DNA of 64,000 nucleotides, from assembly GCA_918797485.1 (NCBI GenBank), contig CAKKNE010000004.1, forward strand, positions 1,612,001 through 1,676,000, given 5' to 3'. Positions within the stretch are counted from its first letter, which is position 1. Every line of letters starts with the position of its first letter. The notes below the pieces were generated by a model that saw nothing but the letters and a program-made list of their open reading frames with translations, ran no database searches and had not been told where the DNA came from. A program made the position numbers and the translations under genes. Positions 1-64,000 of this stretch are shown here, one piece after another. Source of the stretch: Pelagomonas calceolata (Eukaryota).

Positions 1-1024
1 CCGGCACCGGCCATGCCGGGCGCGATGCCGGGTGCGATGCCCGGCGCCATGCCCGGCGCCATGCCCGGCGCGCCGCCGCCGCGGCTGAGCCCCCCGAGCC
101 GGCCGGCCCGCCGCCGTTGCAGCCGCTCAAAGCCAAAGCCCGAGATGCCGGGCGCGCTCAACGCGGCGCCCCCAGCGCCTTCGGCGCCCGCTGTGCCCGG
201 CCTGCTCCAGCCGACGCCCTATGCGCCGCCGGTGCTCGCGCCCGTGCCTCAGCCAACGGGCGCCCTCGACCTCTTCGGGCTGCCCGTCGCCGCGCCGCCG
301 CCCGCCCAGGCGCCGGCGCCGCCGCCGCAGGAAGAGAGCTGGGGCCTCGACGGCCTCGACCTGAGCGCGGGGCCCGCGGCGCCGGCGCCCTCCGGCCGTC
401 TGGGCGCAGCTCCCGGAGGCCATGCAGCGCGAGATCCTGATGCAGCGCGGCGGCGATCCGCACGCCGACTCCGCGACGGCGGCCGTGCCGCCGCCGCGCG
501 GCGCGGACGCCTGCCGCTCCCAGACGCACGCCGAGGCGCCGGCGCACAGCATGCACGGCGTCGTGCAGATCGAGTGCCTCGCGCGGTGTTCTTTACGCAC
601 GCTGAATAAGGTCTGGAAGCCATCGGTCGTCATCATCAAAGGACATAGGGAGCTCCTCGTGTTCCGCAATTCGTCGGACTGGGCGCAGTACCGCACCGCA
701 AGCGTCCATCGGGGCGGCGACATCGTCCAAGCCATGAAGGCCGTGACGCCCTTAATCAAGCTGCACATCATGCTCAGCGCCGTGCATGTGACGGATGAGG
801 TGAAGGCCAAGGAATACAAGACCTTCGGGCCGACCTTCGGGCCACTGCACCACTTCACGCTGTCGGAGACGAGCGCGGAAGGGAAAGAAAAGGTCGTCGC
901 CAAGTTCGCGTCGCGCGGCGCGCGCGAGTGCCTCGACCTGCGCGGCGCGATCAACGCCGCCGTCCGCAGCGGCGGCGCGTCCCGTTCCGGTGGTGGCGAC
1001 GCCGTCGGCCGCTACAACTCGTGA
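1..1024 (+). CDS. 3' part of a Pro/Ala-rich protein with a UBM-like ubiquitin-binding motif and a C-terminal globular (possibly PH-like) domain; frameshifted as assembled
   Basis: MPGA repeats lie in ORF 13..609. The frame of ORF 422..1024 extends upstream to read PAVWAQLPEAMQREIL (UBM-like). Codons are strongly GC3-rich. The frame switch near 390 is probably a sequence error. Confidence 0.55.
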
Positions 1025-1036
1025 GTAGTTAGAGTG

Positions 1037-1087
1037 AGTAGTATAGGGTTTCGTGTACTTCATGCCCCCATACTGACAAATGACCCG
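1037..1087 (+). repeat. Short dispersed repeat, second copy at about 3881-3937
   Basis: Both loci share AGTAGTATAGGG...TACTTYATGYCCCATMCTGAC. Confidence 0.5.
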
Positions 1088-1726
1088 GATGCAAAGACGC
1101 ATACAAAATCCGAATTTTGAAATCCGATATATAAAAACTAACATATCCCGTCGACGGGTTATGTTATACGGACGCAGGCCAAGCGGGGAACAGATGATCC
1201 GTTTTGCAGAAGATTGGTGGCGCATGTTGCCGCGTATCTAGACGTGCTTCCTCGGTTCCGGTCCGCGTATTCAAACTATGTTTTAAATTATAGTTCGAGC
1301 ACCCTTCAAGCTCGGCGGGTTCGTGAAACTTGAACGATCATGATAAATGTTGTATGGTTACATTTTTACTAGCGCCGCCATGTTTAGTCATTTTTGTAAA
1401 TTAAGAGATCTGATATTAGTTGCAATTGAAAAGAATTAATCCAGGAGCACAAAAGACATGTTTTTCGGTATCGTAAAAACTTGAAGTTGAAATTAGAGAT
1501 AACTGGGACTCGGAAAAAAGAAATTCATCTTCTTGACTCGGAGCAGGGAGAAGGCTCTTAGTAGGTTTTTTCTATTTTTAGGTCTACCTTAATTTATTTA
1601 TTTATTTATTCAACTTGAAAGTCTATTTATTTTAGTAACCGGTGATGAATCCCTAAACATGGAACAGCGATGACACCGGTGACAAGCGATAGTATATATA
1701 AGACAAGTCACACGGCGAACGACACA

Positions 1727-3256
1727 CTAGATCCCGAGCACTGCGTAGTCGTGGATGAAGCAGTAGGCGAAGAAGAGCAGGTACCCCAGTATGTAGAAGA
1801 TGCCCGACAGCCGCGTCTGCACGTAGCGCTGAGTCACGGCGCTCACAACCGTGAACAGGAACGCGCCTGCGATGATGCCCGAACCTAAATCGGACGTCTG
1901 CACGAGGATGGGCTTCCCGTTTATAGCGGTCGAGATCGCCCACGGTAAACCCAGCGCAAATAACACATCGAAGATGTTCGATCCAAACACGTTCGCCACG
2001 GCCATCGTGCCCTCGCCCCGCCTAGCGACATCGAAGCTCACGAGGGCGTCCGGCAGCGACGTGCCGATGGCTCCGACGGTTAAACCGACGACGGCCGGCG
2101 ACAGCCCTATCAAACACGAGCACTTCTCGAGCCACTCCATCATCAGGAACACGATCAAGGTCAGCCAAACCAGGGAAGCCAAGAATAACAATACGAAGCG
2201 ATCCCGGTCCTTGAGCGGTCCTAACGTGCGCGACACGGGCGGCGCCCACGTGCGCTCCACGCCATGTAAACACGCGGCGCAGCCTGTATAACACTTTGCA
2301 CGTTTTCGAGGTTCCAGGTCATCATTTGCTTCGATGCCGCCTACGCCGCCGTCCCCTGTCGCTTTCTCGGGAGGTTTTGTGGGTGGTTCATCTCGCAGGT
2401 CAACATCTTCCAGATCCGTTTCCTTCGTCTCGGGAAGCTCGACCCCCTTGTTCGTTTCTTCTTCTCGGGAATTCTCCCAGAGCATTGTCACGTCGCTCTG
2501 GCAGCCCAGTTCCACGACTAATTGTTTCTCGGCCTTGCCTAAGGAAGCTGGTAAAATGCGCTTCTCGATGCACGTCCAGATCGCGCACAGGAACACGTAA
2601 AAGATATACAAGATGAGCATGGTCCACGCCTCGGCGGTCTCCACCATGCCGTCCCGGAACACCAGCACCAGCACCACAATCGTAACGGCGTAGAAGCCCA
2701 CATCTCGTATTAATGCTCTTGGATCGAGAATCATCCTCTGTCCGGGCGAGGCCAAGATCGCCCCGCCGATAATGATCAACTGGTTGAACACCGCGCTTCC
2801 AACCACAGTTCCCGTACCGACGTCGTTCGTGTCGGTGACAAACGTCGCGATCAGCTCCGCTATTAACTCTGGAGCTGAAGAACCAGCCGCCATCAAGGTA
2901 GCCCCCGCGACGGCCGGCGGCAACTCCCACGCGGCCACCATGCACGCGATGGCGACGGCGAAGTACTGCTCCGCGACGTGGGCGATGCCCGCGAAGCACC
3001 AGCAGACGCCCACAAAATACAAGGGAATGGCCCACGGCGACTTGATGCCCGCCGGGTCGGCCCAGCTCTTTTTACAGGCGGTCGTCGACTCACCGCGGCG
3101 CGCGTGGTGGTCCAGTTCCTCCCTGTCCTCCTCGGTCTCGTCGTCGTCATTGGCTAGGCGGCGGCCCCGCAGGTTGCCGGGTGCGACCGCTCCGTGGAAT
3201 AGCGGGGATAGCGCCGCCGCAGCGACCAGCAGGAGCAACCATTTGCGCTGTCGCAT
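1727..3256 (-). CDS. K+-dependent Na+/Ca2+ exchanger (NCKX/SLC24, CaCA superfamily)
   Basis: Alpha-1 repeat AGATLMAAGSSAPEL and GTVVGSAVFN; alpha-2 repeat GTSLPD and GSNIFD; two TM clusters; signal peptide after the first ATG at 3256. Confidence 0.93.
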   Translation of the reverse strand: MRQRKWLLLLVAAAALSPLFHGAVAPGNLRGRRLANDDDETEEDREELDHHARRGESTTACKKSWADPAGIKSPWAIPLYFVGVCWCFAGIAHVAEQYFAVAIACMVAAWELPPAVAGATLMAAGSSAPELIAELIATFVTDTNDVGTGTVVGSAVFNQLIIIGGAILASPGQRMILDPRALIRDVGFYAVTIVVLVLVFRDGMVETAEAWTMLILYIFYVFLCAIWTCIEKRILPASLGKAEKQLVVELGCQSDVTMLWENSREEETNKGVELPETKETDLEDVDLRDEPPTKPPEKATGDGGVGGIEANDDLEPRKRAKCYTGCAACLHGVERTWAPPVSRTLGPLKDRDRFVLLFLASLVWLTLIVFLMMEWLEKCSCLIGLSPAVVGLTVGAIGTSLPDALVSFDVARRGEGTMAVANVFGSNIFDVLFALGLPWAISTAINGKPILVQTSDLGSGIIAGAFLFTVVSAVTQRYVQTRLSGIFYILGYLLFFAYCFIHDYAVLGI

Positions 3257-3511
3257 GCTGCTTGCGCCGGAGCCTGCCCCACCGTTGCGCAAACAATTAG
3301 TCTAGGCTGCCCGAAGTTGGGTCTCGTAGCGAGCGCGCGTTCGCAATGCAACTGCCAGCCTCGCCGCCGGTCGAACCTTCAGTCGAACCTCAGCACGTGA
3401 TCGAGGCGCAGGCGCGCCGCGCGATGAGACCATCGGAAAGGTCTGCGTAGAAGTCGCCGGTGAGTCGCGCCTCGAGAGGCCTCCGGGCTTGCCAAATCGC
3501 ACCCGAGATCA

Positions 3512-3687
3512 TGCTAGTGTCTTACAGGCCGCTAGCTGCGCGCCAGACTCTAAGTTCTGATTTGCGGGATCGGCGATGAGTCAGCGACGATGAGGCAGTC
3601 TGAGGGGGTGTCGCTCCGGGGTGCGGCTTCCAGGGCTTCCCGCGCGTGGAGGAAATCCCGCGGCTAGCGGCCTGTAAGACACTAGCA
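3512..3687. mobile_element. MITE-like element with 25-bp perfect terminal inverted repeats
   Basis: TGCTAGTGTCTTACAGGCCGCTAGC at 3512-3536 and its exact reverse complement at 3663-3687; no clear target-site duplication (TSD). Confidence 0.7.
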
Positions 3688-4010
3688 AGCAAGCGCCAGG
3701 TCCACCGGGCGCCAGGACGTGATAGCTGTCACTTGCTGGCGCACGTCGCTGCCCAGGACTGCGGGCACAATGGTGCTCGACCGCCGCTCCCTCAGCTACG
3801 CCGCTATCGGCCTCAGCCTGAGCCCATCATGGATGCTCTTAGACCTCGAGGTACGGCCAGCCGCGGCAGATTCCAACGTAAGTAGTATAGGGATTTATAT
3901 ACTTTTTATATACTTTATGTCCCATCCTGACGGATGATACATAAAAGCATGCGGCCGACCGTGCCCGCCCCGGGGATACACGACCCCGTGCGATTAGATC
4001 TCATAAAGAT

Positions 4011-4156
4011 GCGCGTGGCTGTACGCTCAGGCTCATTGCGCCGCCAAAAAATAAAATCAACGTTAGCCTAAGGCTAAGCGCTTGACCCCGCTATAAATTT
4101 CGAGGTTTCCACGGAGCCTAAGCGTCGTAGGCTACTAAATCATTCTAATTAGAGCT
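4011..4156 (-). mobile_element. Fragment of MITE family A, inverted orientation
   Basis: The reverse complement aligns to the 5' part of the copies at 13432 and 30355 (AGCTCTAATTAGAATGA...GACGCTTA...GAAATTTATAG..GGGTCAAGCGC...GAGCGTACAGCCACGCG). Confidence 0.75.
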
Positions 4157-4429
4157 CAGGCTCACTGGCAGGCTCACTGGCACTGGCCCGGGCAGGCTGG
4201 CCCGGGCCCGAGTCTACGAAAGCGTGTCGAGCTCGATGGCGACGAGCGAATCCGCGCTCCCGCAAGACGCTGGCGAGCGCGCCGCCGCGTAGACACCAGT
4301 CCTTATCCTAGTCTACCTTTCCGAACGCCTAGGTATTGTCTAGCCCCCCACATTTTGTCCAAATTATCAGTGGACCGGTAACAAACTCGTAACCATCGCG
4401 ACTGCGCGCCGAGGGCCTGGTGGGCTGAC

Positions 4430-6225
4430 ATGTCACGACAGATGATCGGAACCAGAGGCAACTTGACTTCGTCGATGGGAACTACCGCTGCCCAAGGGGT
4501 TGCCTTAGGAACGGCGGTTAATATTTCAGAGCGCCCTGTGACACAGCAGGGCATGCGAGGCATGAAGACTACCCACGGACCTGCACGAAAAGTTCAAGAT
4601 TCTTCTTATTATGTTGGTGTTCTCCGGAATAAGGTCAATGTTCACCCGCCGTACTTACCCGGAACACATCTTTAGGTGACTGAGTTGACTACCGAAATCT
4701 ACAGTCTACAAACAGAACATAAGCAACATGAGCGATCAGTGAATGAGCATGGCGGGCTCCAAAAGCACCATGATAGTCTCTTGAATCGAGTGCGCATTCT
4801 AGAGGGTACATTGGCCGATTACAATCTAGCACTGGACAAAGCCCGTGTTAGTACGCACTAGCGTTCGACCAAATAAAATATAAACGCAGAACCTTCCTAT
4901 TGATAGGCACCGACCCAGTGGAACTGGACGAATATATATCAGGATTCCGAGCTAAAAACAAGCAATTTGCCAACGAAGTTGATCGCATATTTGTGATTAA
5001 AAAACAAAAAGACGAAGAGACTAAGAAGCTGGATACACAGATTCAGGAAGTGCATGAGCTCATTCGCTGCAAGATAGCAGATCTTGATACAGACAAACTG
5101 GCTCTATACAGCCAACTTTTGGGATTTTCATTGGAGCTTTCTAAAAAGCAAGATGTGGCTCTCGCAGATGTTGATAGTCTCATTTCCCAAGTGGACAACG
5201 ATAGCGGTGATCAACGACAGCATTTCTCTGATGATTACGCACAACTTTTGAAACGCCACACGTGGCTACAAAAAGAAGAAGGGAGTCTTGCTGAGGAGGT
5301 CGCCATCTGGGAGTTGTCAGATCCCTCTGAAGCGCTTCTCAACCTCAAGCACCGTGTTGAGGCGCAATCGAAACAGATAAGGAGGTGTGAGGAATCTACA
5401 AGAAGACTCCGGGAGCAAATTGAAGCTGCGCAAACGCAACTGGCTGAGTTTCACGACGAGATGAAGGAACGTAAGGTCGAGGCAAGTAGTGACAGCGAAA
5501 AATATGAGAAGTTAAGGCAACGTGAGACTGAAATGAGCCAGTTTATATCGCAATTTGAGGCTACACGTGAGTTAGTAGCTCAGGATCAAGTGCAAGCCCA
5601 GGATACGATTGCAACGCTGTTGGAACATATATCGCAAGGACTTGAGCAGCGGAGCTCGATGCCGTCGCAGCAACGGCTACGAGAGATGCGCGACGAAGCA
5701 AGCTTCAAGGAACGTCAACTGGAGTCTAGCCAACATACAACGTTGAGACTCACCCAAGAACGCAAGCAACGCGAAGCAGAGATGGCTAAGATTGAAACAT
5801 TAGAGGAAAAAATCCAAATCGAACTTAGTTCACTACAGCAGAAGATGAAAATGATGCAAAGCGATATGATTGAGTTTGATGACGTAAATGGTCTTCGTAA
5901 ACGCGCGTCAACCACAATGACTGCTCTATCGAGGCTAATAAAAGAGTACCAAGGTCGTCGTGAATCAGTTAAGTGCCAGGTGACACAACTGACATCCAAG
6001 TATGAAGCATTAAAAGGGAAAATTCAGTCTTCAGAAGCGGCAAGATCACTATCTACGCTAGAAGCAAAACTACGCACATATGGTCAGACTATATTTCACC
6101 TTCGAGAATACGCTGAAACGAAAACTCGCGAGACAGACTACACGCTACTTAAAGATTCCTGTATGGCTACTGTCGAAAAGCTAAATACTCACGCTAAGAC
6201 AGCAGTCAACATGGGTCATCTTTGA
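4430..6225 (+). CDS. IFT74: Intraflagellar transport protein 74
   Basis: RPVTQQGM motif, VQDSSYY..LR.K, LADYNLALDK and a long coiled coil. GT-AG introns 4634-4675 and 4851-4906 join three ORFs in frame. The 5' end is uncertain. Confidence 0.9.
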
Positions 6226-6712
6226 TTCAAGGTAAACGCCATACATTGCAATGCCACATGCAGCGTAATCTTTGGAGTCTTAATCATTAAATAATGGCAT
6301 GCGCGGGAAAGCGTAGCTTTGTGTTACTACAAAAGACAGCAAGGATACCAAAAAATACTAAATAGATTGTGCGTTTGTGCATCACGCAGAGGCAAGTGCG
6401 GCTCGGGTGCCTATGCCTAAAGAAATATTGTACCCTAAGCGCCCTCGCGTTGTGCTGCTTGAGGAATCACAATACGGAGGCCCAGGGGTTGAAATGCCGA
6501 ACAATTCCCCTTCTGAAGTTAGAAGACGGCCTTCAAATTCCAAAGGCCTAGCTGGCTGCGATTAGTACGCGGGTGGAAGCAAACGAAGAATCAAGCATAG
6601 CGTTCCTCGAGTCAAAGCTTGAACGACAAAACTCGCCACAACTGAGCTTGGGGGGTGGCTCACACCACGCCGGGGCATCCGTGCTAGGCTGACAATCGCC
6701 CGTAGTAGTATA

Positions 6713-6799
6713 TGAAGTAGAGCCCATTTTGCATCAAAACGGACGCTCACGGGAAAAGCCGTTCGCTAACCGTTTGGATGCAAAATGAGCTCTACTTCA
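6713..6799. repeat. Long inverted repeat (hairpin) with 30-bp arms and 2 mismatches
   Basis: TGAAGTAGAGCCCATTTTGCATCAAAACGG ... CCGTTTGGATGCAAAATGAGCTCTACTTCA. Confidence 0.8.
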
Positions 6800-7641
6800 A
6801 TTATATTACGACCGAAATCCATGGTTCTGGGTGGCCGATTTTGGGGGTCTAATGAAGGGGCCGGACCCCACCTTGGGGATTCCCTCCACCGAGCGCCCGA
6901 AGGGGGCGCATCGGTCGGGGAGACTCGTAGGGCCCTCTTAAGGGTCGGCTGAGGTCAGGGTGGTGTATGGGGATCGGGACTAGGGCGCAGCGGCGCGCTG
7001 AAAACGGCAAAAACCCGTGAATCTCGATTAAAGGCGATTTGGTTTTGGCCTCGTGCGCAGCCTAAACGCACCCATAGGCAGCCCCAAGCTATTTCTGACC
7101 GCTCAAGGGGTCGGCCGAGGCGGTGCGCCAAGAAAAAGCGCGGCAGCACAACATTTCGCGATGCGCCAAATCGCTCTCCTACCACATGATGTGCGATACG
7201 CGATGTGGGCACGCCACTGCACAAAAAGCGGTGCGGACAGTACGGTGGGTATGCCCGGAGGCCCGCGGACAACTTCAGGCGCTCGAAAAGCTGGAAATCA
7301 TTGCACCGCGGCGGCCGCGTCGAGGTCGACGCGGGACGAATATGACGGCAGAGTACTCCTAGCTCAAAAGCCATACGTCTGGACCATTTACTGAACTCAG
7401 CACTGTTCATGTGATTTCCAGGGAATGCTTCTAGTGAATCCTCGTCCCACCCAAGTGGTGTTACTTGTCGTACTCAGGCTAGTAAGCGTTTAAATGTGAA
7501 ACATTTAGGCTAGTGTAGTACTAGGGGGTATATTCTTCGCAAGGTTTCCGGAAGTCACAGGTCTCCGACTTATATCCGCAACCCCGGCACCGTCCCCTGC
7601 TAAGCTCAGGAATGTGACCGAGGCTTGCCTTTCACTGGTAT

Positions 7642-7687
7642 TACCGTAGGTACCTACGGTACCGTACCGTAGGTACCTACCTACGGT
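7642..7687. repeat. TA-(CCG/CGG/CC/GG) array containing a 20-bp perfect palindrome, upstream of the SET gene
   Basis: TACCGTAGGTACCTACGGTA at 7642-7661; related arrays at 31961, 38637-38792, 53527-53559 and 61767-61807. Confidence 0.8.
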
Positions 7688-7747
7688 TTCGCAATGTGGA
7701 CACGGTACTGCGGGTTTCGCAATGCGGACCCATGCTGCCCCTAGGTG

Positions 7748-10609
7748 ATGACCGTCGCCATTTGTGCTAGACGCATTAGTCATCAAATAGGAGCTACGCT
7801 GGTATTTTCGCATCTGTTTTTTTTTTGTGCCCCCACGAATGCCAACCTTATTGATTGGCTGCGGCTTAAAGGGGGGATTGCGAATGGGCTCGAGATGGCT
7901 GAATTTGAGGGCATGGGCTACGGCCTAAGATGTTCATCACGACTCGAGACAGGCGCCCAGGCACTATTTGTACCATCATCTGTGATATTCAGTGGTGGGA
8001 ACGGGAATACAATTGCGCGTGCCCACGGGCAAATTCAGCCGCTTAGTGATGCAGATGCTATCGCCTTTAATCTGCTCTTGGAGCAGGCTAAAGGTCCGAA
8101 ATCTGTTTGGGCATTGTACATGTCTATGCTACCTCCCGCTGTCCTCACGCCGAAATTGTTTGGACAACCAGCCCTTAGCGCGTTGCATGAACCACAAGTT
8201 GCCAGACGTGCTGCAAGAGCACACGATCTAGCTGCAGCTACATTGGTGCGGGTCTCGCCAAGCCTTAGACGCGCAGTGCGGGCAGGCTGTGCTTTGGCGA
8301 GCGCCTCGGACATGAACATATGTATTGAGGCACACACGTCGATGGCAAGCTGGGCCTGGGCATTGTCGATTGTGAACTCAAGGGCATTGATATTCAAGGG
8401 CGTTCGTTTCCTCGTACCCATCGCAGACCTTGTCAATCATCGGACACACATTGGTGCGTGGATGCGGGAAGTTGAACATGGCAATTTCTTCTTGAAACAC
8501 CACGTTTTATCTACTTCAGGGCTTCACACATCAAGCGATCGCAACTTCGCTCCAGGCTACCAATTTTTTGAAGACTACGGTGACAACCCAACTCACATTT
8601 ATGTTGAACACCATGGCTTTGTCCCGGAAGAAGAGAATCCTTTTGACTGTGCGCCTGTCAAGCTTCCTAGCCTAAATCACGACGGGAATGGCCGCGCAAA
8701 TAGTCGAATTGACGTCCTGACTGCAGTTGGTGTCCATAGGATGCCATCAAAATGCATGCCTGGCGAGCTCAATCGCGTCCGTCAGGATGTACGCATCTTG
8801 ATATGGGCGCTCAGCATAAACACCACACAGCTTGAGGCCTGTCCTGCCACACTTAGCGACGGTGCTGCATCCTCTCAATGCGAGTATGCTTTTCCGCTGC
8901 CATCTTTGCACGAACGTGTAATCGCCCCCGCATTACTCAACGAAGCAACGGGCGGGCTTGCGGCCTTTAAGACGACACTAAAGAAAGATGAGATGGCTCT
9001 GGTAGATCCTTTGCTCGCACACGATCTGCGCCTCTCTATTTGCTTCCGAAAATCCCGGAAGCGTGTCTTGATGCGACTCGCCAGCGAAGCTGCGGCCGCC
9101 ATAATATGCGAAACTTCTAATAACAATCCCCACGATAAAAATGACGACCGTGTTGCACATGCGCCATTTGTGGAGCTTAAAAAAACTGTGATGCTGGGTC
9201 CACTAACAAAACGTGTCGCTGACTTCAATGCATGGACAAGCTCACGTAATTGGCCAGTGCTTCACGTAAAAGCAGCGATCCTGTCGTCACATGGAGGCCG
9301 GATTGGTGCGGTTGCAACTAAATCTTTAAATCAGGGGGAAGTCTACGTAGACGTCCCAGAGACTGACTGTCTAACAACAAGTGCTGCCCGCCGCGAGATT
9401 GGTACTGCAGTGCGTTCTCTCGATGACTTCCATGCAATTTTAATTTTTCTGGTGAAGTGCGTTGTGGCTTTAATCGGCAGTGATGGCAATGTCAATACCA
9501 CAAACAATCAGTTTGGACCCTACCTCGCTCTGCTTCCAGGAATTGATGAAATTGTCAGTTTAACCCTTGGCATCACATTGGGCCAGGATCATCACAGTGC
9601 CCAGAGCCCCCCGCTACTTTGGGCCAACTTGCCCACAAAGGCTGCAACTTTTGCACGGGACCGTCTTGAGGGCTCGGCCCTTGTGATCGCCCTACCTGCA
9701 TACGTCGCCTCGACGCAGCGTACCTACAATGCCATACTCCAGCGTATCAACCGGCGGGCTCTTGGAGCAGCCATCCGGCACTCTGACGTCGCTCTGTCTT
9801 GGCCCGTCTTCCGATGGGCTGCTCAGATCCTCGATAGTCGCTCTATATGGTGGAACGGTCAACGCCATCTAGTCCCAATGCTTGACCTTGTCAATGCGGT
9901 ACTTTTCATGTTTGGAATAGTCTTTAAGGTCAATTCCGGCGTAGGCAGATGCATTCGAGATACCACCCGGCACGAGCGTGCATCGCACCTCAACAGCAGT
10001 GCGAGATAGAAAGCGATTTGCCATTACATCTGCTGCGTGGCAGTTTGATCAAGGGGAACAAGTCCCTCGCCACGTCTAATTGAATTTACGAGCTTATTCT
10101 TTGGGTGTGTATTGTGGTAATCACAGGTTCTTGAGAATTATGGGCAACCGAATCATATCCTTTACCTTTATCATGGCTTTGCTCTAAGTGCCAATGACCA
10201 CGACTGCGTGCGTCTCGACTTTAAGATGACCATGGCCCATGATTCGGACGCACTGGACTCTGAAACTCCTGAATCTGCGGCCGTGAAGCGGCGTCTCTTG
10301 ACTTTTGGCTTCGGTGCATTGGATTACACCACTTGTGTCACGTCTGGTTCCCCGCATCTTGGGCGTCTGCTTGAGTTCATATCTATCAAGCACGGTGTTT
10401 CTCATAAAATTCATCACTCCCACTCGGGCGCTTATCTAGCACTGCTCGAGGAGGTTGACCACCGCATTTATATTTACGACCTGAATACCCGAGGTACTGT
10501 CGGTCACGCAAAGACGCTGATCTATAACGAGCTCGACCATCTCCGGAAGCTGAGAAGTGAACTTACCTACCTGCTTGGGTACAATGCGTTTCTTCCACTC
10601 GGGCGCTAA
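7748..10609 (+). CDS. Tandem double SET-domain protein methyltransferase (Rubisco-LSMT/SETD3-like class) with a predicted N-terminal signal peptide
   Basis: SET1: GMGYGL, LVPIADLVNH, FEDYGDNP..IYVEHHGF. SET2: LVPMLDLVNA, then after two GT-AG introns (about 9899-9944 and 10062-10126) GEQVLENYGQPNHILYLYHGF. Confidence 0.85.
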
Positions 10610-10700
10610 TTCATACTAGTTCTGTGCTGCCATTGATACCGTGACGAGTACTTCTCGTACTCCCCCAACTGACCTACTTTGCCGCTAAGTTATAAGCTGA

Positions 10701-10923
10701 GGTCGACACTTAAAGCGCAATCTGCCGCAGCCACGCGCCGGCCGAATGGCGGCAAACTTTCGCTGAGGCGCAGGTTCCGTATGCTAAAATGATGGGCTGT
10801 GCACAGTTTGCTGCGGTGCGGGCAGCCTCGCGAAGAAAAATCAGCTGAGACGCGGTGCGATGATGCGTGGTCAGATGCCAGTGTGAGATTAAACCCGCCC
10901 CAACCATATCGCTCCAAAGACAG
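10701..10923 (+). mobile_element. MITE family A, internal fragment
   Basis: High similarity to about 13600-13800, e.g. the shared GATGATGCGTGGTCAGATGCCAGTGTGAGATTAAACCCGCCCCAACCATATCGCTCC. Confidence 0.85.
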
Positions 10924-13431
10924 TATAAATGGACGCGTATAGAGGACGCGCAATTACGCCCTAATTTCCCCCTATCGTCCCCCAGTCGCAATCGTACCTA
11001 CTGGAATTTCCGGTGTTCGCCCGGGTGAGTGAGCAAAGTCAGATAAACAAAATAAAAAAAGTTGAAAAAAAGGAATAATTTCAATAAATAATAGGAACTT
11101 GAGGACCTCAACTTGAAAAGTTTTGTCAATGACAAAAATGCCTCCGATACGCCCACACATTTTATTTAGCAACGGCGAATACCCACCTAGCTAGGACTGA
11201 CTGAGCAGGGGCCACTTGGCGAGTGCGGAGAAGGGAGGAAGGAGAGGAGAGGAGGCTAAATGATAATTAATCGTCGTGTTAATTAATCGTCGTGCCGTGC
11301 CCTATGGACGCTTTGAATAAGTCCCAGCCCCTGTGACCTTTTAGCGCACGGATTTCGGTCGCCATTGGCCCGGGGACCCGCGGTTGGTAATAATAGCTAG
11401 TAGTATAACCACAGGAATCCAGCGGTGACGACGTTTCTCGCCTCACATCTCAAAAGAAAGAAACGGGATGGACCTGCCTCAAGTTTAATTAACAGTCTGA
11501 AGTGCAGTCTTCTAAAGGAATGTATAACCGAAAAGGAAAAAGGGCCGGGCAGGTTCGTGGATTTTGTAACGAACACTCATTCAACATCGCCAGGGGGTTG
11601 ATTGATTTACTTGGACCACGGAGGCACTTTCTAACGAATTTCCGAGCCATGAACCGCCTTACGTTAGAGCCTTACGTCACGAAAGAACTGATGCGTTGCT
11701 GCGAGTTTGGGGGAGTGCGGCGAGTTTTTGTCTTTCGGGCGGGGCGGGGGGGGGGGGGGGGTTGCGCCAAGATTTGGATATCCCAGACTAAAGGCCCAGA
11801 GGAGGGACACCGAAACACCAAAAATTTGCCGTATCTCTATAACTAGAGGCGTCCCTGCTGACCTAAGTGCCAGTGCAGTTCCCGCGGGCCGTGTCTGGCG
11901 TCCGATCCAGCCGCGCCCACGCATTCGCCCAAATTACCATAGGATGGCGGGCTACTTCGCGACCGCGTCCTGCCGCAAAAGTGATCCATTCCTTCCCGCA
12001 CATGGTCTCCTTGGGAGTCCGCAGCCAAATCTCAAATTAGCCCCCTACGCATGCCTGGTCTAGCGCACATCTCCTCGCAATTCAGGCCAAAGCCCCTGAA
12101 TTCCCTCCGGTCCCGGGATACCGAAAAAAAAAGACTCTGCGCAGCTGTCATAAGGGGATCTTCCCATAACGCTGTTTCTTCCTCTGCGCGGACCCCGGAG
12201 GGCGCCGCGCCGCCCCCAGCGACCCGCAAAGCGGCGCCATAAGCTCGACTAAGCTGCTTTTTATGGCCGCCAAACTGAGTCTAGGGATGGACGCACGGCT
12301 ACACTGCCCTCGAAGCAGACAGGCGCCGTACTCTGTTGATTTCTTATGTGTTTTTGCTGAGGTACCGATCGCTACTCCCGCGTGTCGATAAGAAGGTCTA
12401 AGATTGTTGATTTTTTTACAGGCTCCCACAGGGGCCCTAACGCCTCCGCCTCCGTTGCCTCGGCAAGACCAGGCGAAGCTTGAAAGCGCACCACTAGTTC
12501 TAAAATCCAACGCCACGGGCCTCACTCGGACGGCCCAGGGTGATAGATCGTTTGACTGGGGAGCCTTTCTCGATGTAACTAGTGGGCTGGTGGCTGGATT
12601 TCTGGACTCGCCGCATACCTTCTAAATCTTGCCCAAGACAGAATGACCCCGTTTATGTTGTTCCTGTTTGGTTGCGTGTGACCGTACAATGCGCATCTGA
12701 AGCGATGTGTGCCGCACGGTAGTTCGACGCGCATTTGACCTCGGATCTAAGATTTTGTCTAGCTACTTGTCTAGCTAGGTTAATTTTTGTTGTCAAACAA
12801 AATTCCAACATCGTGAACTCGCGTGCTGCGCGCCTTAGGACTTTGCGCTCTTTAGCTGCGCCGAGTTATCACGCCGTTGTCCGCGGCAAAGCGAAATTAG
12901 AGCCTTAACTTTTTGCCTCAGCCGTGGCGCCGCGATTTCCCGGTAGACTCGGCGCCGCGGCCGCTCAGCATGCGTGTTTGACCCCGCGTAAGTTTAAATA
13001 TACGCGTTGTTGGAGTACCCTCTCAACCGCGACATGATACCGTGGCGCCGGGATCTGCCGAGCGTCGCCCTTGGTGACATAACCGTGGGGACTGCAATGC
13101 CCCACCTGTTCACAGTGAGCTGACCTTCCAACTCAATGTCAAGGAGACTTTTCCTCTGAGCCGTCCCCACGTTCGGCTCGTGCCGGCATCATGCCGTGGA
13201 TCGCTACCGGCAACGCGCGATCGTGCCTCACTAGGGCCTATTCAGTAGACCCGGGCGGGATGACTGACCCCCAATAGTAGTACTAGATAGTACCCATTGG
13301 CTGCTGATATGACTGGGCGCGCCTATAAATTACCGATATTGTGCGACTTGTGTTTTAATGCTAAGACACTGGAGCAAGGCTCTGATTCTTAGGGTCACAC
13401 GGTCGTTACCAGCTGCTTAGGCTCTGTTCCC

Positions 13432-13943
13432 TAAGGCCGGAAACCGGTTAATTCTTTGGAGTAAGATTCTTCCTTACCTTTCTTGTCTCTAATCAGAATG
13501 AAATTAGACTGCGACGCTTAATTAAGACTCCTTGGAGACTTCGAAATTCATAGGGGTCGAGCGCAATAGTCGACGTTGGCAGGTTTTTGGCCAATTGAGC
13601 GTACAGCCACGCGCCGACCAAATGGCGGCAAATTTTTGCTAAGGCGCAGGCTCCGTATGCTAAAATAATGGGCTGTGCAAAGTTCGGTTTACTGTGGGCA
13701 GCCTCGCGCTGAAAAATCAGCTGCGACGCGGTGCGATGATGCGTGGTCAGATGCCAGTGTGAGATTAAACCCGCCCCAACCATATCGCTCCGAAAGACGG
13801 TCCGGGCGACGGTCCGAGATAAACCCGCCGAAAACCAATCTCTCCAACGGACGGGATAAATCGGCCTCTAATTATCCACTAATTATTTCCTATTGTTCCA
13901 TATCTATGTAGGGCTGCTAGTGAATATCCGGCTTCCGGCCCTG
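13432..13943 (+). mobile_element. MITE family A, full-length copy (about 510 bp) with hAT-like CAGGG-type termini
   Basis: Left end TAAGGCCGGAAACCGG and right end CCGGCTTCCGGCCCTG form an imperfect TIR. It is collinear with the copies at 30355 and 54778. No TSD is recognisable. Confidence 0.85.
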
Positions 13944-13977
13944 CAGCATGAGGCTCTGTCATTTGCTCGTAAATTGG

Positions 13978-14033
13978 AAATAGCTATAGTCAATTCGGGT
14001 TTTTAAGGGCAAGCCTAGCTTAGGGAGGGGTGT
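13978..14033 (+). repeat. Dispersed repeat fragment, also at 38680-38731 and more weakly at about 17778 and 46430 (inverted)
   Basis: Shared AATARCTATAGTCAATTCGGGTTT....TAGGGAGGGGTGT. Confidence 0.55.
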
Positions 14034-14666
14034 CGGGGTTGTGAGCGTGTACGTAAGCTTGCTGCCGGTCGCAGACTCGTAAATATTATCGTGCGGACAG
14101 ATCCGGGACAACTTTGCCTCGGCCTGACGCGTCGCAATGAGTTTGCCCCGGGGAAAGCGTCAAGCGGCGTCGCCGTAGGGAGGGGTCTTTCCGTCGCTAG
14201 ACCGCTAGGGCAAACCAATCTGGCAGTTTGGTAAATTTGGCGACACTCCTCTGAGGAGACGCTCGGGGCCAGTGTAATTCTAGTACTGTACTTTACTTCA
14301 AGTTGGAATAAAGAAAGACAGAAGAAAGAAAGAGAAAGGCCCGGTTTTTTTACAGTCAAAGCCCGGTTCTTTCCAGCGAGCCTCCAACTCCCCGTGCAGA
14401 GCCGTGGTCGGCGTCGCCAGCTTCAAGTCTGTTCCATTTGCGCGGCGCGTCATTCGAACATCTGACGGTCGATTCCTCGGGTCGTCAGATCGCAACAACA
14501 ATCTACATAACTCCACCAGACATGGCTTCGGGAGGATCCTATACGTCCTTCAAATATCCCATGAAGTGCCCGTTACAGACATGATCAGTACAATAGATTG
14601 GCGTTAGACCAGCAGCAGATAGCTTGCAAGCCCTTATCCACACCCCATATTTAGTCTATGTGTGTG

Positions 14667-16922
14667 TCACGAATCGTATGATAGGCTGTGAATGAGGGAA
14701 AGATGCCGTATAGTAGGTCGACCATGAGGGCAGCTCCAGGGCCCGTCTAGAGTCGCAAGTTGATCCAAGAGTTTTTTCATCCCAGGGAGCGCGAGCGCAG
14801 TGCCAATCATCACAGCAGAGCGGCATGCCTTCGACGCAAAAAGGGAATGGAGCTTTGGAAACCGGGGCAAGTCTTCATCTCTGGCTACATCTTTGAGTTC
14901 AGCAAGCAAAGAGATGAACTCACGGATGTCCTTTGTGCCAAATGTGATGCCTTTGGCACTCGGCACGCCTGAGACTTTCACGCGACCGCCAGCCTGTGCA
15001 TTCTCGTCAACGGTAAGCACAAAAGCATTTCTTTCAAAGACCTCGCGCTTTTCAATAAGGAAAAGCTCATCCGCTGCGCTCAGATTAAGTATGAGTGGTG
15101 CCAGCAGAGGCTGAGTCCGTATTTTGGTGCTCCTCCAGTTATGCTCATATCGGAACTTTTCGTCTGCAGCATGTTGATCTACAATGAAGAGGTGCCTCGC
15201 GAATTTACATATTAGAAAGCCAAGATTGAACTGGCCCAATACTTCCATCTGAGTGAAGTCGCTTTTGCTCATCACTGCTCCCAGCTTTTCTTCCACAGTG
15301 CCTTCATTTTCTTCAGCACCAGAACTATATTTTGAGGCCCCAACGTCCATTTGCACCACTATCCTTGCAGATCTGCGCAGCAGCTGAACAGACTGCACAA
15401 ACTGACTCAATCCTGGAGCAAACCGAAAGCATCGGTGTGTCCTTCGGTCCCTCTGACTGTGACTGCTAAGAGGGTTTGATTCAGATTGAGAATCTGCGCT
15501 CTTGGCAGATAAAGGAACTTGAAGTGAACTCTTAATCCCGTTGTTGTCCCCTCGCGGATCCGCAGTTGTCGAAATGGCCTTGGACAAAGGTCTGCGTACT
15601 TTTGGAGTTTTTGTTTTGCTCACCAAACCGTCGTCAAGCTGCATTTCGATATCTTCCTTAGCTGCTCTTGACGTGGGGAGTAAATGCTTCTCGCCGATGG
15701 CCATGTGATATTTCTGTGATGCCTCGGCATTATTAGCTTCAGACCCTTGAGAATTCATCCGGGAAACGTTGCAAGTCTTACTAGGTGCGATAGAGTGCGA
15801 ATAGCGAGGCCGGTACGGTAGAATCAGAGAATGCTTTATACCAACATGACCCTGTGTTTGCTCCCAAAAGTTAAGAAGGGCAGTCTTTAGACAACATATC
15901 ACAGAAGCCTCGCAAGCAAAGACGGCTTCCCGTTTGTCCGGTTGTATGTTCACATCTACTTCTGCTCTTGGTAACTGAAGATTTAAGACAAATGCTGGCT
16001 TCTGCTTCTTTTCAAAGGTACGCCAAACATCATTGATGGCACGAATGATTTTATGTGCATTGATAGGACGCCTGTTGATAAATATAAATTGCCGGTCACT
16101 CTCTGACCGTCCAATGCCCTCACCTACACGTGACACAAGCCCAACTGCTACCCTACGGATCGCCGCGTGTGGTGAAGAGTGTTCATCTTTTTCATTCAGT
16201 ATATCTAGCTCATTCAAAGACACGCTTATTGGCTCTAGTGTCTGAGGAAAATTTGTGCCGAAGAGAGACGACAACCCCTCTTTGATTGAACGACCACTTT
16301 GAACTGTAATTGCACTGCTCCGCTTGCTGCCTGCTTGCAACATGACGCGCAGCCGACAGTGTGTCGCAATCAACGCATATCCATGAAGCAATCGCAACGT
16401 CTTTGTGTACTGTCGTTTTAAGTTACGTTGAAGATCAGCACGACGGACAGGCAATGCTGCGAATAATTCCTTGACGGTAACTGTCGTGCCAACTTTCCTT
16501 GCAGTTGGTATCCTCGCTGTCAGGGCACCATTTCGATTAAAGACCAGTCGTGTACCAACCTTCTCCGCTTCGCAACGTGTGACCACAGCAAGACTACTCG
16601 CCAATTCGCATAGAGAAGCAAGGGCCTCTCCCCGGAATCCAAGGCTATCTACATTACGCAGCGTCTCAAAATCTCGCAACTTCGAAGTTGAATAGCGTTG
16701 AGCCATAATTTCGAAGTCACTCGGGGGGATCCCACATCCATTGTCAGAACATTCTATCGCGGAGGTCCCATACTCAACCAATCGCACGTCGATTGATGTT
16801 GCACCCGCATCCAAAGCGTTCTCAACCAACTCTTTGGTTGCCGCCGCGAGATCCACGATTACTTGCCCGGAGCATATCATACGCACAGAGTCTACATCTA
16901 GCCTCGCTATGCCAGGTGTCAT
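14667..16922 (-). CDS. PMS2: MutL-family mismatch repair endonuclease PMS2 (yeast PMS1)
   Basis: GHKL ATPase motifs KELVENALDAGA, DNGCGI and GFRGEAL; endonuclease motifs GQFNLGF, DQHAADE, ACR and CPHGRP; first ATG at 16922; no introns needed. Confidence 0.96.
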   Translation of the reverse strand: MTPGIARLDVDSVRMICSGQVIVDLAAATKELVENALDAGATSIDVRLVEYGTSAIECSDNGCGIPPSDFEIMAQRYSTSKLRDFETLRNVDSLGFRGEALASLCELASSLAVVTRCEAEKVGTRLVFNRNGALTARIPTARKVGTTVTVKELFAALPVRRADLQRNLKRQYTKTLRLLHGYALIATHCRLRVMLQAGSKRSSAITVQSGRSIKEGLSSLFGTNFPQTLEPISVSLNELDILNEKDEHSSPHAAIRRVAVGLVSRVGEGIGRSESDRQFIFINRRPINAHKIIRAINDVWRTFEKKQKPAFVLNLQLPRAEVDVNIQPDKREAVFACEASVICCLKTALLNFWEQTQGHVGIKHSLILPYRPRYSHSIAPSKTCNVSRMNSQGSEANNAEASQKYHMAIGEKHLLPTSRAAKEDIEMQLDDGLVSKTKTPKVRRPLSKAISTTADPRGDNNGIKSSLQVPLSAKSADSQSESNPLSSHSQRDRRTHRCFRFAPGLSQFVQSVQLLRRSARIVVQMDVGASKYSSGAEENEGTVEEKLGAVMSKSDFTQMEVLGQFNLGFLICKFARHLFIVDQHAADEKFRYEHNWRSTKIRTQPLLAPLILNLSAADELFLIEKREVFERNAFVLTVDENAQAGGRVKVSGVPSAKGITFGTKDIREFISLLAELKDVARDEDLPRFPKLHSLFASKACRSAVMIGTALALPGMKKLLDQLATLDGPWSCPHGRPTIRHLSLIHSLSYDS

Positions 16923-18885
16923 TTTATATACCGCTAAGATCCGCCTATCACGATCCCTACAGCTGGACCATTGGAGCCGAAGCAGCACCACCCGACCCAG
17001 CTATAGTTTGGTCCCACCCCCCCTTCGCCCACATGACCCATATAGCCCATATAGCCCACTGCCCGCGCTCGCTGACGACGGCCGCGGCGCCGCGCCGTTT
17101 GCGGCGGCTATCTCCGCGATAAAAAAGAGGTCGACGGCCTACGGGCGCCCTCGCGCGCCACGGCGCGGAAGGCCGCGCACGGGGCAGCGTCCATCGCGTA
17201 GCGCTGCCTACCTACTAGCCTAAGCCCATTTTCGAGCCGTCGACGGACGAGTGCGCGCCCGCCGCACTCGTCGAGGTCTAGGGGGGCGCCCCCTCCGGCA
17301 AGCGGGGCAGCCCTCGTCGATGGTCGATGGTTCGACTCGGCAGCCTCGGGCCATAACCCATATAGCCCATTGGCGCGCTTGGCTGCCTTCCGCCCCGTCA
17401 TTTTGTGAGCGCTCGTAGTATGATAGAGAGACCCCCGCGGCCAGGGTCTCGACCATTTTTTAGCGGCAGACGGGCGCCCGCGGCGCCACACTGCACTGCC
17501 CCATCAGCACGCACCCTCCGTACGTCGCCGCATGACGTCGTACCATGACCGTCTTTCGAAATGACCTTCACCCAGAAGCCACGGACGGCTGACCGCAAGG
17601 GTTTGGGGTGCGATGAAGTTTGACCGTAAACGCGGGTGTAAAACGAGGTGCGTCGACCACCGATACGCGAAGTGCGAAGCGGGTCCCTTTGTTGGCGTGG
17701 AGCTTCAAAGGGACCGTGGGGACTGCGCAGACCGCTTGGTTGCTCGGGAACCCCTTTTTTACTATAAAATGTCCAGGAAATAGCTATATTCATTTCGGTT
17801 TTGCCAGAGGGGGCACACGTGCAAAAAATGACCAATTCTTATTCTTACTAAACGGGTTTCGTGGCGGAGAGACTCCGGCGAAGCAGTATGCTAGCGGGTA
17901 CATAGCAGGCGAAGCGCGCCCCATCACACACACGCGCACTCGCTCGCAACAAACTGACATCACAGGCACATAATCGGTCTGAAATGAAAAGGGGGCACGG
18001 CCATCTCGACCTCGCGTGAAGTAAACTAGCTCGCGCGCGCCTCTCTTCGAAGTTGTCAGAGACACTTCGCCTGTCCTGTAGTCCACGTGTTTGTGGCGTA
18101 CACGAGGGTGCATCATGACAAGAGAGGAGCTACGCGTGATGATGCGCGCGATGACGGCGCAACGCCGTGCGCGCGCGCGCGACAAACTTTGCGGTCATCT
18201 CGAGCCCTCGTAGTGTCGTAGATCGTTGGGCGCAAAGGTCGCGAAGCACCAGAAGCGGCGAGTTAAGCGAGTACAGCACGTACGCCCTTCTTCGGCTGCG
18301 TCGAAAAGCGCAACGCCAAAAAGAAGGCCCAGCGCTGCCGTAAAGCGCAGCCGCGCGACCGCTTCGCGTCGCGGCAGGTTGGGGGTATGGGGGGCGACAC
18401 GCAGGCAGCGCCCCGCGGCCCAATCTGCATGGGCGATGGCAATGGGTTATGGGCGCGGCGTAACCTTACTTACCTTATCTATACCGGCCTCGACGCGCCA
18501 CCCTTCGCCGAGCAATAACTATTGCGTGCCAGTGCAAAATAAAATGCCATAATCGTCTACGACGTCGTTATACGGTAGGAGTCAATCCTCTAGGTCAATC
18601 CGACTGAGTCAGGCTCCCGGCCGCACTGCAGTCCTCGGCTGGTGGCACAGGGTATTGGCTAGGCTCTAACTACTAGTAACATCCAATTTGATGTATTAGG
18701 AATAATGGAATAATATTTATGACGGCGATAGCCCTCCCAAAACGGCCGATTCCGATATCGGCGACCAGCCTGGGCATGACAATGGACCCAATGAGTCGGG
18801 CGATTCAGAGCATGTCGTCGGACATTCAGCATTCGCTTATTCGTCTATAGCATTTCCTCGAAAACGTACACGGGCTAATGAAAAT

Positions 18886-18956
18886 CAAGAGCACTCACTG
18901 GTCCGGGGCGTTCTCCGGGAGCGAACAATAAAGCTAGCTCGAAATCCAGTCTAAAA
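18886..18956 (-). repeat. Repeat family B fragment; matches 28562-28632, and the adjacent 28470-28515 matches about 47245-47285
   Basis: AGACTGGATTTCGAGCTAGCYTTATYGTTCGCTCCCRGAGAA occurs in inverted orientation at both loci. Confidence 0.7.
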
Positions 18957-19628
18957 CGTATTCTTCCCAAGCGACGTGGTGCGAGAACAGCGCCCACGCG
19001 ATACTCGCTCAGTATAGAATTCGCAAGCATATAAGATGAGATCGTTTATCAGGACCGTGCTTGTTTCCCATCGGATATGAACGTCACGATTCCCTGGTTT
19101 CGGCCGTGGGTCTTCTACTGCCGCGAGCCATTCATTGGCATAGCCGCAAAATCATTCCAGGTGCAGTTTGGAACTTCGATGGCTCTGGGAGCTAGTTCAA
19201 ATGAGAGAAGAATCATATGGATCCCAACAATTAATCAGTCTCTTTTTCCGGACACCGTGACCGTGTAGGTAAACAATGTATCATCACTGGCAAAACTAAC
19301 TTGAATAGTTGCCTTGTTAATGCATCATAGCTAGACATAGCCTGGGTCTTGAGCTGGCGGACAGTCCTGCATTCTGTAGCGTACCAGCAGGATCCCTACA
19401 GGCGGGCAAGCCTGTGCAGCGCTGGTGCGAGCCGGACTGCAACATAACAGCTTGGTTTTGTGCTAGACCCAATAGCCCCTCCGATGAGCATATCGTGGAG
19501 ATTTGCTTGATTGTTACAAGGCACATTGAATGTAAGTAGAAAAATTCTCTGAGATCACCGTGCGCACTTGACCTCTTTGGCAGTTTGTCTTGGAACTGGT
19601 TGCATTGTGCTGCGGGACCTAGAGTTAG

Positions 19629-22600
19629 CTACATGATAATTGCAGCTTGCTCATTCTTTCCTAGTGGTGCTTTATCAAGGATAATCATGTCAGTTGGTGC
19701 CTTCCGATCAAGCTTTCTTCCCCATATGGCTTGATAACCAGCTTCAAGATGCCTGAGCGTCTTGATTGACTCAAAAAGTGGTGCTTGGTGAGGCCCAACA
19801 CGGGACATTTTAAGCTTCTGACGATACGTGTGCAACTTAACTTCATCAACAGCTAGGGATGTGGCAAGGTTCTTGTAATCATCGAGAGAATCTGTGATAA
19901 GCTCTGGGCAACCAGCAGCGGTGCACAAACTTGCAGATATGCGCGTCGCAATTGTTTGGCCCAGAAAGGTAACCACTGGCGTTCCAGCCCAAAGTGCATC
20001 TATCGTGGCGTCGACGGCATTATAACCAGGCGTATCTAGAATAAGATCAGCAAGCACATTGCAAGATATGCATATATCTTTCTGAGCGAGGTCAGTAAAG
20101 AATAGTCGACATTCCTCTACCTGAAAAGAAGCGCATTCTTGCTTAAGGCGGTCAATAGCACCCCTTCTCGAGCATATATTCAACCAAAGTATTGCATTGG
20201 GAACGCACTGTAATATCTTCATCCACGTGGTGAATATAACCGGGTCCAGCCATTTGAGCGGGCCAAAGTATGCAAATACAAATGCATCCTCCGGAATACC
20301 ATAAGTCTCGCGGGTGCATGCGCCCCTGGGGGGATCATCAAGAAGATAATTGTATTCCATTGCATGCCCGTTCAAAATACATGAGTCCGGCAGCAGTAGC
20401 GCACATTCATCAATATCATATTGGGTTCCAGGGGCACCAGGTGGCTTGGGGGGACCAAGCACAACACGATCAGCAACAAGATAGTCCAAGTAGTCTGCAC
20501 CGCAGGTACCATGGAAACCAAGCACGAAGGTGAGCTGGATCGGAGCTGGACGTAAAGCAAGAATCTCATTGTGGGCGTGTGCAGTGTGGCCATCAAGATG
20601 CGCAAGGATATGAACTCCATCTGCGTGGATGGCACTTGCTGCTTCTTTGGCGGTAATCCGGCTCAAATCTTTGAAAGTTCCTGCCAGCTCACATTCGCTT
20701 CTCACAAATTGTGCGCCTTGATCTAGCTGATCTAGTGGCGATAGCGAGTAGCAAGTCACGCAAAACCTTGTCATGTCATGATACTTAAACAATGGGGCAA
20801 ACAGATGCCGAATAGAATGTGTCCAAAAATTTGAACTTATGTAGCCCACATGGATTCGCCTTTCATTAGGAACTGCAATTGAACATAAAGCATGGTGGTG
20901 TCGAAATGAATTGAGGGCCAATAAAGCGATATTTGCCCTGGCTCTTGCTGCAAATCGCCTAGTGAGTCGCTGTACATCACGTGGTGCAATTGAGTCCGTG
21001 AGAGCTAAAGCATCAATTGGTTGGATGCAGGGCAAGGACGCACTAAACACGTGACCAGACTTATTACTGTTAGATTCTGGCTGTTCAACTAAACCCGCAG
21101 AGGATCGTCGTCTGTAATCTAAGATTGTGTCATCATAATTGTCCAGCTGCAACTGGATTGCAACAACTAAGGCAAGGCTGCTTAGGTGTGGTGCGCGCAT
21201 AGTCCAATCACACACGGAATCTTTGGCTTGAAGTAGGCCAGCAAATGCACCAAGAAAGTTTGGGTTGAGACTTAGTGCTTGCTCATAACAGTGGATTGCA
21301 TCTTCGTAGTTCCCTTTATCTCCATGTGCCTAGCGTGATCGACGCAAGTAAGATAAGTTTCATGCAAGAGACTATGACTCGTGACTGCAGCAAGCGCAGC
21401 ATGCCCTTCAGCAAGGTGCGTTGAGATATCAAGGGCTGTTGTGAAACATTTAATAGCATCATCTAACCTGATGTGATCACAGAATGAGGACGTAAGATTT
21501 TTTGCACGGAATTGCTCTGCTAATGGCTGGCGAATGTCACGATATGTGTTGCCAAGGTTTAGGTATGCTTCTGCAAAATCCGGGTCAAGGGCAATAGCTT
21601 GGTGGTAGTGCGCGATAGCTTGTTCAAGTTGACCTTGCTCACGCAAGAGAGAACCAAGATTGGTATGTGCTGGTGCAAACGAGGGCATCAGTCGTGCTGC
21701 TGTTACGTTGCAGTGAATTGCCTCGCGCACAAGGCCTCGATCACGCATTGCATTACCGAGGTTGCTGTATGCATGCGGATGATTCGGCTGGAGCCGAAGT
21801 ACCGTGCGGTAACATTCAATGGCCTCACCCGCATCGGCTTTCCGCTGATGTTTTTGGGAGAGTTCACGGCTCATTAGTTCGGTTGTGTCTCCTTTTATCA
21901 TTCTAAATTCGCCACTAAGCTGTAGCATCGCGAATGGTTTATTGAAGTCTCGAAGTGCATTGCCAAGATTATTGTAAGCATCCGGGAAGTTTGGCTCAAG
22001 TTGAACAGCACGTCTCAAGGCGCAAATTGCACGTTGCACCTCGCCAGATACGAGAAGGCAGCTACCTAGATTGCCATGGGCAATTGCGAAGTCAGGTCTG
22101 ATGCGTATTGCAGTACTGTAGCATTGAAAGGCTTCTAGGACATTACCTTGCTCCTGCATTGCTGACCCGAGATTACTATAAACATCGGCAAATTGTGGAC
22201 AGAGGCGGATTGCTTCACGATAATACGCGATAGCTGTTGAGGTTTGTCCCTCCTCTCTAAAGATTCCAGCAAGATTCGACCAGGCAATCGAAGATTCGGG
22301 CTTCAAGCGAATTGCCTCCATATAACACTGGCGTGCCAACTTTAATTTTCCTTGAGCCTTAAATATGTTGCCGAGGTTACAATGGGCACCAACTAGACCT
22401 GGGTCAACCACAATGCTCATCTGAAATGCCTCAATTGCATCATCGACCTGTCCTATCTGAATGTGGGCCGTGGCAAGGTTGTTGTATGCATCGCCAAAAC
22501 GAGGATTGCACTTGATGGCTTTGAGGTAAAACCTGGTTAATTTCTCCTATTGCGCCGAGATGCGTGATTGTTGACACTGTTTACCTGCCCCATTGATCCT

Positions 22601-22982
22601 TGTACATCACCAAGCTCCCTGAGGGCATTTGCCAGGTTTGAATGCGCCTCCGCCATCTGGGGCTCAATGCGGATTGCCTGGGGAATGCAATCTTAAAAAC
22701 TATGAGTATATGCTTCAGCACCTGCTGATTGAAAAATACCGCCTCAGAAAAGTTTCGCAATTGGAAATTGATGGCTCCCAGCAGAAGCAGGTTGTCTGAT
22801 CGAGCCTGTATAGCGCAAAAAGGCGACTCGGGAAATATCAAAGCTTTTTTTGTTACCGCATCAATTGCATAAATTTCCTCTGCTATACGAAGGGATTCCA
22901 CGTATTTACCACAGTCGTACGTCATGTACGCCTCATGCTGCAGTCTTACTAGCATTGCACCTTTGCTCACTAAGGAGGACAT
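19629..22982 (-). CDS. OGT: O-GlcNAc transferase-like protein (GT41, SEC/OGT type): TPR array plus a divergent catalytic domain
   Basis: More than 10 TPRs (AYNNLGNAL-type), VCDW, VGYISSNF, RPAPIQ, DYLVAD, LWAGTPVVT. Introns at 22806-22856, about 22678-22721, 22533-22588 (GC-AG), 21468-21527 (GC-AG) and 21330-21385. An upstream in-frame ATG exists at 23087. Confidence 0.9.
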
Positions 22983-23178
22983 GAGCGCCGCCGCGGCAGA
23001 TACGGTCTGGATACATATCCTCGAGTTGAAAGCACCCTTCTTGTCGATCCGTTGCCTGCCGCTGGATCGGGGTGGCCCGGGCGGCATCAAGATGACTCTG
23101 ACTTGGATAATCAGGCTACTGCTGACAACGACGACCCCCACCACGACCCCCCCTTACGTAACATGCCTTGAGGCTCCG

Positions 23179-23894
23179 CCCCGATTTCGGTTGCCGTGAG
23201 GCTCCGCAGGGTTTGATATCGTAGTGCAGCTCCGATTGTGGCTTGTAAAGGGTTGCACTTGTCCTCAGTCCCGAAAGTCGTCGATTTATTGATGTCGCCG
23301 CGTAGGCCGAGAACTTCAAATCGGACTCTCGCGACGCAAGACGGCCACTACGATACGCCAAGATGACCGTAGCTTCGCCCGGTCGTAGCAGGATAGCAGC
23401 CGCGCGGAGGGCAGCTACTGCGCACGCCCGGCGAGATTCGTGCGTACGAAGGTGGGGATTCACCTGTAGCTGGATCTTGGCGCTACGTGCGTCCTTTTAT
23501 ATGCCGAAAGCCGAGTATCCCGCATTTCCGGGCGCTCGGGCAGCCCGAATATCTCGTTTATTCGGCCTTTTCTCTTAGGTAGGGGGGGGGGGATCAAAGT
23601 GACCCCCCCGATTTCGGTTGCCGTGAGGCTCCGCGGGGTTTGTCCTCAGCCCGAAAGTTACTAGTACTAGATAGAAAGTTATCGATTCACTGGATAGTTT
23701 TTTTTTTGACGCCGCGTACGCCTAGTACCTCGAATCGGTTTCTCGCGACGCTAAGGCGGTCACTATGATACGCCAAGATGACCGTAGCTTTCAGCTATGC
23801 CACTTTTAGCGGCTATGCCCGGCCGCTTTTGGCTATGCCACCGTGACCGGGCGTGCGCAGAAACTGCCCTCCGCGCGGCTGCTATCCTGGTACG
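23179..23894. repeat. Diverged local duplication (23179-23431 and 23606-23894) with an internal inversion
   Basis: Direct matches CCGATTTCGGTTGCCGTGAGGCTCCGC and GATACGCCAAGATGACCGTAGCTT; 23384-23431 is the reverse complement of 23847-23894. Confidence 0.85.
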
Positions 23895-24362
23895 CAATCT
23901 CGAACATAACGTAAAATGGCGGACACTGCAGAAGAGAACGTCGGCAACCCTCCTTGGAGAGGCAATGCTGAAGACATTTCTCCCACTGGCATGGTAAGAT
24001 TCACCCACCCGGGCCTTGTGTCACGGTGGTTCCCAGCGAGCTTTCGCCACTCACGCTATCAAAGGGGGCCGGGGAGTTCCTGAATCTAAGGAGCTTGTTC
24101 CTTTTAGAGTTGTTAGTTTGAGCCTCCGGTCTTCCTTAATTTCAAGTTATTCATTTTACTTCATTTGGGTCCCGCCCGGGGCCGGGGGAGGGTTATTATG
24201 ACAGTGTTCGTGGACTCCGATGGGACTTCTTGAAATATCTACCTGGCAGGTAGACTAGACATCGAAGATAGCGGACGCATGAGATGACCCTGTCACGGTT
24301 TTGAAAATCAGTCCAAGCCCATCTGTGGCTTAACGGTTCGTGGCCTAGGCCACAAGACTAAG

Positions 24363-24864
24363 TCATCTCTGGCCTTTTCCTCGCTGCCAACAGAGCCTGC
24401 ATGTCTCTGATAGTTCCAGGCTAACGGCAGTGGCAACCTTAACAAGCATACCAGAAGCACATAGCTTGCTGGACTCAAAGTCCTTCCTATGAGTGACTTA
24501 AAGAAATGGTAGTTAGTATGTCTCTTCTTACCTCATTCTTGATATCTCTGCCTCTGTAGAAATCTTCATGTCTGTGAATTCATCCGCACAACATGTCTGG
24601 ACAACCACAAACTCTAACTTCTACGAGGGAGAATCTCGCACCTTATTGCCAGATCCCTGAAATAAAGCCTCCCGTCCCTTGTAGATCTGATTTATGACTG
24701 TCTCGGCTTCGCGCTTGGCTTCTTTGATACGCTCACCGCGGGCTACAAGACGATGATCCAGGATTTTGGTTGAATATTGAGAACAAACCCGCGCGTGCTT
24801 CGGTTACAATCTTCGAAGCACGATTTTCCGCTGTCATGAGCTCAGAGATTCCATCTCGAGTCAT
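24363..24864 (-). CDS. ATP6V1G: V-type H+-ATPase subunit G (4 exons, missed by the ORF track)
   Basis: The spliced translation MTRDGISELMTAENRASKIVTEARAARGERIKEAKREAE matches the subunit G N-terminal pattern (GIqqLl.AE..A...V.eAR..r..rlKqAk.EA); three short GT-AG introns. Confidence 0.85.
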
Positions 24865-26275
24865 CGTGCAGCTAAAGGCTACGTTACCGTAGCTCTACCT
24901 TCTGCGGTACGAAGTTTGTTGCGTGCTGCGGTAGGTAGCTGCTATTATAGCAACCGAAAAACTTAGTACCCCAAAAAATACACACACGATGGGCGGCGGT
25001 GGCGTGCCCCTTCGATGAGTCGGCGTCCTCCACAAGGTCCCTGTCGGCCTCCGAATCCTCCGGTATTTCGCCGAACTTGCCGAAGACCAGGTCGCGGATC
25101 AGGGTGGTGTACTCCGGTATCCGAGTCCCCTTAGTAGGGATCCCGGCCAGGTCGCGGAAGTCGCCTCCCACTCCTAACTATACATCATCCTGAGTCACTT
25201 TATTTCCCCCTGCATCGCAATGACAACAACAACAACAACAACAACCGTCCCGCGCGATTTCCGCCGTGGTGCCGCGCAAGAGAAAAAAGAATCCGGCGTG
25301 CGCGCAACGCCACCACCCGCAGCTTAAAGAGCACCTCTATACGTCTCGTGTAGACGGGTTCTCCACTGGAAGCGGCCGCCAGAGATAACTTGGCTCCGAG
25401 CGCAGCCTGAGCGCGTAGTGTAATATGCGCGCCAGGAATTTTGGCGTGCACGGGCCGTTTCTGGTGATCTCGGCGACTCTGTCGGGTCGTAGCATCGCTC
25501 CCGCACCCACGTGCAGGCGGAAATGTGCCCACGCTGCGGTTTCTTGTTCCAAAAACTTGATTGAACGTATGCGCCGCGTGCCGCACGCCGCCGACGCGTG
25601 TCATGGCCCCGACGTTTCCGCTTACCTGACTCCCGAGGACATCACTGCTGAGTCAATTTCCCGACTCGGCGAAACAGCTCGCCAACGGCCGCAACGCCAT
25701 TACAATATAAATAGCCTCTTTTCATCACTAGTACCCCGGGGTGTTACCTCCTCGTCTAAAACATATTCGGGTTTGGGGTGCTGCCCGGGGGAGCTATCTC
25801 CCACGAGCGTGCCCGTAATCTTGCTGCCGGTCGTAGAAGCGTGCGTCGGCATGGCCGTGCGCGGGCGCGTTGGCGAAGTCCGGGTTGCCGCTGACGAGCC
25901 GGAGGGCCGATCTTGATCCGGGCGTACTCGCGCGCGGTCTTGATGCCCCAGCGACGGTAAAGCGTTTGTGTCGTCGCGAGCGTGCTGTCGCTGCTTTTCC
26001 GGTGGTTCCGGTCTTGGAGTAGGACAAAAATATATGTCATAAGCGCCAGTGGCGGGCCGTGGGGGGGGGGGGGGGCGACGTAGCGTCCATGATAGATACG
26101 CGCACCTAGCCCTTGAGCACCTTTTGTTGTGCCTGCCCGCTGTAGTGTTAGCCGGAATGTGCACATGCCTTCTCAAACGCACGGACCAACGTAGTTTTAG
26201 CCGGAAACTGTGAACAGCCCTAGTCCTTGGCATAAGCACGGCAGCAGCAGCTTCTTGCTTGCTAGTCATCACACC

Positions 26276-28232
26276 ATGACGGACGAGCAAGCGACGGTGA
26301 AACGCGCAGCCCGTCTACTGCGTGCACGCGAATTGGTCGCGCAAGGGCATTTCAGGGCCTGCGAGACGACCGAGTTGCAGATCATCTCAGAGAATGACAC
26401 AAGTAAGGGAAATACTTTGACGCCAGCCTCAGGACCGGAATTCCCCGGACGCGGACGCGGAAACAATTGGAAGGCGCGTGGTGGTCGCTCTTCTCGTGGT
26501 AGCGAAAACCGGAATCGCACCTCTTTGCCTCGGATTCCCCGGCCGCATACATCTGAACAACCTGTACGATCGCGGCAGCAAGTCTCTGTCGGTTCCGTTG
26601 CGGCTTCACGCAAAGTTTGGCAACCCAAGTCAGCACGTGCTCTTGACATGGTTTCGTCAGCATCCAAGGGACCAATATCTGCAGAGGTGGATGCGCCCGT
26701 GATGGTTTTCTCTGGAGAGGATGATGTAGAACGGCCAACTCTACCAATACACAGGATATCTGCATATGATGCCTTGGGGGAACTCGGGAAGGGGCAGTTT
26801 GGCATTGTATCGCAGGCTGTCCGATGCAAGAGGGGCGGTGCAAAAGAGGTTGTGGCAATTAAGATGCTTAAGTTTGACTTTTTGAAAGAGGGGTTTCCAC
26901 TAGAGGCTTTGCGAGAGATCACATTACTGTCCTCCCTGCGTCACCCAAATATTGTACGAATGCACGCAGTTGCTTGCGGCAGTGGTGAGGCCCCGAGTGA
27001 ATGGCACCTGGTCATGGAGCCAGCTGGCCACGAACTGACAACACTGGTCAAGGGTGCGCGGCAACGGCCCATGACCGAAGCACAAGTTAAGCATCTTATG
27101 CTACAGCTCCTGCGAGCGCTTGCCGCCCTTCACAGTGTGTGGGTGATGCACCGGGACCTCAAGACGCCAAATGTGCTGGTGGATGATAGAGGGTTGTTGC
27201 GACTGTGTGATTTCGGCCTTGCACGGAGAGTTTGCTGCGGCCTCGAACTTGATCCATCCTATACTACCAGCCAGCACGAGAGTGCTACAGTGAGTAAGCA
27301 CAACTTTTTTTACGTATCTGGTCAAGACAAAACACATAAACGCATGCGCACGGCTATCAACGAGAGCCTAACCAGTCGTAGCAGAAGGTTCAACGAACCT
27401 TATGCTACACACACTCCAAATGTCATTTCTGGCCACTACCGACCCCCAGAAGTTCTCCTTGGATGCCGAGATTATGGGCGAGCTGCCGATCTCTGGTCGG
27501 CTGGGTGTATTTTTGGTGAACTTCTTTCAAGACAGGTCCTTTTCCCCGGAAAAGATGAGCCGGACCAGCTAACCATAATCTTTGATCTTCTTGGCGAACC
27601 AACTGAAAAGAGATGGCCTCTTTATCCGTGCGTAGCCTGTGTCAAAATTTAGTTTTAACGGCCAGGATGGACAGTTTGTTGACAGGCAACTTGCGCGACT
27701 GCGTGGCTTCCGCTTTGCGCCTTCATCACCGATACCAACGGTCATGGCTAAGGGTGGGACAGACCTTCTTCGACGCAAGTTCCCTGCTTCTGGATTTGAT
27801 GGGACCCATGCACCCTTAAATGCAATGTCTCTGGTGACCCCACTAACCCAAATCACCACAAGCTTGAGCAATACGGGTTTCTTTCTGTTATCTAAATTGC
27901 TGGAGAAATCCCCCGAACATCGCATTGTGGCAGCAGATGCTAAAGGCGATCGCTGGTTTGCATCACGCCCTTCTCCTGAGGCCCTGAGTGTCACAGATAT
28001 CATGCCCCTTCTTCAGCTTGCTAAGATTGAGGATGTTGCCACTCAAAATGTACCACAATTCGCACCCACGGGCTTCTCGGGAGCTTCCCTGCCGCAATCT
28101 AACGTGCTAGCACCAACTGAAGGTAATACCCAAAACCCGTCCTTGGTGAACCAATCCCAAGGGGACGTCAGTGCTGCTTTGGCAGTAGCTCGAGCTCGGG
28201 CTCATGCTCTCAACCGCCAGCGTCACCTTTGA
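26276..28232 (+). CDS. Cyclin-dependent kinase, CDK10/CDK11 (PITSLRE)-like
   Basis: GKGQFG, VAIK, EGFPLEALREI, HRDLKTPN, CDFGLAR, YRPPE, DLWSAGCIFGELL. GT-AG intron 27628-27685 gives WPLYPQLARL. Confidence 0.85.
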
Positions 28233-28754
28233 GTTCTGGGACCTCTGTCTTTGAGCCTCTATAGCCCGTGGTCTCCTCGATAGTGAGCTGGCACATCCAA
28301 GTCGAGTGTGTATACCGTGACTTTCGCAACACTATGCGTTCCTCATTTCAAGTTGATGCTGGACCCGGAAGTTACTAGTAGATGCAATAATACCGGGGTC
28401 GTATGACAAATGGTGACGGAAGGGACCGGATGATGATATAGTTGTAGCATTCACCATTTTCGAGATTTTATTTAGAGGCCGATTAAGCCCTATTTGCTGC
28501 GCTCATGGGACAATGATAAAAAACGACACAACCGTGACCAAAAATTACCAAATATATATAATTTAAGACTGGATTTCGAGCTAGCCTTATCGTTCGCTCC
28601 CAGAGAAGCGGCCCAGACCAGTAGATGCTCTTCAAGTTTATTATTATTAATAGTAACCTCAGCCTGACTTGGCCAAAATGGGCACCTCCGACTCGGACTC
28701 GGAGTCAACTTGAACTTGAAAGGCCCGGGCCCCGGCGGGCGGCCGGGCCCGGAT

Positions 28755-28805
28755 GCACTTCCGTGGCAAGCTAGTGTCGCTGTGTGCTTAGGATGCCCCT
28801 GGGGC
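28755..28805 (+). repeat. Repeat family C fragment; second copy at about 61344-61408
   Basis: Shared GGCAAGCTAGTGTCGCT...AGGATGCCCCT; the second copy carries hexamer insertions. Confidence 0.7.
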
Positions 28806-29122
28806 CAAACGGGCCAAGTTTCCGGATTAGGGTTCTCCCGATCGGCCGCGAGTCTGGCTTGCGACGGCCCGGGGAGGCCCGGGGCAGTGACCGTGACCGT
28901 GACTCGGACTCGGCCGGGCGCCTGAGCTGAGCTCCAGTCACGGTGAATAAAAGTGACACAACTTGGTACTTGTCTTCTCATACAGTATAAAGTCCCTGAT
29001 ATTTCAGAACCCCCGAGGCTCTTGCCCTTCTACTAGTGGGAGGACCGGGTGCGCATCGGGCAGTATCCAGGTATCTTTGACCTGTGCCCTGCTGGTGGCA
29101 TCTTGCCTTTTTATACTTGGCA

Positions 29123-29837
29123 ATGTTAAAACGTCTTACAGCTGCGCTCTCAAAAAAAGACAAGGATGTGCACATTCTAGTACTCGGACTTGACAACAGT
29201 GGTAAATCATCCCTCATCCAGCATATTAAGCCAAAGAAGTACCAAGAAAAAGCTGCAACATACGAAGCAACGCCCACGGTGGGGTTCCAAACGGACAAGT
29301 TTCATGTAAATTCCCCCTTCATCGTGTGGATAAGCAATATTGGATTCTTAGGTGAACAACCTCGCCATCACTTGTTTTGACATGTCTGGTCAGTCACGCT
29401 ATAGATCACTTTGGGAACACTATTATGTTCAAGTTGAGGCTATAATTTTTGTCGTTGACTCTACTGATAGGTAATTCTCGCGGATTGGATTTCCCATGAT
29501 AGAACACGTGCTAGGATTAGAATGTGTGTTGCAAAAGATGAGCTTGAAATGCTTTTAAAGCACCGCGACATTTGCGCCAGTCCGGTTCCTATCATATTTT
29601 TTGCCAACAAAATGGATATTCCGGGTGCACTCACACCTTTCGAGTGTAGCCAACAGCTTGAACTTGACCGCATATCTGATCGACCATGGCATATAGCGTA
29701 GGTGCAGGGGTCCTTGATGAATGTATTGCTATAAACGTAGGCCAAGCGATGCGCTAAGGGGAGTTGGCCTACAAGAGGGCATGGAATGGCTCGCTTCTCA
29801 TGTGACCCCTAAAAGTCGCAAGTGGAGCCGCAAGTGA
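29123..29837 (+). CDS. ARL6: ADP-ribosylation factor-like GTPase 6 (BBS3)
   Basis: After removing three GT-AG introns: [75 protein letters not shown]. Confidence 0.93.
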
Positions 29838-30354
29838 ACCGAGGTGGCGGAGCTGCAAAGTGACCAGCGGCAATATTTTGCTCAAGACTATGACTCGCCC
29901 AAAGCCAACGCTATAGACCAGAGTCTGGAATCAGCTGCCTGAACGTCACGTCTCCAGTACTATGCCAATAGCAGAGAGTTACCTTCCCCCTATTTGATGC
30001 GCAGATGCATACGTGACTAAACTCGACAGAATGAGCATTATCGAGACCGCGAGTTTGATGTTGCCAGGAGGCTTAACTAGTATGAAACATCCTCCTTTCG
30101 TGGTCACATTCGCATGGGACTGTGCCTGGCATCCAACACTACGGTCCCACTCGACCCGGGCTCGTGGTCTAATGGGGTCCACGGCTGAGATAGCGTGCTG
30201 CCAATGCCGTGGGTTGCCAACACACTTTTGAACTTCGCCGAAATTATTGCAAACCCCCTGCTTTGGCACCAGTTTCCCGGGCGGTATAGTACGAATATTT
30301 TTTTTCCTATCGGCGTTCAAGTTCCGGGCAATATTTACATAAGGCCCAAGTCCC

Positions 30355-30934
30355 CAAGGCCGGACATCGGTTAATTCCTTGGAGTAAGATTCTGCCTTAC
30401 CTTCCCTTAGCTCTAATTAGAATGAAGTAGCCTGCGACGCTTAAGACTCCTTGGAGATTTCGACTCGGAACTTGAAATTTATAGGGGGTCAAGCGCAAGT
30501 CGACGTTGGCAGCTTTTGGCGCAATTGAGCGCACAGCCAAATGCCGACCGAATGGCGGCAAACTTTTACTCAGGCGCAGGTTCCGTATGCTAAAGTAATG
30601 GGCTGCCACAGTGTGCAAAGTTCAAGTTTGGTGCCAGTGCGGCGGTGCGGGCCGCAGCCTTGTGCTGAAAAATCAGCTGTGACGCGGTAGGAGGCTCAGC
30701 TGGAAACCCGCGAGCTCTGGAGGCCCGGGGCTCGTCGCCCGTTGATTTATCTTTTGCCTTAGTCTACTCTGACACGGCACGATCATACTATGATCATACG
30801 ATGGCCGAGATAAAACCCGCCCGGAAACCAATCGCGCCAACGGACGGGATGAATCGTCCTCTAATTCACCACTAATTATTTCCTATCGCCCCATATCTAT
30901 AGGGCTCCTAAGGAACATCCGATATCCGGCCCTG
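30355..30934 (+). mobile_element. MITE family A, full-length copy carrying several small insertions
   Basis: TIRs CAAGGCCGGACATCGG and CCGATATCCGGCCCTG; collinear with 13432-13943. Confidence 0.85.
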
Positions 30935-32008
30935 CTTACTAGTAAGGCCCACTGGCAAGAGGGACTCCGAGTCCGAGTCGGAATTTCGGGGTTGTCACTG
31001 TGTCTAGGTCGAATTACTCTAGGGCCAGGCGTTACAGTGCACACATCAGGCCAGCGCCCGGACCTGATCATAGCTTGTTGAGGGATTCAAGTTGCCAGTG
31101 CCAGTCACGGTGGTACTTCAGCGATCTATCATGATGATGATAATGAGTCGAGTCGTGGCTGAAGTGGCCCAGGGTTTAATTCAAGCTCGGCCTGCAGCTT
31201 GGAGGTAGCAGAACTTGAACCTTGAAAAATGTTGTAGAAAATAAAATTTACACTCAGGCTGTAAAAAATGCCGCGGCTATTTGGAAGTGTGGTTGCCGGT
31301 ACTTTCGCCCCGGGGACCGGAAGGCGCCGAACAGTGGCAATATTCACCGATCATCTCCTCGAAAGTCGCAGCTCACTGGACGTATTGCTTTTTACTGCTT
31401 TTTGCTCTAAATTTTTTAGCAAGCCGATAATCATGATCATGATGACTTTCAATGTCGTAAAGAAATTCAAACTTAGCCTGAGGGCCTATATAGCTTGAAT
31501 CGAAAATTCTAAACGGGCCTCAGGCTATAACACCCTATGATCGCCCAGACATCCGGAGAGAAGTACTACTAGCCTGGGTTCCTGCGGTTGCGTAGGTCAG
31601 TAGGATAGGATGAGTAGCTTACTCAGGCTAGTCACGGCCCGGGTACTACTAAGCGCTGACGTGATCTAGGCTAGCCACTTGGCTAGCCGCGGCATCTGAA
31701 AATCTCGAGCCAACTAGGGGAGGGATAAGGTAGATCACGCGCATTGCTGACTCGGAGATTCTGTGTTTGCAAATATAGCCTTGTGTTCCGAGTCAAGTTT
31801 CCGAGCTTCAGGCTGCCGGCGGCGGACGACGCCCCTCCATGGTTACCCCTAAGAGTCCTGCGAGGAGCCTCCGCGCTTCCCGGGCAAACTTAAGGTGTTC
31901 GCCCTCCCTGCCCTGCCCTGGAGAGGGCTGGGACTTTAGATTGCGGCCCTACTGATCCCGCCTACCGTAGGTAGGCACATGTATCAGGGCTACATGGCGG
32001 CGGGTAAA

Positions 32009-35000
32009 ATGATTTCAAATTTTGCGACTTGTTGCATTGTACTGCTCAGAGGCACGTGTGCGCTGTCAGAACTTTCCGTGAAGATCCTCGCACAGAAGCG
32101 AGTTGAACCTCTACATCGCCTTTTGTCGTCGCTTCAAACTACCTTATACCCGCCCACGGCAAATGTCGATGTCGAGATCCATGTGGACCAATTACCCTCT
32201 GAGGGGTTTCATCTCTGGTCGCGGAGGTCCGCGCGGGATATAGAACAACGTGAAAAGGTTCTCGAGCTCTCTGACAATTTCGTGCGAAACTGGAGTCACG
32301 GTAATGCCAGAGTTGTGAAGCTAGAGAAATGGCATGGTGTCCGAGGCATGTGGCTTGCTTGTGCTGATCCTGGATTATATGGCGAGGAATTCTCGCGCTT
32401 TGTGATTTTCGAGGATGACGTTGAATTATCCACTGCCTGGTACGTATTTCCCCAGCTGCCTATGCTCTGAATCACCACCTAGGTTTGAATATCTTGCAGC
32501 AGCACATCGCGCGTACTCGATGAGTACCGGCATTGCTGGGATATCACTTCAGCGTCAAGCGGGTCGCATGGATGCCTACCCCGAAGAACTCGAGGGCAAA
32601 CGAGTTCGCCCTGGCAAGAATCAGCCGTTGGCTGCATTGAAGCCAACGACATACCGCGATACGCTCTATCTATTCCCACACGTTGGTAGCTGGGGATTTT
32701 CACCAGAGCCTAAAGTGTGGCATGATTTTTTGGACTGGTTTAAAAATCTTGAGGATGTAGATGCCCCCGAGAACTGGGTAACGCTAGTAGATACGGGCAA
32801 ACAAGTGAATCCAAAGCGTGAATCCCTCCCGTCTAGGTGGTATAGGCACGCGTTGAGCTCGCAGCGTGGTGAGCTGGGCATCTCGCAGGGGGGGGTGGCA
32901 GAGACAACTTCAAGCATGTGGACAGCCCACTTTGATACATTTTGCATGCAACGAGGTTTGTTTACATTGCACCCTCATCTCTTTGTATCCCAGGATGATG
33001 GGGGCGATTCGTTGGAGGTAGGACTTGCCAGGTCATGGCGGGAAGATGGAGCTCACTATCGGGGCTTCAATACACCAGATAGTTCCTTGCTTAGCCTGAA
33101 AGCCTGGCGAACTAAGTATTTATCTGGCTCGCTTACTGGTTTGTTTTTACCCGATGATGAAGTAGCACGGTTGACCCACGGGGGTGAGCGGCTTTCCAGT
33201 TCCGACGTGGCATATTTAAAGCGGCAATACGCAGCTAACAATCTCCAGCTCTCTGTGAATGCAGAAGGCCGGCGCTTGTTTGACTTGGACGTGTATTGGA
33301 ATTTGGAGAGCTCCATAGCACTCGATGATTTGACACATGCAGTGAATGGAAACACGTTTGGGTACTATAATCCACTCTCCACGATTACTCAAACCCAGGC
33401 ACACTGTATTCTTGGGGGGAAGTCGGTCGCCATTTTGGGTGATTCCATTTCCCGATATTTTACTTACACATTTAATCATTTTTTGGAGCACGGTGTGATT
33501 GCCGCCGAATGGGGGGAGCAAAATGGCGGCTGTGGAAAGTGGGGATGCGGTAACAGAGCAGATGGCGAGGCATGCTACGTCGGACCCTACTTTGATTGTG
33601 GCACAACTTGGACCGACGGCACGGACCGTTCCGGCAAAGCAGATCACCGCCAACACATTACAGCAACCATAGAAGGAGGTTACGGCGAAATAAAAACTAC
33701 TTTCTACTTCATTCAGGATACATGGTATGACGCCCTGCAAACTGAAGCTGCAGCAATTAAAGACCACGATGTGGTGATTGTAAATTCTGGCTGGTGGGAG
33801 CTCAAAGAAGACGACGACGACGATCACAGGTCAGATTCTTGCTCATTTGACGACGACGATGATGTTTCTGACTTTTACACTGATTCCGATTGCCTAGAGT
33901 CCTATGAGGACGACCTTAACGATCTGGTCGAAAGTATATTAAAATTCTTTGTTGTTGACGCTGAGAAGGCCGTGATATGGCGCCAAGTAACCTGTTGTGG
34001 CGTCAACTATATCGACTCCAGGCAGCGCATAGGCGCCATTGCTGTTGGAGCCATGAATGCGATCGCAGACAAAGTCATGGCTGACAACTCGATTGATACT
34101 GTTGCCGTGTACCAAATGTCCAATGTTGTCAATTTGATAAGTCGCACCTTCGACAACTTTCATCCTCGTTCCAATCAGTTGCATGTCTGGACACAGCTAT
34201 GCCTCAACAAAATTGCGAAGCAGCTCAACAAGGTTGATGAATGTCTCGTTTCTCCATCATCTACTCCATCAGCAAAGCCTGCCCCAACTCTAGGCTCAAA
34301 CCCTACAACGCCGTCGCCCTCTCATGGACAGCTCCCGTCTGCATCAGGCACACCATCACCAACAGCGCATCCGGCGACCGCAGCACCGATGGTTGTGACG
34401 CCAAGACCGACGAAAGCTCCATACCCATGGCCAACCAAACACCCCACTGAGGATCCTAATTTGAACATGGACTCTTCAGGATATGACATGGGTGAAGATG
34501 TGCGCGAGGCTTCAAGATCTCAGACCTTGATGGTCGGTAACCAGACATTTGAATTTACCTGTTTTTCATCAAATGACGGAATCACGTACAAAAACAAGCC
34601 AGCCTTGGACTTAGGAGAGTGTCCCACGGCTGGACAGAAAGTTTTATTGGCAATATTCATAGCTTCCTTGGCCTCGTACGTGATCGCGCTGATGCTGAAG
34701 CCACCAGGCACAAAAGGGTCTAGCTTGCGTGCATTTCAGGCGTCAGCAAGTAACTCCACGGGGCCATCTACAGCCAGCAAGACCGAGATATCTACTTTAG
34801 AAGACGAACTTTCTAACTCTGCACTTCAAGTTCTTCGCCAGATGGAGGACATCGAGGTTCGGTCTGGACCAAGCCAGCTCGCATCCGTTGCTGAGTGCAA
34901 AAATGAAAGCTGCGATTTTTCGGGCAAAGGCTCTGAAAGCTGCAACACAAAGGTGACAGCATCACGGGCCGTAGCTCGACAACGATCCTCAGCGCAACGA

Positions 35001-36671
35001 TCAGGACTAAGGGTTTCCTCCATACGTGATGGGAGCCACCACGCACCCCGAACTTCGGTATCTTTAGTCAACAAGACTCTTTCGGTCGCTGGTGCATCTG
35101 TCCGCACATCGTCTTACGCGGAACCCCATCTTGATCCTAAGGTTTCCTCGGTTGCATTTTCTTTCTATGATGGCGGAGACTCAGACGACGAAGAAGTTGC
35201 ACCGATCAATGCAGCCGTCCTAGATATATCAACTGGTAGTAAGCACGGACAGCAGGCTCGTGAGACTGCTCGGACAGCTCTCGAGTTTGCATTCCTGCTG
35301 ATGGTCTGCGTTGTCGGTGAACATCGCATGCCATCTGGCTTCCTACCTGCAGGAACCACGATAGCACCCGAGAATCCTGATCTCTGGTCCTTTATCATGG
35401 TTCTAGTTTTTCTCGTTTCGCTGCTCAATGTGGAAGTCCTCGAAGAAGGAACCGAGGTGTTCTTGTCGCGCGCCCAGGCCAATGAGTGGAAAGGCTGGAT
35501 GCAGGTTGCATTTGTTGCCTATCACTATACAAACAATAATGACGTCTATGTTCCGATACGTTGGTGCGTCTCTGCCTATGTCTGGCTCACCGGCTTTGGG
35601 AATGGAGTTTACTTTTGGTCATCGGGTGATTTCTCATTCAAACGCTTCGCCCAGCAACTTTGGCGCATGAACTTTCTTTGCCTTTTTCTCTCGCTTTCGA
35701 CCGGTACCCCCTGGATCGAATACTACTTTGTTGCCCTTGCCACGGTTCACTTTACACTTATTTGGGTCTCGTTGGGTCTGGCCAGGGCCTTTGGCCACTT
35801 TGTTGCAGAATGGGAGAAACCCGACAAGAAGGAAAGTAGAGAAGCATGCTATGTAGAGAAGGCCCTTGGGTGTGGAATTATGATTGGTCTTTGTTGTCTC
35901 ATCTGGCTTGATCCTCACAACGACGGAGAGGGTGTTTACGACGTTGTTTTTCGCCCGAGTCTTCTTACCATATCAGAGCACACAGAATGGTACTTCTGGA
36001 TGCGCACAAAAATGGACTTCCTCTCTTCCCTTCCCGGCCTTTGCTTCGCTGTTGTCTATACACCCTTTCGAGACTCCTGGCCATATGGTATTTCACGCAC
36101 TGCACGCTGGTGTATTGGGCTATTTTCTAGTCTTCTATTTGCGGCAGCGATATGGATTAGTCAGCTGAAACAATATTGCTGCAATGGTGGTGCCGATTAT
36201 CGCACCGTGAATCCGTACATTGGCACCCTCTGGATTCCTGTTTACCTCCTGTTACGCAATTGTATGCCGTGGCTTTCTCGTCGTATAATGAAGCCTATTG
36301 AATGGATAGGAATGCATTCATTGGAATTTTATCTTCTCCAGTTTCACATATTTCTAACATCAGCCTCCCATCGTATCCTCTATATCATTCCTAAGGAGAG
36401 TTGGGGCTACACGAATATGTGCATTGTTGGATGCATTTACTTTGTCGTCGTCATTAAGGCTCTCGAAGTTACCAACGTGCTAAGAAATATTGCCTGGCGT
36501 GCGAGCCGCAGGAAAGTAATTCTCTCAACTCTATGGACTATCGGTGCCTATACGACGCTTGCAGATGCCAATTGGGACGATGGCACATGCTCGCGTCTGT
36601 CATGGGTACTCTGGTTGATCTGGTGTGCTATAGTAACAGGCCTTTTTGCATATTGGACCATAGCCGTGTAG
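32009..36671 (+). CDS. Secretory-pathway fusion protein: GT-A-type glycosyltransferase-like domain, SGNH/PC-esterase domain, Pro/Thr linker and Cas1/RWA multi-TM O-acetyltransferase domain
   Basis: Signal peptide; LHRLLSSL..YP, WSHG, FVIFEDDVELS; intron 32440-32482; ILGDSISRY and DNFHP (GDS/DxxH); LSRAQANEWKGWMQVAFVAYHY, VSAYVWLTGFGN, SLEFYLLQFHI. Confidence 0.85.
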
Positions 36672-38878
36672 CAATGCCGTGGGTCCTGTACTATTTCTCG
36701 AGGCGCGGCAGAAAGTCGGGTGGTGAAACAATGCAATTCATAGCGGATATCTTAGGTCCCCTTCCGACCAACTCGAAGATGGTTCCGCCCGCCGCAAAGT
36801 ACGCCGCGTTCTCCCATTAAAGAGTGCCAATCTGAGTAGGACGTATATACGATTTGGGGAGTACTACTAGTAGCCACGACGCCAAACCAACTTGGCAAGA
36901 TCCATTTCCCTAACTTGAACTTATCCCTATCTATTATCCCTCTCGGCCTATGCAGGAAATAAGTAGGGTGCGGTGGTATACCGACCCCTTGCAACGGTGT
37001 GAGTGAGTTTGGCGTAAGTGACTCCCCGTGTAATACTAGCACTAACTTGAAGAATGAATGTGGTGTAAACCTTCATTACGTCAAGGTGGGACTAAGTAGG
37101 AGAGAAAGAGGGGCCTAGTGTAGTACTAGGGGGTATATTCTTCGCACTCCCCCTGGACCTTGATATGGTTTGGTTTTTCCTTTTTTTTTCAGTTTGATGA
37201 GTAGAACTTCTGTGTCTACTCTATCGTCACGGTGTGAGCCACAAGCAAATAGTGCCTTGTGTGGTTCGTGGTCGGTGTGTCTAGAGTAATTCGCGGACAT
37301 GAAAGGTCCACAGGGAATATAACCCTTGTATGTAACGAATTGGGGACTTAATTATGTTCAGTCATCAAAGTGTGTCCTCATAGAGTCATTTTCTTCTCCT
37401 CTCGTCGTATCAGATTGATCCATCGTTGTCGGTGTTTTCATGTTGGTTCGAGGCTTTCTTGAAGACGATTGAGGGGGTTGCTCTTTAGCAGGTGTCTTAG
37501 GTTTAGTTTTTGTATCATCTGATGAAGACGCAGCCTCAGGCTGCCAGAGAGTATTAAGATTCGCAGGGTAATTTATCTTAATTAGGACTCATGGAGGATG
37601 TGCCAGTGTCAATTTCTTATCCGAAAAAATTACCCGGGGTTACTCGGGCCATATTGTCCGTCTAGCTAAGCAGTCTGGACACTTATCCGAGTCAGTCCCA
37701 AGACTAAATAGACTGAACCTAGAACTAGAACTGTGTGCCAGACGCGTCATCGAGCAGAACGCGCCATCGAAGCAGACAGGCGGGACGCGAATCAGGATGG
37801 GTGGGACGCGGAATTTGGATCTTCCTCAGGCTCATCAGCTGGACGCGGCAGCGAGCGGCAGCGACGGTTGCGATGCCCTGCTAGACGCGGCGTCGGGGCG
37901 GCGTGCACTGCCTGGGTCGCCGGGTCCACCGAACTTCCCGACCCGCCAAAGGCCTCAGGCTGCCCCGGGCCGCACGTCTACCCCGCCCCCAGTGTCTGGC
38001 ACGAGGCTCGAGCGGCAGCGGGCTCCGCGGCCTCGGACTGCTGGCGCCACCTGCTCGACGGCAGATGTATAGACACGAGTAAGATACACGAGTTGACTTT
38101 GGGGAGGGCTGGGCGCGGCGTCACGGTTGGCGACTTGGGGCAGCGTTTGAACAGCCACTCCTGTAAATATGAGTTTAATGAGCTCAGTCGAGTGTCGCTA
38201 GCGTGGCGCACTCACAAAAAACGGGAGCACCGTCACCCGAGACCCGGGGCCTGGGGTGTTGTTCAAGCTCATCTTTGTATGCGACTCGGAAGTATAGTAT
38301 CAGCCAGCAGCCCGAGTGCGGGCCCGCCCGGGCCGGCGGCTTCTACTTGAAAATAAAATCGAAGGTGAGTTTGTACCGCTAGCTCTTAGTGTTCTTCGCC
38401 GCTCGCCCTTTCAAGTTCAAGTTGTACTACCGTCTAAAAGCGCTCAGGCTCCTCAGGCTCAACCGTGAACCCCGGGGCCTTTGATGAGCACCTTTTTAAC
38501 CGTCGGAGCCGATGCTGCCGCGAATCTGCCGCCGACTAGGACCCCGGATCAGCTCTCACCCGACTCTACCCCCGGGCCCCGGGCCCGGCGGGCCAACCCG
38601 GGCCGTAGTGAGGCTTGCACATTGTGGACATACAGCGTACCGTAGGTACGGTCTGAGTCCAGGTACCGTCTTAGTTCGAAATAACTATAGTCAATTCGGG
38701 TTTGGGGGTGCATACGCCTAGGGAGGGGTGTACCGTCTTAGTCCTACTGCGGTACCTACGGTATTGTATCTAACCTACGGGTACCTACGGTATGGTTGAG
38801 CAATAAACGATTTGTCACATGCCCATGCTGTTTTACATAAATTTGTCCGTGATATAAAGATCAAACTACAGTAGCCGC

Positions 38879-41800
38879 ATGGCACCGGTTAAGAGTGGTC
38901 CCCAGAAGCACAATGATGATCCACTCATCTGGGACCTCACGTTGTTTGCAAGGCGCACGCTTAAGCAGGCGGTACGTACAGAGCGACTTGGAAGTACACG
39001 GGGGCGACAGCCTCGCGGGCTCAGGGTGAACCTAGGAGGCCCGAGGACGGAGAAGCACATGCCCTTCGTGCCCAAACCGTTACCTCGGGACATCCTCTTA
39101 ATGAGCCAAGACTCACTCTCGCTTAGATATGAGAAAGGCACGAGTCGCGCGAGCCAAGCAAGTACTCTCAATATTCCTACAGAAACAGCAAAGCTACCAG
39201 CGCTAAGCCCCAGGCCTAATGAGTGTAAGATCCTCAGAGATACGAGGCCATTATTGGAGGGGACGTCATCATCCGCACCTAAAAGTACTGTGCAGCCGGC
39301 CTCAGTCCAGAAGACAATTGAGGAATTGAAGGCTTCGCCATTCAATGGTATTGCTGGTGGACAAGCGCCCAGGCTACCCCTGCCCAGCCTTGCATCTCCG
39401 CATAACCTGTGCGAACTTAAGGGTAAAAATGCGAATATCGAGAAGACTGGGCCGACAATATGGTCTGTTGAGGACTTGAATAGCAAATATAGAAACAAGC
39501 TTCTGCGTAAGAGCGCTCACCACGTCTCACTCAAGGTGCAAGAGCTTCAGTCAGAGCTGGTGAAAGAGGAGTCATTGATTAGCGTTGTAGGGCTCACGAG
39601 ACATCCGCTGCTTGCCCTATGTGATCAGCACACAGAGACGGCAAACTTACTTTGCATAGGACGAGGCCGTGCACGTTGCGTGGCAAGGCGATTTGTATTG
39701 GAGGTTCATCAAATCTGGCTGACAAATCTTGACCACCTCGAAGCCTCAAATCGCGGTGCTATCCCGCGACACCGCCGAATAGACATTGATGCTATTCTTG
39801 GCGTGAAGTCACAGGTTCAATCAGTTGCCAGCAAAAACTCTTGGCGTCTCCTGACATCACAAAGCCCTGCATCAGCATTTCTCATCTCGACGCCCAGCTT
39901 GCTTTCTCTGCCGACGACAAAAAATGCCCTCCTCTTTGAGCAAGGTCTGGAAACCGTCACTATTTTATCATGTGAACACCTTATGCGTGGTGGTGTTGTT
40001 TACTTGGCGTCACTCATGCGAGAATTCTGGCCAGGGTACATGATACCAGCCAAGTGGCGATTCTCGTTTTACGACCCACTCACGGGCGTGAAAACGTCAG
40101 CTGTGACATATGAGGGTGCTGAAACATTTAGGAATTCCGCTGTGCCGCTTGCACCATTGATACTTGCACCAGGCTTGGCTCGTCCCCCATCGGTAGAACA
40201 TAATTTAGTTTACACGCAGGGTTGCCTAATTCAGGGAGCAAAATGTGGATCTGTTGCAGCCGCCATCTGTCAAGTTTTTGTTTGTAGCCCCCGCGCGGAC
40301 GACCGTAACCGCATTGTTTTCTTTGATTTTGTGCTATTACCATGCAATAAGATACTCGCTCCGTGGCAGATTCAACTTGATGCGCTTGATATAGTTGGGC
40401 AGCTTGGCCTCTCACACGCGCCGTGCACGGTGGCTGAGTGGTGGTGCCAGCAAGGACAGGCCGGACTCTATGCGTCACTGCTTGCCCAGTTTGTCTGGAA
40501 GGCCGATGCACTGCAGCTGCAAACACCTCGGGGGGAGTCCTCATTAGCGTGGGGCTTTGACTTCAAGTTGGTTGCAACTCGTGCCGCTGAGTACCTCGGT
40601 ATCTTGACTGTAGAATCGCCGCAGTCTGGTCATCAGCATATTGCTTGTTTGGAGTTAGAAGGAGAATCTTACGATGAGGATGTACGCGCTATCAACAACC
40701 AAAGTGATGTTTTAAATCAGGGTGTACTTGCTGAGGGAGGTAATCCGCAGCAACTTAAGCAAAGACCCGTAGCTTCTCTATCGCTCTCCGTCTCCGGCGC
40801 GTGGGATCGTGCTTTTCAAGTGCCTGGAACGACAGGCGTCGGCACTTCTAGGCGCAACGTTACGATCCACGATCTCACTTTGCGGACCCAGATTCTACAG
40901 AATTGCGATGATGATCTACTCACAGATGGCCCTGAGACGATTGCGAGCCTGTACCGCGCTAACATGAGACTCCTTGATAGTGTCATTATCAATGTTGCGC
41001 AGGCGTTAGAATGTATTATTTTCTCCCCAAGTCACATATCCTGGGATAACGTAAACTTGAACCCGCCAGACGTATTCAGTTTTACCCACACGATTTGCAT
41101 TCCAGTTGTGCAGAAAACCCATCTCTGTCATGGTTGCTATGCATTCCTGTCACCAGCCACATGCATCGTCAGTCGATGTATTTTTGTGCTTACAACCAAC
41201 ACAGTTTCAGCTGGCTGTGGTATTGGCTCCAAAGTGGCCCCCATTGAAAATATTCCCGAGAGTGATGAGCGTGGGTTCCGTGTCGTGGTTTCATGCGCCC
41301 TGATTTCCCCGGCTCGGGACCTGAATATCCATTTTTTTTCACTGACGCGGGACGTTGCAACTCCCAACAAGGGTGCGCTGACCGACCGAGCTAATCGACA
41401 CTCAACAGAAATTTGCATATTGATCCTCAGCCGCATCCGCGTCGTCGATGACTATATCCACATACTCCACAAAAAGTCCCATCAGGGAGCCAATGACCCA
41501 GGCTTCTACAGCATCCATCTGCAACATGCCGGGTTCAGTGCACTGAGCCGTAGTGACTTAGCAACATCAAAAGAAGTAATTTCCATAGAACAGGAGCACA
41601 ATTTGCTTAAGGAGAAACGACGCCGCCTTGAGGATAAGCTTTCAAAGGGCAGAAAGTTTCTTGCGGGTAGGGAACAATCAAGTCCACGCCCCCAAAACAC
41701 ACAGGCTGCCATGTGCGAGGATAAGAGCCTTGAGGTGGTAGGAAATAACATCAACCCGAACACTGTAGATGGCAAACTCGCCAAATCCAAGGAAAGTATG

Positions 41801-42706
41801 ATCACATCAAGAGCTGTCGTGGACCTGCTGGCAACAAAGCTAGGTATTTCACAGTTCCATGTCTCGCAAAGCGTGGGGGTTAGAAAGTTTGCACTAAGTT
41901 CCGACGAGGAAAATGCATTTAGCCCCTCGTCGAAGATGACAGAACCTCTAAACCGACGGCCCGCGCGACCCGATCTGCCGCCGCTGTTACCTGGGCAATC
42001 GATGAATTCCACTGTGACTAAGGGTCCACTCGCGTGGCGACGTATACATCGCCACTCAAAGGCAAAGTTAACCATGAAATCGTCGTTTTTGGAATCACGC
42101 ATCCAGGGCGCCATTGACTCTATTGTAAACACAGCGCCTCAGCCCGCAATTGTGGGCATGGTCCATCCAGCCACTGGAACTAAACACATTGTCCCTGCCT
42201 TTTTAACAATTCATGATGATTGCATATTGATTACAGAAATTCTTGAGGCAACAGTTCAATCTCTTGAGCACAAGAAAGGACTCAAGGCCGACACCGAACT
42301 ATCTGCCAAGGAACGTCTTCTTGCACAGTCGGACAAAGGTACGTCGTCGATTGCCGATCAGATTTCTGAGCTTGAGACTGTGGCCTTCATTCGTTGCAAG
42401 CTTGGACATGCCGATGGCGTTGAGGAATGCCTTGACCAGGAAGTTGCGATAGAAAACCGAGATGAGCACGGAAACACACTCTTGATAATTTCAGCACAGC
42501 AAAATGACAAAAAAATGCTCAAACTGCTCCTTCGTCGTGGTGCCGATATCAACGCCCAAAACTCAACAGGAAATACTGCGCTTCACTATACGAATGAGTA
42601 CAAATTTACTGCGCTCACAGAATATATCCTCAACAAGGGTGGAAATGACACTCTCCTTAACATGAAGGGGCTTACTTGCTACGAAGGTGTGAATGGAGTG
42701 AGCTAA
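38879..42706 (+). CDS. Large protein of unknown function with C-terminal ankyrin repeats
   Basis: 1275-codon ORF containing DEHGNTLLIISAQQN...LLRRGADINAQNSTGNTALHY. Confidence 0.8.
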   Translation: MAPVKSGPQKHNDDPLIWDLTLFARRTLKQAVRTERLGSTRGRQPRGLRVNLGGPRTEKHMPFVPKPLPRDILLMSQDSLSLRYEKGTSRASQASTLNIPTETAKLPALSPRPNECKILRDTRPLLEGTSSSAPKSTVQPASVQKTIEELKASPFNGIAGGQAPRLPLPSLASPHNLCELKGKNANIEKTGPTIWSVEDLNSKYRNKLLRKSAHHVSLKVQELQSELVKEESLISVVGLTRHPLLALCDQHTETANLLCIGRGRARCVARRFVLEVHQIWLTNLDHLEASNRGAIPRHRRIDIDAILGVKSQVQSVASKNSWRLLTSQSPASAFLISTPSLLSLPTTKNALLFEQGLETVTILSCEHLMRGGVVYLASLMREFWPGYMIPAKWRFSFYDPLTGVKTSAVTYEGAETFRNSAVPLAPLILAPGLARPPSVEHNLVYTQGCLIQGAKCGSVAAAICQVFVCSPRADDRNRIVFFDFVLLPCNKILAPWQIQLDALDIVGQLGLSHAPCTVAEWWCQQGQAGLYASLLAQFVWKADALQLQTPRGESSLAWGFDFKLVATRAAEYLGILTVESPQSGHQHIACLELEGESYDEDVRAINNQSDVLNQGVLAEGGNPQQLKQRPVASLSLSVSGAWDRAFQVPGTTGVGTSRRNVTIHDLTLRTQILQNCDDDLLTDGPETIASLYRANMRLLDSVIINVAQALECIIFSPSHISWDNVNLNPPDVFSFTHTICIPVVQKTHLCHGCYAFLSPATCIVSRCIFVLTTNTVSAGCGIGSKVAPIENIPESDERGFRVVVSCALISPARDLNIHFFSLTRDVATPNKGALTDRANRHSTEICILILSRIRVVDDYIHILHKKSHQGANDPGFYSIHLQHAGFSALSRSDLATSKEVISIEQEHNLLKEKRRRLEDKLSKGRKFLAGREQSSPRPQNTQAAMCEDKSLEVVGNNINPNTVDGKLAKSKESMITSRAVVDLLATKLGISQFHVSQSVGVRKFALSSDEENAFSPSSKMTEPLNRRPARPDLPPLLPGQSMNSTVTKGPLAWRRIHRHSKAKLTMKSSFLESRIQGAIDSIVNTAPQPAIVGMVHPATGTKHIVPAFLTIHDDCILITEILEATVQSLEHKKGLKADTELSAKERLLAQSDKGTSSIADQISELETVAFIRCKLGHADGVEECLDQEVAIENRDEHGNTLLIISAQQNDKKMLKLLLRRGADINAQNSTGNTALHYTNEYKFTALTEYILNKGGNDTLLNMKGLTCYEGVNGVS

Positions 42707-43705
42707 AGCTGTAGTTATTTCTATGGCACGATTTCCTTCTTCCTGTGTCGGAGTTGGAATGTTCAGTTTCCATGTGCCACCAGGGGACATTTTTCTCAGG
42801 TGTAGAATCAACCCCTGTTAGGGCCATCATGATGTAGGATGGTTTCTTTCACGTAGGCCGGCCGGCCTAATTAAATTAGACTTTCACTAGCAGGAAATGA
42901 TTTCCCGAGGGTCCCGGGCCTCTATCCCAGGCCTGGATGCACAAACGTAGTCATTAAGCTTGGTGGCGTGCCAAAAGAATCGCGCGACGCAGCACGAATA
43001 CCACTAGCGCGATGTTTGGTCCAGGAAAAAAAAAATCCGCCGAATCCCAACCATTTCGCCTCCCTCTTTGTCAAAAGGGGGCGACAGACTTAAAAGTGTT
43101 AGTAGATTACTTGTAGTATGAAAAAATGCTGTGCCCATGGATTCATCTTTTTGTTGGACAAGTTCAAACGGTTTACCAAGTGCCAGTCCCGGTGCCGTTT
43201 TGTTGGACTTGCTGGGACGGCCTGAGGGCGAGGCCCCGCTTCCGCCCGCGGGGCTCACCGGGAATACCCTAGGAGCTCCTTTGACGCATGGGTTTCCTTG
43301 AACACTAACCTTCAAGTTCGACTGACGCTTCCTCCCCCCCGGCGCCGGCCAAAAGTGCACTGCCCCAGACAAAAGCGATCGCGCATCATAGTGGAGCCGA
43401 CGCTTTGGCGCTGCCTCGATGAACACACACCTTCCGAAGCCCCGTGACCCTGAACTTGAACTTGACTCGGAACTTGAAACGTTGCGCATCCTTGTACCGG
43501 TACTACGGCCACCTGCCCGCAGGTCTACTCCCACCTTTATTCGCCCGCCTCTGGATGGCGAAGATATGCGCTACGTCCAGATTACGCCCAGAGTCCGCTG
43601 TATAGGGTACAAGGTGGTACGGGCGTCAAGAGTACTATACTTCTCAATGAGACATATAAGGTTAGTTCCGTCTAGCCTCCATCAAGACCGGACTGCTCGG
43701 GACGC

Positions 43706-45730
43706 ATGCGTTACAAAGTTGTCTCAATCCCTTGGGCGGCAGATGGGACCCATGAACTTGATTGGGATGCTGAAGTGGCCACAACTTTAAAAGAGCAGAG
43801 TACTCATGTTAAATGCGTCATTCAACCTGCAGAAGCAGAGGGATCGGTCACCCGTCGCACGACAGCAGCGACACTAGCAAGAACAATGATGATGGTTGGA
43901 CATGAATTTATGGTTAGACCCCGACGCAATATTTCGGCCGGCATGCATCTATCTTTTTTCGGCGGGGCTCTTGGCACACGTGCTGACAGTTTGAAACCAG
44001 GTTTATTGGCGCAGCTACCTGAGGGACTATTATGGAGGAGAGAGGGGGGATCGGAAGTGGTTTTCGAAGTCAACGCCAAGAATGCATCAAGTGTAGTGTT
44101 CTCAAACTCACAGGGCGTTTCTCTGGTGTCAAGTTGGACTACTAAAGCTGAGCGCTGGGGCGCGGCAACTGTGTCTGCCTGCTTGGTTATCATTGGAAAG
44201 CGTGGATTGTCTGGAAAGTGGCGGGCATGGATAGAGAACCATTATCGATGGATTGTCTGGAAATTAGCAGCTGTCTCAAGGCAGTTTTGCGTAGCCCGGT
44301 TGACCTTTGAAAATATCCTCTTGCATCTCAAGTCGAGGTTTGAACGTGAAGTTGAACGTAGGTGCAGACCGGGATTAAAGGAATTGTGTCTGGATGAGTC
44401 AGGTAGCATGGGTCTCCTCATCCTAGTAGTCTCCAACATGTATGGTGGGAATGGTAAGGGCGAGATATTGGTGGAATTAACTGACGGTTGGTATAGAATT
44501 CATGGCATCTTCGACAAAGACCTCAGTTGCCGCTGTGCACGGGGCCAAATTCGTGTTGGCACAAAACTTGCTCTCCAAGGCTTTGAGATCTTGCGTGGTA
44601 CATTGACAGACAAATTTTCAGCGCTACTTGCAGGCAATGATGTACCGACCTTGTGGCTACATTTCAATGGAACACGTTTAGCCCGTTCAGCCGCCAGGCT
44701 GGGGTTTCAAAAGTATCGGAATTCAATGGTACTAACGCCATATTCTCTCTCCTCAAGTGGTGGCGTTATTTCAGCAGTTGAGGCTGTAGTGCAGCGCATT
44801 CGACTCCCATCCCAGATATCCTTGTTGCAAGAGCAAACCGTTCTGTGGCTCGCCGCACCAAAATTGCATGGAATCGCAAACGAGACACACCTCCGTATAT
44901 CATTTGACACCACACAGAATGGCACTTACACAGAAATTTGTGAAGGCGATACGATCAGAGTTCACTATGTCATTGCGGTTCCCGGTCACGCGGGCGAGTT
45001 TTTGCTCAAGCGAACATTTCATTCCCGCTGTGAAGCAATCGAATCGCCAGCTTCACTTCGCGATCTTGCCGCAAGTCAATATATCCCGCGGTCACTTTGT
45101 TGCGGATCACATCTTGCCTGCTTGGGCCGTGATAATGTTGGATCCCGAGTTGATACTGTTGGCATAATTTTGGCAACTTACGATAGCAGTGCCTCCTATA
45201 GTACGCTTGTTCTTTATGACTACTCCCAAGATCTCATTTTTGTTTCCCTAAGAAGAGATCGGAGACAACACAGCAGCCGTAATCTCTTGGGCATTCCGCC
45301 CGGATCTCAAGTTGCTGTGCTGCATGCTTCTCTACTTTCAACCCTAGATGACTGTGCCATGCTCACTTGTGATGACCTGGCTGTTGTTTGTTCCTCGAGA
45401 CGCTCTCTGGGTAAGGCGTCATTTGGAAGCACACGGGAAAGACTGCAAAATGACTGGGATGCATTGGAGCGATGGGCCAGGGTTCCGCTTGCCATGTTTG
45501 CTGAGGCGAGTTTACTGTGTCGGAAGATCAAGTGTACGATGTTACAGGCAAAAAGAAATTCCTATGGTGGCCTGTCAACCCCCTTGGCTCTTCTTGCTAA
45601 GTCACTCGACGGAAAATCCCGCGCGGAACTTGAGCTGGCTCAAGATGCTGAAGATCTTGATGTAGCAATCCGGGCCATGCACGCTAGTGGCAATCTGTAC
45701 TACGCTAATGAAAAGTACTACCTTATGTGA
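43706..45730 (+). CDS. BRCA2: BRCA2-like protein (helical domain plus OB folds)
   Basis: WIENHYRWIVWKLA, LKSRFEREV, VELTDGWY.I, IRVGTKL and NGTRLA....LGF are typical of the BRCA2 DNA-binding domain. The start is uncertain. Confidence 0.85.
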   Translation: MRYKVVSIPWAADGTHELDWDAEVATTLKEQSTHVKCVIQPAEAEGSVTRRTTAATLARTMMMVGHEFMVRPRRNISAGMHLSFFGGALGTRADSLKPGLLAQLPEGLLWRREGGSEVVFEVNAKNASSVVFSNSQGVSLVSSWTTKAERWGAATVSACLVIIGKRGLSGKWRAWIENHYRWIVWKLAAVSRQFCVARLTFENILLHLKSRFEREVERRCRPGLKELCLDESGSMGLLILVVSNMYGGNGKGEILVELTDGWYRIHGIFDKDLSCRCARGQIRVGTKLALQGFEILRGTLTDKFSALLAGNDVPTLWLHFNGTRLARSAARLGFQKYRNSMVLTPYSLSSSGGVISAVEAVVQRIRLPSQISLLQEQTVLWLAAPKLHGIANETHLRISFDTTQNGTYTEICEGDTIRVHYVIAVPGHAGEFLLKRTFHSRCEAIESPASLRDLAASQYIPRSLCCGSHLACLGRDNVGSRVDTVGIILATYDSSASYSTLVLYDYSQDLIFVSLRRDRRQHSSRNLLGIPPGSQVAVLHASLLSTLDDCAMLTCDDLAVVCSSRRSLGKASFGSTRERLQNDWDALERWARVPLAMFAEASLLCRKIKCTMLQAKRNSYGGLSTPLALLAKSLDGKSRAELELAQDAEDLDVAIRAMHASGNLYYANEKYYLM

Positions 45731-48502
45731 TCTATATGACAATTGAATTGACGTCCTAATAGTAATAAGTCCTGCCTGTTCCTCTCTTTTTCATGTCGGT
45801 TTGGCATAGAAATTGGCCCTCATGTCCACCCAAACGGGAGAAAGTGCCAAGCGCGGAATTGTTACGATTCGGCATTGATTTTTAACAGTGTGACTGTGGC
45901 AACTTGAAAAGATGTTGCAATGATTTATTGCCGGGTAAGCTAGCAGGGCAGGAGCGACTAGGCATGGGGGCAGGCCGTGACGAACACTGAGGCAGTGGCT
46001 GTGTGACTCGGGAGAGACAAAAGTCAGCTTCCAAGCAGGTCCCGCGGTGCGCCTTACTAAGAATGAATTGATAGCGAGATTTGGCAAATGGGGATCGAAG
46101 GCGGGTGATTTTGAGGTGCGCTCAACATAATCCACACCCATTCTTGAGCGGCCTGGAGCCTCCTGAGTCCTCGCCTGAGGGCGGGTCAGCCGGCCTAGAC
46201 AGCGGTCACGGTGAATCATATATAGATTCTTATATGCTCTACTCCGTACGTGTTGGCGTCGCGCTATCTCCGTAACTTGAAGATGGTACCTAGAGTACAC
46301 CACGACCCATTGAAGCGACTTTGCGACGGACCTGGGACGGGCCGCAAACTGCCATGTTCGGGCCTCTGCTATTGGAGAGCAAACGACCGATGATGATATA
46401 AGATGAGCCAGTTTTAACACCATTTTTAACTTGTAGGGGGGGACACCCAAAACTCGAATTTCTATGACTCCTCCCGGGACCCCCAGCGTCGTCACCATGC
46501 TTTAGAGGGACCTTAGTAAGCTGGGTTTGACCCAGGGTTGATAACAAACGGATCGGATGGCGCAAAGTTATGGGCGGTAGACGCCTACGTTTTTTATACG
46601 CGTTTTCGTCAGGAGGCCGAGCGCGGTCAGTGATGATACCAGGCGCTTTCGATACGGTCGTAGTGACTGGGAAAGCATGCCTGGTCTCGTGACGCCGCGA
46701 TTGTGACCGTGAGTGAGTCGATGACAATCTCGGCCGAGAACGAGTTCGGGCCTAAGGCGCGTTCCACAAGGACAGGGGCGTCTCACGTCGTGCGTGTCGA
46801 CCGGGGAGCCACGCGCGAATGCGCTGAGGTAAGAGAAACGCAGTCCCGTCGCGTCATTTGCCGATACAGCTGCCCCATGCTGCAAATGGGGCTGCTGCGG
46901 GCCGCGGCTGGCGCAACTGACGCGTTCGCAGCGTCCGCAGCATCGCAGACCGACGACAGGCCACGCGCAGATGCCCAATGTGGGCTCTCCCGGCCCGCCT
47001 TTAGCAGGCAAAGCCCCGAGAGCATCTCCTCAGGGAGTGTCGCCAAATTTACCAAACTGCCAGATTAGTTTGGACCAGCGGTCTAGCGACGGAAAGACTC
47101 CTAGGGAGACGCCCCTGGACGCTTTCCGTCAACTTTCCTGCGGTCCAAACTCATTGCCTCCCGCCAGGACGACTCAAAGTTCGCTAGAGCTATCGTAAAA
47201 TACCCGCACGTTACGACCACTAGCCCCCCCCTATTTTAAGATTTTAGAGGTCAATTTAGCCCTATTTGCTTGCTCATAGGACAATCGACCTCAAAATCAT
47301 AAAAATGATATAACCACCGGATGTATAGTAGGCTGGGGGACCGGGCTCTTAGTGGGGGGGTGTGGGGGGGAGGATAATGTGCATAACGGGGGTCAGCGTC
47401 TGGTGCGCGAGCAAATCGAGAATAAGGGGCCTACTTCTTCTACTTACCCGTCTAGCCTGACCAAAACGGACGAGCGAAACGATATCTGGCAGCCCCGGGC
47501 CATCGTACCCGGCCGCGCTTGCGAATGACTACGCCATTGGTAACCAGGGCCCCTGGGAGCGAATTACCAGCATAGAGACGAGTTTGATTTTTCAGCTCGA
47601 GCCTAGGCCCCATGACAGCTCAGCTGGGCAACTTCACGCGACCGCGGCGTCTCGTTGCGAAAGTAACCCCTCCCCACCAGCCATATTTGCCCTCGGCCAA
47701 GTGGCTGTGAACTCGAATCTCAAATTAGGCCCCCCGGCTAAGGCTTCTAGGGTGGGCTCCCCTTTCCAACCAAGTTACGTACTGTGGATCATACCTAAAT
47801 TAAGGAGGACCTAAAAAAGAAGGAACAAGTCCCTAGAGTCTTCTCCCTGCTCGGTCAGGATGCCCAACACCCGTTTTGAGACTATCTGGGCTCGCGCCGA
47901 TTGACAGCTCCGCAGAGAGTGGCTACCCCAAACTTGAACGCTGCCAGTGTCCCGTGGTCCGAGCCAATTGCTAGTTGCGTGCTGCTGCGAGCAATGTGTG
48001 CGCTTATGCGCCGCTCTCGTGTTGCTTTTGGCTAGCTTTATGGCTACCACAAGTTATTTTTACTACTAGTACGCTCTGGCTGTGCGTCACACAAATTACG
48101 CGTAAATCACGGCGCAATCTACGCGGGGCCGTTCCTCACGTAAAAATGCTTTGCGTAGACTGCACACCATAGGAAGATCTCCCTCGGTCATACGCCGTGC
48201 GTCAGGGCAAATCGAGTGTAAACTAGCCAAGAAAGCCTCGCGTTCGTTGAGTACGCTAACTTGAAAAAAAATTACGGGCGGGATGACGGTCTAGGCGACG
48301 TGCACTACAGCACTACAGTTTCGTCCCTGTCTGCGTCGGCCACGCGTTCTGAGAGATAGGTACTGTGAGGGTGCCCCCTTGGCCAGGGTGTGTTCTTGCG
48401 TAAAACGGCGGCGGGAGTTGCACCCTTGCTGCACTTTCAAGTGTAATTGCCTGGTTTGTGGGCTGCTAGTGGCAGATTCGACACTTATCATCGCATATAG
48501 AG

Positions 48503-51500
48503 TTAGTCGATGTAAATGCGCTTTCGAAATGAGGCCTCTTTTTGGTTTGTGCAATACCATGGTATTGCTCCAAACACAACAAGAGCCACGGCAACTGCAG
48601 TACCATAGAGTGTCGTGTAGAACAGTCGCTCCGGAATTTCAAGGACCTCTGCTTTGAGTCGCAGTGCTTTGCTACTGTCAATATGACGCTCCTCGGAAAC
48701 CCACCAGACTGGAAAGAACATGAAGCACCCGTAACCATTTTTGCTAAAATCTGCAGTTGGTACCTCGCATCGCTCTTGACTAGAGACAATTTGAGGAAAT
48801 TGCATGTTGCGTTCTATGCGAAAGTTGAATTGAAAACGACGGGCTTCACGAACAGTCTGGCCAGAGATGGGCTCAACGTCAATGTAGAAACTATGGAGCC
48901 TACGATCGTCATTTGTATTGAAATAGACCTCCCTGGCCTCAAGCCCCCCCCATATTTCATTGCCCCAAAAGTGAGGTAAACTAATAAAGCACGGCGAGTC
49001 TGCAATTGCTTCGAGCGAAATCATGCCATAAGGACAGCGGTAACGCTCGCCGTGGACGTCTTTTAAGCGATACCCAGCACGCTCACGGCCGTCAAGAAAT
49101 GTCTTTGCTGTAGTCTCGTAGCGATTTGCTCTAGCCCAGAAACGGCGAGTATAATTTTCAGCATCCAGCTTCTTGCGAATTGGCCATTCCGCATAAAACC
49201 TAGATCTCGACTCGTCCCCAACTTGAGCGTAAACATATGGACACCGTGATATACTCCTCTGAGAGATCTGCCATGCCAATCTCGAGGTTGCCGGTAGGAC
49301 ACCTTACTAGCTCAATGAGCATCAAGTGGTCTGCATTCAAAATATACATGACATCGGCACCCTGGAAACTGAGTCCCCTCGCCCTAGTAAGATATGTGAG
49401 GTTGTACTCTTGGAAGCCTTCCCAACCATAGGGTCGCATTTGATGGCTTAGGGTTCCTGCCATCGTCTCAATAGGATGCGCCTAAAAGCAGGCATGAACT
49501 ATCTCTCTCTTAGGTCTGGGCTACGCTGGTCCTCTGAGAACAAACTCGTTGCCAGTGATGAGGCTGGTGTTCCCTCGCCATTCTGCAACGCGCTGTACAT
49601 CATTGAGATTGTTTTTTCCTGTCACAAGAGTACTGGTGCAGTTCTGCCATTTCCCCTTTCCACCAAGAAAGCGATTCACACAGTCGGTTTCTTGGTGAAA
49701 TTTGCAAACTTCATCACCTTCGCAGCCACGACGCAAATTGATTGTAACGTCGGGCGCCCATAGTTTCCCAGGATAGATGGCGAAGGCTGGATTCTCGATG
49801 GTTAATGTCCGGCTCGATAGCGTAGCCATGGTGTCCTTAGGTTGAGTTTTAGGCTCAATGTAGTGCGAAATGTTGGTTGGATTTAGGATTATTTCGGGCA
49901 AATACCAGTCTCTCTTATGTCTGCCATTGTGTTGAAACTTCCTAGAAACCCCAAGTCTGTCTATAATTTCAAAACCACCATCAGTGCATTCGTTATTTTC
50001 TACTGGATTACAATACTCGTCAAGTTTGATTGTAGAATGATCCTGGCATCGCACAGATAGGTTATAATATTGTAGCTCTGAATTCAACAATGTCATTGCA
50101 ACTCTATCCACGTAGCCCTCAAACAATAGTCGCTTCGCTTGATGAGTAACAAAAAGTCCACCGTAGTTATAGGCACGGTCACAATACCCCTTTGATAAGC
50201 ACTCTGAGCAGTCTGGCTCATTGCAGACCAGTCTATTTTCTATAAGCACACGATAAGTCGACCACTCTTGAAGCCAGAAAGCAATAATGATTCCTCGCCG
50301 TCGACCATATGGGTGAATTGTCGCTGACTGGTAATCGTGGTTGTGGGCTGAATCGACCTTTAGGATTGTCTCAAGATCACAATAAATGCCGTAAGTTGGA
50401 TCAGAGATTAACGTTTCCCACGTCTTGCAATTTACCAGCCAAAAGCTATATCGTGGTTCAGTTTCAAGCCAGGAGCACTGTTTGTAATAGTCCTGAATAC
50501 GCTGGCAAGTAACAGCAGACGACATGAATTCCTCTGCAAGCAACGAAGCTGCCTGGTCTAAATTCTCATCGTCAGATGTATTGTTATTTACAGACGGTGG
50601 AACGGCCCCCAGGAAATTTCCAAAAGTATTTTGAGTCACGAAGTAGCTGCCGTTTGCCCGGCAGTCGCAATACCCAAAAAAATTGTTGTCATCCCCTATC
50701 CTCTCGTAGCAGTCGGCTGACGTTCGACGATGGAAGCTGCGAAAGGAGCTTGCATTTATAGCCATTCAAAAGGATAAGCAAAAACGCTGGACCGCACCGT
50801 ATACAATTTGCACTCTCACTGTCAGCACACCCACCGTCAGAACTGGCGTCTGGACAACGAAATGAAGTAGCAACCTCGCCGATCTTGCCGCGGAAAGTAC
50901 GTGCCCTGGGGCCGTTTGCAGCAAGAGCATCCAGCAAAATTCGTGCGCTTTCTTTGGTCATATTCATATTAGAATAGCCGACGGCCATGGCTTGTGAGTG
51001 AAACTCAATAAGATTCAATGTCGGTGAGGGAGATGCAATGCCAAACTTCCAATAGCCTTTTCGTTCAATATTTAAAACTGACGGTACCCCCCAGAGTGCA
51101 GATGTAACATAGCCTCCTCCCCATTGCGCGTAGCCGAGGTCTTCGAGGCGGCCAGCAAGAAATTCAAAGCCGGTGGCACGAGACATTCTCGATGCAACAT
51201 AGACTTCATGCCAATGATCTTTGAGAGCCCAAGCTTCGTAGAGGTGCCCCGCAACTGCGCATGCTTGTGCCTGGTATTGTTGAACCAAAGCGACCATGTT
51301 TGCCGTATTTGAACCTGTGATGCAAGAAACAAATCACATGTCCCCTGGGAAATTAAGATCATCGTACCATTGCCAGAAATGAATGTGCTATCATCCAGTC
51401 CTGCAGAGCGCGTATTCACAGTGGCGGAGAATGACTTGAGCGTGTGCTGGCTTAGATCAAACATGACCGCTGGAATGAAGGTTTCCGCCACACGGGATGC

Positions 51501-53400
51501 GTCTATCATGGCCTCACAACTAAATAGAGCTATGTGTCGTGACCGGGCACATGGATCATAGCTTACCTTGGGCTTCGACCGCTGCGAGACACATTACAGT
51601 ACTCATATACTTGCCACCATCGAACCAAATTTTCATCAGAGTGGATGCTAATGTCGTTGCGAGTATCTTCGTAGTCAGGATCGATAATCCACTTCGTAAG
51701 GGAAGAGTTCATCGGTGAAACGACAGCGTCATCTTCCCAGGGAGCATGGAAGTCTAACGAACTGGCAAGTCCCCAACTGCAACGGTAATAGTATAGACCA
51801 GGGCTTATGGCGACAGCAACGTCCGCGTACAGACCGGTGCTGTAGGAACCACAGTCACAACCGCCCCCCCGGAGAAAAGCTTGGTCCCCGGCCCACTCCT
51901 TGGTGCGATACTCATCGGCGCCCGGCGTGGTCATCCAACCCGTTGGCCCATAAAGGTGCCTTGCTATTCCCAGAGCGACAACTCTCGTTGCGTCGGGACT
52001 CTTCTCCAATACTTTGAGATCGTTGAGGACTTGATTGTATGCAAGCTGGTATGCAGGGCTGGCCTCATCTTCAAGCCCAGATGATTGCACTAGGCCCAAG
52101 TACCTTGCAGTGCCTATCCACAGGGGCACACCACGCTCATAGTTGAGCACAGAAATGGTGTTTGCGGGTTCAAGCAAATAAGCCGCCTGACGGGTAGTCA
52201 AAGTGGCTTCAGACTCAGCCACACCCGAAACAAGTGCTTCAGCTTTGATCGCGTCAGCTGTTCCAAAAGCCACATCTCCGGCTATAGGCGATAGGGACAG
52301 TGAGTTAAAATGCGAAATGGTGCTGCTGTCCGACAGGGCAAAAGAAATTGAGGCATCTGTACTACCAAGGGCCGACACAACTGCACCTAAGGCTGAGGAT
52401 GCATGCACCGCCAATCGATATGTCCAAACGTCAGAGATGGCATCTGGAGTGAGCTCCGCCTTGACCTGAGTATGAAGATAGTGATTGTCGTCGACGCCCG
52501 GTATTATTGCACGTACGGTTCTAGGAAATGCATCTGCAGCCACCATGGAATCGCGAATGTTAGCAAAGACAGACTGTGATAGCTCACCAAAGATTTCCTG
52601 GACGGTCCATCGATGCTGTAGTGCCACGAACTTTGGATTCAACATGGTCACCTGTATCAAACACAATGGTGGATGATCAGCTATCTCAACACACCGTTTC
52701 GTTGTCAGCAGCGCAACCTGCTGGTCGGTCTCGAGTGTGCTCATTATATTCACCCAAGCCCTGCTGGAAAAACATAAGTCGACACGCCTCTGTTGAATCG
52801 GCCTTTTGCAGATACCACCATTCCTTGTAGGTGACTTGTTTACCATCCTTGGACCAGTCCTACAAAAGTTTTGCACGTTTTTCTCATGAGTATTCCAGGC
52901 AACTTCTCACAATATGATATCTGTAGGCTTGCTTCACGTAGGCATAGGGCCCCTTCTCCTGGAGGCGTGGCTTATACCCTGACTCAATAAAATTTTCTGT
53001 ATTTGTCACGTGCCAAAGATAGAGAATGAATAAGTCTGTGGCCGAATCCTGCTCACGATGCCTACGAGACTCATGAGTCAAAGCCGCATAGCATGGGCGC
53101 GGCTAGCTGCTCAAAATCTTTGAAGGTCCAATCGTTTGTAAATTGGTCATATTGATTCAGCACAGCCTATGCAGTTTGAGTTAACCCCAAGCATGTCGAC
53201 AGCACTGCTTGGCGGACATCAAATGCGACGTTTGAGTCCAGCATTGTCGGAAAAAGATATTGGCTCCAGAGGAATGTCAGAACTATCAGGAGAACGGCGC
53301 CTGATGTGACGAAGCATTGACCTATCAGCCGAAATTTTAACGGCATGTGCCGCTCCCACTTCCGGGCCATGCCGCGCGATATTTTGACAGATTTTGTCAT
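48503..53400 (-). CDS. Very large CD36/SR-B/LIMP-2 family membrane protein (about 9 introns)
   Basis: N-terminal TM, then YLWHVTN...KPRLQEKGPYAY. The C-terminal part has PCFISLPHF, IDVEPISG...RFQFN, FPVWWVSE and a second TM. Short introns join the consecutive minus-strand ORFs in frame. Confidence 0.82.
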
Positions 53401-53758
53401 CAATACGATGATGGCTCCATGCCGGGACTTGATACAGGTTTGCGGCAGATGGAGCTACCGTGGAACGTATATCACCACAGTGAAAGAAATCAAATAAAAT
53501 CCTGCGGTTACCTATCCCGATACTGATACTACGGTACCGTAGGTACCTACGGTACAGTAACTTTACAGCGATTGTGCTATGATCCTGTAGTTACCTTTAT
53601 CTAGAGCTCCTCTCAGGTTCTAGTAGATATCAGAGGCTAGTGGCCTGTATCTTAGGATACTTCCTTCTCCCTCTTAACTCCTTTATTCCAATCATGATGA
53701 TTCTGTCTGGCAGGGTTGAGGGGCCCAGGCCCGGGGTTCCCACACTCTCACGTTTCAG

Positions 53759-54144
53759 CTAGGTTGCCATTTACCTGAGGGGTTTTTTACCCCTGGCGCC
53801 GCCCGGGGTTAATAACCCGGGTAATTACCGGTCAGTACGGGTAATTTACCCCAGAATCTTATAGAGGGGTCACGGTAGGGGAGGGGGCCTCACGGGCCAC
53901 TGGCGCGGGCCTGGGCCGCGCCGGGCCACATGACTTGGTACTTGCCTTGGCGCACCTGTACGTATCCAAAAGCTCAACGGGCTGCTTGCGCCCATCCGCT
54001 CGTCCGGAGGGGTCTTCGCTAATCTCACTAAACGGGTTTAGTCGAAAACCCGTCGGGTTATTGGGCGGGTTATTTACCCCGGATCCCCTTCGAGGGGTAA
54101 TAACAGGTAAATTGCCGGTTATTAACCGGTTAATGGCAACCTAG
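53759..54144. mobile_element. Intact non-autonomous hAT-type element (386 bp) with an 8-bp TSD
   Basis: TIRs CTAGGTTGCCATT and AATGGCAACCTAG; TSD CGTTTCAG at 53751-53758 and 54145-54152; subterminal TTACC/GGTAA and GGGTTA repeats. Confidence 0.9.
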
Positions 54145-54777
54145 CGTTTCAGTGAGAGTCCTTCCTGTTGGTATCTCCGTGTCACATCGACACCCGAGAG
54201 ACCTAGCTACAACAGCTGCATTGTGCACTTGCTGCACCCAGCTCATTAGATTCAAGCACATACCAAAGCTAATATCGCTGAGGGTTACGGGCCCACAAGG
54301 TCTAACCAATAGGAAGCGATGGAGAGGGAACTTGGAGTCTCCTTGCGGGACGTAGAAGCTGCGGAAGCTGAAACGGTGCGGAGACTGGCCGCGGATCTGG
54401 GGGCCGCGGCGGCGCCGGTGCCGGCGGCCCGGGCAGCGGCGATTTTAAGGCACCTTGAGTAATTTTTGCCTTTAAAATACGCGTCCAAGTCTGCCTTGGC
54501 TAATTCGTCGAGTTGGACCGTGGGCCCCCACTTGCGAGGTGGGCCCAATGCTCCCGATCTATCGAAGTGTCACGGCCCGGGGATGTGGCGGGCGTAGATG
54601 CCGTCGCGCCGAGCAGGGGCCTCCAGAGCGCATTATCGACATTTATTTTACAGCACTTCTTGCCTCCGGCGGGAAGGGCAGCCATTGCCCCTGGCAGTTC
54701 CTTCCATATCGACGATTACCGTGACTCCCATTCGAAGGACCGTCGGCGAATCCTCAACATTATTGGCCCGGGCCCCT

Positions 54778-55414
54778 CAGCGTACAGCCACACGCCGACC
54801 GAATGGCGGCAAACTTTCGCTGAGGCGCAGCTTCCGTATGCTAAAATAATGGAAAAAGGTATAAACTCCTTCAGGGTCAGCTGCCCTGAAGGCAGCTATC
54901 CCATGGTTTTTATTATACAATATTTACGTGCGGGTTTTCGCCCCCCTCCACGCCCCCGGAAGGGGCGTGGCTATGCCTAGTCTAAGTGAAAGCAACTTAG
55001 ACCTAAAGAGAGGCTGCTTTGACCATGGTTTCCCCCCAAAACCCGAAATCAGTGGTTTATAATAAAAAAGTCTTAAACCCGAACCATCACCCCCCACGCC
55101 GGATTTGGCACCCTTGCGGAGCAGCCCCCGGCAGGGAAAAAGGCATGAACTCCTCCTGGGTTAGCTGCCCTCAGGGCAGCTGACCCTGAAGGAGTTTATA
55201 CCTTTTTGTTGCGTGCAAAGTTTGGTGCATGCGGGCAGCCTCGCGCTGAAAAATCAGCTGCGACGGTACGAGGTCGAGATAAAACCCGCCCGAAAACCAA
55301 ATTTCTCCAACGGACGGGATAAATCATTGAATCGGTCTCTAATTATCCACTAATTATTTCCTACCGTTCCATATCCATATAGGGCTGCTAGGGAATTTCC
55401 GGGGTCCGGCCCTG
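54778..55414 (+). mobile_element. MITE family A copy (5'-truncated) interrupted by a nested element
   Basis: Family A sequence stops at ...GCTAAAATAATGG (54852), resumes at about 55213 (GTGCAAAGTTTGG) and runs to the TCCGGCCCTG terminus. Confidence 0.85.
54853..55207. mobile_element. Nested foldback/MITE element with 46-bp TIRs
   Basis: AAAAAGGTATAAACTCCTTCAGGGTCAGCTGCCCTGAAGGCAGCTA (54853-54898) versus its reverse complement at 55162-55207, with one mismatch. Confidence 0.88.
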
Positions 55415-55604
55415 CTTAATCTTCGCCCATCTGATTCACCCGGCGAAATTACTGAAGGCTTAAGACAGGCTGTTGGGAATAATTGCGTCCCAATCTTCCT
55501 ATCGTCCTATTAATTGAGGTCCGAGTGGACGTGCAAGTAGATTGATGGCAGCGATTCTATTTGGACCATGCCAGTAAGAAATTTGTGGCTTAGTGCTGCC
55601 TGAA

Positions 55605-57416
55605 CTAAGCACCAAGCACGTCATAAGCGAGTTCGTCATCGTCCTCATCTGAGTTCAGGCCCGATCCTAGGCCGGGATTCCCAAAGGCGACCGATGCAAG
55701 AGTGCGTTCATCGGTTGTGAGCGATATGTCGGGCTGAGTCGATGGCACTTGCAGCGGCGGAACTTTTTTTTTAATGCTCGTTCGTTTCTTACTCAGTGAA
55801 GCTTTGACGTACTTTTGGAGGTGGCGAAGAGTGTCATTGTCAAGGGTTTCGATGTCAACTTCAATTTCATCATCATCATGGCGGCCTCTTAGTGGCATTG
55901 ACTCCTGGACGATTTTTACAACATGGGCAAGTTTGTCCGGGGGCAGGGCATTAATGTCATCAGAGAGGGCCTCTTTTTCGTCAAAAGTGAGGGGCTTAGC
56001 AAAGCGAGGTACTTTGGATGAGCTGTAAGCAGATGGAGCTGCTGTCCCGACGCCAAGCTCCATATTCATCTGCACTTGAACCTCAGTTTGTGAGGCCTGC
56101 TTCTGTAGAGCAGCGATAGTTGCTTGCATAGATTCCATTTGGCGCTGCATGTTGATGAGATCAGCTACTGGTACCATACCAGTCCCCGAAGGCAGAGTAG
56201 AAATGTCATCGTCTCGTGGATACTTTTTACCCTTGCCACTTTTCTTGCCTGTACCTTTTCCATTCGTGACCTTGCCACGTTTGGTACCACCGTCCAAGTC
56301 AAGATCTGCATCACGCTTTAGCCCCCCTACTCTAGCCTTGGCACCAGCCAAAGTGCCGCCGGCCGCATGCTTCCAGAGGCCCTTGAGTTGGTCTTGAAAT
56401 TTCACATGAAGGTCACGTGCGGCCTCATGAACAGGTGCCTCTGGTAAAATATTGAAAGTCATGGCATTGCGAAATACAAGGCGCATATCTGTAGCAAAAG
56501 CATGTGGATCGGAGTACAAGCCACGGTCAAGGCTGTGCTTTACAGTACCCAAATCCATGGGCAAGTCGATAATTGCGCTGTAGTGGGGTACCCCAAGCGT
56601 GATCGCATCTACGGGCGTCAAAAACCAGCCTGAGCCAGTTGACCGCTCCAGTGACGCAACGATGGCATTGCAGCGCTTGAATGGCTCATTTGATGGGAAA
56701 CTACTTGAAATACTCCCGGGGAATGGTTCGTCACGAAGGTGTGATGGCATTTTGCGCGCACGAGTGGAACGTTTTCCGTCTGTTTCGGCCCCAACTGACT
56801 CGCTTCTACCTAACAAAGTTGAACTTTCAACAGCTTGATCGTCCGACCTTTTTAGTGCTTCCTGAACACGAGTTAAATCCTTGCCACTAGGCTTGCGCAC
56901 AGCTGACGATGTTTTTGGCTTGGCAGTCTGAGCACTTTTGGGTGCATAAACGCGCGCAAGCTCAAGATTACGACCATCATTGTCACAGGTACCAGAAATT
57001 GAGAAGGGACCATAGCGATTTTCTCCGTGACCACGCACATTAAGCTTGCCTGCAATATTTAAAGAGAATTCCAAAGACATGGCATTCTCTACAACTTTCA
57101 CTGGTGCGGTCCTTCCTGGCAGCTGCAGGAGAAAGTAGCCACTGTAGCTACCCGATTGCGGTCTTACTTGCTGCTCCGATGTCTCTGATGGGGACACGGA
57201 CTTGAATTTATACTCAAACTCTGATGTTAGTGATGGGTTGCCCGATTTTGCAGCTTGTTGTGTCATGCCCCAGACCCCACTTGCTACACCGGCGGTGATG
57301 GATCCCACAAGTGTAGGAACCGGGGCGCACGAAGCCGAGATAGGCAGTTCCGCCTTGGTATCCAAACTGAGCAACGAGTCTGCCGGTCGTGTCGCTGTGG
57401 CATCACCTTCATACAT
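55605..57416 (-). CDS. BET-family protein (single bromodomain plus ET domain; GTE/BDF-like)
   Basis: Bromodomain WFLTPVD...YSAIIDLPMDLGTV...DMRLVFRNAMTFN; ET domain PLTFDEKEALSDDINALPPDKL...EIEVDIETLDNDTLRHL. Confidence 0.92.
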   Translation of the reverse strand: MYEGDATATRPADSLLSLDTKAELPISASCAPVPTLVGSITAGVASGVWGMTQQAAKSGNPSLTSEFEYKFKSVSPSETSEQQVRPQSGSYSGYFLLQLPGRTAPVKVVENAMSLEFSLNIAGKLNVRGHGENRYGPFSISGTCDNDGRNLELARVYAPKSAQTAKPKTSSAVRKPSGKDLTRVQEALKRSDDQAVESSTLLGRSESVGAETDGKRSTRARKMPSHLRDEPFPGSISSSFPSNEPFKRCNAIVASLERSTGSGWFLTPVDAITLGVPHYSAIIDLPMDLGTVKHSLDRGLYSDPHAFATDMRLVFRNAMTFNILPEAPVHEAARDLHVKFQDQLKGLWKHAAGGTLAGAKARVGGLKRDADLDLDGGTKRGKVTNGKGTGKKSGKGKKYPRDDDISTLPSGTGMVPVADLINMQRQMESMQATIAALQKQASQTEVQVQMNMELGVGTAAPSAYSSSKVPRFAKPLTFDEKEALSDDINALPPDKLAHVVKIVQESMPLRGRHDDDEIEVDIETLDNDTLRHLQKYVKASLSKKRTSIKKKVPPLQVPSTQPDISLTTDERTLASVAFGNPGLGSGLNSDEDDDELAYDVLGA

Positions 57417-57767
57417 GATTTACAATATCAAATATGTAAGTTCTTTAAGCACACGGGCCTGGCTACATCGCGCTGCGTTCGGGTCTAGAGTCCGCCTGCG
57501 GCGAGAATAGTGAATATCGCGACTAACTGGACTGCTCACGCGTGCACACACGATCCAGAATCTACTAACAAGCTCAAAGATGGCGTTGAACCTAAGTGCC
57601 GAGATAGTAAAAGGCAGAAATCACACACGCGGCATTACCACAATCATCGCTCTCTAGCTCCGCCATCCTGCGCTGAACTGACTTGGTATGCCCAGGGCTA
57701 GCTCTAGCTTTCTAGGCTAGCTCTAGCTTTACAAGGTGCTCCCCGGGTACTGGTGGTGCGGTCACCA
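57417..57767. promoter_or_regulatory. Probable bidirectional promoter between the BET gene and V-ATPase subunit a
   Basis: The head-to-head starts are only 351 bp apart, with no recognisable TE relic; contains a tandem GGCTAGCTCTAGCTTT at 57696-57730. Confidence 0.5.
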
Positions 57768-60700
57768 ATGGGGTCATGGTGGCGCTCGCGCGATATGAAA
57801 TACGTCTCTCTAATCTTGAGTGAGGATGCGGCCCACGAGTGTGTGCATAACCTGGGAGAACTCAGTGCTCTGCAATTCACCGATCTTAACCCCGAGCAAA
57901 CTGCTTTCCAACGACGCTATGTGAATTATGTTAAAAGGTAGGAAAAGAGCACGAGCATTCTCCATCTAGCTGTCAGGTGTGATGAGCTTGAGCGGAAGCT
58001 GCGTTTTATTCTTAAAGAGATTGAAGCCTTTGGACTGCAAATCTCGTGAGTACATTGTTCGTTTTGCTCTCAATTAAATCTCAGATCGACGAGCCATACG
58101 TATGAAATGGAGACAACCACATCGAAAACTACAGCTTCGCGGTACGTGAGAGAATTAAAATGCCTGTTATATCCGACAAGTGACCTCAGATCAAGTGCTC
58201 TACTATTGGACACGCTTGAAGCCGAACTCGAGGAATATGAAACACAATTACTCGAACTCAACACTTATTCCAATGAGTTAACACACAAATACAATGAAAA
58301 AGTGGAGTTTCAAGAATGTCTAGAAAAGGGTAGGAAGTTCCTGGCGGCGGAAGCAGATGGAGCCAGCTCTAAATTAGATACAGTGAATCCTCTGAGTAGT
58401 GCCTATGGTGCACCAGCTATTTCTGAGGACGGAATGCAGCCCCTTCTCGCAGATGCTAGCCGAGGCCACTCAGGTGCCTCTTCTGTTGTGCACAGAACCT
58501 TAGTTCCCTCTTGCTCAGGCCTTGCTTCCGGGGGATTTAAGCATGTCATCGAGGGCGAGATGAAATTTTCTTCGACTGTGGGCATATTGAAGGCCGATGA
58601 GAAATCTCGTTTTGAGCGCATGCTATTCCGTTCAACCCGTGGAAATTGCTTTGCGCGCTTTGCAGAAGTAGAAAGACCAATAGCAGATGCTGCTACAGGC
58701 AGACCTGAATTCAAGATTGTTTTCATTGTATTCTTTAAATCCGAAGTCATCTCTGCCATCATCAACAAAATTTGTGATGCATTTGGTGCCCGACAATACC
58801 CCGTACCAGACCACCTAACACTTGGAAATGCCAGTCAACTGGGTCTCATTGTTCGCGAGACTACCTCGGAGCTTGCAGATGTGGCCTTACTGCGTCATGT
58901 GATGTTCTGTGCGTCATAATTATCAAAAATCTGGTTTCATACAGGCGCGAGAGGTGCTCTTGAAGAATCGAGAGTTGCGTCTTGCTCTTTGTTCGCGCTT
59001 GGCGCGACGTTATTCTGAATGGAAAGCGGTTGTGCTCAGAGAGAAAGCCATTTATCACGTGCTCAATTTATTTCGCGCTGACGTAAGCGGGATGCTTCGT
59101 GGTGAGGGTTGGATTGTTGCCTCTGCAGAAGTAGATGCGCGCACGCTTATAAGTCAAACGCACGCGGCAATGGACCTCGCAGGTGCCTCAATGCTCTCAC
59201 AGGTGCCATTGCCGTGGCCGGTGCCACCAACCTCCTTCGATGTCAACGAATTTACTTATGCGTTCCAGGAATTTGTTGATACATATGGCGTTCCACGCTA
59301 CAAAGAAATCAACCCCGCACTCTTCACTGCGGTTACATTCCCATTTCTCTTTGGCATGATGTATGGTGATATTGGCCATGGAGCCTGCATCTTGCTCGGA
59401 GGGATATATCTACTCATTACGCATCCAGCCTACAGGAGATGTGTCAGCTCTGCCGGCGAGAACGAAATGCTTGGCGGTGTTTATGCTTCCCGATATATGC
59501 TGATCACCATGGGCTTATGTGCCATCTACGTTGGTTTTGTCTACAATGATTGCTTCTCTTTAGCATTGGCTCTTTTTGACTCTGGGTATCTCTGGGAAGG
59601 TAGCAAAGGCAGTGTGGCCGGTTCAGTTGATGGAGGAGCCGAAGCAAATTTATCAGCGCCATATGGATCAACAGGCTCCATTTACCCATTTGGTGTTGAC
59701 CCAGCTTGGCATATTTCTTCAAACGAGCTTCTGTTTTTCAATTCCATGAAAATGAAAACTGCTGTGATATTTGGCGTCGTGCAAATGACTGGTGGGATCT
59801 TCTTGAAAGGCCTCAACGCCCTTTATTTCGGCGACCGTGCAGTTTTTTGGCTTGAGTTCATGCCCATGATCATTTTTGACTTTTGCCTATTTGTCTATAT
59901 GGCAGTTCTCATCTTTACCAAATGGGCCATTAATTGGGATAGACGCCAACTCATGGGCAGCTGCGGAATTGATGGCTTAACCTTTGATCAGCGTCCTTGT
60001 TCAGATGGTGATTCCCTAAAACATAAATGCGCTCTCAATTTTGGTGGTGAGACGGGTGGCTGCGCACCACCCAATCTCATCAATCAGCTAATCAATATCG
60101 CCCTCAATCCAGGTGTTGTTGATGAGCCAATGTACAGTGGACAGGGATCTGCGCAGTCTGCTCTCCTCGCCATAGCATTCCTCTCTGTGCCGGTCCTTTT
60201 ACTTGGCAAGCCAGTGTATATATATTTCCAACATGCATCGCAACCCGCAAGCGCAAGTCAGCCAATTAGTACCCAAATTGAAATGGATCAAGATAGCACC
60301 TCTAGTGAGGATCCAAAATCCAAAGAAGTACATTCCTTCTCTGAAGTACTCATTCACCAGTGCATTGAAACCATTGAATTTGTTCTTGGGATGGTGTCCA
60401 ACACTGCGTCTTATCTTCGACTCTGGGCACTTTCCCTTGCACACACCGAACTCGCTCAAGTATTTTGGGAGAAAATCATGCGCACTGCCATCAATGCTAA
60501 TAGCATTTTTTTTGTTTTTGTAGCATACTCTACATTTGCAGTCAGATACTTCGGCGTCTTGGTATTGCAATGCAAGCTAGCATGTGTTTAAGGACAGGTT
60601 GTGACTGCCGCCGTCCTGCTTGCGATGGATCTTCTGGAGTGTTTCCTACACGCCCTTCGCCTTCACTGGGTACGTTATTCATCAAGAAAAGCCTCTCATT

Positions 60701-60791
60701 AAATGCACAGGTGGAGTTCCAAAACAAGTTTTACAAAGCAGATGGCACGAGGTTTACTCCATTCACGTTGGGTCAGCTTAGCGACAAGTAA
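57768..60791 (+). CDS. ATP6V0A: V-type H+-ATPase V0 subunit a
   Basis: WRSRDM, FTDLN...FQRRY, FERMLFRSTRGN, YGVPRYKEINP, FPFLFGMMYGDIGHG, NSMKMK, SNTASYLRLWALSLAH, LHALRLHWVEFQNKFY; about 7 short GT-AG introns. Confidence 0.96.
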
Positions 60792-61727
60792 TCGTGCTAA
60801 TGGATTGCCATGGATTATGCACAATCTCACAAGGACGACCACTTAAGTTGTCATTGAAGCCACCTTGAGTTGCAATACACCAGCAGTCAGCTGAAATCGA
60901 CAAGCAAAATTGGCTCTCGAGGATTTTGCAACCTGATAGTGCGGAGCACTGCTCTGTCCAAAAAATACTTCCCAGATAGTACTTGATGTATAATATTTAG
61001 GGTTTTGGTGGTGTTTTGATCGCATGTTTTAAGACTCCAGGGCTTCTCCAGCCGAACTCTTGGAAGTTGGAACTGCATTGGGTACGGGGTTTGAAATCGA
61101 ATCTGTCTGCGCGTAGGGTAGAATGTGGATGAATGACCCAGCGCGTCCGGTCCGAAGGGGCCGAACCAGACTAAATTGCGGGCTGTAGCGCCTCCCCTTT
61201 ATAGCCCGAACGGGGAAACTTACTGCGAATGGGCCCCAGGGGTGCTCCACATTCTGGCCGAGTGTGGAGCCCTAAAAGGCGAGGGGCCGGAAGGGCCCCC
61301 ACGCGAACATCGCGCCAGTGGCGTTTCGTGCAGGACTCGGAGACACCTCCGGGCTGAGGCTGAGGGCAAGCTAGTGTCGCTCAGGCTGTGGGCTAGGATG
61401 CCCCTTGGACCCACGGCCACGTCACTGTACGGTGGTAAACTGATCATGACCGCCGGTCTCGGCCCCGGGCCAGGCTCCGGCGGCTCCGAGTCAGGCTGTC
61501 ACTGACACTCAGGCTGGCCCGGGCCCGGCACGGCGGTACCCACTGGCACCGTGACGGCGAGAGACTGAGCGTGACTTGTTGTTCAAGTTCAAGCCTGAGT
61601 TTGGAAAAAATGTGACTTGAAATTGCCAGTGAACTAGAGGCAGGGGCAATAGTAAACAGTGTACACTCAAATTTTAGAGAATCATGGGAAGATACTAGTA
61701 CATCCCAGGGTAGGGAGGGCTAGAGGG

Positions 61728-61750
61728 TCTCTCTCTCTCTCTCTCTCTCT
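61728..61750. repeat. (CT)n microsatellite
   Basis: Uninterrupted TC/CT run. Confidence 0.9.
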
Positions 61751-61894
61751 ACTCGAGTACTCTAGAGTACCGTAGGGTACCGTAGATACAAGTGGTACCT
61801 ACGTACCAGCTCGTGATGTCATGATACGCAATTTATCCAATGAAAATGGATCACATATACCGACGTGACTTAAGAGGAGGCTGACTCGTGATTG

Positions 61895-64000
61895 ATGAAT
61901 GACCCACTGACAATGGTGCTTTGGGACCTGCGCGGCAGGCTGCAGGCACATTACTTTTTCGAGCCTGCCGATCCAGTTGCTTTGAGTTCCCCGCAGTCCT
62001 TTGTCGGTCCAATTCACCTTGGAATGATTGCGAAAAAAGCCAAGACGCACTTATATAATGACATTAGCAAACAAAATCAGTTCGCCGATGATGTCCGCCT
62101 TGTGTTCAATAGCGCACTCATGGCAAAATGCAACCCAACATCACCGGTGTCTGTTGCTGCAAAGGAGCTATGTGTCTTCTTTGAGGCCAGATTTGGGGTC
62201 AAAAGCCTTGAACACTTTCCAGCGGTGATGGAAAAGTTCCCGGCTTCCTCTGAGTGTGGTCGTTTACTCGCGAAACTTGTAAATTCAAATGACTCCGAAT
62301 TTAACTATCCTATACAACACCCCAGTTCCACTCTCCCAGACCATTTTCGTGCCATCACTTCTCCACTTAGCTTTATCACCGTACAAAAAAAAATGGAATC
62401 TGGTCAGTATATGTCTGTGAGGGCTTTTGCCAGCAACATTTACGCAATATTCCGAAATGCAGCAAGATATAATAAGTTGCAGAGGAGTAGCGCAATTTTT
62501 AGTTGCGCGATAGGGCTTAGAAGTCTCTTTACAGAAGAGCTCCGGCTTATTGTAAGGGATTCCACGTTGTTGTCGTCACCTCGTTCAGCCGTGCTTAATA
62601 CAATGTGTACGCTTGTGAATGCGCTGGAACATGACGTTAGATACTTGGGTGCTCCTGACCGAGCTGCTGCCACGCAGTCTATGAAACTCAGTAGCATTTA
62701 CGAAAGAGTCTATACGGCCAAATATAAACAGTGGCTGCATATGGCGACATTTATAGACGATGTGCGTCTCGTGATTGTAAATGTTACAATTGGCCCGTGT
62801 CTATGTGCGCTTGGACTATTGTTCATTCGACTAGTTGCTATCGCACATGATTCAAATGGATTATGCCCTGTAGGCCATGAGTTCAAATGGATTCACTTCC
62901 CGATGCATGGCAGCCAAGAAGCGCCTGGCCGTCTTCGAGGCAGGCCTTGCAACCTGTAGATCCTTGACGCACAACCCCTCAAACAGCTTATTTCGTTTAG
63001 CTGGCCAAGATGATATTGCAACGTGTGAATTTCTTTGGGGCGTTATTGAGCCACTTGCGATAGCGACGGAATCATACCTCTTTCGCAAATGTCTTCATAC
63101 TTCTACTGGTATTCAAAGTTACCAAACACTCAACGAGTCATTCATGGATCTCAAAACTATTGACGTCAAAGGCTGTTGCAATGTCGCTACGCAGAAACTT
63201 CAGATTGCTCTTGAAATAAAGACAGCCCTCGTCAACCCAGAGTCACGTCATCATGTCGTATATTTAGCTTTTACTGCTGAGCACAGACACTCATAAAACA
63301 ATGCCGCTTGGATGCTCTCACTACCCCGTCACCGACTCGTGCAAATCGTCGAGTATCTCGCATGACATTGATGACGCTTCTTGACATTTTTGTGGAAGAA
63401 TCACCTACACACTTATATTTCAATCTCCCTGGCAACCTTGTAAAGGAGATACCTGACCACCTTAAAGTAAAAAAAGTACAGTGCACGATTTACATCTTTA
63501 GGTGGCATTCTTTGCAAATACCCATGCAGGTTATAAATCAGCCAATGGATCTAAAGACCATTGGATCTCGTGTCGAAAAGGGGTACTATCATTGCGTGGA
63601 TGCCTTTGTCGATGATCTCAGACTCATGTTAGCAAATACAATTCAACGCAACAACGTTGACCCGGCACGTCCGGTACTATCTAAACGAGTCTATGAAATC
63701 ATGAAGTTACCCTCCTGCCAACTCTGGCAACTCTGCTCCGCTTAGGTTCATCTCGCAACAGTGCATCTGAAAGGGCGCTTTGAGCATGCACTTAGAGAGC
63801 TTAAAGCAAGCGCCATAAAATCATCCACGCTCATGTGTGTCACGCGTGCAGCGAGTACGGGTGCGCACAAGAGATGTCTTGCCTTCAGCGACCCCGAACA
63901 TTGCATTTCGCAACTACCACTCGGTGAAGTTCATCACATATTTCGAGCATTAGTCCTGGATCAGCCTGCCTCAGCTTTTTTCCTCAAGCCTATTACGTCC
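61895..64000 (+). CDS. Multi-bromodomain protein, partial (continues beyond the window)
   Basis: Several degenerate bromodomains (FADDVRLVFNSA, IFRNAARYN, FIDDVRLV, INQPMDLKTI...FVDDLRLMLAN) spread over ORFs 61892, 62877 and 63308, separated by short introns. Confidence 0.8.

Follow-up and report, generated by a model that had tools for sequence, protein, structure and literature searches.

Transposons are known both to leave excision footprints and to insert preferentially at promoters, and TA-bounded promoter words, which are abundant in protists and fungi, are usually classed as transcription-factor sites. The parts of the published accounts drawn on here describe several systems close to the arrays reported below. 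Excision of the pogo element Passer leaves footprints of 0–4 bp between TA duplications (PMC9976928), and the Tc1 footprint is given as taCATGta, as cited in PMC3520976. ESTA elements are described with TA duplications and a RAG1-like transposase, PlavakaB with 2–3-bp duplications and C...G ends, and the termini of the CMCT clade are mostly CA...TG (PMC12730594). Palindromic, microhomology-joined footprints have been described for the hairpin excision of Ac/Ds (PMC5873905). In Phytophthora, the word TACATGTA was judged not to be a Tc1 footprint (PMC3520976), is bound by PsMyb37 and is reported as conserved across Phytophthora species (PMC11134190); the question of footprint versus site has already been raised for it (PMC3520976, PMC3597505).

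Here we analyze a stretch of 64,000 nucleotides of the alga Pelagomonas calceolata (the window), which is gene-dense, eukaryotic and has a GC content of about 51%. As in Tc1/mariner elements and Passer, TA stands on either side of a short constant string and new TA targets arise, but, unlike the 0–4 bp of Passer in the part of that account used here, the unit of the alga has 7 nt (or 6 nt), is asymmetric, contains an internal TA and keeps a fixed order (PMC9976928). Like TACATGTA and TACCGGTA of Phytophthora, it is TA-bounded, quasi-palindromic and abundant upstream of genes in a stramenopile (PMC3520976, PMC3597505); unlike TACATGTA (PMC11134190), it shows no conservation at the orthologous promoter that was compared, occurs in stacks that vary between alleles and has no known binder. 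No description of the motif, or of such scars in pelagophytes, was found in the literature searched (including PMC4423477 on rice excisions), a search that combined terms, so that the 11-mer string alone could still be in print. Three features are new: a stereotyped, asymmetric 7-nt candidate scar; the restriction of this scar to gene starts, which a second class in the same genome avoids; and stacks that vary between alleles where a transcript start was measured.

Structure of the Arrays and Their Unit

The following clusters and genes are referred to below.

7642–7687, no strand assigned: focal array, with 11-mers at 7642 (plus), 7651 (minus) and 7665 (plus), a near-copy at 7678–7688, and TA-CCG and TA-CC fragments
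7748–10620 (end approximate), plus strand: SET/Rubisco-LSMT-like gene, introns 9898–9943 and 10062–10126
24627–24864, minus strand: V-ATPase subunit G gene, ATG 24864; small, intron-containing, absent from the ORF listing
24885–24937, no strand assigned: sixth cluster, one TACCGTAG and two TACCGCAG, ~20–70 bp upstream of the V-ATPase subunit G gene
31963–31973, plus strand: solo 11-mer before the Cas1-acyltransferase gene; its removal leaves a palindromic GCC-TA-GGC
38638–38648, plus strand: solo 11-mer; a polyA transcript on the minus strand has its 5′ end 10 nt downstream, at 38628
38745–38792, minus strand: divergent ankyrin-gene promoter (ATG 38879) with one 10-mer (TACCGCAGTA) and two 11-mers
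53527–53559, no strand assigned: palindromic array; the ATG of the CD36-like gene (53400, minus strand) lies ~130 bp downstream
61768–61807, no strand assigned: degenerate array ~90–125 bp before the ATG (61895) of the multi-bromodomain gene

The letters at 7642–7687 can be parsed exactly as originally proposed, that is, as TA separated by CCG, CGG, CC, or GG. The grammar of the arrays, however, is not one of free TA-CCG/CGG/CC/GG strings, but of stacks of a fixed unit, TA-CCGTAGG-TA (the core 11-mer, TACCGTAGGTA), with a sister unit, TA-CCGCAG-TA, and fragments. The 11-mer has nine exact copies in the window, on both strands and in every case with TA on each side, against a shuffle mean of 0.01; at least nine copies were reached in none of 100 shuffles. 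Wherever a 3-nt and a 2-nt piece are neighbors in the window, CCG is followed by GG (9/9; the four possible arrangements stand at 9:0:0:0), and although these nine pairs are not independent, some of them sharing one stack, five separate places all agree. Pairs in another arrangement amount to three cases only, within stacks of the contigs L003 and L016. The fixed order indicates that the unit is the 7-nt string, and solo loci bear the whole 11-mer.

Of the 15 TACC-N3-GGTA instances among 81,630 non-redundant bases, 13 have GTA as the spacer. In 21 of 26 cases (9% in the background), a TA comes within 0–1 nt after TACCGYAG; the T form is closed by G-TA in 14/19, and the C form directly by TA in 5/7 and by G-TA in 0/7. 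This coupling fits two discrete inserted strings, CCGTAGG and CCGCAG, better than one degenerate motif. The focal array folds as a hairpin (z −4.4), and hairpin-forming arrays break many contigs. Summed contig depth on the focal array reached 794 vs. 17, a value that suggests many similar arrays and gives no copy number.

The other clusters agree with the original prediction to differing degrees. The 22-bp palindrome followed by TA-CAG-TA is present at 53534–53555 as claimed. Units do occur at 38637–38792, but as three separate 11-mers and one 10-mer, with an unrelated insertion between 13-bp repeats. What had been called an array at 31961–31975 is a single 11-mer (31963–31973), and the first ATG downstream of it (31979) is only 6 bp away instead of ~35–250 bp; the orientation of this 11-mer is opposite to that of the units near measured RNA 5′ ends. 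The degenerate stretch at 61767–61807 cannot be split into the four units. The sixth cluster (24885–24937), also degenerate, had been overlooked. As for the names of the adjacent genes, Pfam backs Cas1 acyltransferase, ankyrin, CD36, and bromodomain, but for SET gives only a sub-threshold Rubisco-LSMT match; one distant homologue of this gene has PF00856. Both exon pieces of the V-ATPase subunit G gene match PF03179, with scores below the curated cut-off. The nearest named homologue of the BET-bromodomain protein comes from Chrysophaeum taylorii, and close homologues are present in marine sequence collections; this one protein search points to a pelagophyte-like alga.

Position Relative to Gene Starts and RNA 5′ Ends

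All six clusters sit at gene starts. Within 150 bp upstream of an ATG, a zone that makes up 7.1% of the intergenic DNA, lie 14 of the 16 TACCGYAG units, a count based on 13 hand-located ATGs (the MutL and BRCA2-like starts left out) and on a motif definition picked post hoc; the other two are 151 and 237 bp from the ATG. The predicted enrichment at gene starts is thereby supported. Units stand in both orientations, from 6 to ~150 bp from the ATG; they occur at 6 of the 13 starts, and the other 7 have none within 250 bp. Outside the window, the contig L016 has an array 63–165 bp before the ATG of a SAM-synthetase gene.

The RNA 5′ ends come from polyA reads of one sample, in pile-ups that count 15, 7, and 5 molecules and do not amount to mapped transcription start sites. 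The largest is the following.

7697, plus strand: pile-up of 15 RNA 5′ ends from the SET-like gene, next to a depth of 68 (run X24); approximate start

This pile-up is located 9–10 nt downstream of the last unit of the focal array, and the one at 38628 (minus strand, 7 molecules) 10 nt from the nearest unit, while the 5′ ends of the ankyrin gene near 38846 (5 molecules) are 54 nt from theirs. In all three cases the nearest unit reads TACCTACGG on the sense strand. The transcript that begins at 38628 (37674–38628, minus strand) is a polyA transcript of ~950 nt that lacks listed splice joints and Pfam matches; it is divergent from, and deeper than, the ankyrin transcript. A different TA-rich stack, made of CTAGCT repeats, was noticed at 57695–57735, 35–70 bp before the ATG of V-ATPase a in the divergent BET/V-ATPase promoter, and may be another promoter-proximal unit.

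Allelic Variation and Comparison With Relatives

The allele data comprise the window and ten same-species metagenome contigs (11 sequences), relatives, and two read sets. The expected length polymorphism was found: the focal array has five structural haplotypes among the 11 sequences, which differ by TA-bounded steps. Between fixed flanks it measures 49 bp in the window and L004, 63 bp in L001, L002, L003, and L005 (with point variants), 58 bp in L008, and 37 bp in L007, L009, and L010; in L006 its upstream part is swapped for other sequence, which itself holds both units. The array of L004 is letter-for-letter that of the window, and a contig from X10 equals window positions 7512–7677 without any difference. 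The start-proximal unit is identical in 11/11 haplotypes. A duplication of neighboring sequence, either inverted or in tandem (by 4, 5, 9, or 14 bp), would also describe each length step, so the focal locus alone cannot separate insertion from slippage. The four in-array substitutions of L001–L005 all turn TA into TG or CA (4/4); no conclusion is drawn from this, because in the wider allele spectrum, where 72 of 276 A/G transitions follow T, no strong TA bias is seen.

A conserved site of fixed length, which would have told against the original prediction, was not observed: the focal array is absent upstream of the SET orthologue of a sister species (L011–L013, 90% identity), where the three upstream sequences are identical and the promoter aligns only ~20 bp before the ATG, making this an absence and not an empty site. 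The comparison of orthologous promoters covers this one gene, plus a reverse case at the promoter of a gene that we take, from its sequence type, to be IFT74-like, where the sister species has a CCGTGG-TA stack and the species of the window has none. No unit was found upstream of the same-species SET paralogue (L014–L017) or in L018–L020. Given the 96% match of L016 to window positions 48505–53563, L014–L017 represent a paralogue locus of the same species and not another species. Opposite window positions 43.6–48.5 kb, L016 carries the SET paralogue and the SAM synthetase in place of the BRCA2-like gene, which is either a rearrangement or an assembly difference.

One dinucleotide near the CD36-like gene varies between the window and L016.

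53513–53514, no strand assigned: variable TA, empty in the window, TA-CTGCGG-TA in L016

Despite a similar 7-mer 10 bp upstream, tandem duplication does not relate the two states, and the 10-mer itself (TA-CCGCAG-TA when read on the other strand) has six occurrences at five separate sites. This is the one case of a TA vs. TA-x-TA allele pair, and it concerns the sister unit; there is none for a solo 11-mer. In the CD36 promoter of L016, an 11-mer is nested inside the internal TA of another 11-mer, by one insertion or by two matched slippages. No empty site was found for the solo 11-mer at 31963, across which contigs from X4 and X12 run without a gap (a contig from X5 has 21 gaps there, their positions unplaced), nor within 38216–38977, where X4 has no gap.

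A Second Class of Scars Away From Gene Starts

The most enriched 8-mers of the window all follow the rule XY-C-rc(XY)-G-XY. AACTTGAA has 34 copies and CCCGGGCC 27, against control means of 2–3, and seven such 8-mers together have 136 copies in the window, of which 126 are intergenic. An example is the following.

28687–28732, no strand assigned: run of 8-mer scars of the XY-C-rc(XY)-G-XY class, tandem and nested

None of the 126 intergenic copies lies within 150 bp of a located ATG, where 9.0 were expected; the 11-mer and 8-mer classes split the intergenic space with opposite position bias. Among 28 clean 6-bp indels, taken from alleles and repeat copies, 21 convert XY exactly into XY-C-rc(XY)-G-XY, and copies of one repeat differ by 8-mer scars. 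The 8-mer class behaves as insertions and is a well-supported scar class. The palindromic microhomology geometry of the 21 indels matches hairpin opening of the Ac/Ds type as far as it is described in the part of PMC5873905 used here, where the footprints of Ac/Ds and hAT elements have the flank copied palindromically around the terminal base and joined through microhomology. Ac/Ds footprints are, however, heterogeneous and centered on the complement of the flanking base according to the same part (PMC5873905), whereas the scar of the alga is stereotyped, with constant C/G bases. An attempt, by hand, to derive the 11-mer from the rule of the 8-mers failed at every register.

Further examples of 8-mer scars are found at 30462–30476 and 38409–38460, and the class also has 8-bp variants (no microhomology) and variants with a 3-bp duplication. 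In the sister species, a 720-bp element (L012:8739–9458) has inverted ends of 19 bp with C...G termini and lies between TT copies, features that make it a candidate for the donor type of the 8-mer scars; a 93-bp C...G element with a 3-bp duplication is located at L012:2492–2584.

Search for a Donor Element

A low-power search of the window and the fetched loci yielded no TA-flanked element with CC- or CCG-ended terminal inverted repeats, and no transposase domain was detected among the 90 ORFs scanned. A 20-nt double unit gave no matches in viral contigs and one match in prokaryote genomes, which is about the chance level and represents no donor. Two candidates were rejected: L012 4843–5381 as a TA-CC...GG-TA element, since its inverted repeat extends past the TA and it has no flanking duplication, and a 4-bp GTAC target duplication, since the solo 11-mer at 31963 is flanked by C...G and others by A...C. 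The single prokaryote match places the double unit, as the same 22-bp palindrome, on a stop codon at L036:6501–6520, in a contig of 32% GC that is filed in a bacterial MAG and whose gene layout looks giant-virus-like.

Origin of the Arrays

We lean toward the reading that the stacks are one-step excision scars of a TA-duplicating cut-and-paste element that targets gene starts, with slippage adding copies. An element with CC...GG ends would insert at a TA within open promoter DNA, and its excision would leave flank hairpins that read TA-CCG-TA on one side and TA-GG-TA on the other. These would anneal through the copied TA to give the 11-mer in a single step, and alternative joins would give the shorter CCG, CGG, CC, and GG fragments. 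A scar in a GTAC site would produce two GTAC sites, and a promoter hit once would be hit again where the element prefers GTAC; the earlier idea that each scar makes new TA targets was counted as supported. Slippage and fold-back probably add copies to existing stacks.

We count in favor of excision scars the fixed unit order, the GTA spacer (13/15), and the coupling of the unit to its closing TA; the non-tandem change from TA to TA-CTGCGG-TA and the nested 11-mer of L016; the five focal haplotypes, the absence of an array at the sister orthologue, and the 7/13 starts without a unit; and the presence in the same genome of an 8-mer class with hairpin-footprint geometry. The existence of TA-duplicating elements with RAG1-like transposases (ESTA; described in the part of PMC12730594 used) points the same way. 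By analogy, we infer hairpin chemistry for ESTA and Plavaka, for neither of which a published footprint was found in the literature searched. Against excision scars we count the lack, in the sequences searched, of a donor, of a transposase, and of an empty site for a solo 11-mer, as well as the scarcity or absence of the symmetric products that hairpins predict: the window has no TACCGTACGGTA and no TACCTAGGTA, and L003 has one TACCTAGGTA. The invariant start-proximal unit, the two RNA 5′ ends 9–10 nt away, and the zone free of 8-mer scars fit selection on a functional site and likewise speak against it. The hairpin model leaves the CCGCAG string without explanation, and the internal TA of the 11-mer fits a hairpin copy but does not discriminate, TA being its own reverse complement. 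An 11-mer scar would also imply CC...GG ends, whereas those of the CMCT clade, in the portion of the account consulted, are mostly CA...TG (PMC12730594).

A lesser but real possibility is that TACCGTAGGTA is bound by a general transcription factor or by a protein that positions the start; promoters would gain and lose this site, and local slippage with fold-back copying would build it up into direct and inverted stacks, no transposon being required. Such a site would account for the contrast between 14/16 units and 0/126 8-mer scars within 150 bp of an ATG, for the same position outside the window before the SAM-synthetase ATG of L016 (63–165 bp), for the two RNA 5′ ends 9–10 nt downstream of a unit in one orientation, and for the start-proximal unit that is invariant in 11/11 haplotypes; moreover, local duplications suffice to describe every focal allele, a related CCGTGG-TA stack occurs at a different promoter in the sister species, and TACATGTA of Phytophthora provides a precedent in the portions of the accounts consulted (PMC3520976, PMC3597505, PMC11134190). 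A binding site is harder to reconcile with the absence of the motif from 7/13 promoters of the window and from that of the orthologue in a species whose protein is 90% identical, with its occurrence in both orientations at 6 to ~150 bp from the ATG, and with host genes that have no evident common function. A degenerate site would not be expected to show the invariant spacer and the T/G-TA and C/TA coupling; the third RNA 5′ end lies 54 nt from the nearest unit, and the non-tandem TA-CTGCGG-TA and nested L016 alleles require extra events. Copy number and spacing are not fixed, with five structural haplotypes, though the start-proximal unit is invariant. Excision scars and binding sites can both be true if the scars were co-opted.

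The original explanation, in which a Tc1/mariner/pogo element with CCG...CGG ends left independent serial footprints of 2–3 nt (CCG, CGG, CC, GG) at neighboring TAs, appears quite improbable. Single steps of 5 bp (TA-CCG, TA-CGG) and 4 bp do separate alleles, and TA duplication with 0–4-bp footprints is documented for the superfamily in the part of PMC9976928 used. Yet independent footprints predict four equally likely neighbor pairs, where the window has 9:0:0:0, solo loci hold the full 11-mer, and the low-power search of the window and fetched loci found no CCG-ended element. With CCG and GG joined in 9/9 pairs and a unit of 7 nt, set against the 0–4 bp given for Passer in the same part of that account (PMC9976928), independent footprints are not supported. 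Chance low-complexity sequence or an assembly artefact has a negligible probability: the arrays do fold into hairpins and break many contigs, but nine copies against 0.01 expected and an identical array in independent assemblies (L004; the X10 contig over 7512–7677) refute it.

A more far-reaching picture, in which a TA-specific hairpin-forming transposon homes to gene starts, its stacks amplify themselves, the scar sets initiation ~10 bases downstream, and the two classes divide the intergenic DNA into core promoter and distal spacer, so that promoters were built by transposons since departed, is speculative and rather unlikely as a whole. Because wild alleles differ in unit number, a close species is without the stack, and the second class serves as a control of opposite bias, the question of scar versus site is directly testable. 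If the stacks are excision scars, a motif can become enriched at gene starts while having no regulatory role, and the stacks document a transposon that homes to starts and whose chemistry is undescribed; if they were co-opted as well, they represent a route to new promoters.

Other Repeats and Variable Regions

A dispersed repeat family of ~550 bp, probably a non-autonomous element, is represented at 10692–10924, 13419–13947, 30342–30938, and 54749–55418. Within its copy at 54.7–55.4 kb sits a 355-bp element whose inverted ends measure 51 bp. The regions 6703–7542 and 16982–18485 are missing or replaced in several alleles, the latter adjoining the 5′ end of the MutL gene, and the segment 7034–7342 is multi-copy and strongly transcribed.

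Follow-up and report, generated by a model that had tools for sequence, protein, structure and literature searches.

What left the series of short inserts that interrupts a non-coding repeat near 30 kb in this DNA? The window (the whole 64-kb stretch that was analysed) is a gene-dense eukaryotic contig of 51% GC, whose genes include those for a Na/Ca exchanger, MutL, OGT, a kinase, Cas1p, BRCA2, CD36, a bromodomain protein and a V-ATPase subunit, the last with its best named homologs in an MMETSP entry (74%) and in Aureococcus anophagefferens (70%); on this ground the window is treated as pelagophyte DNA. The repeat is a copy of family A, whose copies have the traits of MITEs in that they are short, non-coding, multi-copy and equipped with TIRs. 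At the 30-kb copy the TIRs are imperfect and about 30 bp long (CAAGGCCGG…/…CCGGCCCTG), the homology to family A extends left to 30342, and there is no ORF of 120 aa or more. In three metagenomes the depth over family A was 236-526, whereas the next gene had about 35-60, as is characteristic of a multi-copy sequence. No TSD was recognisable at either the 13-kb or the 30-kb copy. Family A is only the substrate of the inserts, and nothing ties it to making them.

A preliminary description of this copy had aligned it to its relatives and argued for serial insertions, and all of the strings that it quoted are present at, or within one base of, the positions it gave. The insert region (30459-30481) reads TTCGACTCGGAACTTGAAATTTA, while the 13-kb family A copy reads TTCGAAATTCA at 13540; the insert at 30464-30475 is missing from the inverted 4-kb copy as well. 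Further along, positions 30623-30628 read CAAGTT and 30630-30640 read GGTGCCAGTGC. The copy, its inserts (here termed scars, with the number of bases gained) and comparable forms elsewhere in the window are as follows.

30354..30935, unstranded: repeat family A copy, non-coding, about 580 bp, the substrate of the scars
30462..30469 (insert 30464-30469), unstranded: +6 scar GA-C-TC-G-GA, present in every haplotype covering the site
30469..30476, unstranded: +6 scar AA-C-TT-G-AA, polymorphic, missing from loci L003, L004, L005 and L010
30604..30613, unstranded: +8 form TG-C-CA-CA-G-TG, TGCCACAGTG, an unmerged join or a +6 scar plus 2-bp slippage
30621..30628, unstranded: +6 scar TT-C-AA-G-TT, from the family A copy alignments
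30632..30639, unstranded: +6 scar TG-C-CA-G-TG, polymorphic, missing from L003, L004 and L005
30639..30643, unstranded: +3 form GC-G-GC (or CG-G-CG), missing from L001 and L003-L005
30651..30655, unstranded: +3 form GC-C-GC, from alignment and string check
4026..4033, unstranded: +6 scar CT-C-AG-G-CT, CTCAGGCT, in the inverted 4-kb family A copy
61380..61387, unstranded: +6 scar CT-C-AG-G-CT, CTCAGGCT, not in the paralog at 28775-28790
13394..13403, unstranded: second +8 form, GT-C-AC-AC-G-GT, not polarised

The hexamer inserts follow a single rule, by which a dinucleotide XY becomes XY-C-rc(XY)-G-XY (+6), rc being the reverse complement. Octamers of this form number 154 in the 64-kb window, compared with 19.6 expected from 30 order-3 Markov simulations, and the intergenic DNA contains 131 of them in 24,309 bp against 8.2 expected (a 16-fold enrichment of the +6 form; the maximum in 30 simulations was 17). 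All 16 dinucleotides are represented among the octamers window-wide, the middle dinucleotide is rc(XY) for every one of the 16, and the spacer C and G are constant in all scars. Octamers with A/T spacers in place of C/G were counted in the window at values near expectation, and a window scan of 1- or 3-base words with C..G spacers found no comparable excess. Versions with CC, GG and GC spacers are elevated about 2.5-fold (54, 47, and 53, respectively), an excess due mostly to triplet repeats rich in GC and to tandem scars read out of register. The dinucleotide TA is the target of 7 of the 131 intergenic scars, matching its frequency. Intergenic octamers with one mismatch are only mildly raised (243 compared with 184 expected), which indicates that most scars still present arose recently on the time scale of point mutation. 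There are 141 removable scars in the 24 kb, amounting to about 3-3.5% of intergenic bases. An equal load was found in the sister species locus L006 (51 octamers in 8,845 bp), and more distant, GC-richer loci are without excess (e.g., L014, 6 octamers compared with 7.5 expected). We conclude that the hexamer insertions are real, young and abundant.

Their direction and timing were assessed from paralogs and from a metagenome scan that gave 49 loci, of which nine are conspecific (L001-L005 and L007-L010; 99-100% protein identity) and two, L006 and L012, represent a sister species (92-94% nucleotide identity in the gene); the remaining loci are more distant. The conspecific loci are counted as at least four haplotypes and not as nine independent ones (several come from a single assembly project, and L004 is almost identical to L005). 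Among the matches listed, near-identical DNA occurred in 20 runs from 11 studies, 3 of them possibly source data, and gaps of 6, 12, and 24 bases were present in the metagenome read alignment. The view that the motifs are insertions and not deletions is supported in two ways. The 13-kb, 10-kb, 55-kb and inverted 4-kb copies, together with the L006 copy, are without the inserts wherever they cover them. In addition, when each of the nine conspecific loci was aligned pairwise with the window (retaining plus-strand HSPs of at least 60 bp with >88% identity; L006 was treated separately), 91 indel rows were obtained, 17 of which are of six bases, the commonest length after one base. Fifteen of these 17 rows obey the rule and, as two of the 17 represent one event, this corresponds to 14 of 16 six-base events. 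The preliminary description had named inserted hexamers that mostly break the rule as the outcome that would speak against it, and the opposite was seen. Random 6-bp deletions are rule-like by chance in 3.8% of cases, and those between 2-bp repeats in 21.6%, so that the two deletion models give P = 1e-18 and P = 4e-8, respectively, for 14 of 16. Two of the 14 rule-obeying events copy an existing hexamer and are possibly the result of slippage.

The events in the 30-kb copy were serial, as had been proposed, based on the fact that ACTTGA is missing in L003, L004, L005, and L010 where CTCGGA is present, CCAGTG is missing in L003-L005, and the +3 GGC is missing in L001 and L003-L005. The CTCGGA insert, the +8 form, CAAGTT and GC-C-GC are common to all haplotypes covering them, and two of the five events of the copy are still segregating. 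What looked like a +5 allele at 30634 in L003 was rejected, as it is the allele without the insert. The very high turnover that had been claimed for this region stands as a rate of about one scar per 16 SNPs (226 distinct SNPs in 7,223 non-genic bases), concentrated in clusters.

The 31,052 bp of long ORFs contain 7 octamers, about what chance would give, and whole gene spans contain 19 compared with 9.4 expected, several of these being in apparent introns or 5' parts. There were no rule indels in the genic alignments of the nine conspecific loci, and no indel in gene alignments with the sister species obeys the +6 or +8 rule. The earlier suggestion that scars could add residues to proteins is therefore not sustained. 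The 600 bp upstream of hand-placed gene starts have 7.8 compared with 3.7 scars per kb. Intergenic scars are also clustered, with 54 of 120 having a neighbour within 20 bp compared with 21.7 expected (2,000 shuffles, maximum 42), and where scars with differing XY are nested the hexamers peel off cleanly in turn. Two regions exemplify this.

4150..4215, unstranded: nested scar cluster, 66 bases reduced to 18 after 8 successive rule-hexamer removals
28680..28940, unstranded: scars densely clustered upstream of a small gene, 11 of them removable, with three polymorphic gains in other haplotypes

Distances between scar pairs in the window peak near 150-180, 300-360, and 480-510 bp, and the best period is 168 bp (p = 0.002-0.003, cluster-preserving shuffle, window only). 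The period was not reproduced in the smaller L006 set (27-42 clusters, p 0.46-0.65), and CpG periodicity in coding DNA has no clear peak near 170 bp. A spacing of 168 bp possibly reflects the nucleosome repeat, with the linkers being targeted. The dinucleotide CG is avoided as a target: 9.9 cases were expected among the 131 intergenic scars and 3.9 among the 51 of L006, with none in either, and 1 of 58 new contexts in the conspecific loci is CG; blocking by methylation and decay of CG scars are candidate ideas for this. Haplotypes L002-L010 have many intergenic deletions or replacements of 250-950 bp relative to the window at 29850-31990 and 36675-38878. Such changes could erase old scars.

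Since the two central bases invariably mirror the target, they are templated by the flank. The C and G are constant while the neighbouring bases are free, which argues that they were not read from the site: a C before and a G after the octamer occur together in 11 of 154 cases, about chance, and all six flank positions are free. The two bases are most simply explained as the terminal bases, one from either end, of an element that makes a 2-bp TSD. Each hexamer was probably left behind when a cut-and-paste element with C…G ends and a 2-bp TSD inserted once and was excised again. A hairpin-type excision, which the preliminary description had favoured, fits the form of the scar, and we put the probability at about 0.7 that a 2-bp-TSD element left its own terminal base in a flank hairpin. 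Insertion of the element would give XY-[C…G]-XY. The transposase would then nick the two non-transferred strands at a point one base within the element, with the terminal C staying on the flank, and the flank 3'-OH would attack the opposite strand at the element border, so that the flank closes into a hairpin tipped by C while the transferred strand remains full-length. A host nuclease would open the hairpins two bases past the tip to give 5-base 3' overhangs (XY-C-y'x' on both sides), the last two bases of which would pair (2-bp microhomology), and filling of the gaps would produce the +6 form. Where XY is palindromic, the overhangs could overlap fully around a C:C mismatch and give +3.

The hairpin path thus predicts +3 products at palindromic XY only. 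We counted C/G-centred +3 forms alongside A/T-centred controls after removal of the +6 scars. In the window, C/G forms at TA number 59 compared with 36.6 expected (A/T control 0.79x) and those at AT 51 compared with 30.4 (control 1.14x), there is no excess at GC or CG, and non-palindromic words show no specific excess (1.13x compared with 1.19x for the control). In L006, TA forms are at 1.58x compared with 1.31x for the control, and AT forms are not raised. The prediction is partly borne out, and the +3 half-forms of the preliminary description hold up as a class enriched at TA and AT but not at GC, the case that it had cited. Its use of the +8 form as proof of unmerged hairpin arms fared less well: there are 2 such forms compared with 0.6 expected, and a +6 scar plus 2-bp slippage is equally possible since 2-base tandem duplications are common among the conspecific polymorphisms.

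Other routes to the same octamer have to be weighed. The same element and TSD could act with no hairpin, in that both strands would be hydrolysed as in Tc1, a 1-base 3' C would be left on each flank, and a repair polymerase would fold back and copy two bases of its own strand before the ends anneal; a variant of this combines a flush hairpin with a non-templated dCMP. The product would be identical and fits every count, a covalent hairpin and fold-back synthesis on a 1-base overhang are not separable by sequence, and element-derived footprint bases are typical of Tc1/mariner elements in the accessible text of one source (PMC4561436). Fold-back synthesis would, however, be expected to vary in length, and such variation is missing: +4 forms (XY-CG-XY) number 149 compared with 160 expected, +3 forms at non-palindromic words have no specific excess, and +5 forms are only about 1.4x up beside the 16-fold rise of +6. 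We consider this route unlikely. A non-mobile break-forming enzyme (host, viral or domesticated) whose cut is staggered by 2 bases and which also caps the ends and adds a C is distinctly improbable. The tight clustering and nesting of scars (54 of 120 compared with 21.7) suggest repeated hits at the same spots, and no transposase or filled site was found, as such an enzyme would lead one to expect; against this, three of its steps have no explanation, the lineage does contain an element with C…G ends and a 2-bp TSD, and active DNA transposons abound in the region. Linker-biased insertion is moreover reported for Aureococcus DNA transposons in the part of the source that is accessible (PMC9860276).

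Two further explanations have very little left to recommend them. Octamers that are ancestral or selected motifs, such as protein-binding sites, with the differences between copies arising by deletion or slippage, would accord with the enrichment upstream of genes (7.8 compared with 3.7 per kb) and with the two of 14 polymorphic events that copy an existing hexamer and may be slippage. The octamers are not in paralogs or the outgroup, however, all 16 self-consistent words occur, the deletion models give P ≤ 4e-8, and nested scars with different XY are impossible by slippage, all of which makes this account very improbable. The geometry of Ac/Ds acting on a 4-bp C-N-N-G target, or a replication template switch, would also give +6; at a C-XY-G site the same octamer follows by algebra, with the end base of the flank lost and its complement at the tip, and Ac footprints are described as having at their centre the base complementary to the adjacent one (PMC5873905). 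Both versions need a C before and a G after the octamer, and the chance-level 11 of 154 refutes them, leaving this account scarcely any credit. Excision through a flank hairpin that keeps the terminal base of the element is thus the reading that we prefer.

A search for the element that might have made the scars (C…G-ended inverted repeats with 2-bp direct flanks) had one outstanding match, a 573-bp sequence at L006 5783-6355 with a TIR that is identical at 20/20 positions behind the first five bases. Its ends are CACTT-CGACCCC… and CACAA-CGACCCC… (CAC…GTG) and its TSD is CC/CC; alternative bounds of 5788-6350, with a TSD of TT, also fit the rule. The window contains a related sequence.

23139..23601, unstranded: degenerate copy of the candidate family, with ends CACCACGACCCC… and, on the other strand, CACTTTGATCCCC…

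This copy shares both end types with the intact L006 candidate, its interior is weakly similar (local score 39), and its flanks, CC and AC, do not form a clean TSD. In X2, the run containing the window, the interior of the candidate is represented by many short contigs with a summed depth of 300-2600, and bin depths suggest that one contig (~6323-6356) runs through the terminal GTG. The other three runs contain interior parts of the candidate only, with no joint skipping the element; over the four runs, the terminal GTG was covered in one and the left end was without cover in all. Filled and scarred alleles at one site were not found among the large indels of eight loci or in the four candidate-aligned runs, there was no Pfam match to a transposase (for an EnSpm/CACTA element, a DDE enzyme with C(2)C and H(3-4)H motifs) in 36 window ORFs plus 17 further ORFs of the loci and window, and the candidate-element patterns had no match in viral contigs or prokaryote genome contigs. 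The sole match of the family A pattern was an unrelated virus contig (L050), which was rejected.

The candidate has the traits of EnSpm/CACTA (CMCT) elements, namely CA…TG (CAC…GTG) termini, and its TSD (CC/CC in L006) and the 2-bp duplication of the scar both lie within the CMCT range of 2-5 bp; from these we infer its link to the scars. The likeliest maker is an EnSpm/CACTA-like (CMCT) family with CACTT/CACAA ends, to which we give about even odds. This assignment is a lead and not a membership because no transposase was found and because the large insertions that differ between haplotypes are of another kind: those in L007, L008, and L009 were rejected as makers, having 8-bp TSDs and A…T ends. 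A pair at 46773-47117 (GA flanks, CAGGGG ends) was set aside because a larger repeat encloses it. Looser screening for CAC…GTG ends (16/25 matches) gave mostly noise among the matches listed.

Several other repeats were observed. The polymorphic sequences at L007:9060-9844, L008:16811-17315, and L009:19059-19563 have 8-bp TSDs and asymmetric AAGGGG…CCCCGT ends. In L001 there is a 12-base gain at window position 30494, with an 8-base duplicate around AA+GT, which may be a footprint of elements with such ends. A 355-bp element with 51-bp TIRs (AAAAAGGTATAAAC…) and no clear TSD is nested in a family A copy (window 54853-55207), and an element at window 53759-54144 with CTAGGTTGCC ends and an 8-bp TSD (CGTTTCAG) lies inside a 7-bp palindromic flank. 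Small inverted-repeat elements at window 3512-3687, 6713-6799, and 23389-23889 are unclassified, and an exact 32-bp repeat occurs twice 29.6 kb apart (7510-7541 and 37115-37146). A second motif class, with polymorphic 9-base indels, is present at window 7640-7695, 38635-38795, and 53530-53555. The forms TA-CCG-TA and TA-CGG-TA occur 9 and 6 times compared with 1.1 each expected, and TA-CC-TA and TA-GG-TA 13 and 11 times compared with about 5; the class as a whole looks like footprints of TA-specific Tc1/mariner-type elements. Gene order also varies, with a NUBPL-like gene upstream of the kinase at L005:1-2458, unlike the window, and the kinase inverted relative to the window at L006:3287-5350.

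Joined into one reading, an EnSpm/CMCT element working in a third hairpin register, scars as a leading source of small indels, linker phasing of ~168 bp and CpG avoidance make up an account that we hold tentatively, at somewhat less than even odds. If it is true, the scars are a fossil map of enzyme chemistry and chromatin. The scars also offer a marker of past transposition, of the style of end joining and possibly of nucleosome position, and show that departed transposons can be a large, countable class of mutation. A scar that is both stereotyped and abundant gives an exact predicted cut position for a 2-bp-TSD element. The host alga is abundant in marine metagenomes, and standard repeat annotation would miss the scars. 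A literature search, mostly of papers open without subscription, returned no account of the +6 rule or of such scars in pelagophytes, and footprint sequences were absent from the accessible text of 10.1101/2022.05.23.493040, PMC4015899, PMC9940879, PMC12312487, and PMC3193017. The newness of the cutting geometry is provisional, as C/G-retaining footprints of 2-bp-TSD elements may already be described.

Among known systems, pelagophyte genomes have their own DNA transposons. In the accessible part of PMC9860276, the Introner MITEs of Aureococcus prefer nucleosome linkers, have 8-bp TSDs and stay as introns. Unlike these, the sequences described here are exit scars and are kept out of coding DNA. 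Tc1/mariner and Stowaway elements target TA only. They leave element end bases and a 2-bp duplication, as far as the accessible text shows (PMC4561436). The present scars share neither the TA target nor a fixed middle, since any dinucleotide serves as target and the middle mirrors it.

The hAT elements are closer. Ac/Ds excision is described as leaving varied footprints (28 types in 128), at the centre of which lies the base complementary to the neighbouring flank base (PMC5873905), and the hAT TSD is usually 8 bp (PMC12730594). The scars resemble the products of hAT elements (Ac/Ds, Hermes), as portrayed there, in having palindromic, flank-templated P-bases of the kind read as opened flank hairpins joined by microhomology. 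They differ from them in that the tip base is always C and is not dictated by complementarity to the neighbouring flank base, only 2 bp instead of 5-8 bp are duplicated, and one product dominates.

The flank hairpin of RAG is flush. In RAG/Transib and Muta1 a first nick leaves a flank 3'-OH that forms a hairpin, which the host opens, and our proposed path is alike in this (PMC5499845, accessible part). The hairpin of Muta1, a MULE, is given there as 43+43 nt of flank, i.e., flush, and the same part of that paper groups hAT, Transib and RAG with Muta1 and does not mention EnSpm or CMC, so that flank hairpins are documented in it for hAT, Transib/RAG and MULE elements. The scars are unlike those expected of RAG/Transib and MULE enzymes in having one extra, element-like base at the predicted hairpin tip, where a flush cut would leave none.

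In their ends and TSD length, EnSpm/CACTA and other CMCT elements, including PlavakaB, match the candidate, the C and G of the scar and its 2-bp duplication; the accessible parts of the sources give CA..TG or CAC…GTG ends and 2-5 bp TSDs for EnSpm and the CMCT clade (PMC12730594; PMC3193017). Of about 32 empty-site clones reported for Arabidopsis Pack-CACTA, which has the 3-bp TSD AAG, we examined 14. They comprise AA-TT-AAG (4), AA-AG (4), AAG-CT-AG (2), and one clone each of AA-CG-AG, AAG-AG, a deletion and an intact site (PMC6379663). Unlike in our scars, C and G are both kept in only one of these 14 clones, and flush P-bases occur in four. Judged by these clones, excision of plant CACTA resembles a hairpin process with largely flush cuts. 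This argues against a generalisation and sets the geometry of the present scars apart. In our own framing there would be a third hairpin register, with hAT cutting at +1 into the flank, RAG and Muta1 at 0, and the present system at -1. The scar is best filed as a hairpin-type excision footprint in its action, with a tip base that is neither that of hAT nor that of flush-cutting enzymes.

What the first reader, a model, noticed from the sequence alone, without database searches (positions are those of the whole stretch)
32009..36671. Glycosyltransferase + SGNH + Cas1 O-acetyltransferase in one polypeptide
SEEN: one spliced frame of about 1540 aa links a signal peptide, a GT-A-like domain with an EDD motif, an RRL site (33270-33278), an SGNH domain with intact GDS (33438) and DxxH (34152), a Pro/Thr linker, and a Cas1/RWA TM domain (EWKGWMQ). 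ESTABLISHED: fungal Cas1p and animal CASD1 fuse the SGNH-like and TM domains, while plants split them into TBL and RWA proteins. INFERENCE: an added glycosyltransferase could couple glycan synthesis to O-acetylation for an algal wall or mucilage polymer, and RRL may be a protease site that releases the GT domain.
Basis: partly seen in the sequence, partly recalled or inferred. Interest (0 to 1): 0.72.

Follow-up and report, generated by a model that had tools for sequence, protein, structure and literature searches.

The report
Algal glycosyltransferase fused to O-acetyltransferase
One transcribed algal gene joins a sugar-transferase-fold domain to a CASD1/Cas1p-type acetyltransferase in an old, conserved fusion that databases label only by its acetyltransferase half; it likely builds and acetylates a cell-covering glycan in the Golgi, and is predicted to be cut in two at a conserved RxL site.

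Summary
The gene (32009-36671, one 43-nt intron) encodes 1539 aa. RNA reads cover it continuously and show only that splice. A model of a close relative gives a GT-A domain (best match POMGnT1/GnT-I, Z 18) followed by an SGNH domain (XOAT1, Z 16). The membrane part is Cas1_AcylT and keeps the residues CASD1 needs for transmembrane acetylation.

The fusion is not a one-off. It occurs in four named pelagophytes and in unnamed marine eukaryotes. All GT-bearing Cas1 domains form one clade (100/99), and the GT tree mirrors the TM tree. The SGNH domain sits in the middle or at the C-terminus, so GT + TM looks like the old core.

The GT is not a GT13 member as far as tested: it keeps EDD and a C-terminal His but has no conserved acid where the GT13 base should lie. 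R-x-L is kept at the GT boundary in 20 of 22 GT-SGNH proteins, but is absent from one sister clade. Cleavage, substrate and activity are untested. I found no description of this architecture in 10 paper searches. Verdict: a new variant of a known kind.

The parts
32009..32439 (+). Exon 1 (CDS); transcript coverage starts about 31985, so the upstream in-frame ATG at 31979 is probably not used (31994 remains possible)
32440..32482 (+). 43-nt GT..AG intron, the only one
   Evidence: 38 junction reads; two contigs; same position in L010
32483..36671 (+). Exon 2 (CDS to stop); 3' UTR to about 36858
32009..32065 (+). Likely cleavable signal peptide (aa 1-19); the GT starts right behind it with no stem
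   Evidence: sequence and homolog N-termini; by eye, no predictor
32066..33206 (+). GT-A glycosyltransferase domain (aa 20-385), GT13-like fold; R31, D60, EDD135-137 (32411), W290-T291 (32919) where the xED base is expected, H335 (33054)
   Evidence: pN/pS 0.14
33270..33278 (+). RRL, conserved R-x-L motif; predicted luminal protease site
   Evidence: 20 of 22 GT-SGNH rows; cleavage untested
33282..34247 (+). PC-esterase/TBL-type SGNH domain (aa 411-732); S465, D701, H704; NSGWW at 33783
   Evidence: XOAT1 6cci Z 16.3 on relative
34248..34451 (+). Pro/Thr/Ser linker; most relatives carry a Cys-rich repeat here that this gene lacks
34641..34697 (+). First predicted TM helix (aa 864-882), after a small Cys-containing module
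   Evidence: hydropathy
34707..35246 (+). Predicted cytosolic loop with conserved LEDELS..ALxVL and SSVAFSFYDGGDSD(D/E) blocks
   Evidence: topology inferred
35247..36668 (+). Cas1_AcylT multi-pass acetyltransferase domain; R1140, K1147, H1158, R1198, R1205, Q1430

Best explanation
This gene encodes one precursor that joins a GT-A glycosyltransferase domain to a CASD1/Cas1p-type O-acetyltransferase; it likely works in the Golgi to build and O-acetylate one secreted glycan, and is predicted to be cut at RxL. Shown: single spliced transcript, domain order, folds (on a relative), active-site residues, ancient co-inheritance of GT and TM. Inferred steps: (1) the signal peptide puts GT and SGNH in the lumen; (2) the TM domain moves acetyl from cytosolic acetyl-CoA to a luminal sugar via H1158, and the SGNH triad adds a second acetylation, as shown for CASD1; (3) the metal-dependent GT adds a sugar to the same glycan, likely without a GnT-I-type acid base (retaining, or onto a phosphate acceptor); (4) in the branch that holds the pelagophytes, an S1P-like protease cuts at RxL, so the fusion mainly guarantees co-delivery and 1:1 amounts. 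The product is probably a component of the Golgi-made perforated theca or mucilage.
For: Transcript; two relatives have full-length MMETSP transcript ORFs of 1658 and 1684 aa (P0064, P0107). Folds: POMGnT1 Z 18.1 (rmsd 3.3, 238 aligned), GnT-I Z 18.0, XOAT1 Z 16.3 (rmsd 4.4, 230 aligned). TM His and Gln in 28 of 28 rows; basic residues at H-18 in 27 of 28 and H-11 in 28 of 28, the spacing of CASD1 R428/K435/H446 (PMC13043746). GT donor-binding half near-invariant over 23 domains. pN/pS against a close relative: GT 0.14, SGNH 0.10, TM 0.08. 18 of 26 hits carry both GT and TM. GT-bearing TM domains form one clade, 100/99, mirrored by the GT tree; 0 of 30 outgroup loci show a GT, 19 of them with at least 2 kb upstream. 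R-x-L lies 49-74 aa before GDS in 20 of 22 rows with 7 different middle residues; background 0.002-0.01 per residue. It fits diatom RXL pro-peptide sites (PMC5525289, PMC5647440) and the S1P motif (PMC4498157). The theca and mucilage are Golgi-made (PMC12168098).
Against: No activity, substrate or localisation was tested. No conserved Asp/Glu after residue 179 apart from two partly kept positions (14-15 of 23), so the GT mechanism is open. RxL is missing from the sister clade (P0024, L025, L027, L038, L075) and from two Aureococcus gene models, so cleavage is not needed for the fusion in general. The rows are related, so 20 of 22 is not 20 independent events. Paralogs P0017/P0019/P0023 keep RRL but have no detectable GT, so the acetyltransferase can persist without it. 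Sampling was seeded on this family and the broad profile search never ran. All raw RNA runs are one sample and short-read.
Confidence: 0.55

Rival explanations
1. Uncleaved trifunctional enzyme: the TM domain acetylates a nucleotide sugar that the tethered GT then transfers (channelling of an O-acetylated donor). RxL is structural or only partly used.
For: CASD1 is proposed to acetylate the donor CMP-Sia before transfer (PMC13043746). GT + TM is the constant core while SGNH moves or decays. One clade lacks RxL.
Against: R-x-L is kept at the GT boundary in both domain orders (P0021, P0022, L018 as well as the GT-SGNH forms) while its flanks are unalignable. No donor is known.
Confidence: 0.25
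2. The GT-fold domain is not catalytic. It is a sugar- or nucleotide-sugar-binding or inhibitory pro-domain that is removed at RxL to activate or release the acetyltransferase.
For: No acid at the expected base position. Paralogs with a shorter, GT-undetectable N-terminus keep RRRL. Diatom RXL sites remove pro-peptides (PMC5647440).
Against: EDD, R31, D60, G-loop and H335 are near-invariant at 25-30% overall identity. Many active GT-A families lack the xED Asp (PMC7185993). Stand-alone and GT77-fused members of the same GT family exist (P0039, P0041).
Confidence: 0.15
3. Two adjacent genes or an assembly artefact read as one frame.
For: Gene callers split this locus at the intron (P0036 and P0001). 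No long reads.
Against: Open frame across 33200-33400, continuous reads, one contig, and fused orthologs in many species.
Confidence: 0.02

Closest known systems
CASD1 (animals) / Cas1p (Cryptococcus): PC-esterase SGNH + Cas1_AcylT (PF07779)
   Same: Luminal SGNH with GDS, NxGxW and DxxH before a multi-pass Cas1 domain; TM His, Gln and basic residues at CASD1-like spacing.
   Different: An extra N-terminal GT-A domain, an RxL site, a long linker and a 180-aa loop. The TM domain falls in a separate, long-branched clade. In sister forms the SGNH is C-terminal.
GT13: GnT-I (MGAT1) and POMGnT1
   Same: Best structural match (Z 18), EDD metal motif, similar N-terminal half.
   Different: 14-16% identity; below the Pfam GNT-I cut-off (15.5 vs 25.4 bits); no acid at the expected base position; has a C-terminal His, which GT13 lacks (PMC7185993); no type II anchor or stem.
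Arabidopsis At5g12260, a non-CAZy GT-A of unknown function
   Same: Described as having no Pfam domain, GnT-I as best fold match and an EDD motif (PMC3522684, passages).
   Different: Stand-alone plant protein with a proposed Asp base. Family identity with this GT is my recollection; I could not fetch the sequence to test it.
Plant RWA + TBL/XOAT1
   Same: Same two acetylation modules; XOAT1 is the best SGNH match.
   Different: Separate proteins in plants (PMC6110886), none fused to a GT in the passages read.
RXL-processed diatom proteins (silaffins, Sin1, SAPs) and S1P-activated GNPTAB
   Same: R-x-L after an N-terminal luminal segment; S1P motif (R/K)X(hydrophobic)Z.
   Different: There the released piece is a short pro-peptide or a subunit; here it would be a whole 390-aa enzyme domain. 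Cleavage not shown.

Membership tests
CASD1/Cas1p O-acetyltransferases | Cas1_AcylT TM domain above the Pfam cut-off | tested here: met
   176 bits vs 27.3
CASD1/Cas1p O-acetyltransferases | TM catalytic His, Gln and acetyl-CoA-binding basic residues | tested here: met
   H1158, Q1430, R1140, K1147, R1198, R1205; mapped by motif and residue spacing from PMC13043746, not by alignment to CASD1 itself
CASD1/Cas1p O-acetyltransferases | Luminal PC-esterase SGNH domain with GDS, DxxH and W/H in place of the GxND Asn | tested here: met
   GDS463, NSGWW578, DNFH701; XOAT1 Z 16.3 on relative. Pfam PC-Esterase does not hit the query; weak hits in P0020 and L026
CASD1/Cas1p O-acetyltransferases | O-acetyltransferase activity on a defined sugar; Golgi location | not testable with these tools
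   needs assay and imaging
GT13 (GnT-I/POMGnT1) | GT-A fold with EDD motif | tested here: met
GT13 (GnT-I/POMGnT1) | Pfam GNT-I score above cut-off | tested here: not met
   no hit for the query; 15.5 and 14.7 bits vs 25.4 in relatives
GT13 (GnT-I/POMGnT1) | Conserved xED Asp as catalytic base | tested here: not met
   no near-invariant D/E in the C-terminal half over 23 domains. Placing the site at W290-T291 rests on my recall of GnT-I; no residue-level superposition was available
GT13 (GnT-I/POMGnT1) | C-His absent | tested here: not met
   H335 in 22 of 23; its identity as the C-His is inferred from position
At5g12260-type non-CAZy GT-A | Sequence homology to At5g12260 | not tested
   sequence not obtainable with the tools; the profile search did not run
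RXL / S1P-processed precursors | (R/K)-x-hydrophobic motif at a luminal domain boundary, conserved | tested here: met
   20 of 22 GT-SGNH rows; 3 of 8 GT-TM-SGNH rows
RXL / S1P-processed precursors | Cleavage in vivo | not testable with these tools
   needs proteomics

The most novel reading that the evidence does not exclude
An ancient, undescribed subfamily of marine-protist Golgi enzymes in which a Cas1-type transmembrane acetyltransferase O-acetylates a nucleotide sugar and a fused glycosyltransferase of an unclassified GT-A family, lacking the usual base, installs it. A second SGNH acetyltransferase was recruited more than once, and in pelagophytes the precursor is matured at a diatom-type RXL site to build the perforated theca or mucilage, whose chemistry I found undescribed in the papers read.
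Probability: 0.2. Interest if true: 0.8.

Novelty: new variant of a known kind. Interest (0 to 1): 0.6.

Why it matters
It gives a first named enzyme candidate for the Golgi-made coverings of pelagophytes, which include abundant ocean picoplankton and brown-tide species, and predicts an O-acetylated glycan there. The fusion ties an unclassified GT-A family to acetylation, a handle on its function. It is a natural test of the 2026 proposal that the Cas1 TM domain is itself an acetyltransferase acting on donors. It would extend RXL processing from diatom biosilica proteins to a biosynthetic enzyme. Current database names (sialate O-acetyltransferase) miss the GT entirely.

Tried and rejected
No genome was held for the window. 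Sequence searches of the PDB found nothing significant for the two exons; GT profiles gave only weak GT13 hits (E 0.02-0.6) and did not reach the base region. NCBIfam gave nothing relevant. Complex prediction of GT with SGNH (P0009 pieces, run without alignment) gave no answer, score 0.00; not used as evidence. The second fold (P0031, GT only) was poor, pLDDT 54, and was not searched. The broad profile search of 1.84 billion representatives never ran (queue full, 10 tries), nor did the wide VIA search, so the taxonomic range is a lower bound. A GT-only scan of viral contigs could not be seeded; the viral fold search gave only generic GTs. The prokaryote genome scan gave 1 hit of 45 pattern matches, a 69-aa piece at a contig end spliced onto secB, which I read as an assembly chimera. 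Alignment A5 held a wrong sequence and was replaced by A6. A regex had the wrong spacing for the TM His and was redone. The run search listed no indexed holder on record as RNA. P0040 (GT-SGNH-TM-kinase) was rejected as evidence of another fusion: identical to P0107 for 755 aa, then diverging at a repeat. Earlier scan findings: none by sequence or by all words.

Full report
Gene structure. The + strand has a 1421-codon open frame at 32406-36671 and an upstream frame that stops at 32470. Removing a 43-nt GT..AG intron (32440-32482) joins them into 1539 aa with no internal stop. Four polyA runs of one sample give sense-strand coverage from bin 31868 to 36858 without a gap, one joint (this intron; 8, 0, 1 and 29 reads), and poly(A) ends only at 36852 and 37035. 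At finer scale the best run holds 25-46x across 33142-33385; a weaker run drops to 1-3x at 32898-33202 but not to zero. A 4879-nt spliced contig starts at 31985; if colinear it would end near 36900 (inferred; only its first 1573 letters were laid). A two-gene reading is not supported. No long reads were seen.

Organism. Named relatives are pelagophytes: CCMP2097, Chrysophaeum taylorii, Aureococcus anophagefferens and the cluster of Aureoumbra lagunensis. The window is 51% GC, its neighbours are housekeeping genes (MutL, OGT, ARF-like, BRCA2, V-ATPase), and near-identical copies are frequent in metagenome contigs. This would fit the 52% GC regions of Pelagomonas calceolata (10.1101/2021.10.25.465678, passages). 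That is inference; no call named the species. There is no glycan gene cluster around the gene.

Domains. Pfam finds only Cas1_AcylT. The spliced protein could not be folded directly, so I folded P0009, a relative 57% identical in the GT and 67% in the SGNH, with a 31-row alignment; both domains are mostly pLDDT 80-95. Foldseek ranks POMGnT1 and GnT-I first. VIA gives residues 17-384 to POMGnT1 (Z 18.1, rmsd 3.3, 238 aligned) and GnT-I (Z 18.0), and 402-715 to XOAT1 (Z 16.3, rmsd 4.4, 230 aligned). The ESM Atlas independently points to GNT-I/GT2-like clusters. SGNH motifs GDS, NSGWW and DxxH match the PC-esterase pattern of PMC2824669 (parts 1-3 of 4 read). In the TM domain, H1158 and Q1430 are present in 28 of 28 rows. 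R at H-18 (27 of 28) and K/R at H-11 (28 of 28) reproduce the spacing of CASD1 R428/K435/H446, and an R-x6-R pair follows as in R489/R496 (PMC13043746, outline plus sections 13 and 14 read).

The GT. Over 23 domains R31, D60, EDD135-137, the VGSWGF loop, W290 and G333-x-H335 are near-invariant, but no Asp/Glu is near-invariant in the C-terminal half. Inverting GT-As mostly keep an xED Asp, and GT13 lacks the C-His (PMC7185993, passages). So this domain has the GT13 fold but fails two GT13 features; the placement of both sites is by position and recall, not by superposition. Against a close relative (L010) pN/pS is 0.14 for the GT, 0.10 for SGNH, 0.08 for TM and 0.25-0.33 for linkers: the GT is under purifying selection. 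At5g12260 is described in similar terms (PMC3522684, passages), but kinship was not tested.

Distribution and history. Of 26 hits to exon 2 (only the 7990 best-seeded candidates were scored), 19 carry the GT and 18 carry both GT and TM (the GT profile was built partly from these rows, but plain BLAST with the query GT finds the distant ones at E 1e-14 to 1e-32). Of 80 metagenome loci, 17 carry the GT. Two orders occur: GT-SGNH-TM (pelagophytes, P0020, L026) and GT-TM-SGNH (P0021, P0022, P0024, L016, L025, L027, L038, L075; L018 is cut off within the TM). The lineages of the second group are unnamed; from GC and gene style I guess haptophytes and other stramenopiles. In a quick tree of 57 TM domains the GT-bearing rows and their fragments form one group of 25 (SH-aLRT 99; near-duplicates and short pieces were left out). 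In a careful tree of 23 chosen rows the 11 GT-bearing ones are one side of a 100/99 branch (midpoint root, so monophyly depends on the root). The GT tree recovers the same subgroups. None of 30 outgroup loci shows a GT; 19 had at least 2 kb upstream. Internal and C-terminal SGNH domains are barely or not detectably alike, and P0024 has lost GDS. The simplest reading is one old GT + TM fusion with SGNH gained or moved more than once.

RxL. An R-x-L lies 49-74 residues before the GDS in 20 of 22 GT-SGNH rows, with R, K, Q, V, T, L, S or G in the middle; the two misses are Aureococcus gene models, and alleles of one of them have it. Background is 0.002-0.01 per residue. It is also present after the GT in P0021, P0022 and L018, where the next domain is the TM, and absent in P0024, L025, L027, L038 and L075. 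Diatom RXL sites mark pro-peptide removal by an unknown protease (PMC5525289, PMC5647440, passages), and S1P activates GNPTAB at (R/K)X(hydrophobic)Z in the Golgi (PMC4498157, passages). Cleavage here is a prediction (about 55%). It would free a soluble GT, since there is no anchor in front of it.

Mechanism. Best reading (0.55): a Golgi precursor whose GT and two acetylating sites act on one secreted glycan, matured at RxL in the pelagophyte branch. Rivals: uncleaved channelling of an acetylated nucleotide sugar (0.25), a non-catalytic pro-domain (0.15), artefact (0.02). The theca or mucilage as product rests only on their Golgi origin (PMC12168098, passages).

Prior description. Ten paper searches found no account of a GT fused to a Cas1 domain; the library lacks most subscription journals. 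The supplement of PMC2824669 (term search only) lists long Aureococcus proteins as PC-esterase + TM and a Thalassiosira one as TM + PC-esterase, with no GT named; these may be members, which I did not check. PMC6110886 (passages) and PMC10366177 (passages) do not mention such a fusion in what I read. Other papers were seen only as search listings. Earlier scan notes record acetyltransferase-GT fusions of other families in bacteria (unchecked), so the general idea recurs; this pairing, in eukaryotes, appears undescribed.

Verdict. Real, conserved and unannotated; both halves are known kinds of enzyme. New variant of a known kind, interest 0.6.

Noticed in passing
window 36016-36025: RNA reads show A>G, C>G and C>T in 5-40% of reads in all four runs. 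Each wrong base repeats a base one or two places before it, which looks like a sequencing phasing error rather than editing; no DNA run was compared.
   Followed up: partly
P0017, P0019, P0023; L019-L023: Pelagophyte-type paralogs with SGNH + TM and RRL but a shorter N-terminal domain that the GT profile does not detect; by eye it may be a decayed GT.
   Followed up: partly
window 34707-35246: The predicted cytosolic loop keeps LEDELS..ALxVL and SSVAFSFYDGGDSDDE blocks across pelagophytes; possibly sorting or phosphorylation signals.
   Followed up: no
L026:5620-6378: A serine carboxypeptidase C-terminus and the start of the GT lie in one open frame; adjacent genes or a further fusion.
   Followed up: no
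L012:776-840 (approximate): The Aureococcus-like ortholog has an in-frame GC..AG intron at the same position as the window's intron, read through by gene callers (P0028).
   Followed up: partly
L081:2695-3207: Bacterial secB joined at a contig end to a 91% identical piece of the algal Cas1 TM domain; likely an assembly chimera in a bacterial MAG.
   Followed up: partly
P0041, P0039: The same GT family occurs fused to a GT77-type domain (PF03407) and stand-alone in a cryptophyte, Teleaulax amphioxeia.
   Followed up: no
window 31580-31611 and 36951-37146: Short intergenic repeats that attract reads from transcripts elsewhere (loose ends).
   Followed up: no
window 19629-22546: O-GlcNAc transferase (TPR + GT41) gene; no sign that it is linked to this finding.
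   Followed up: no
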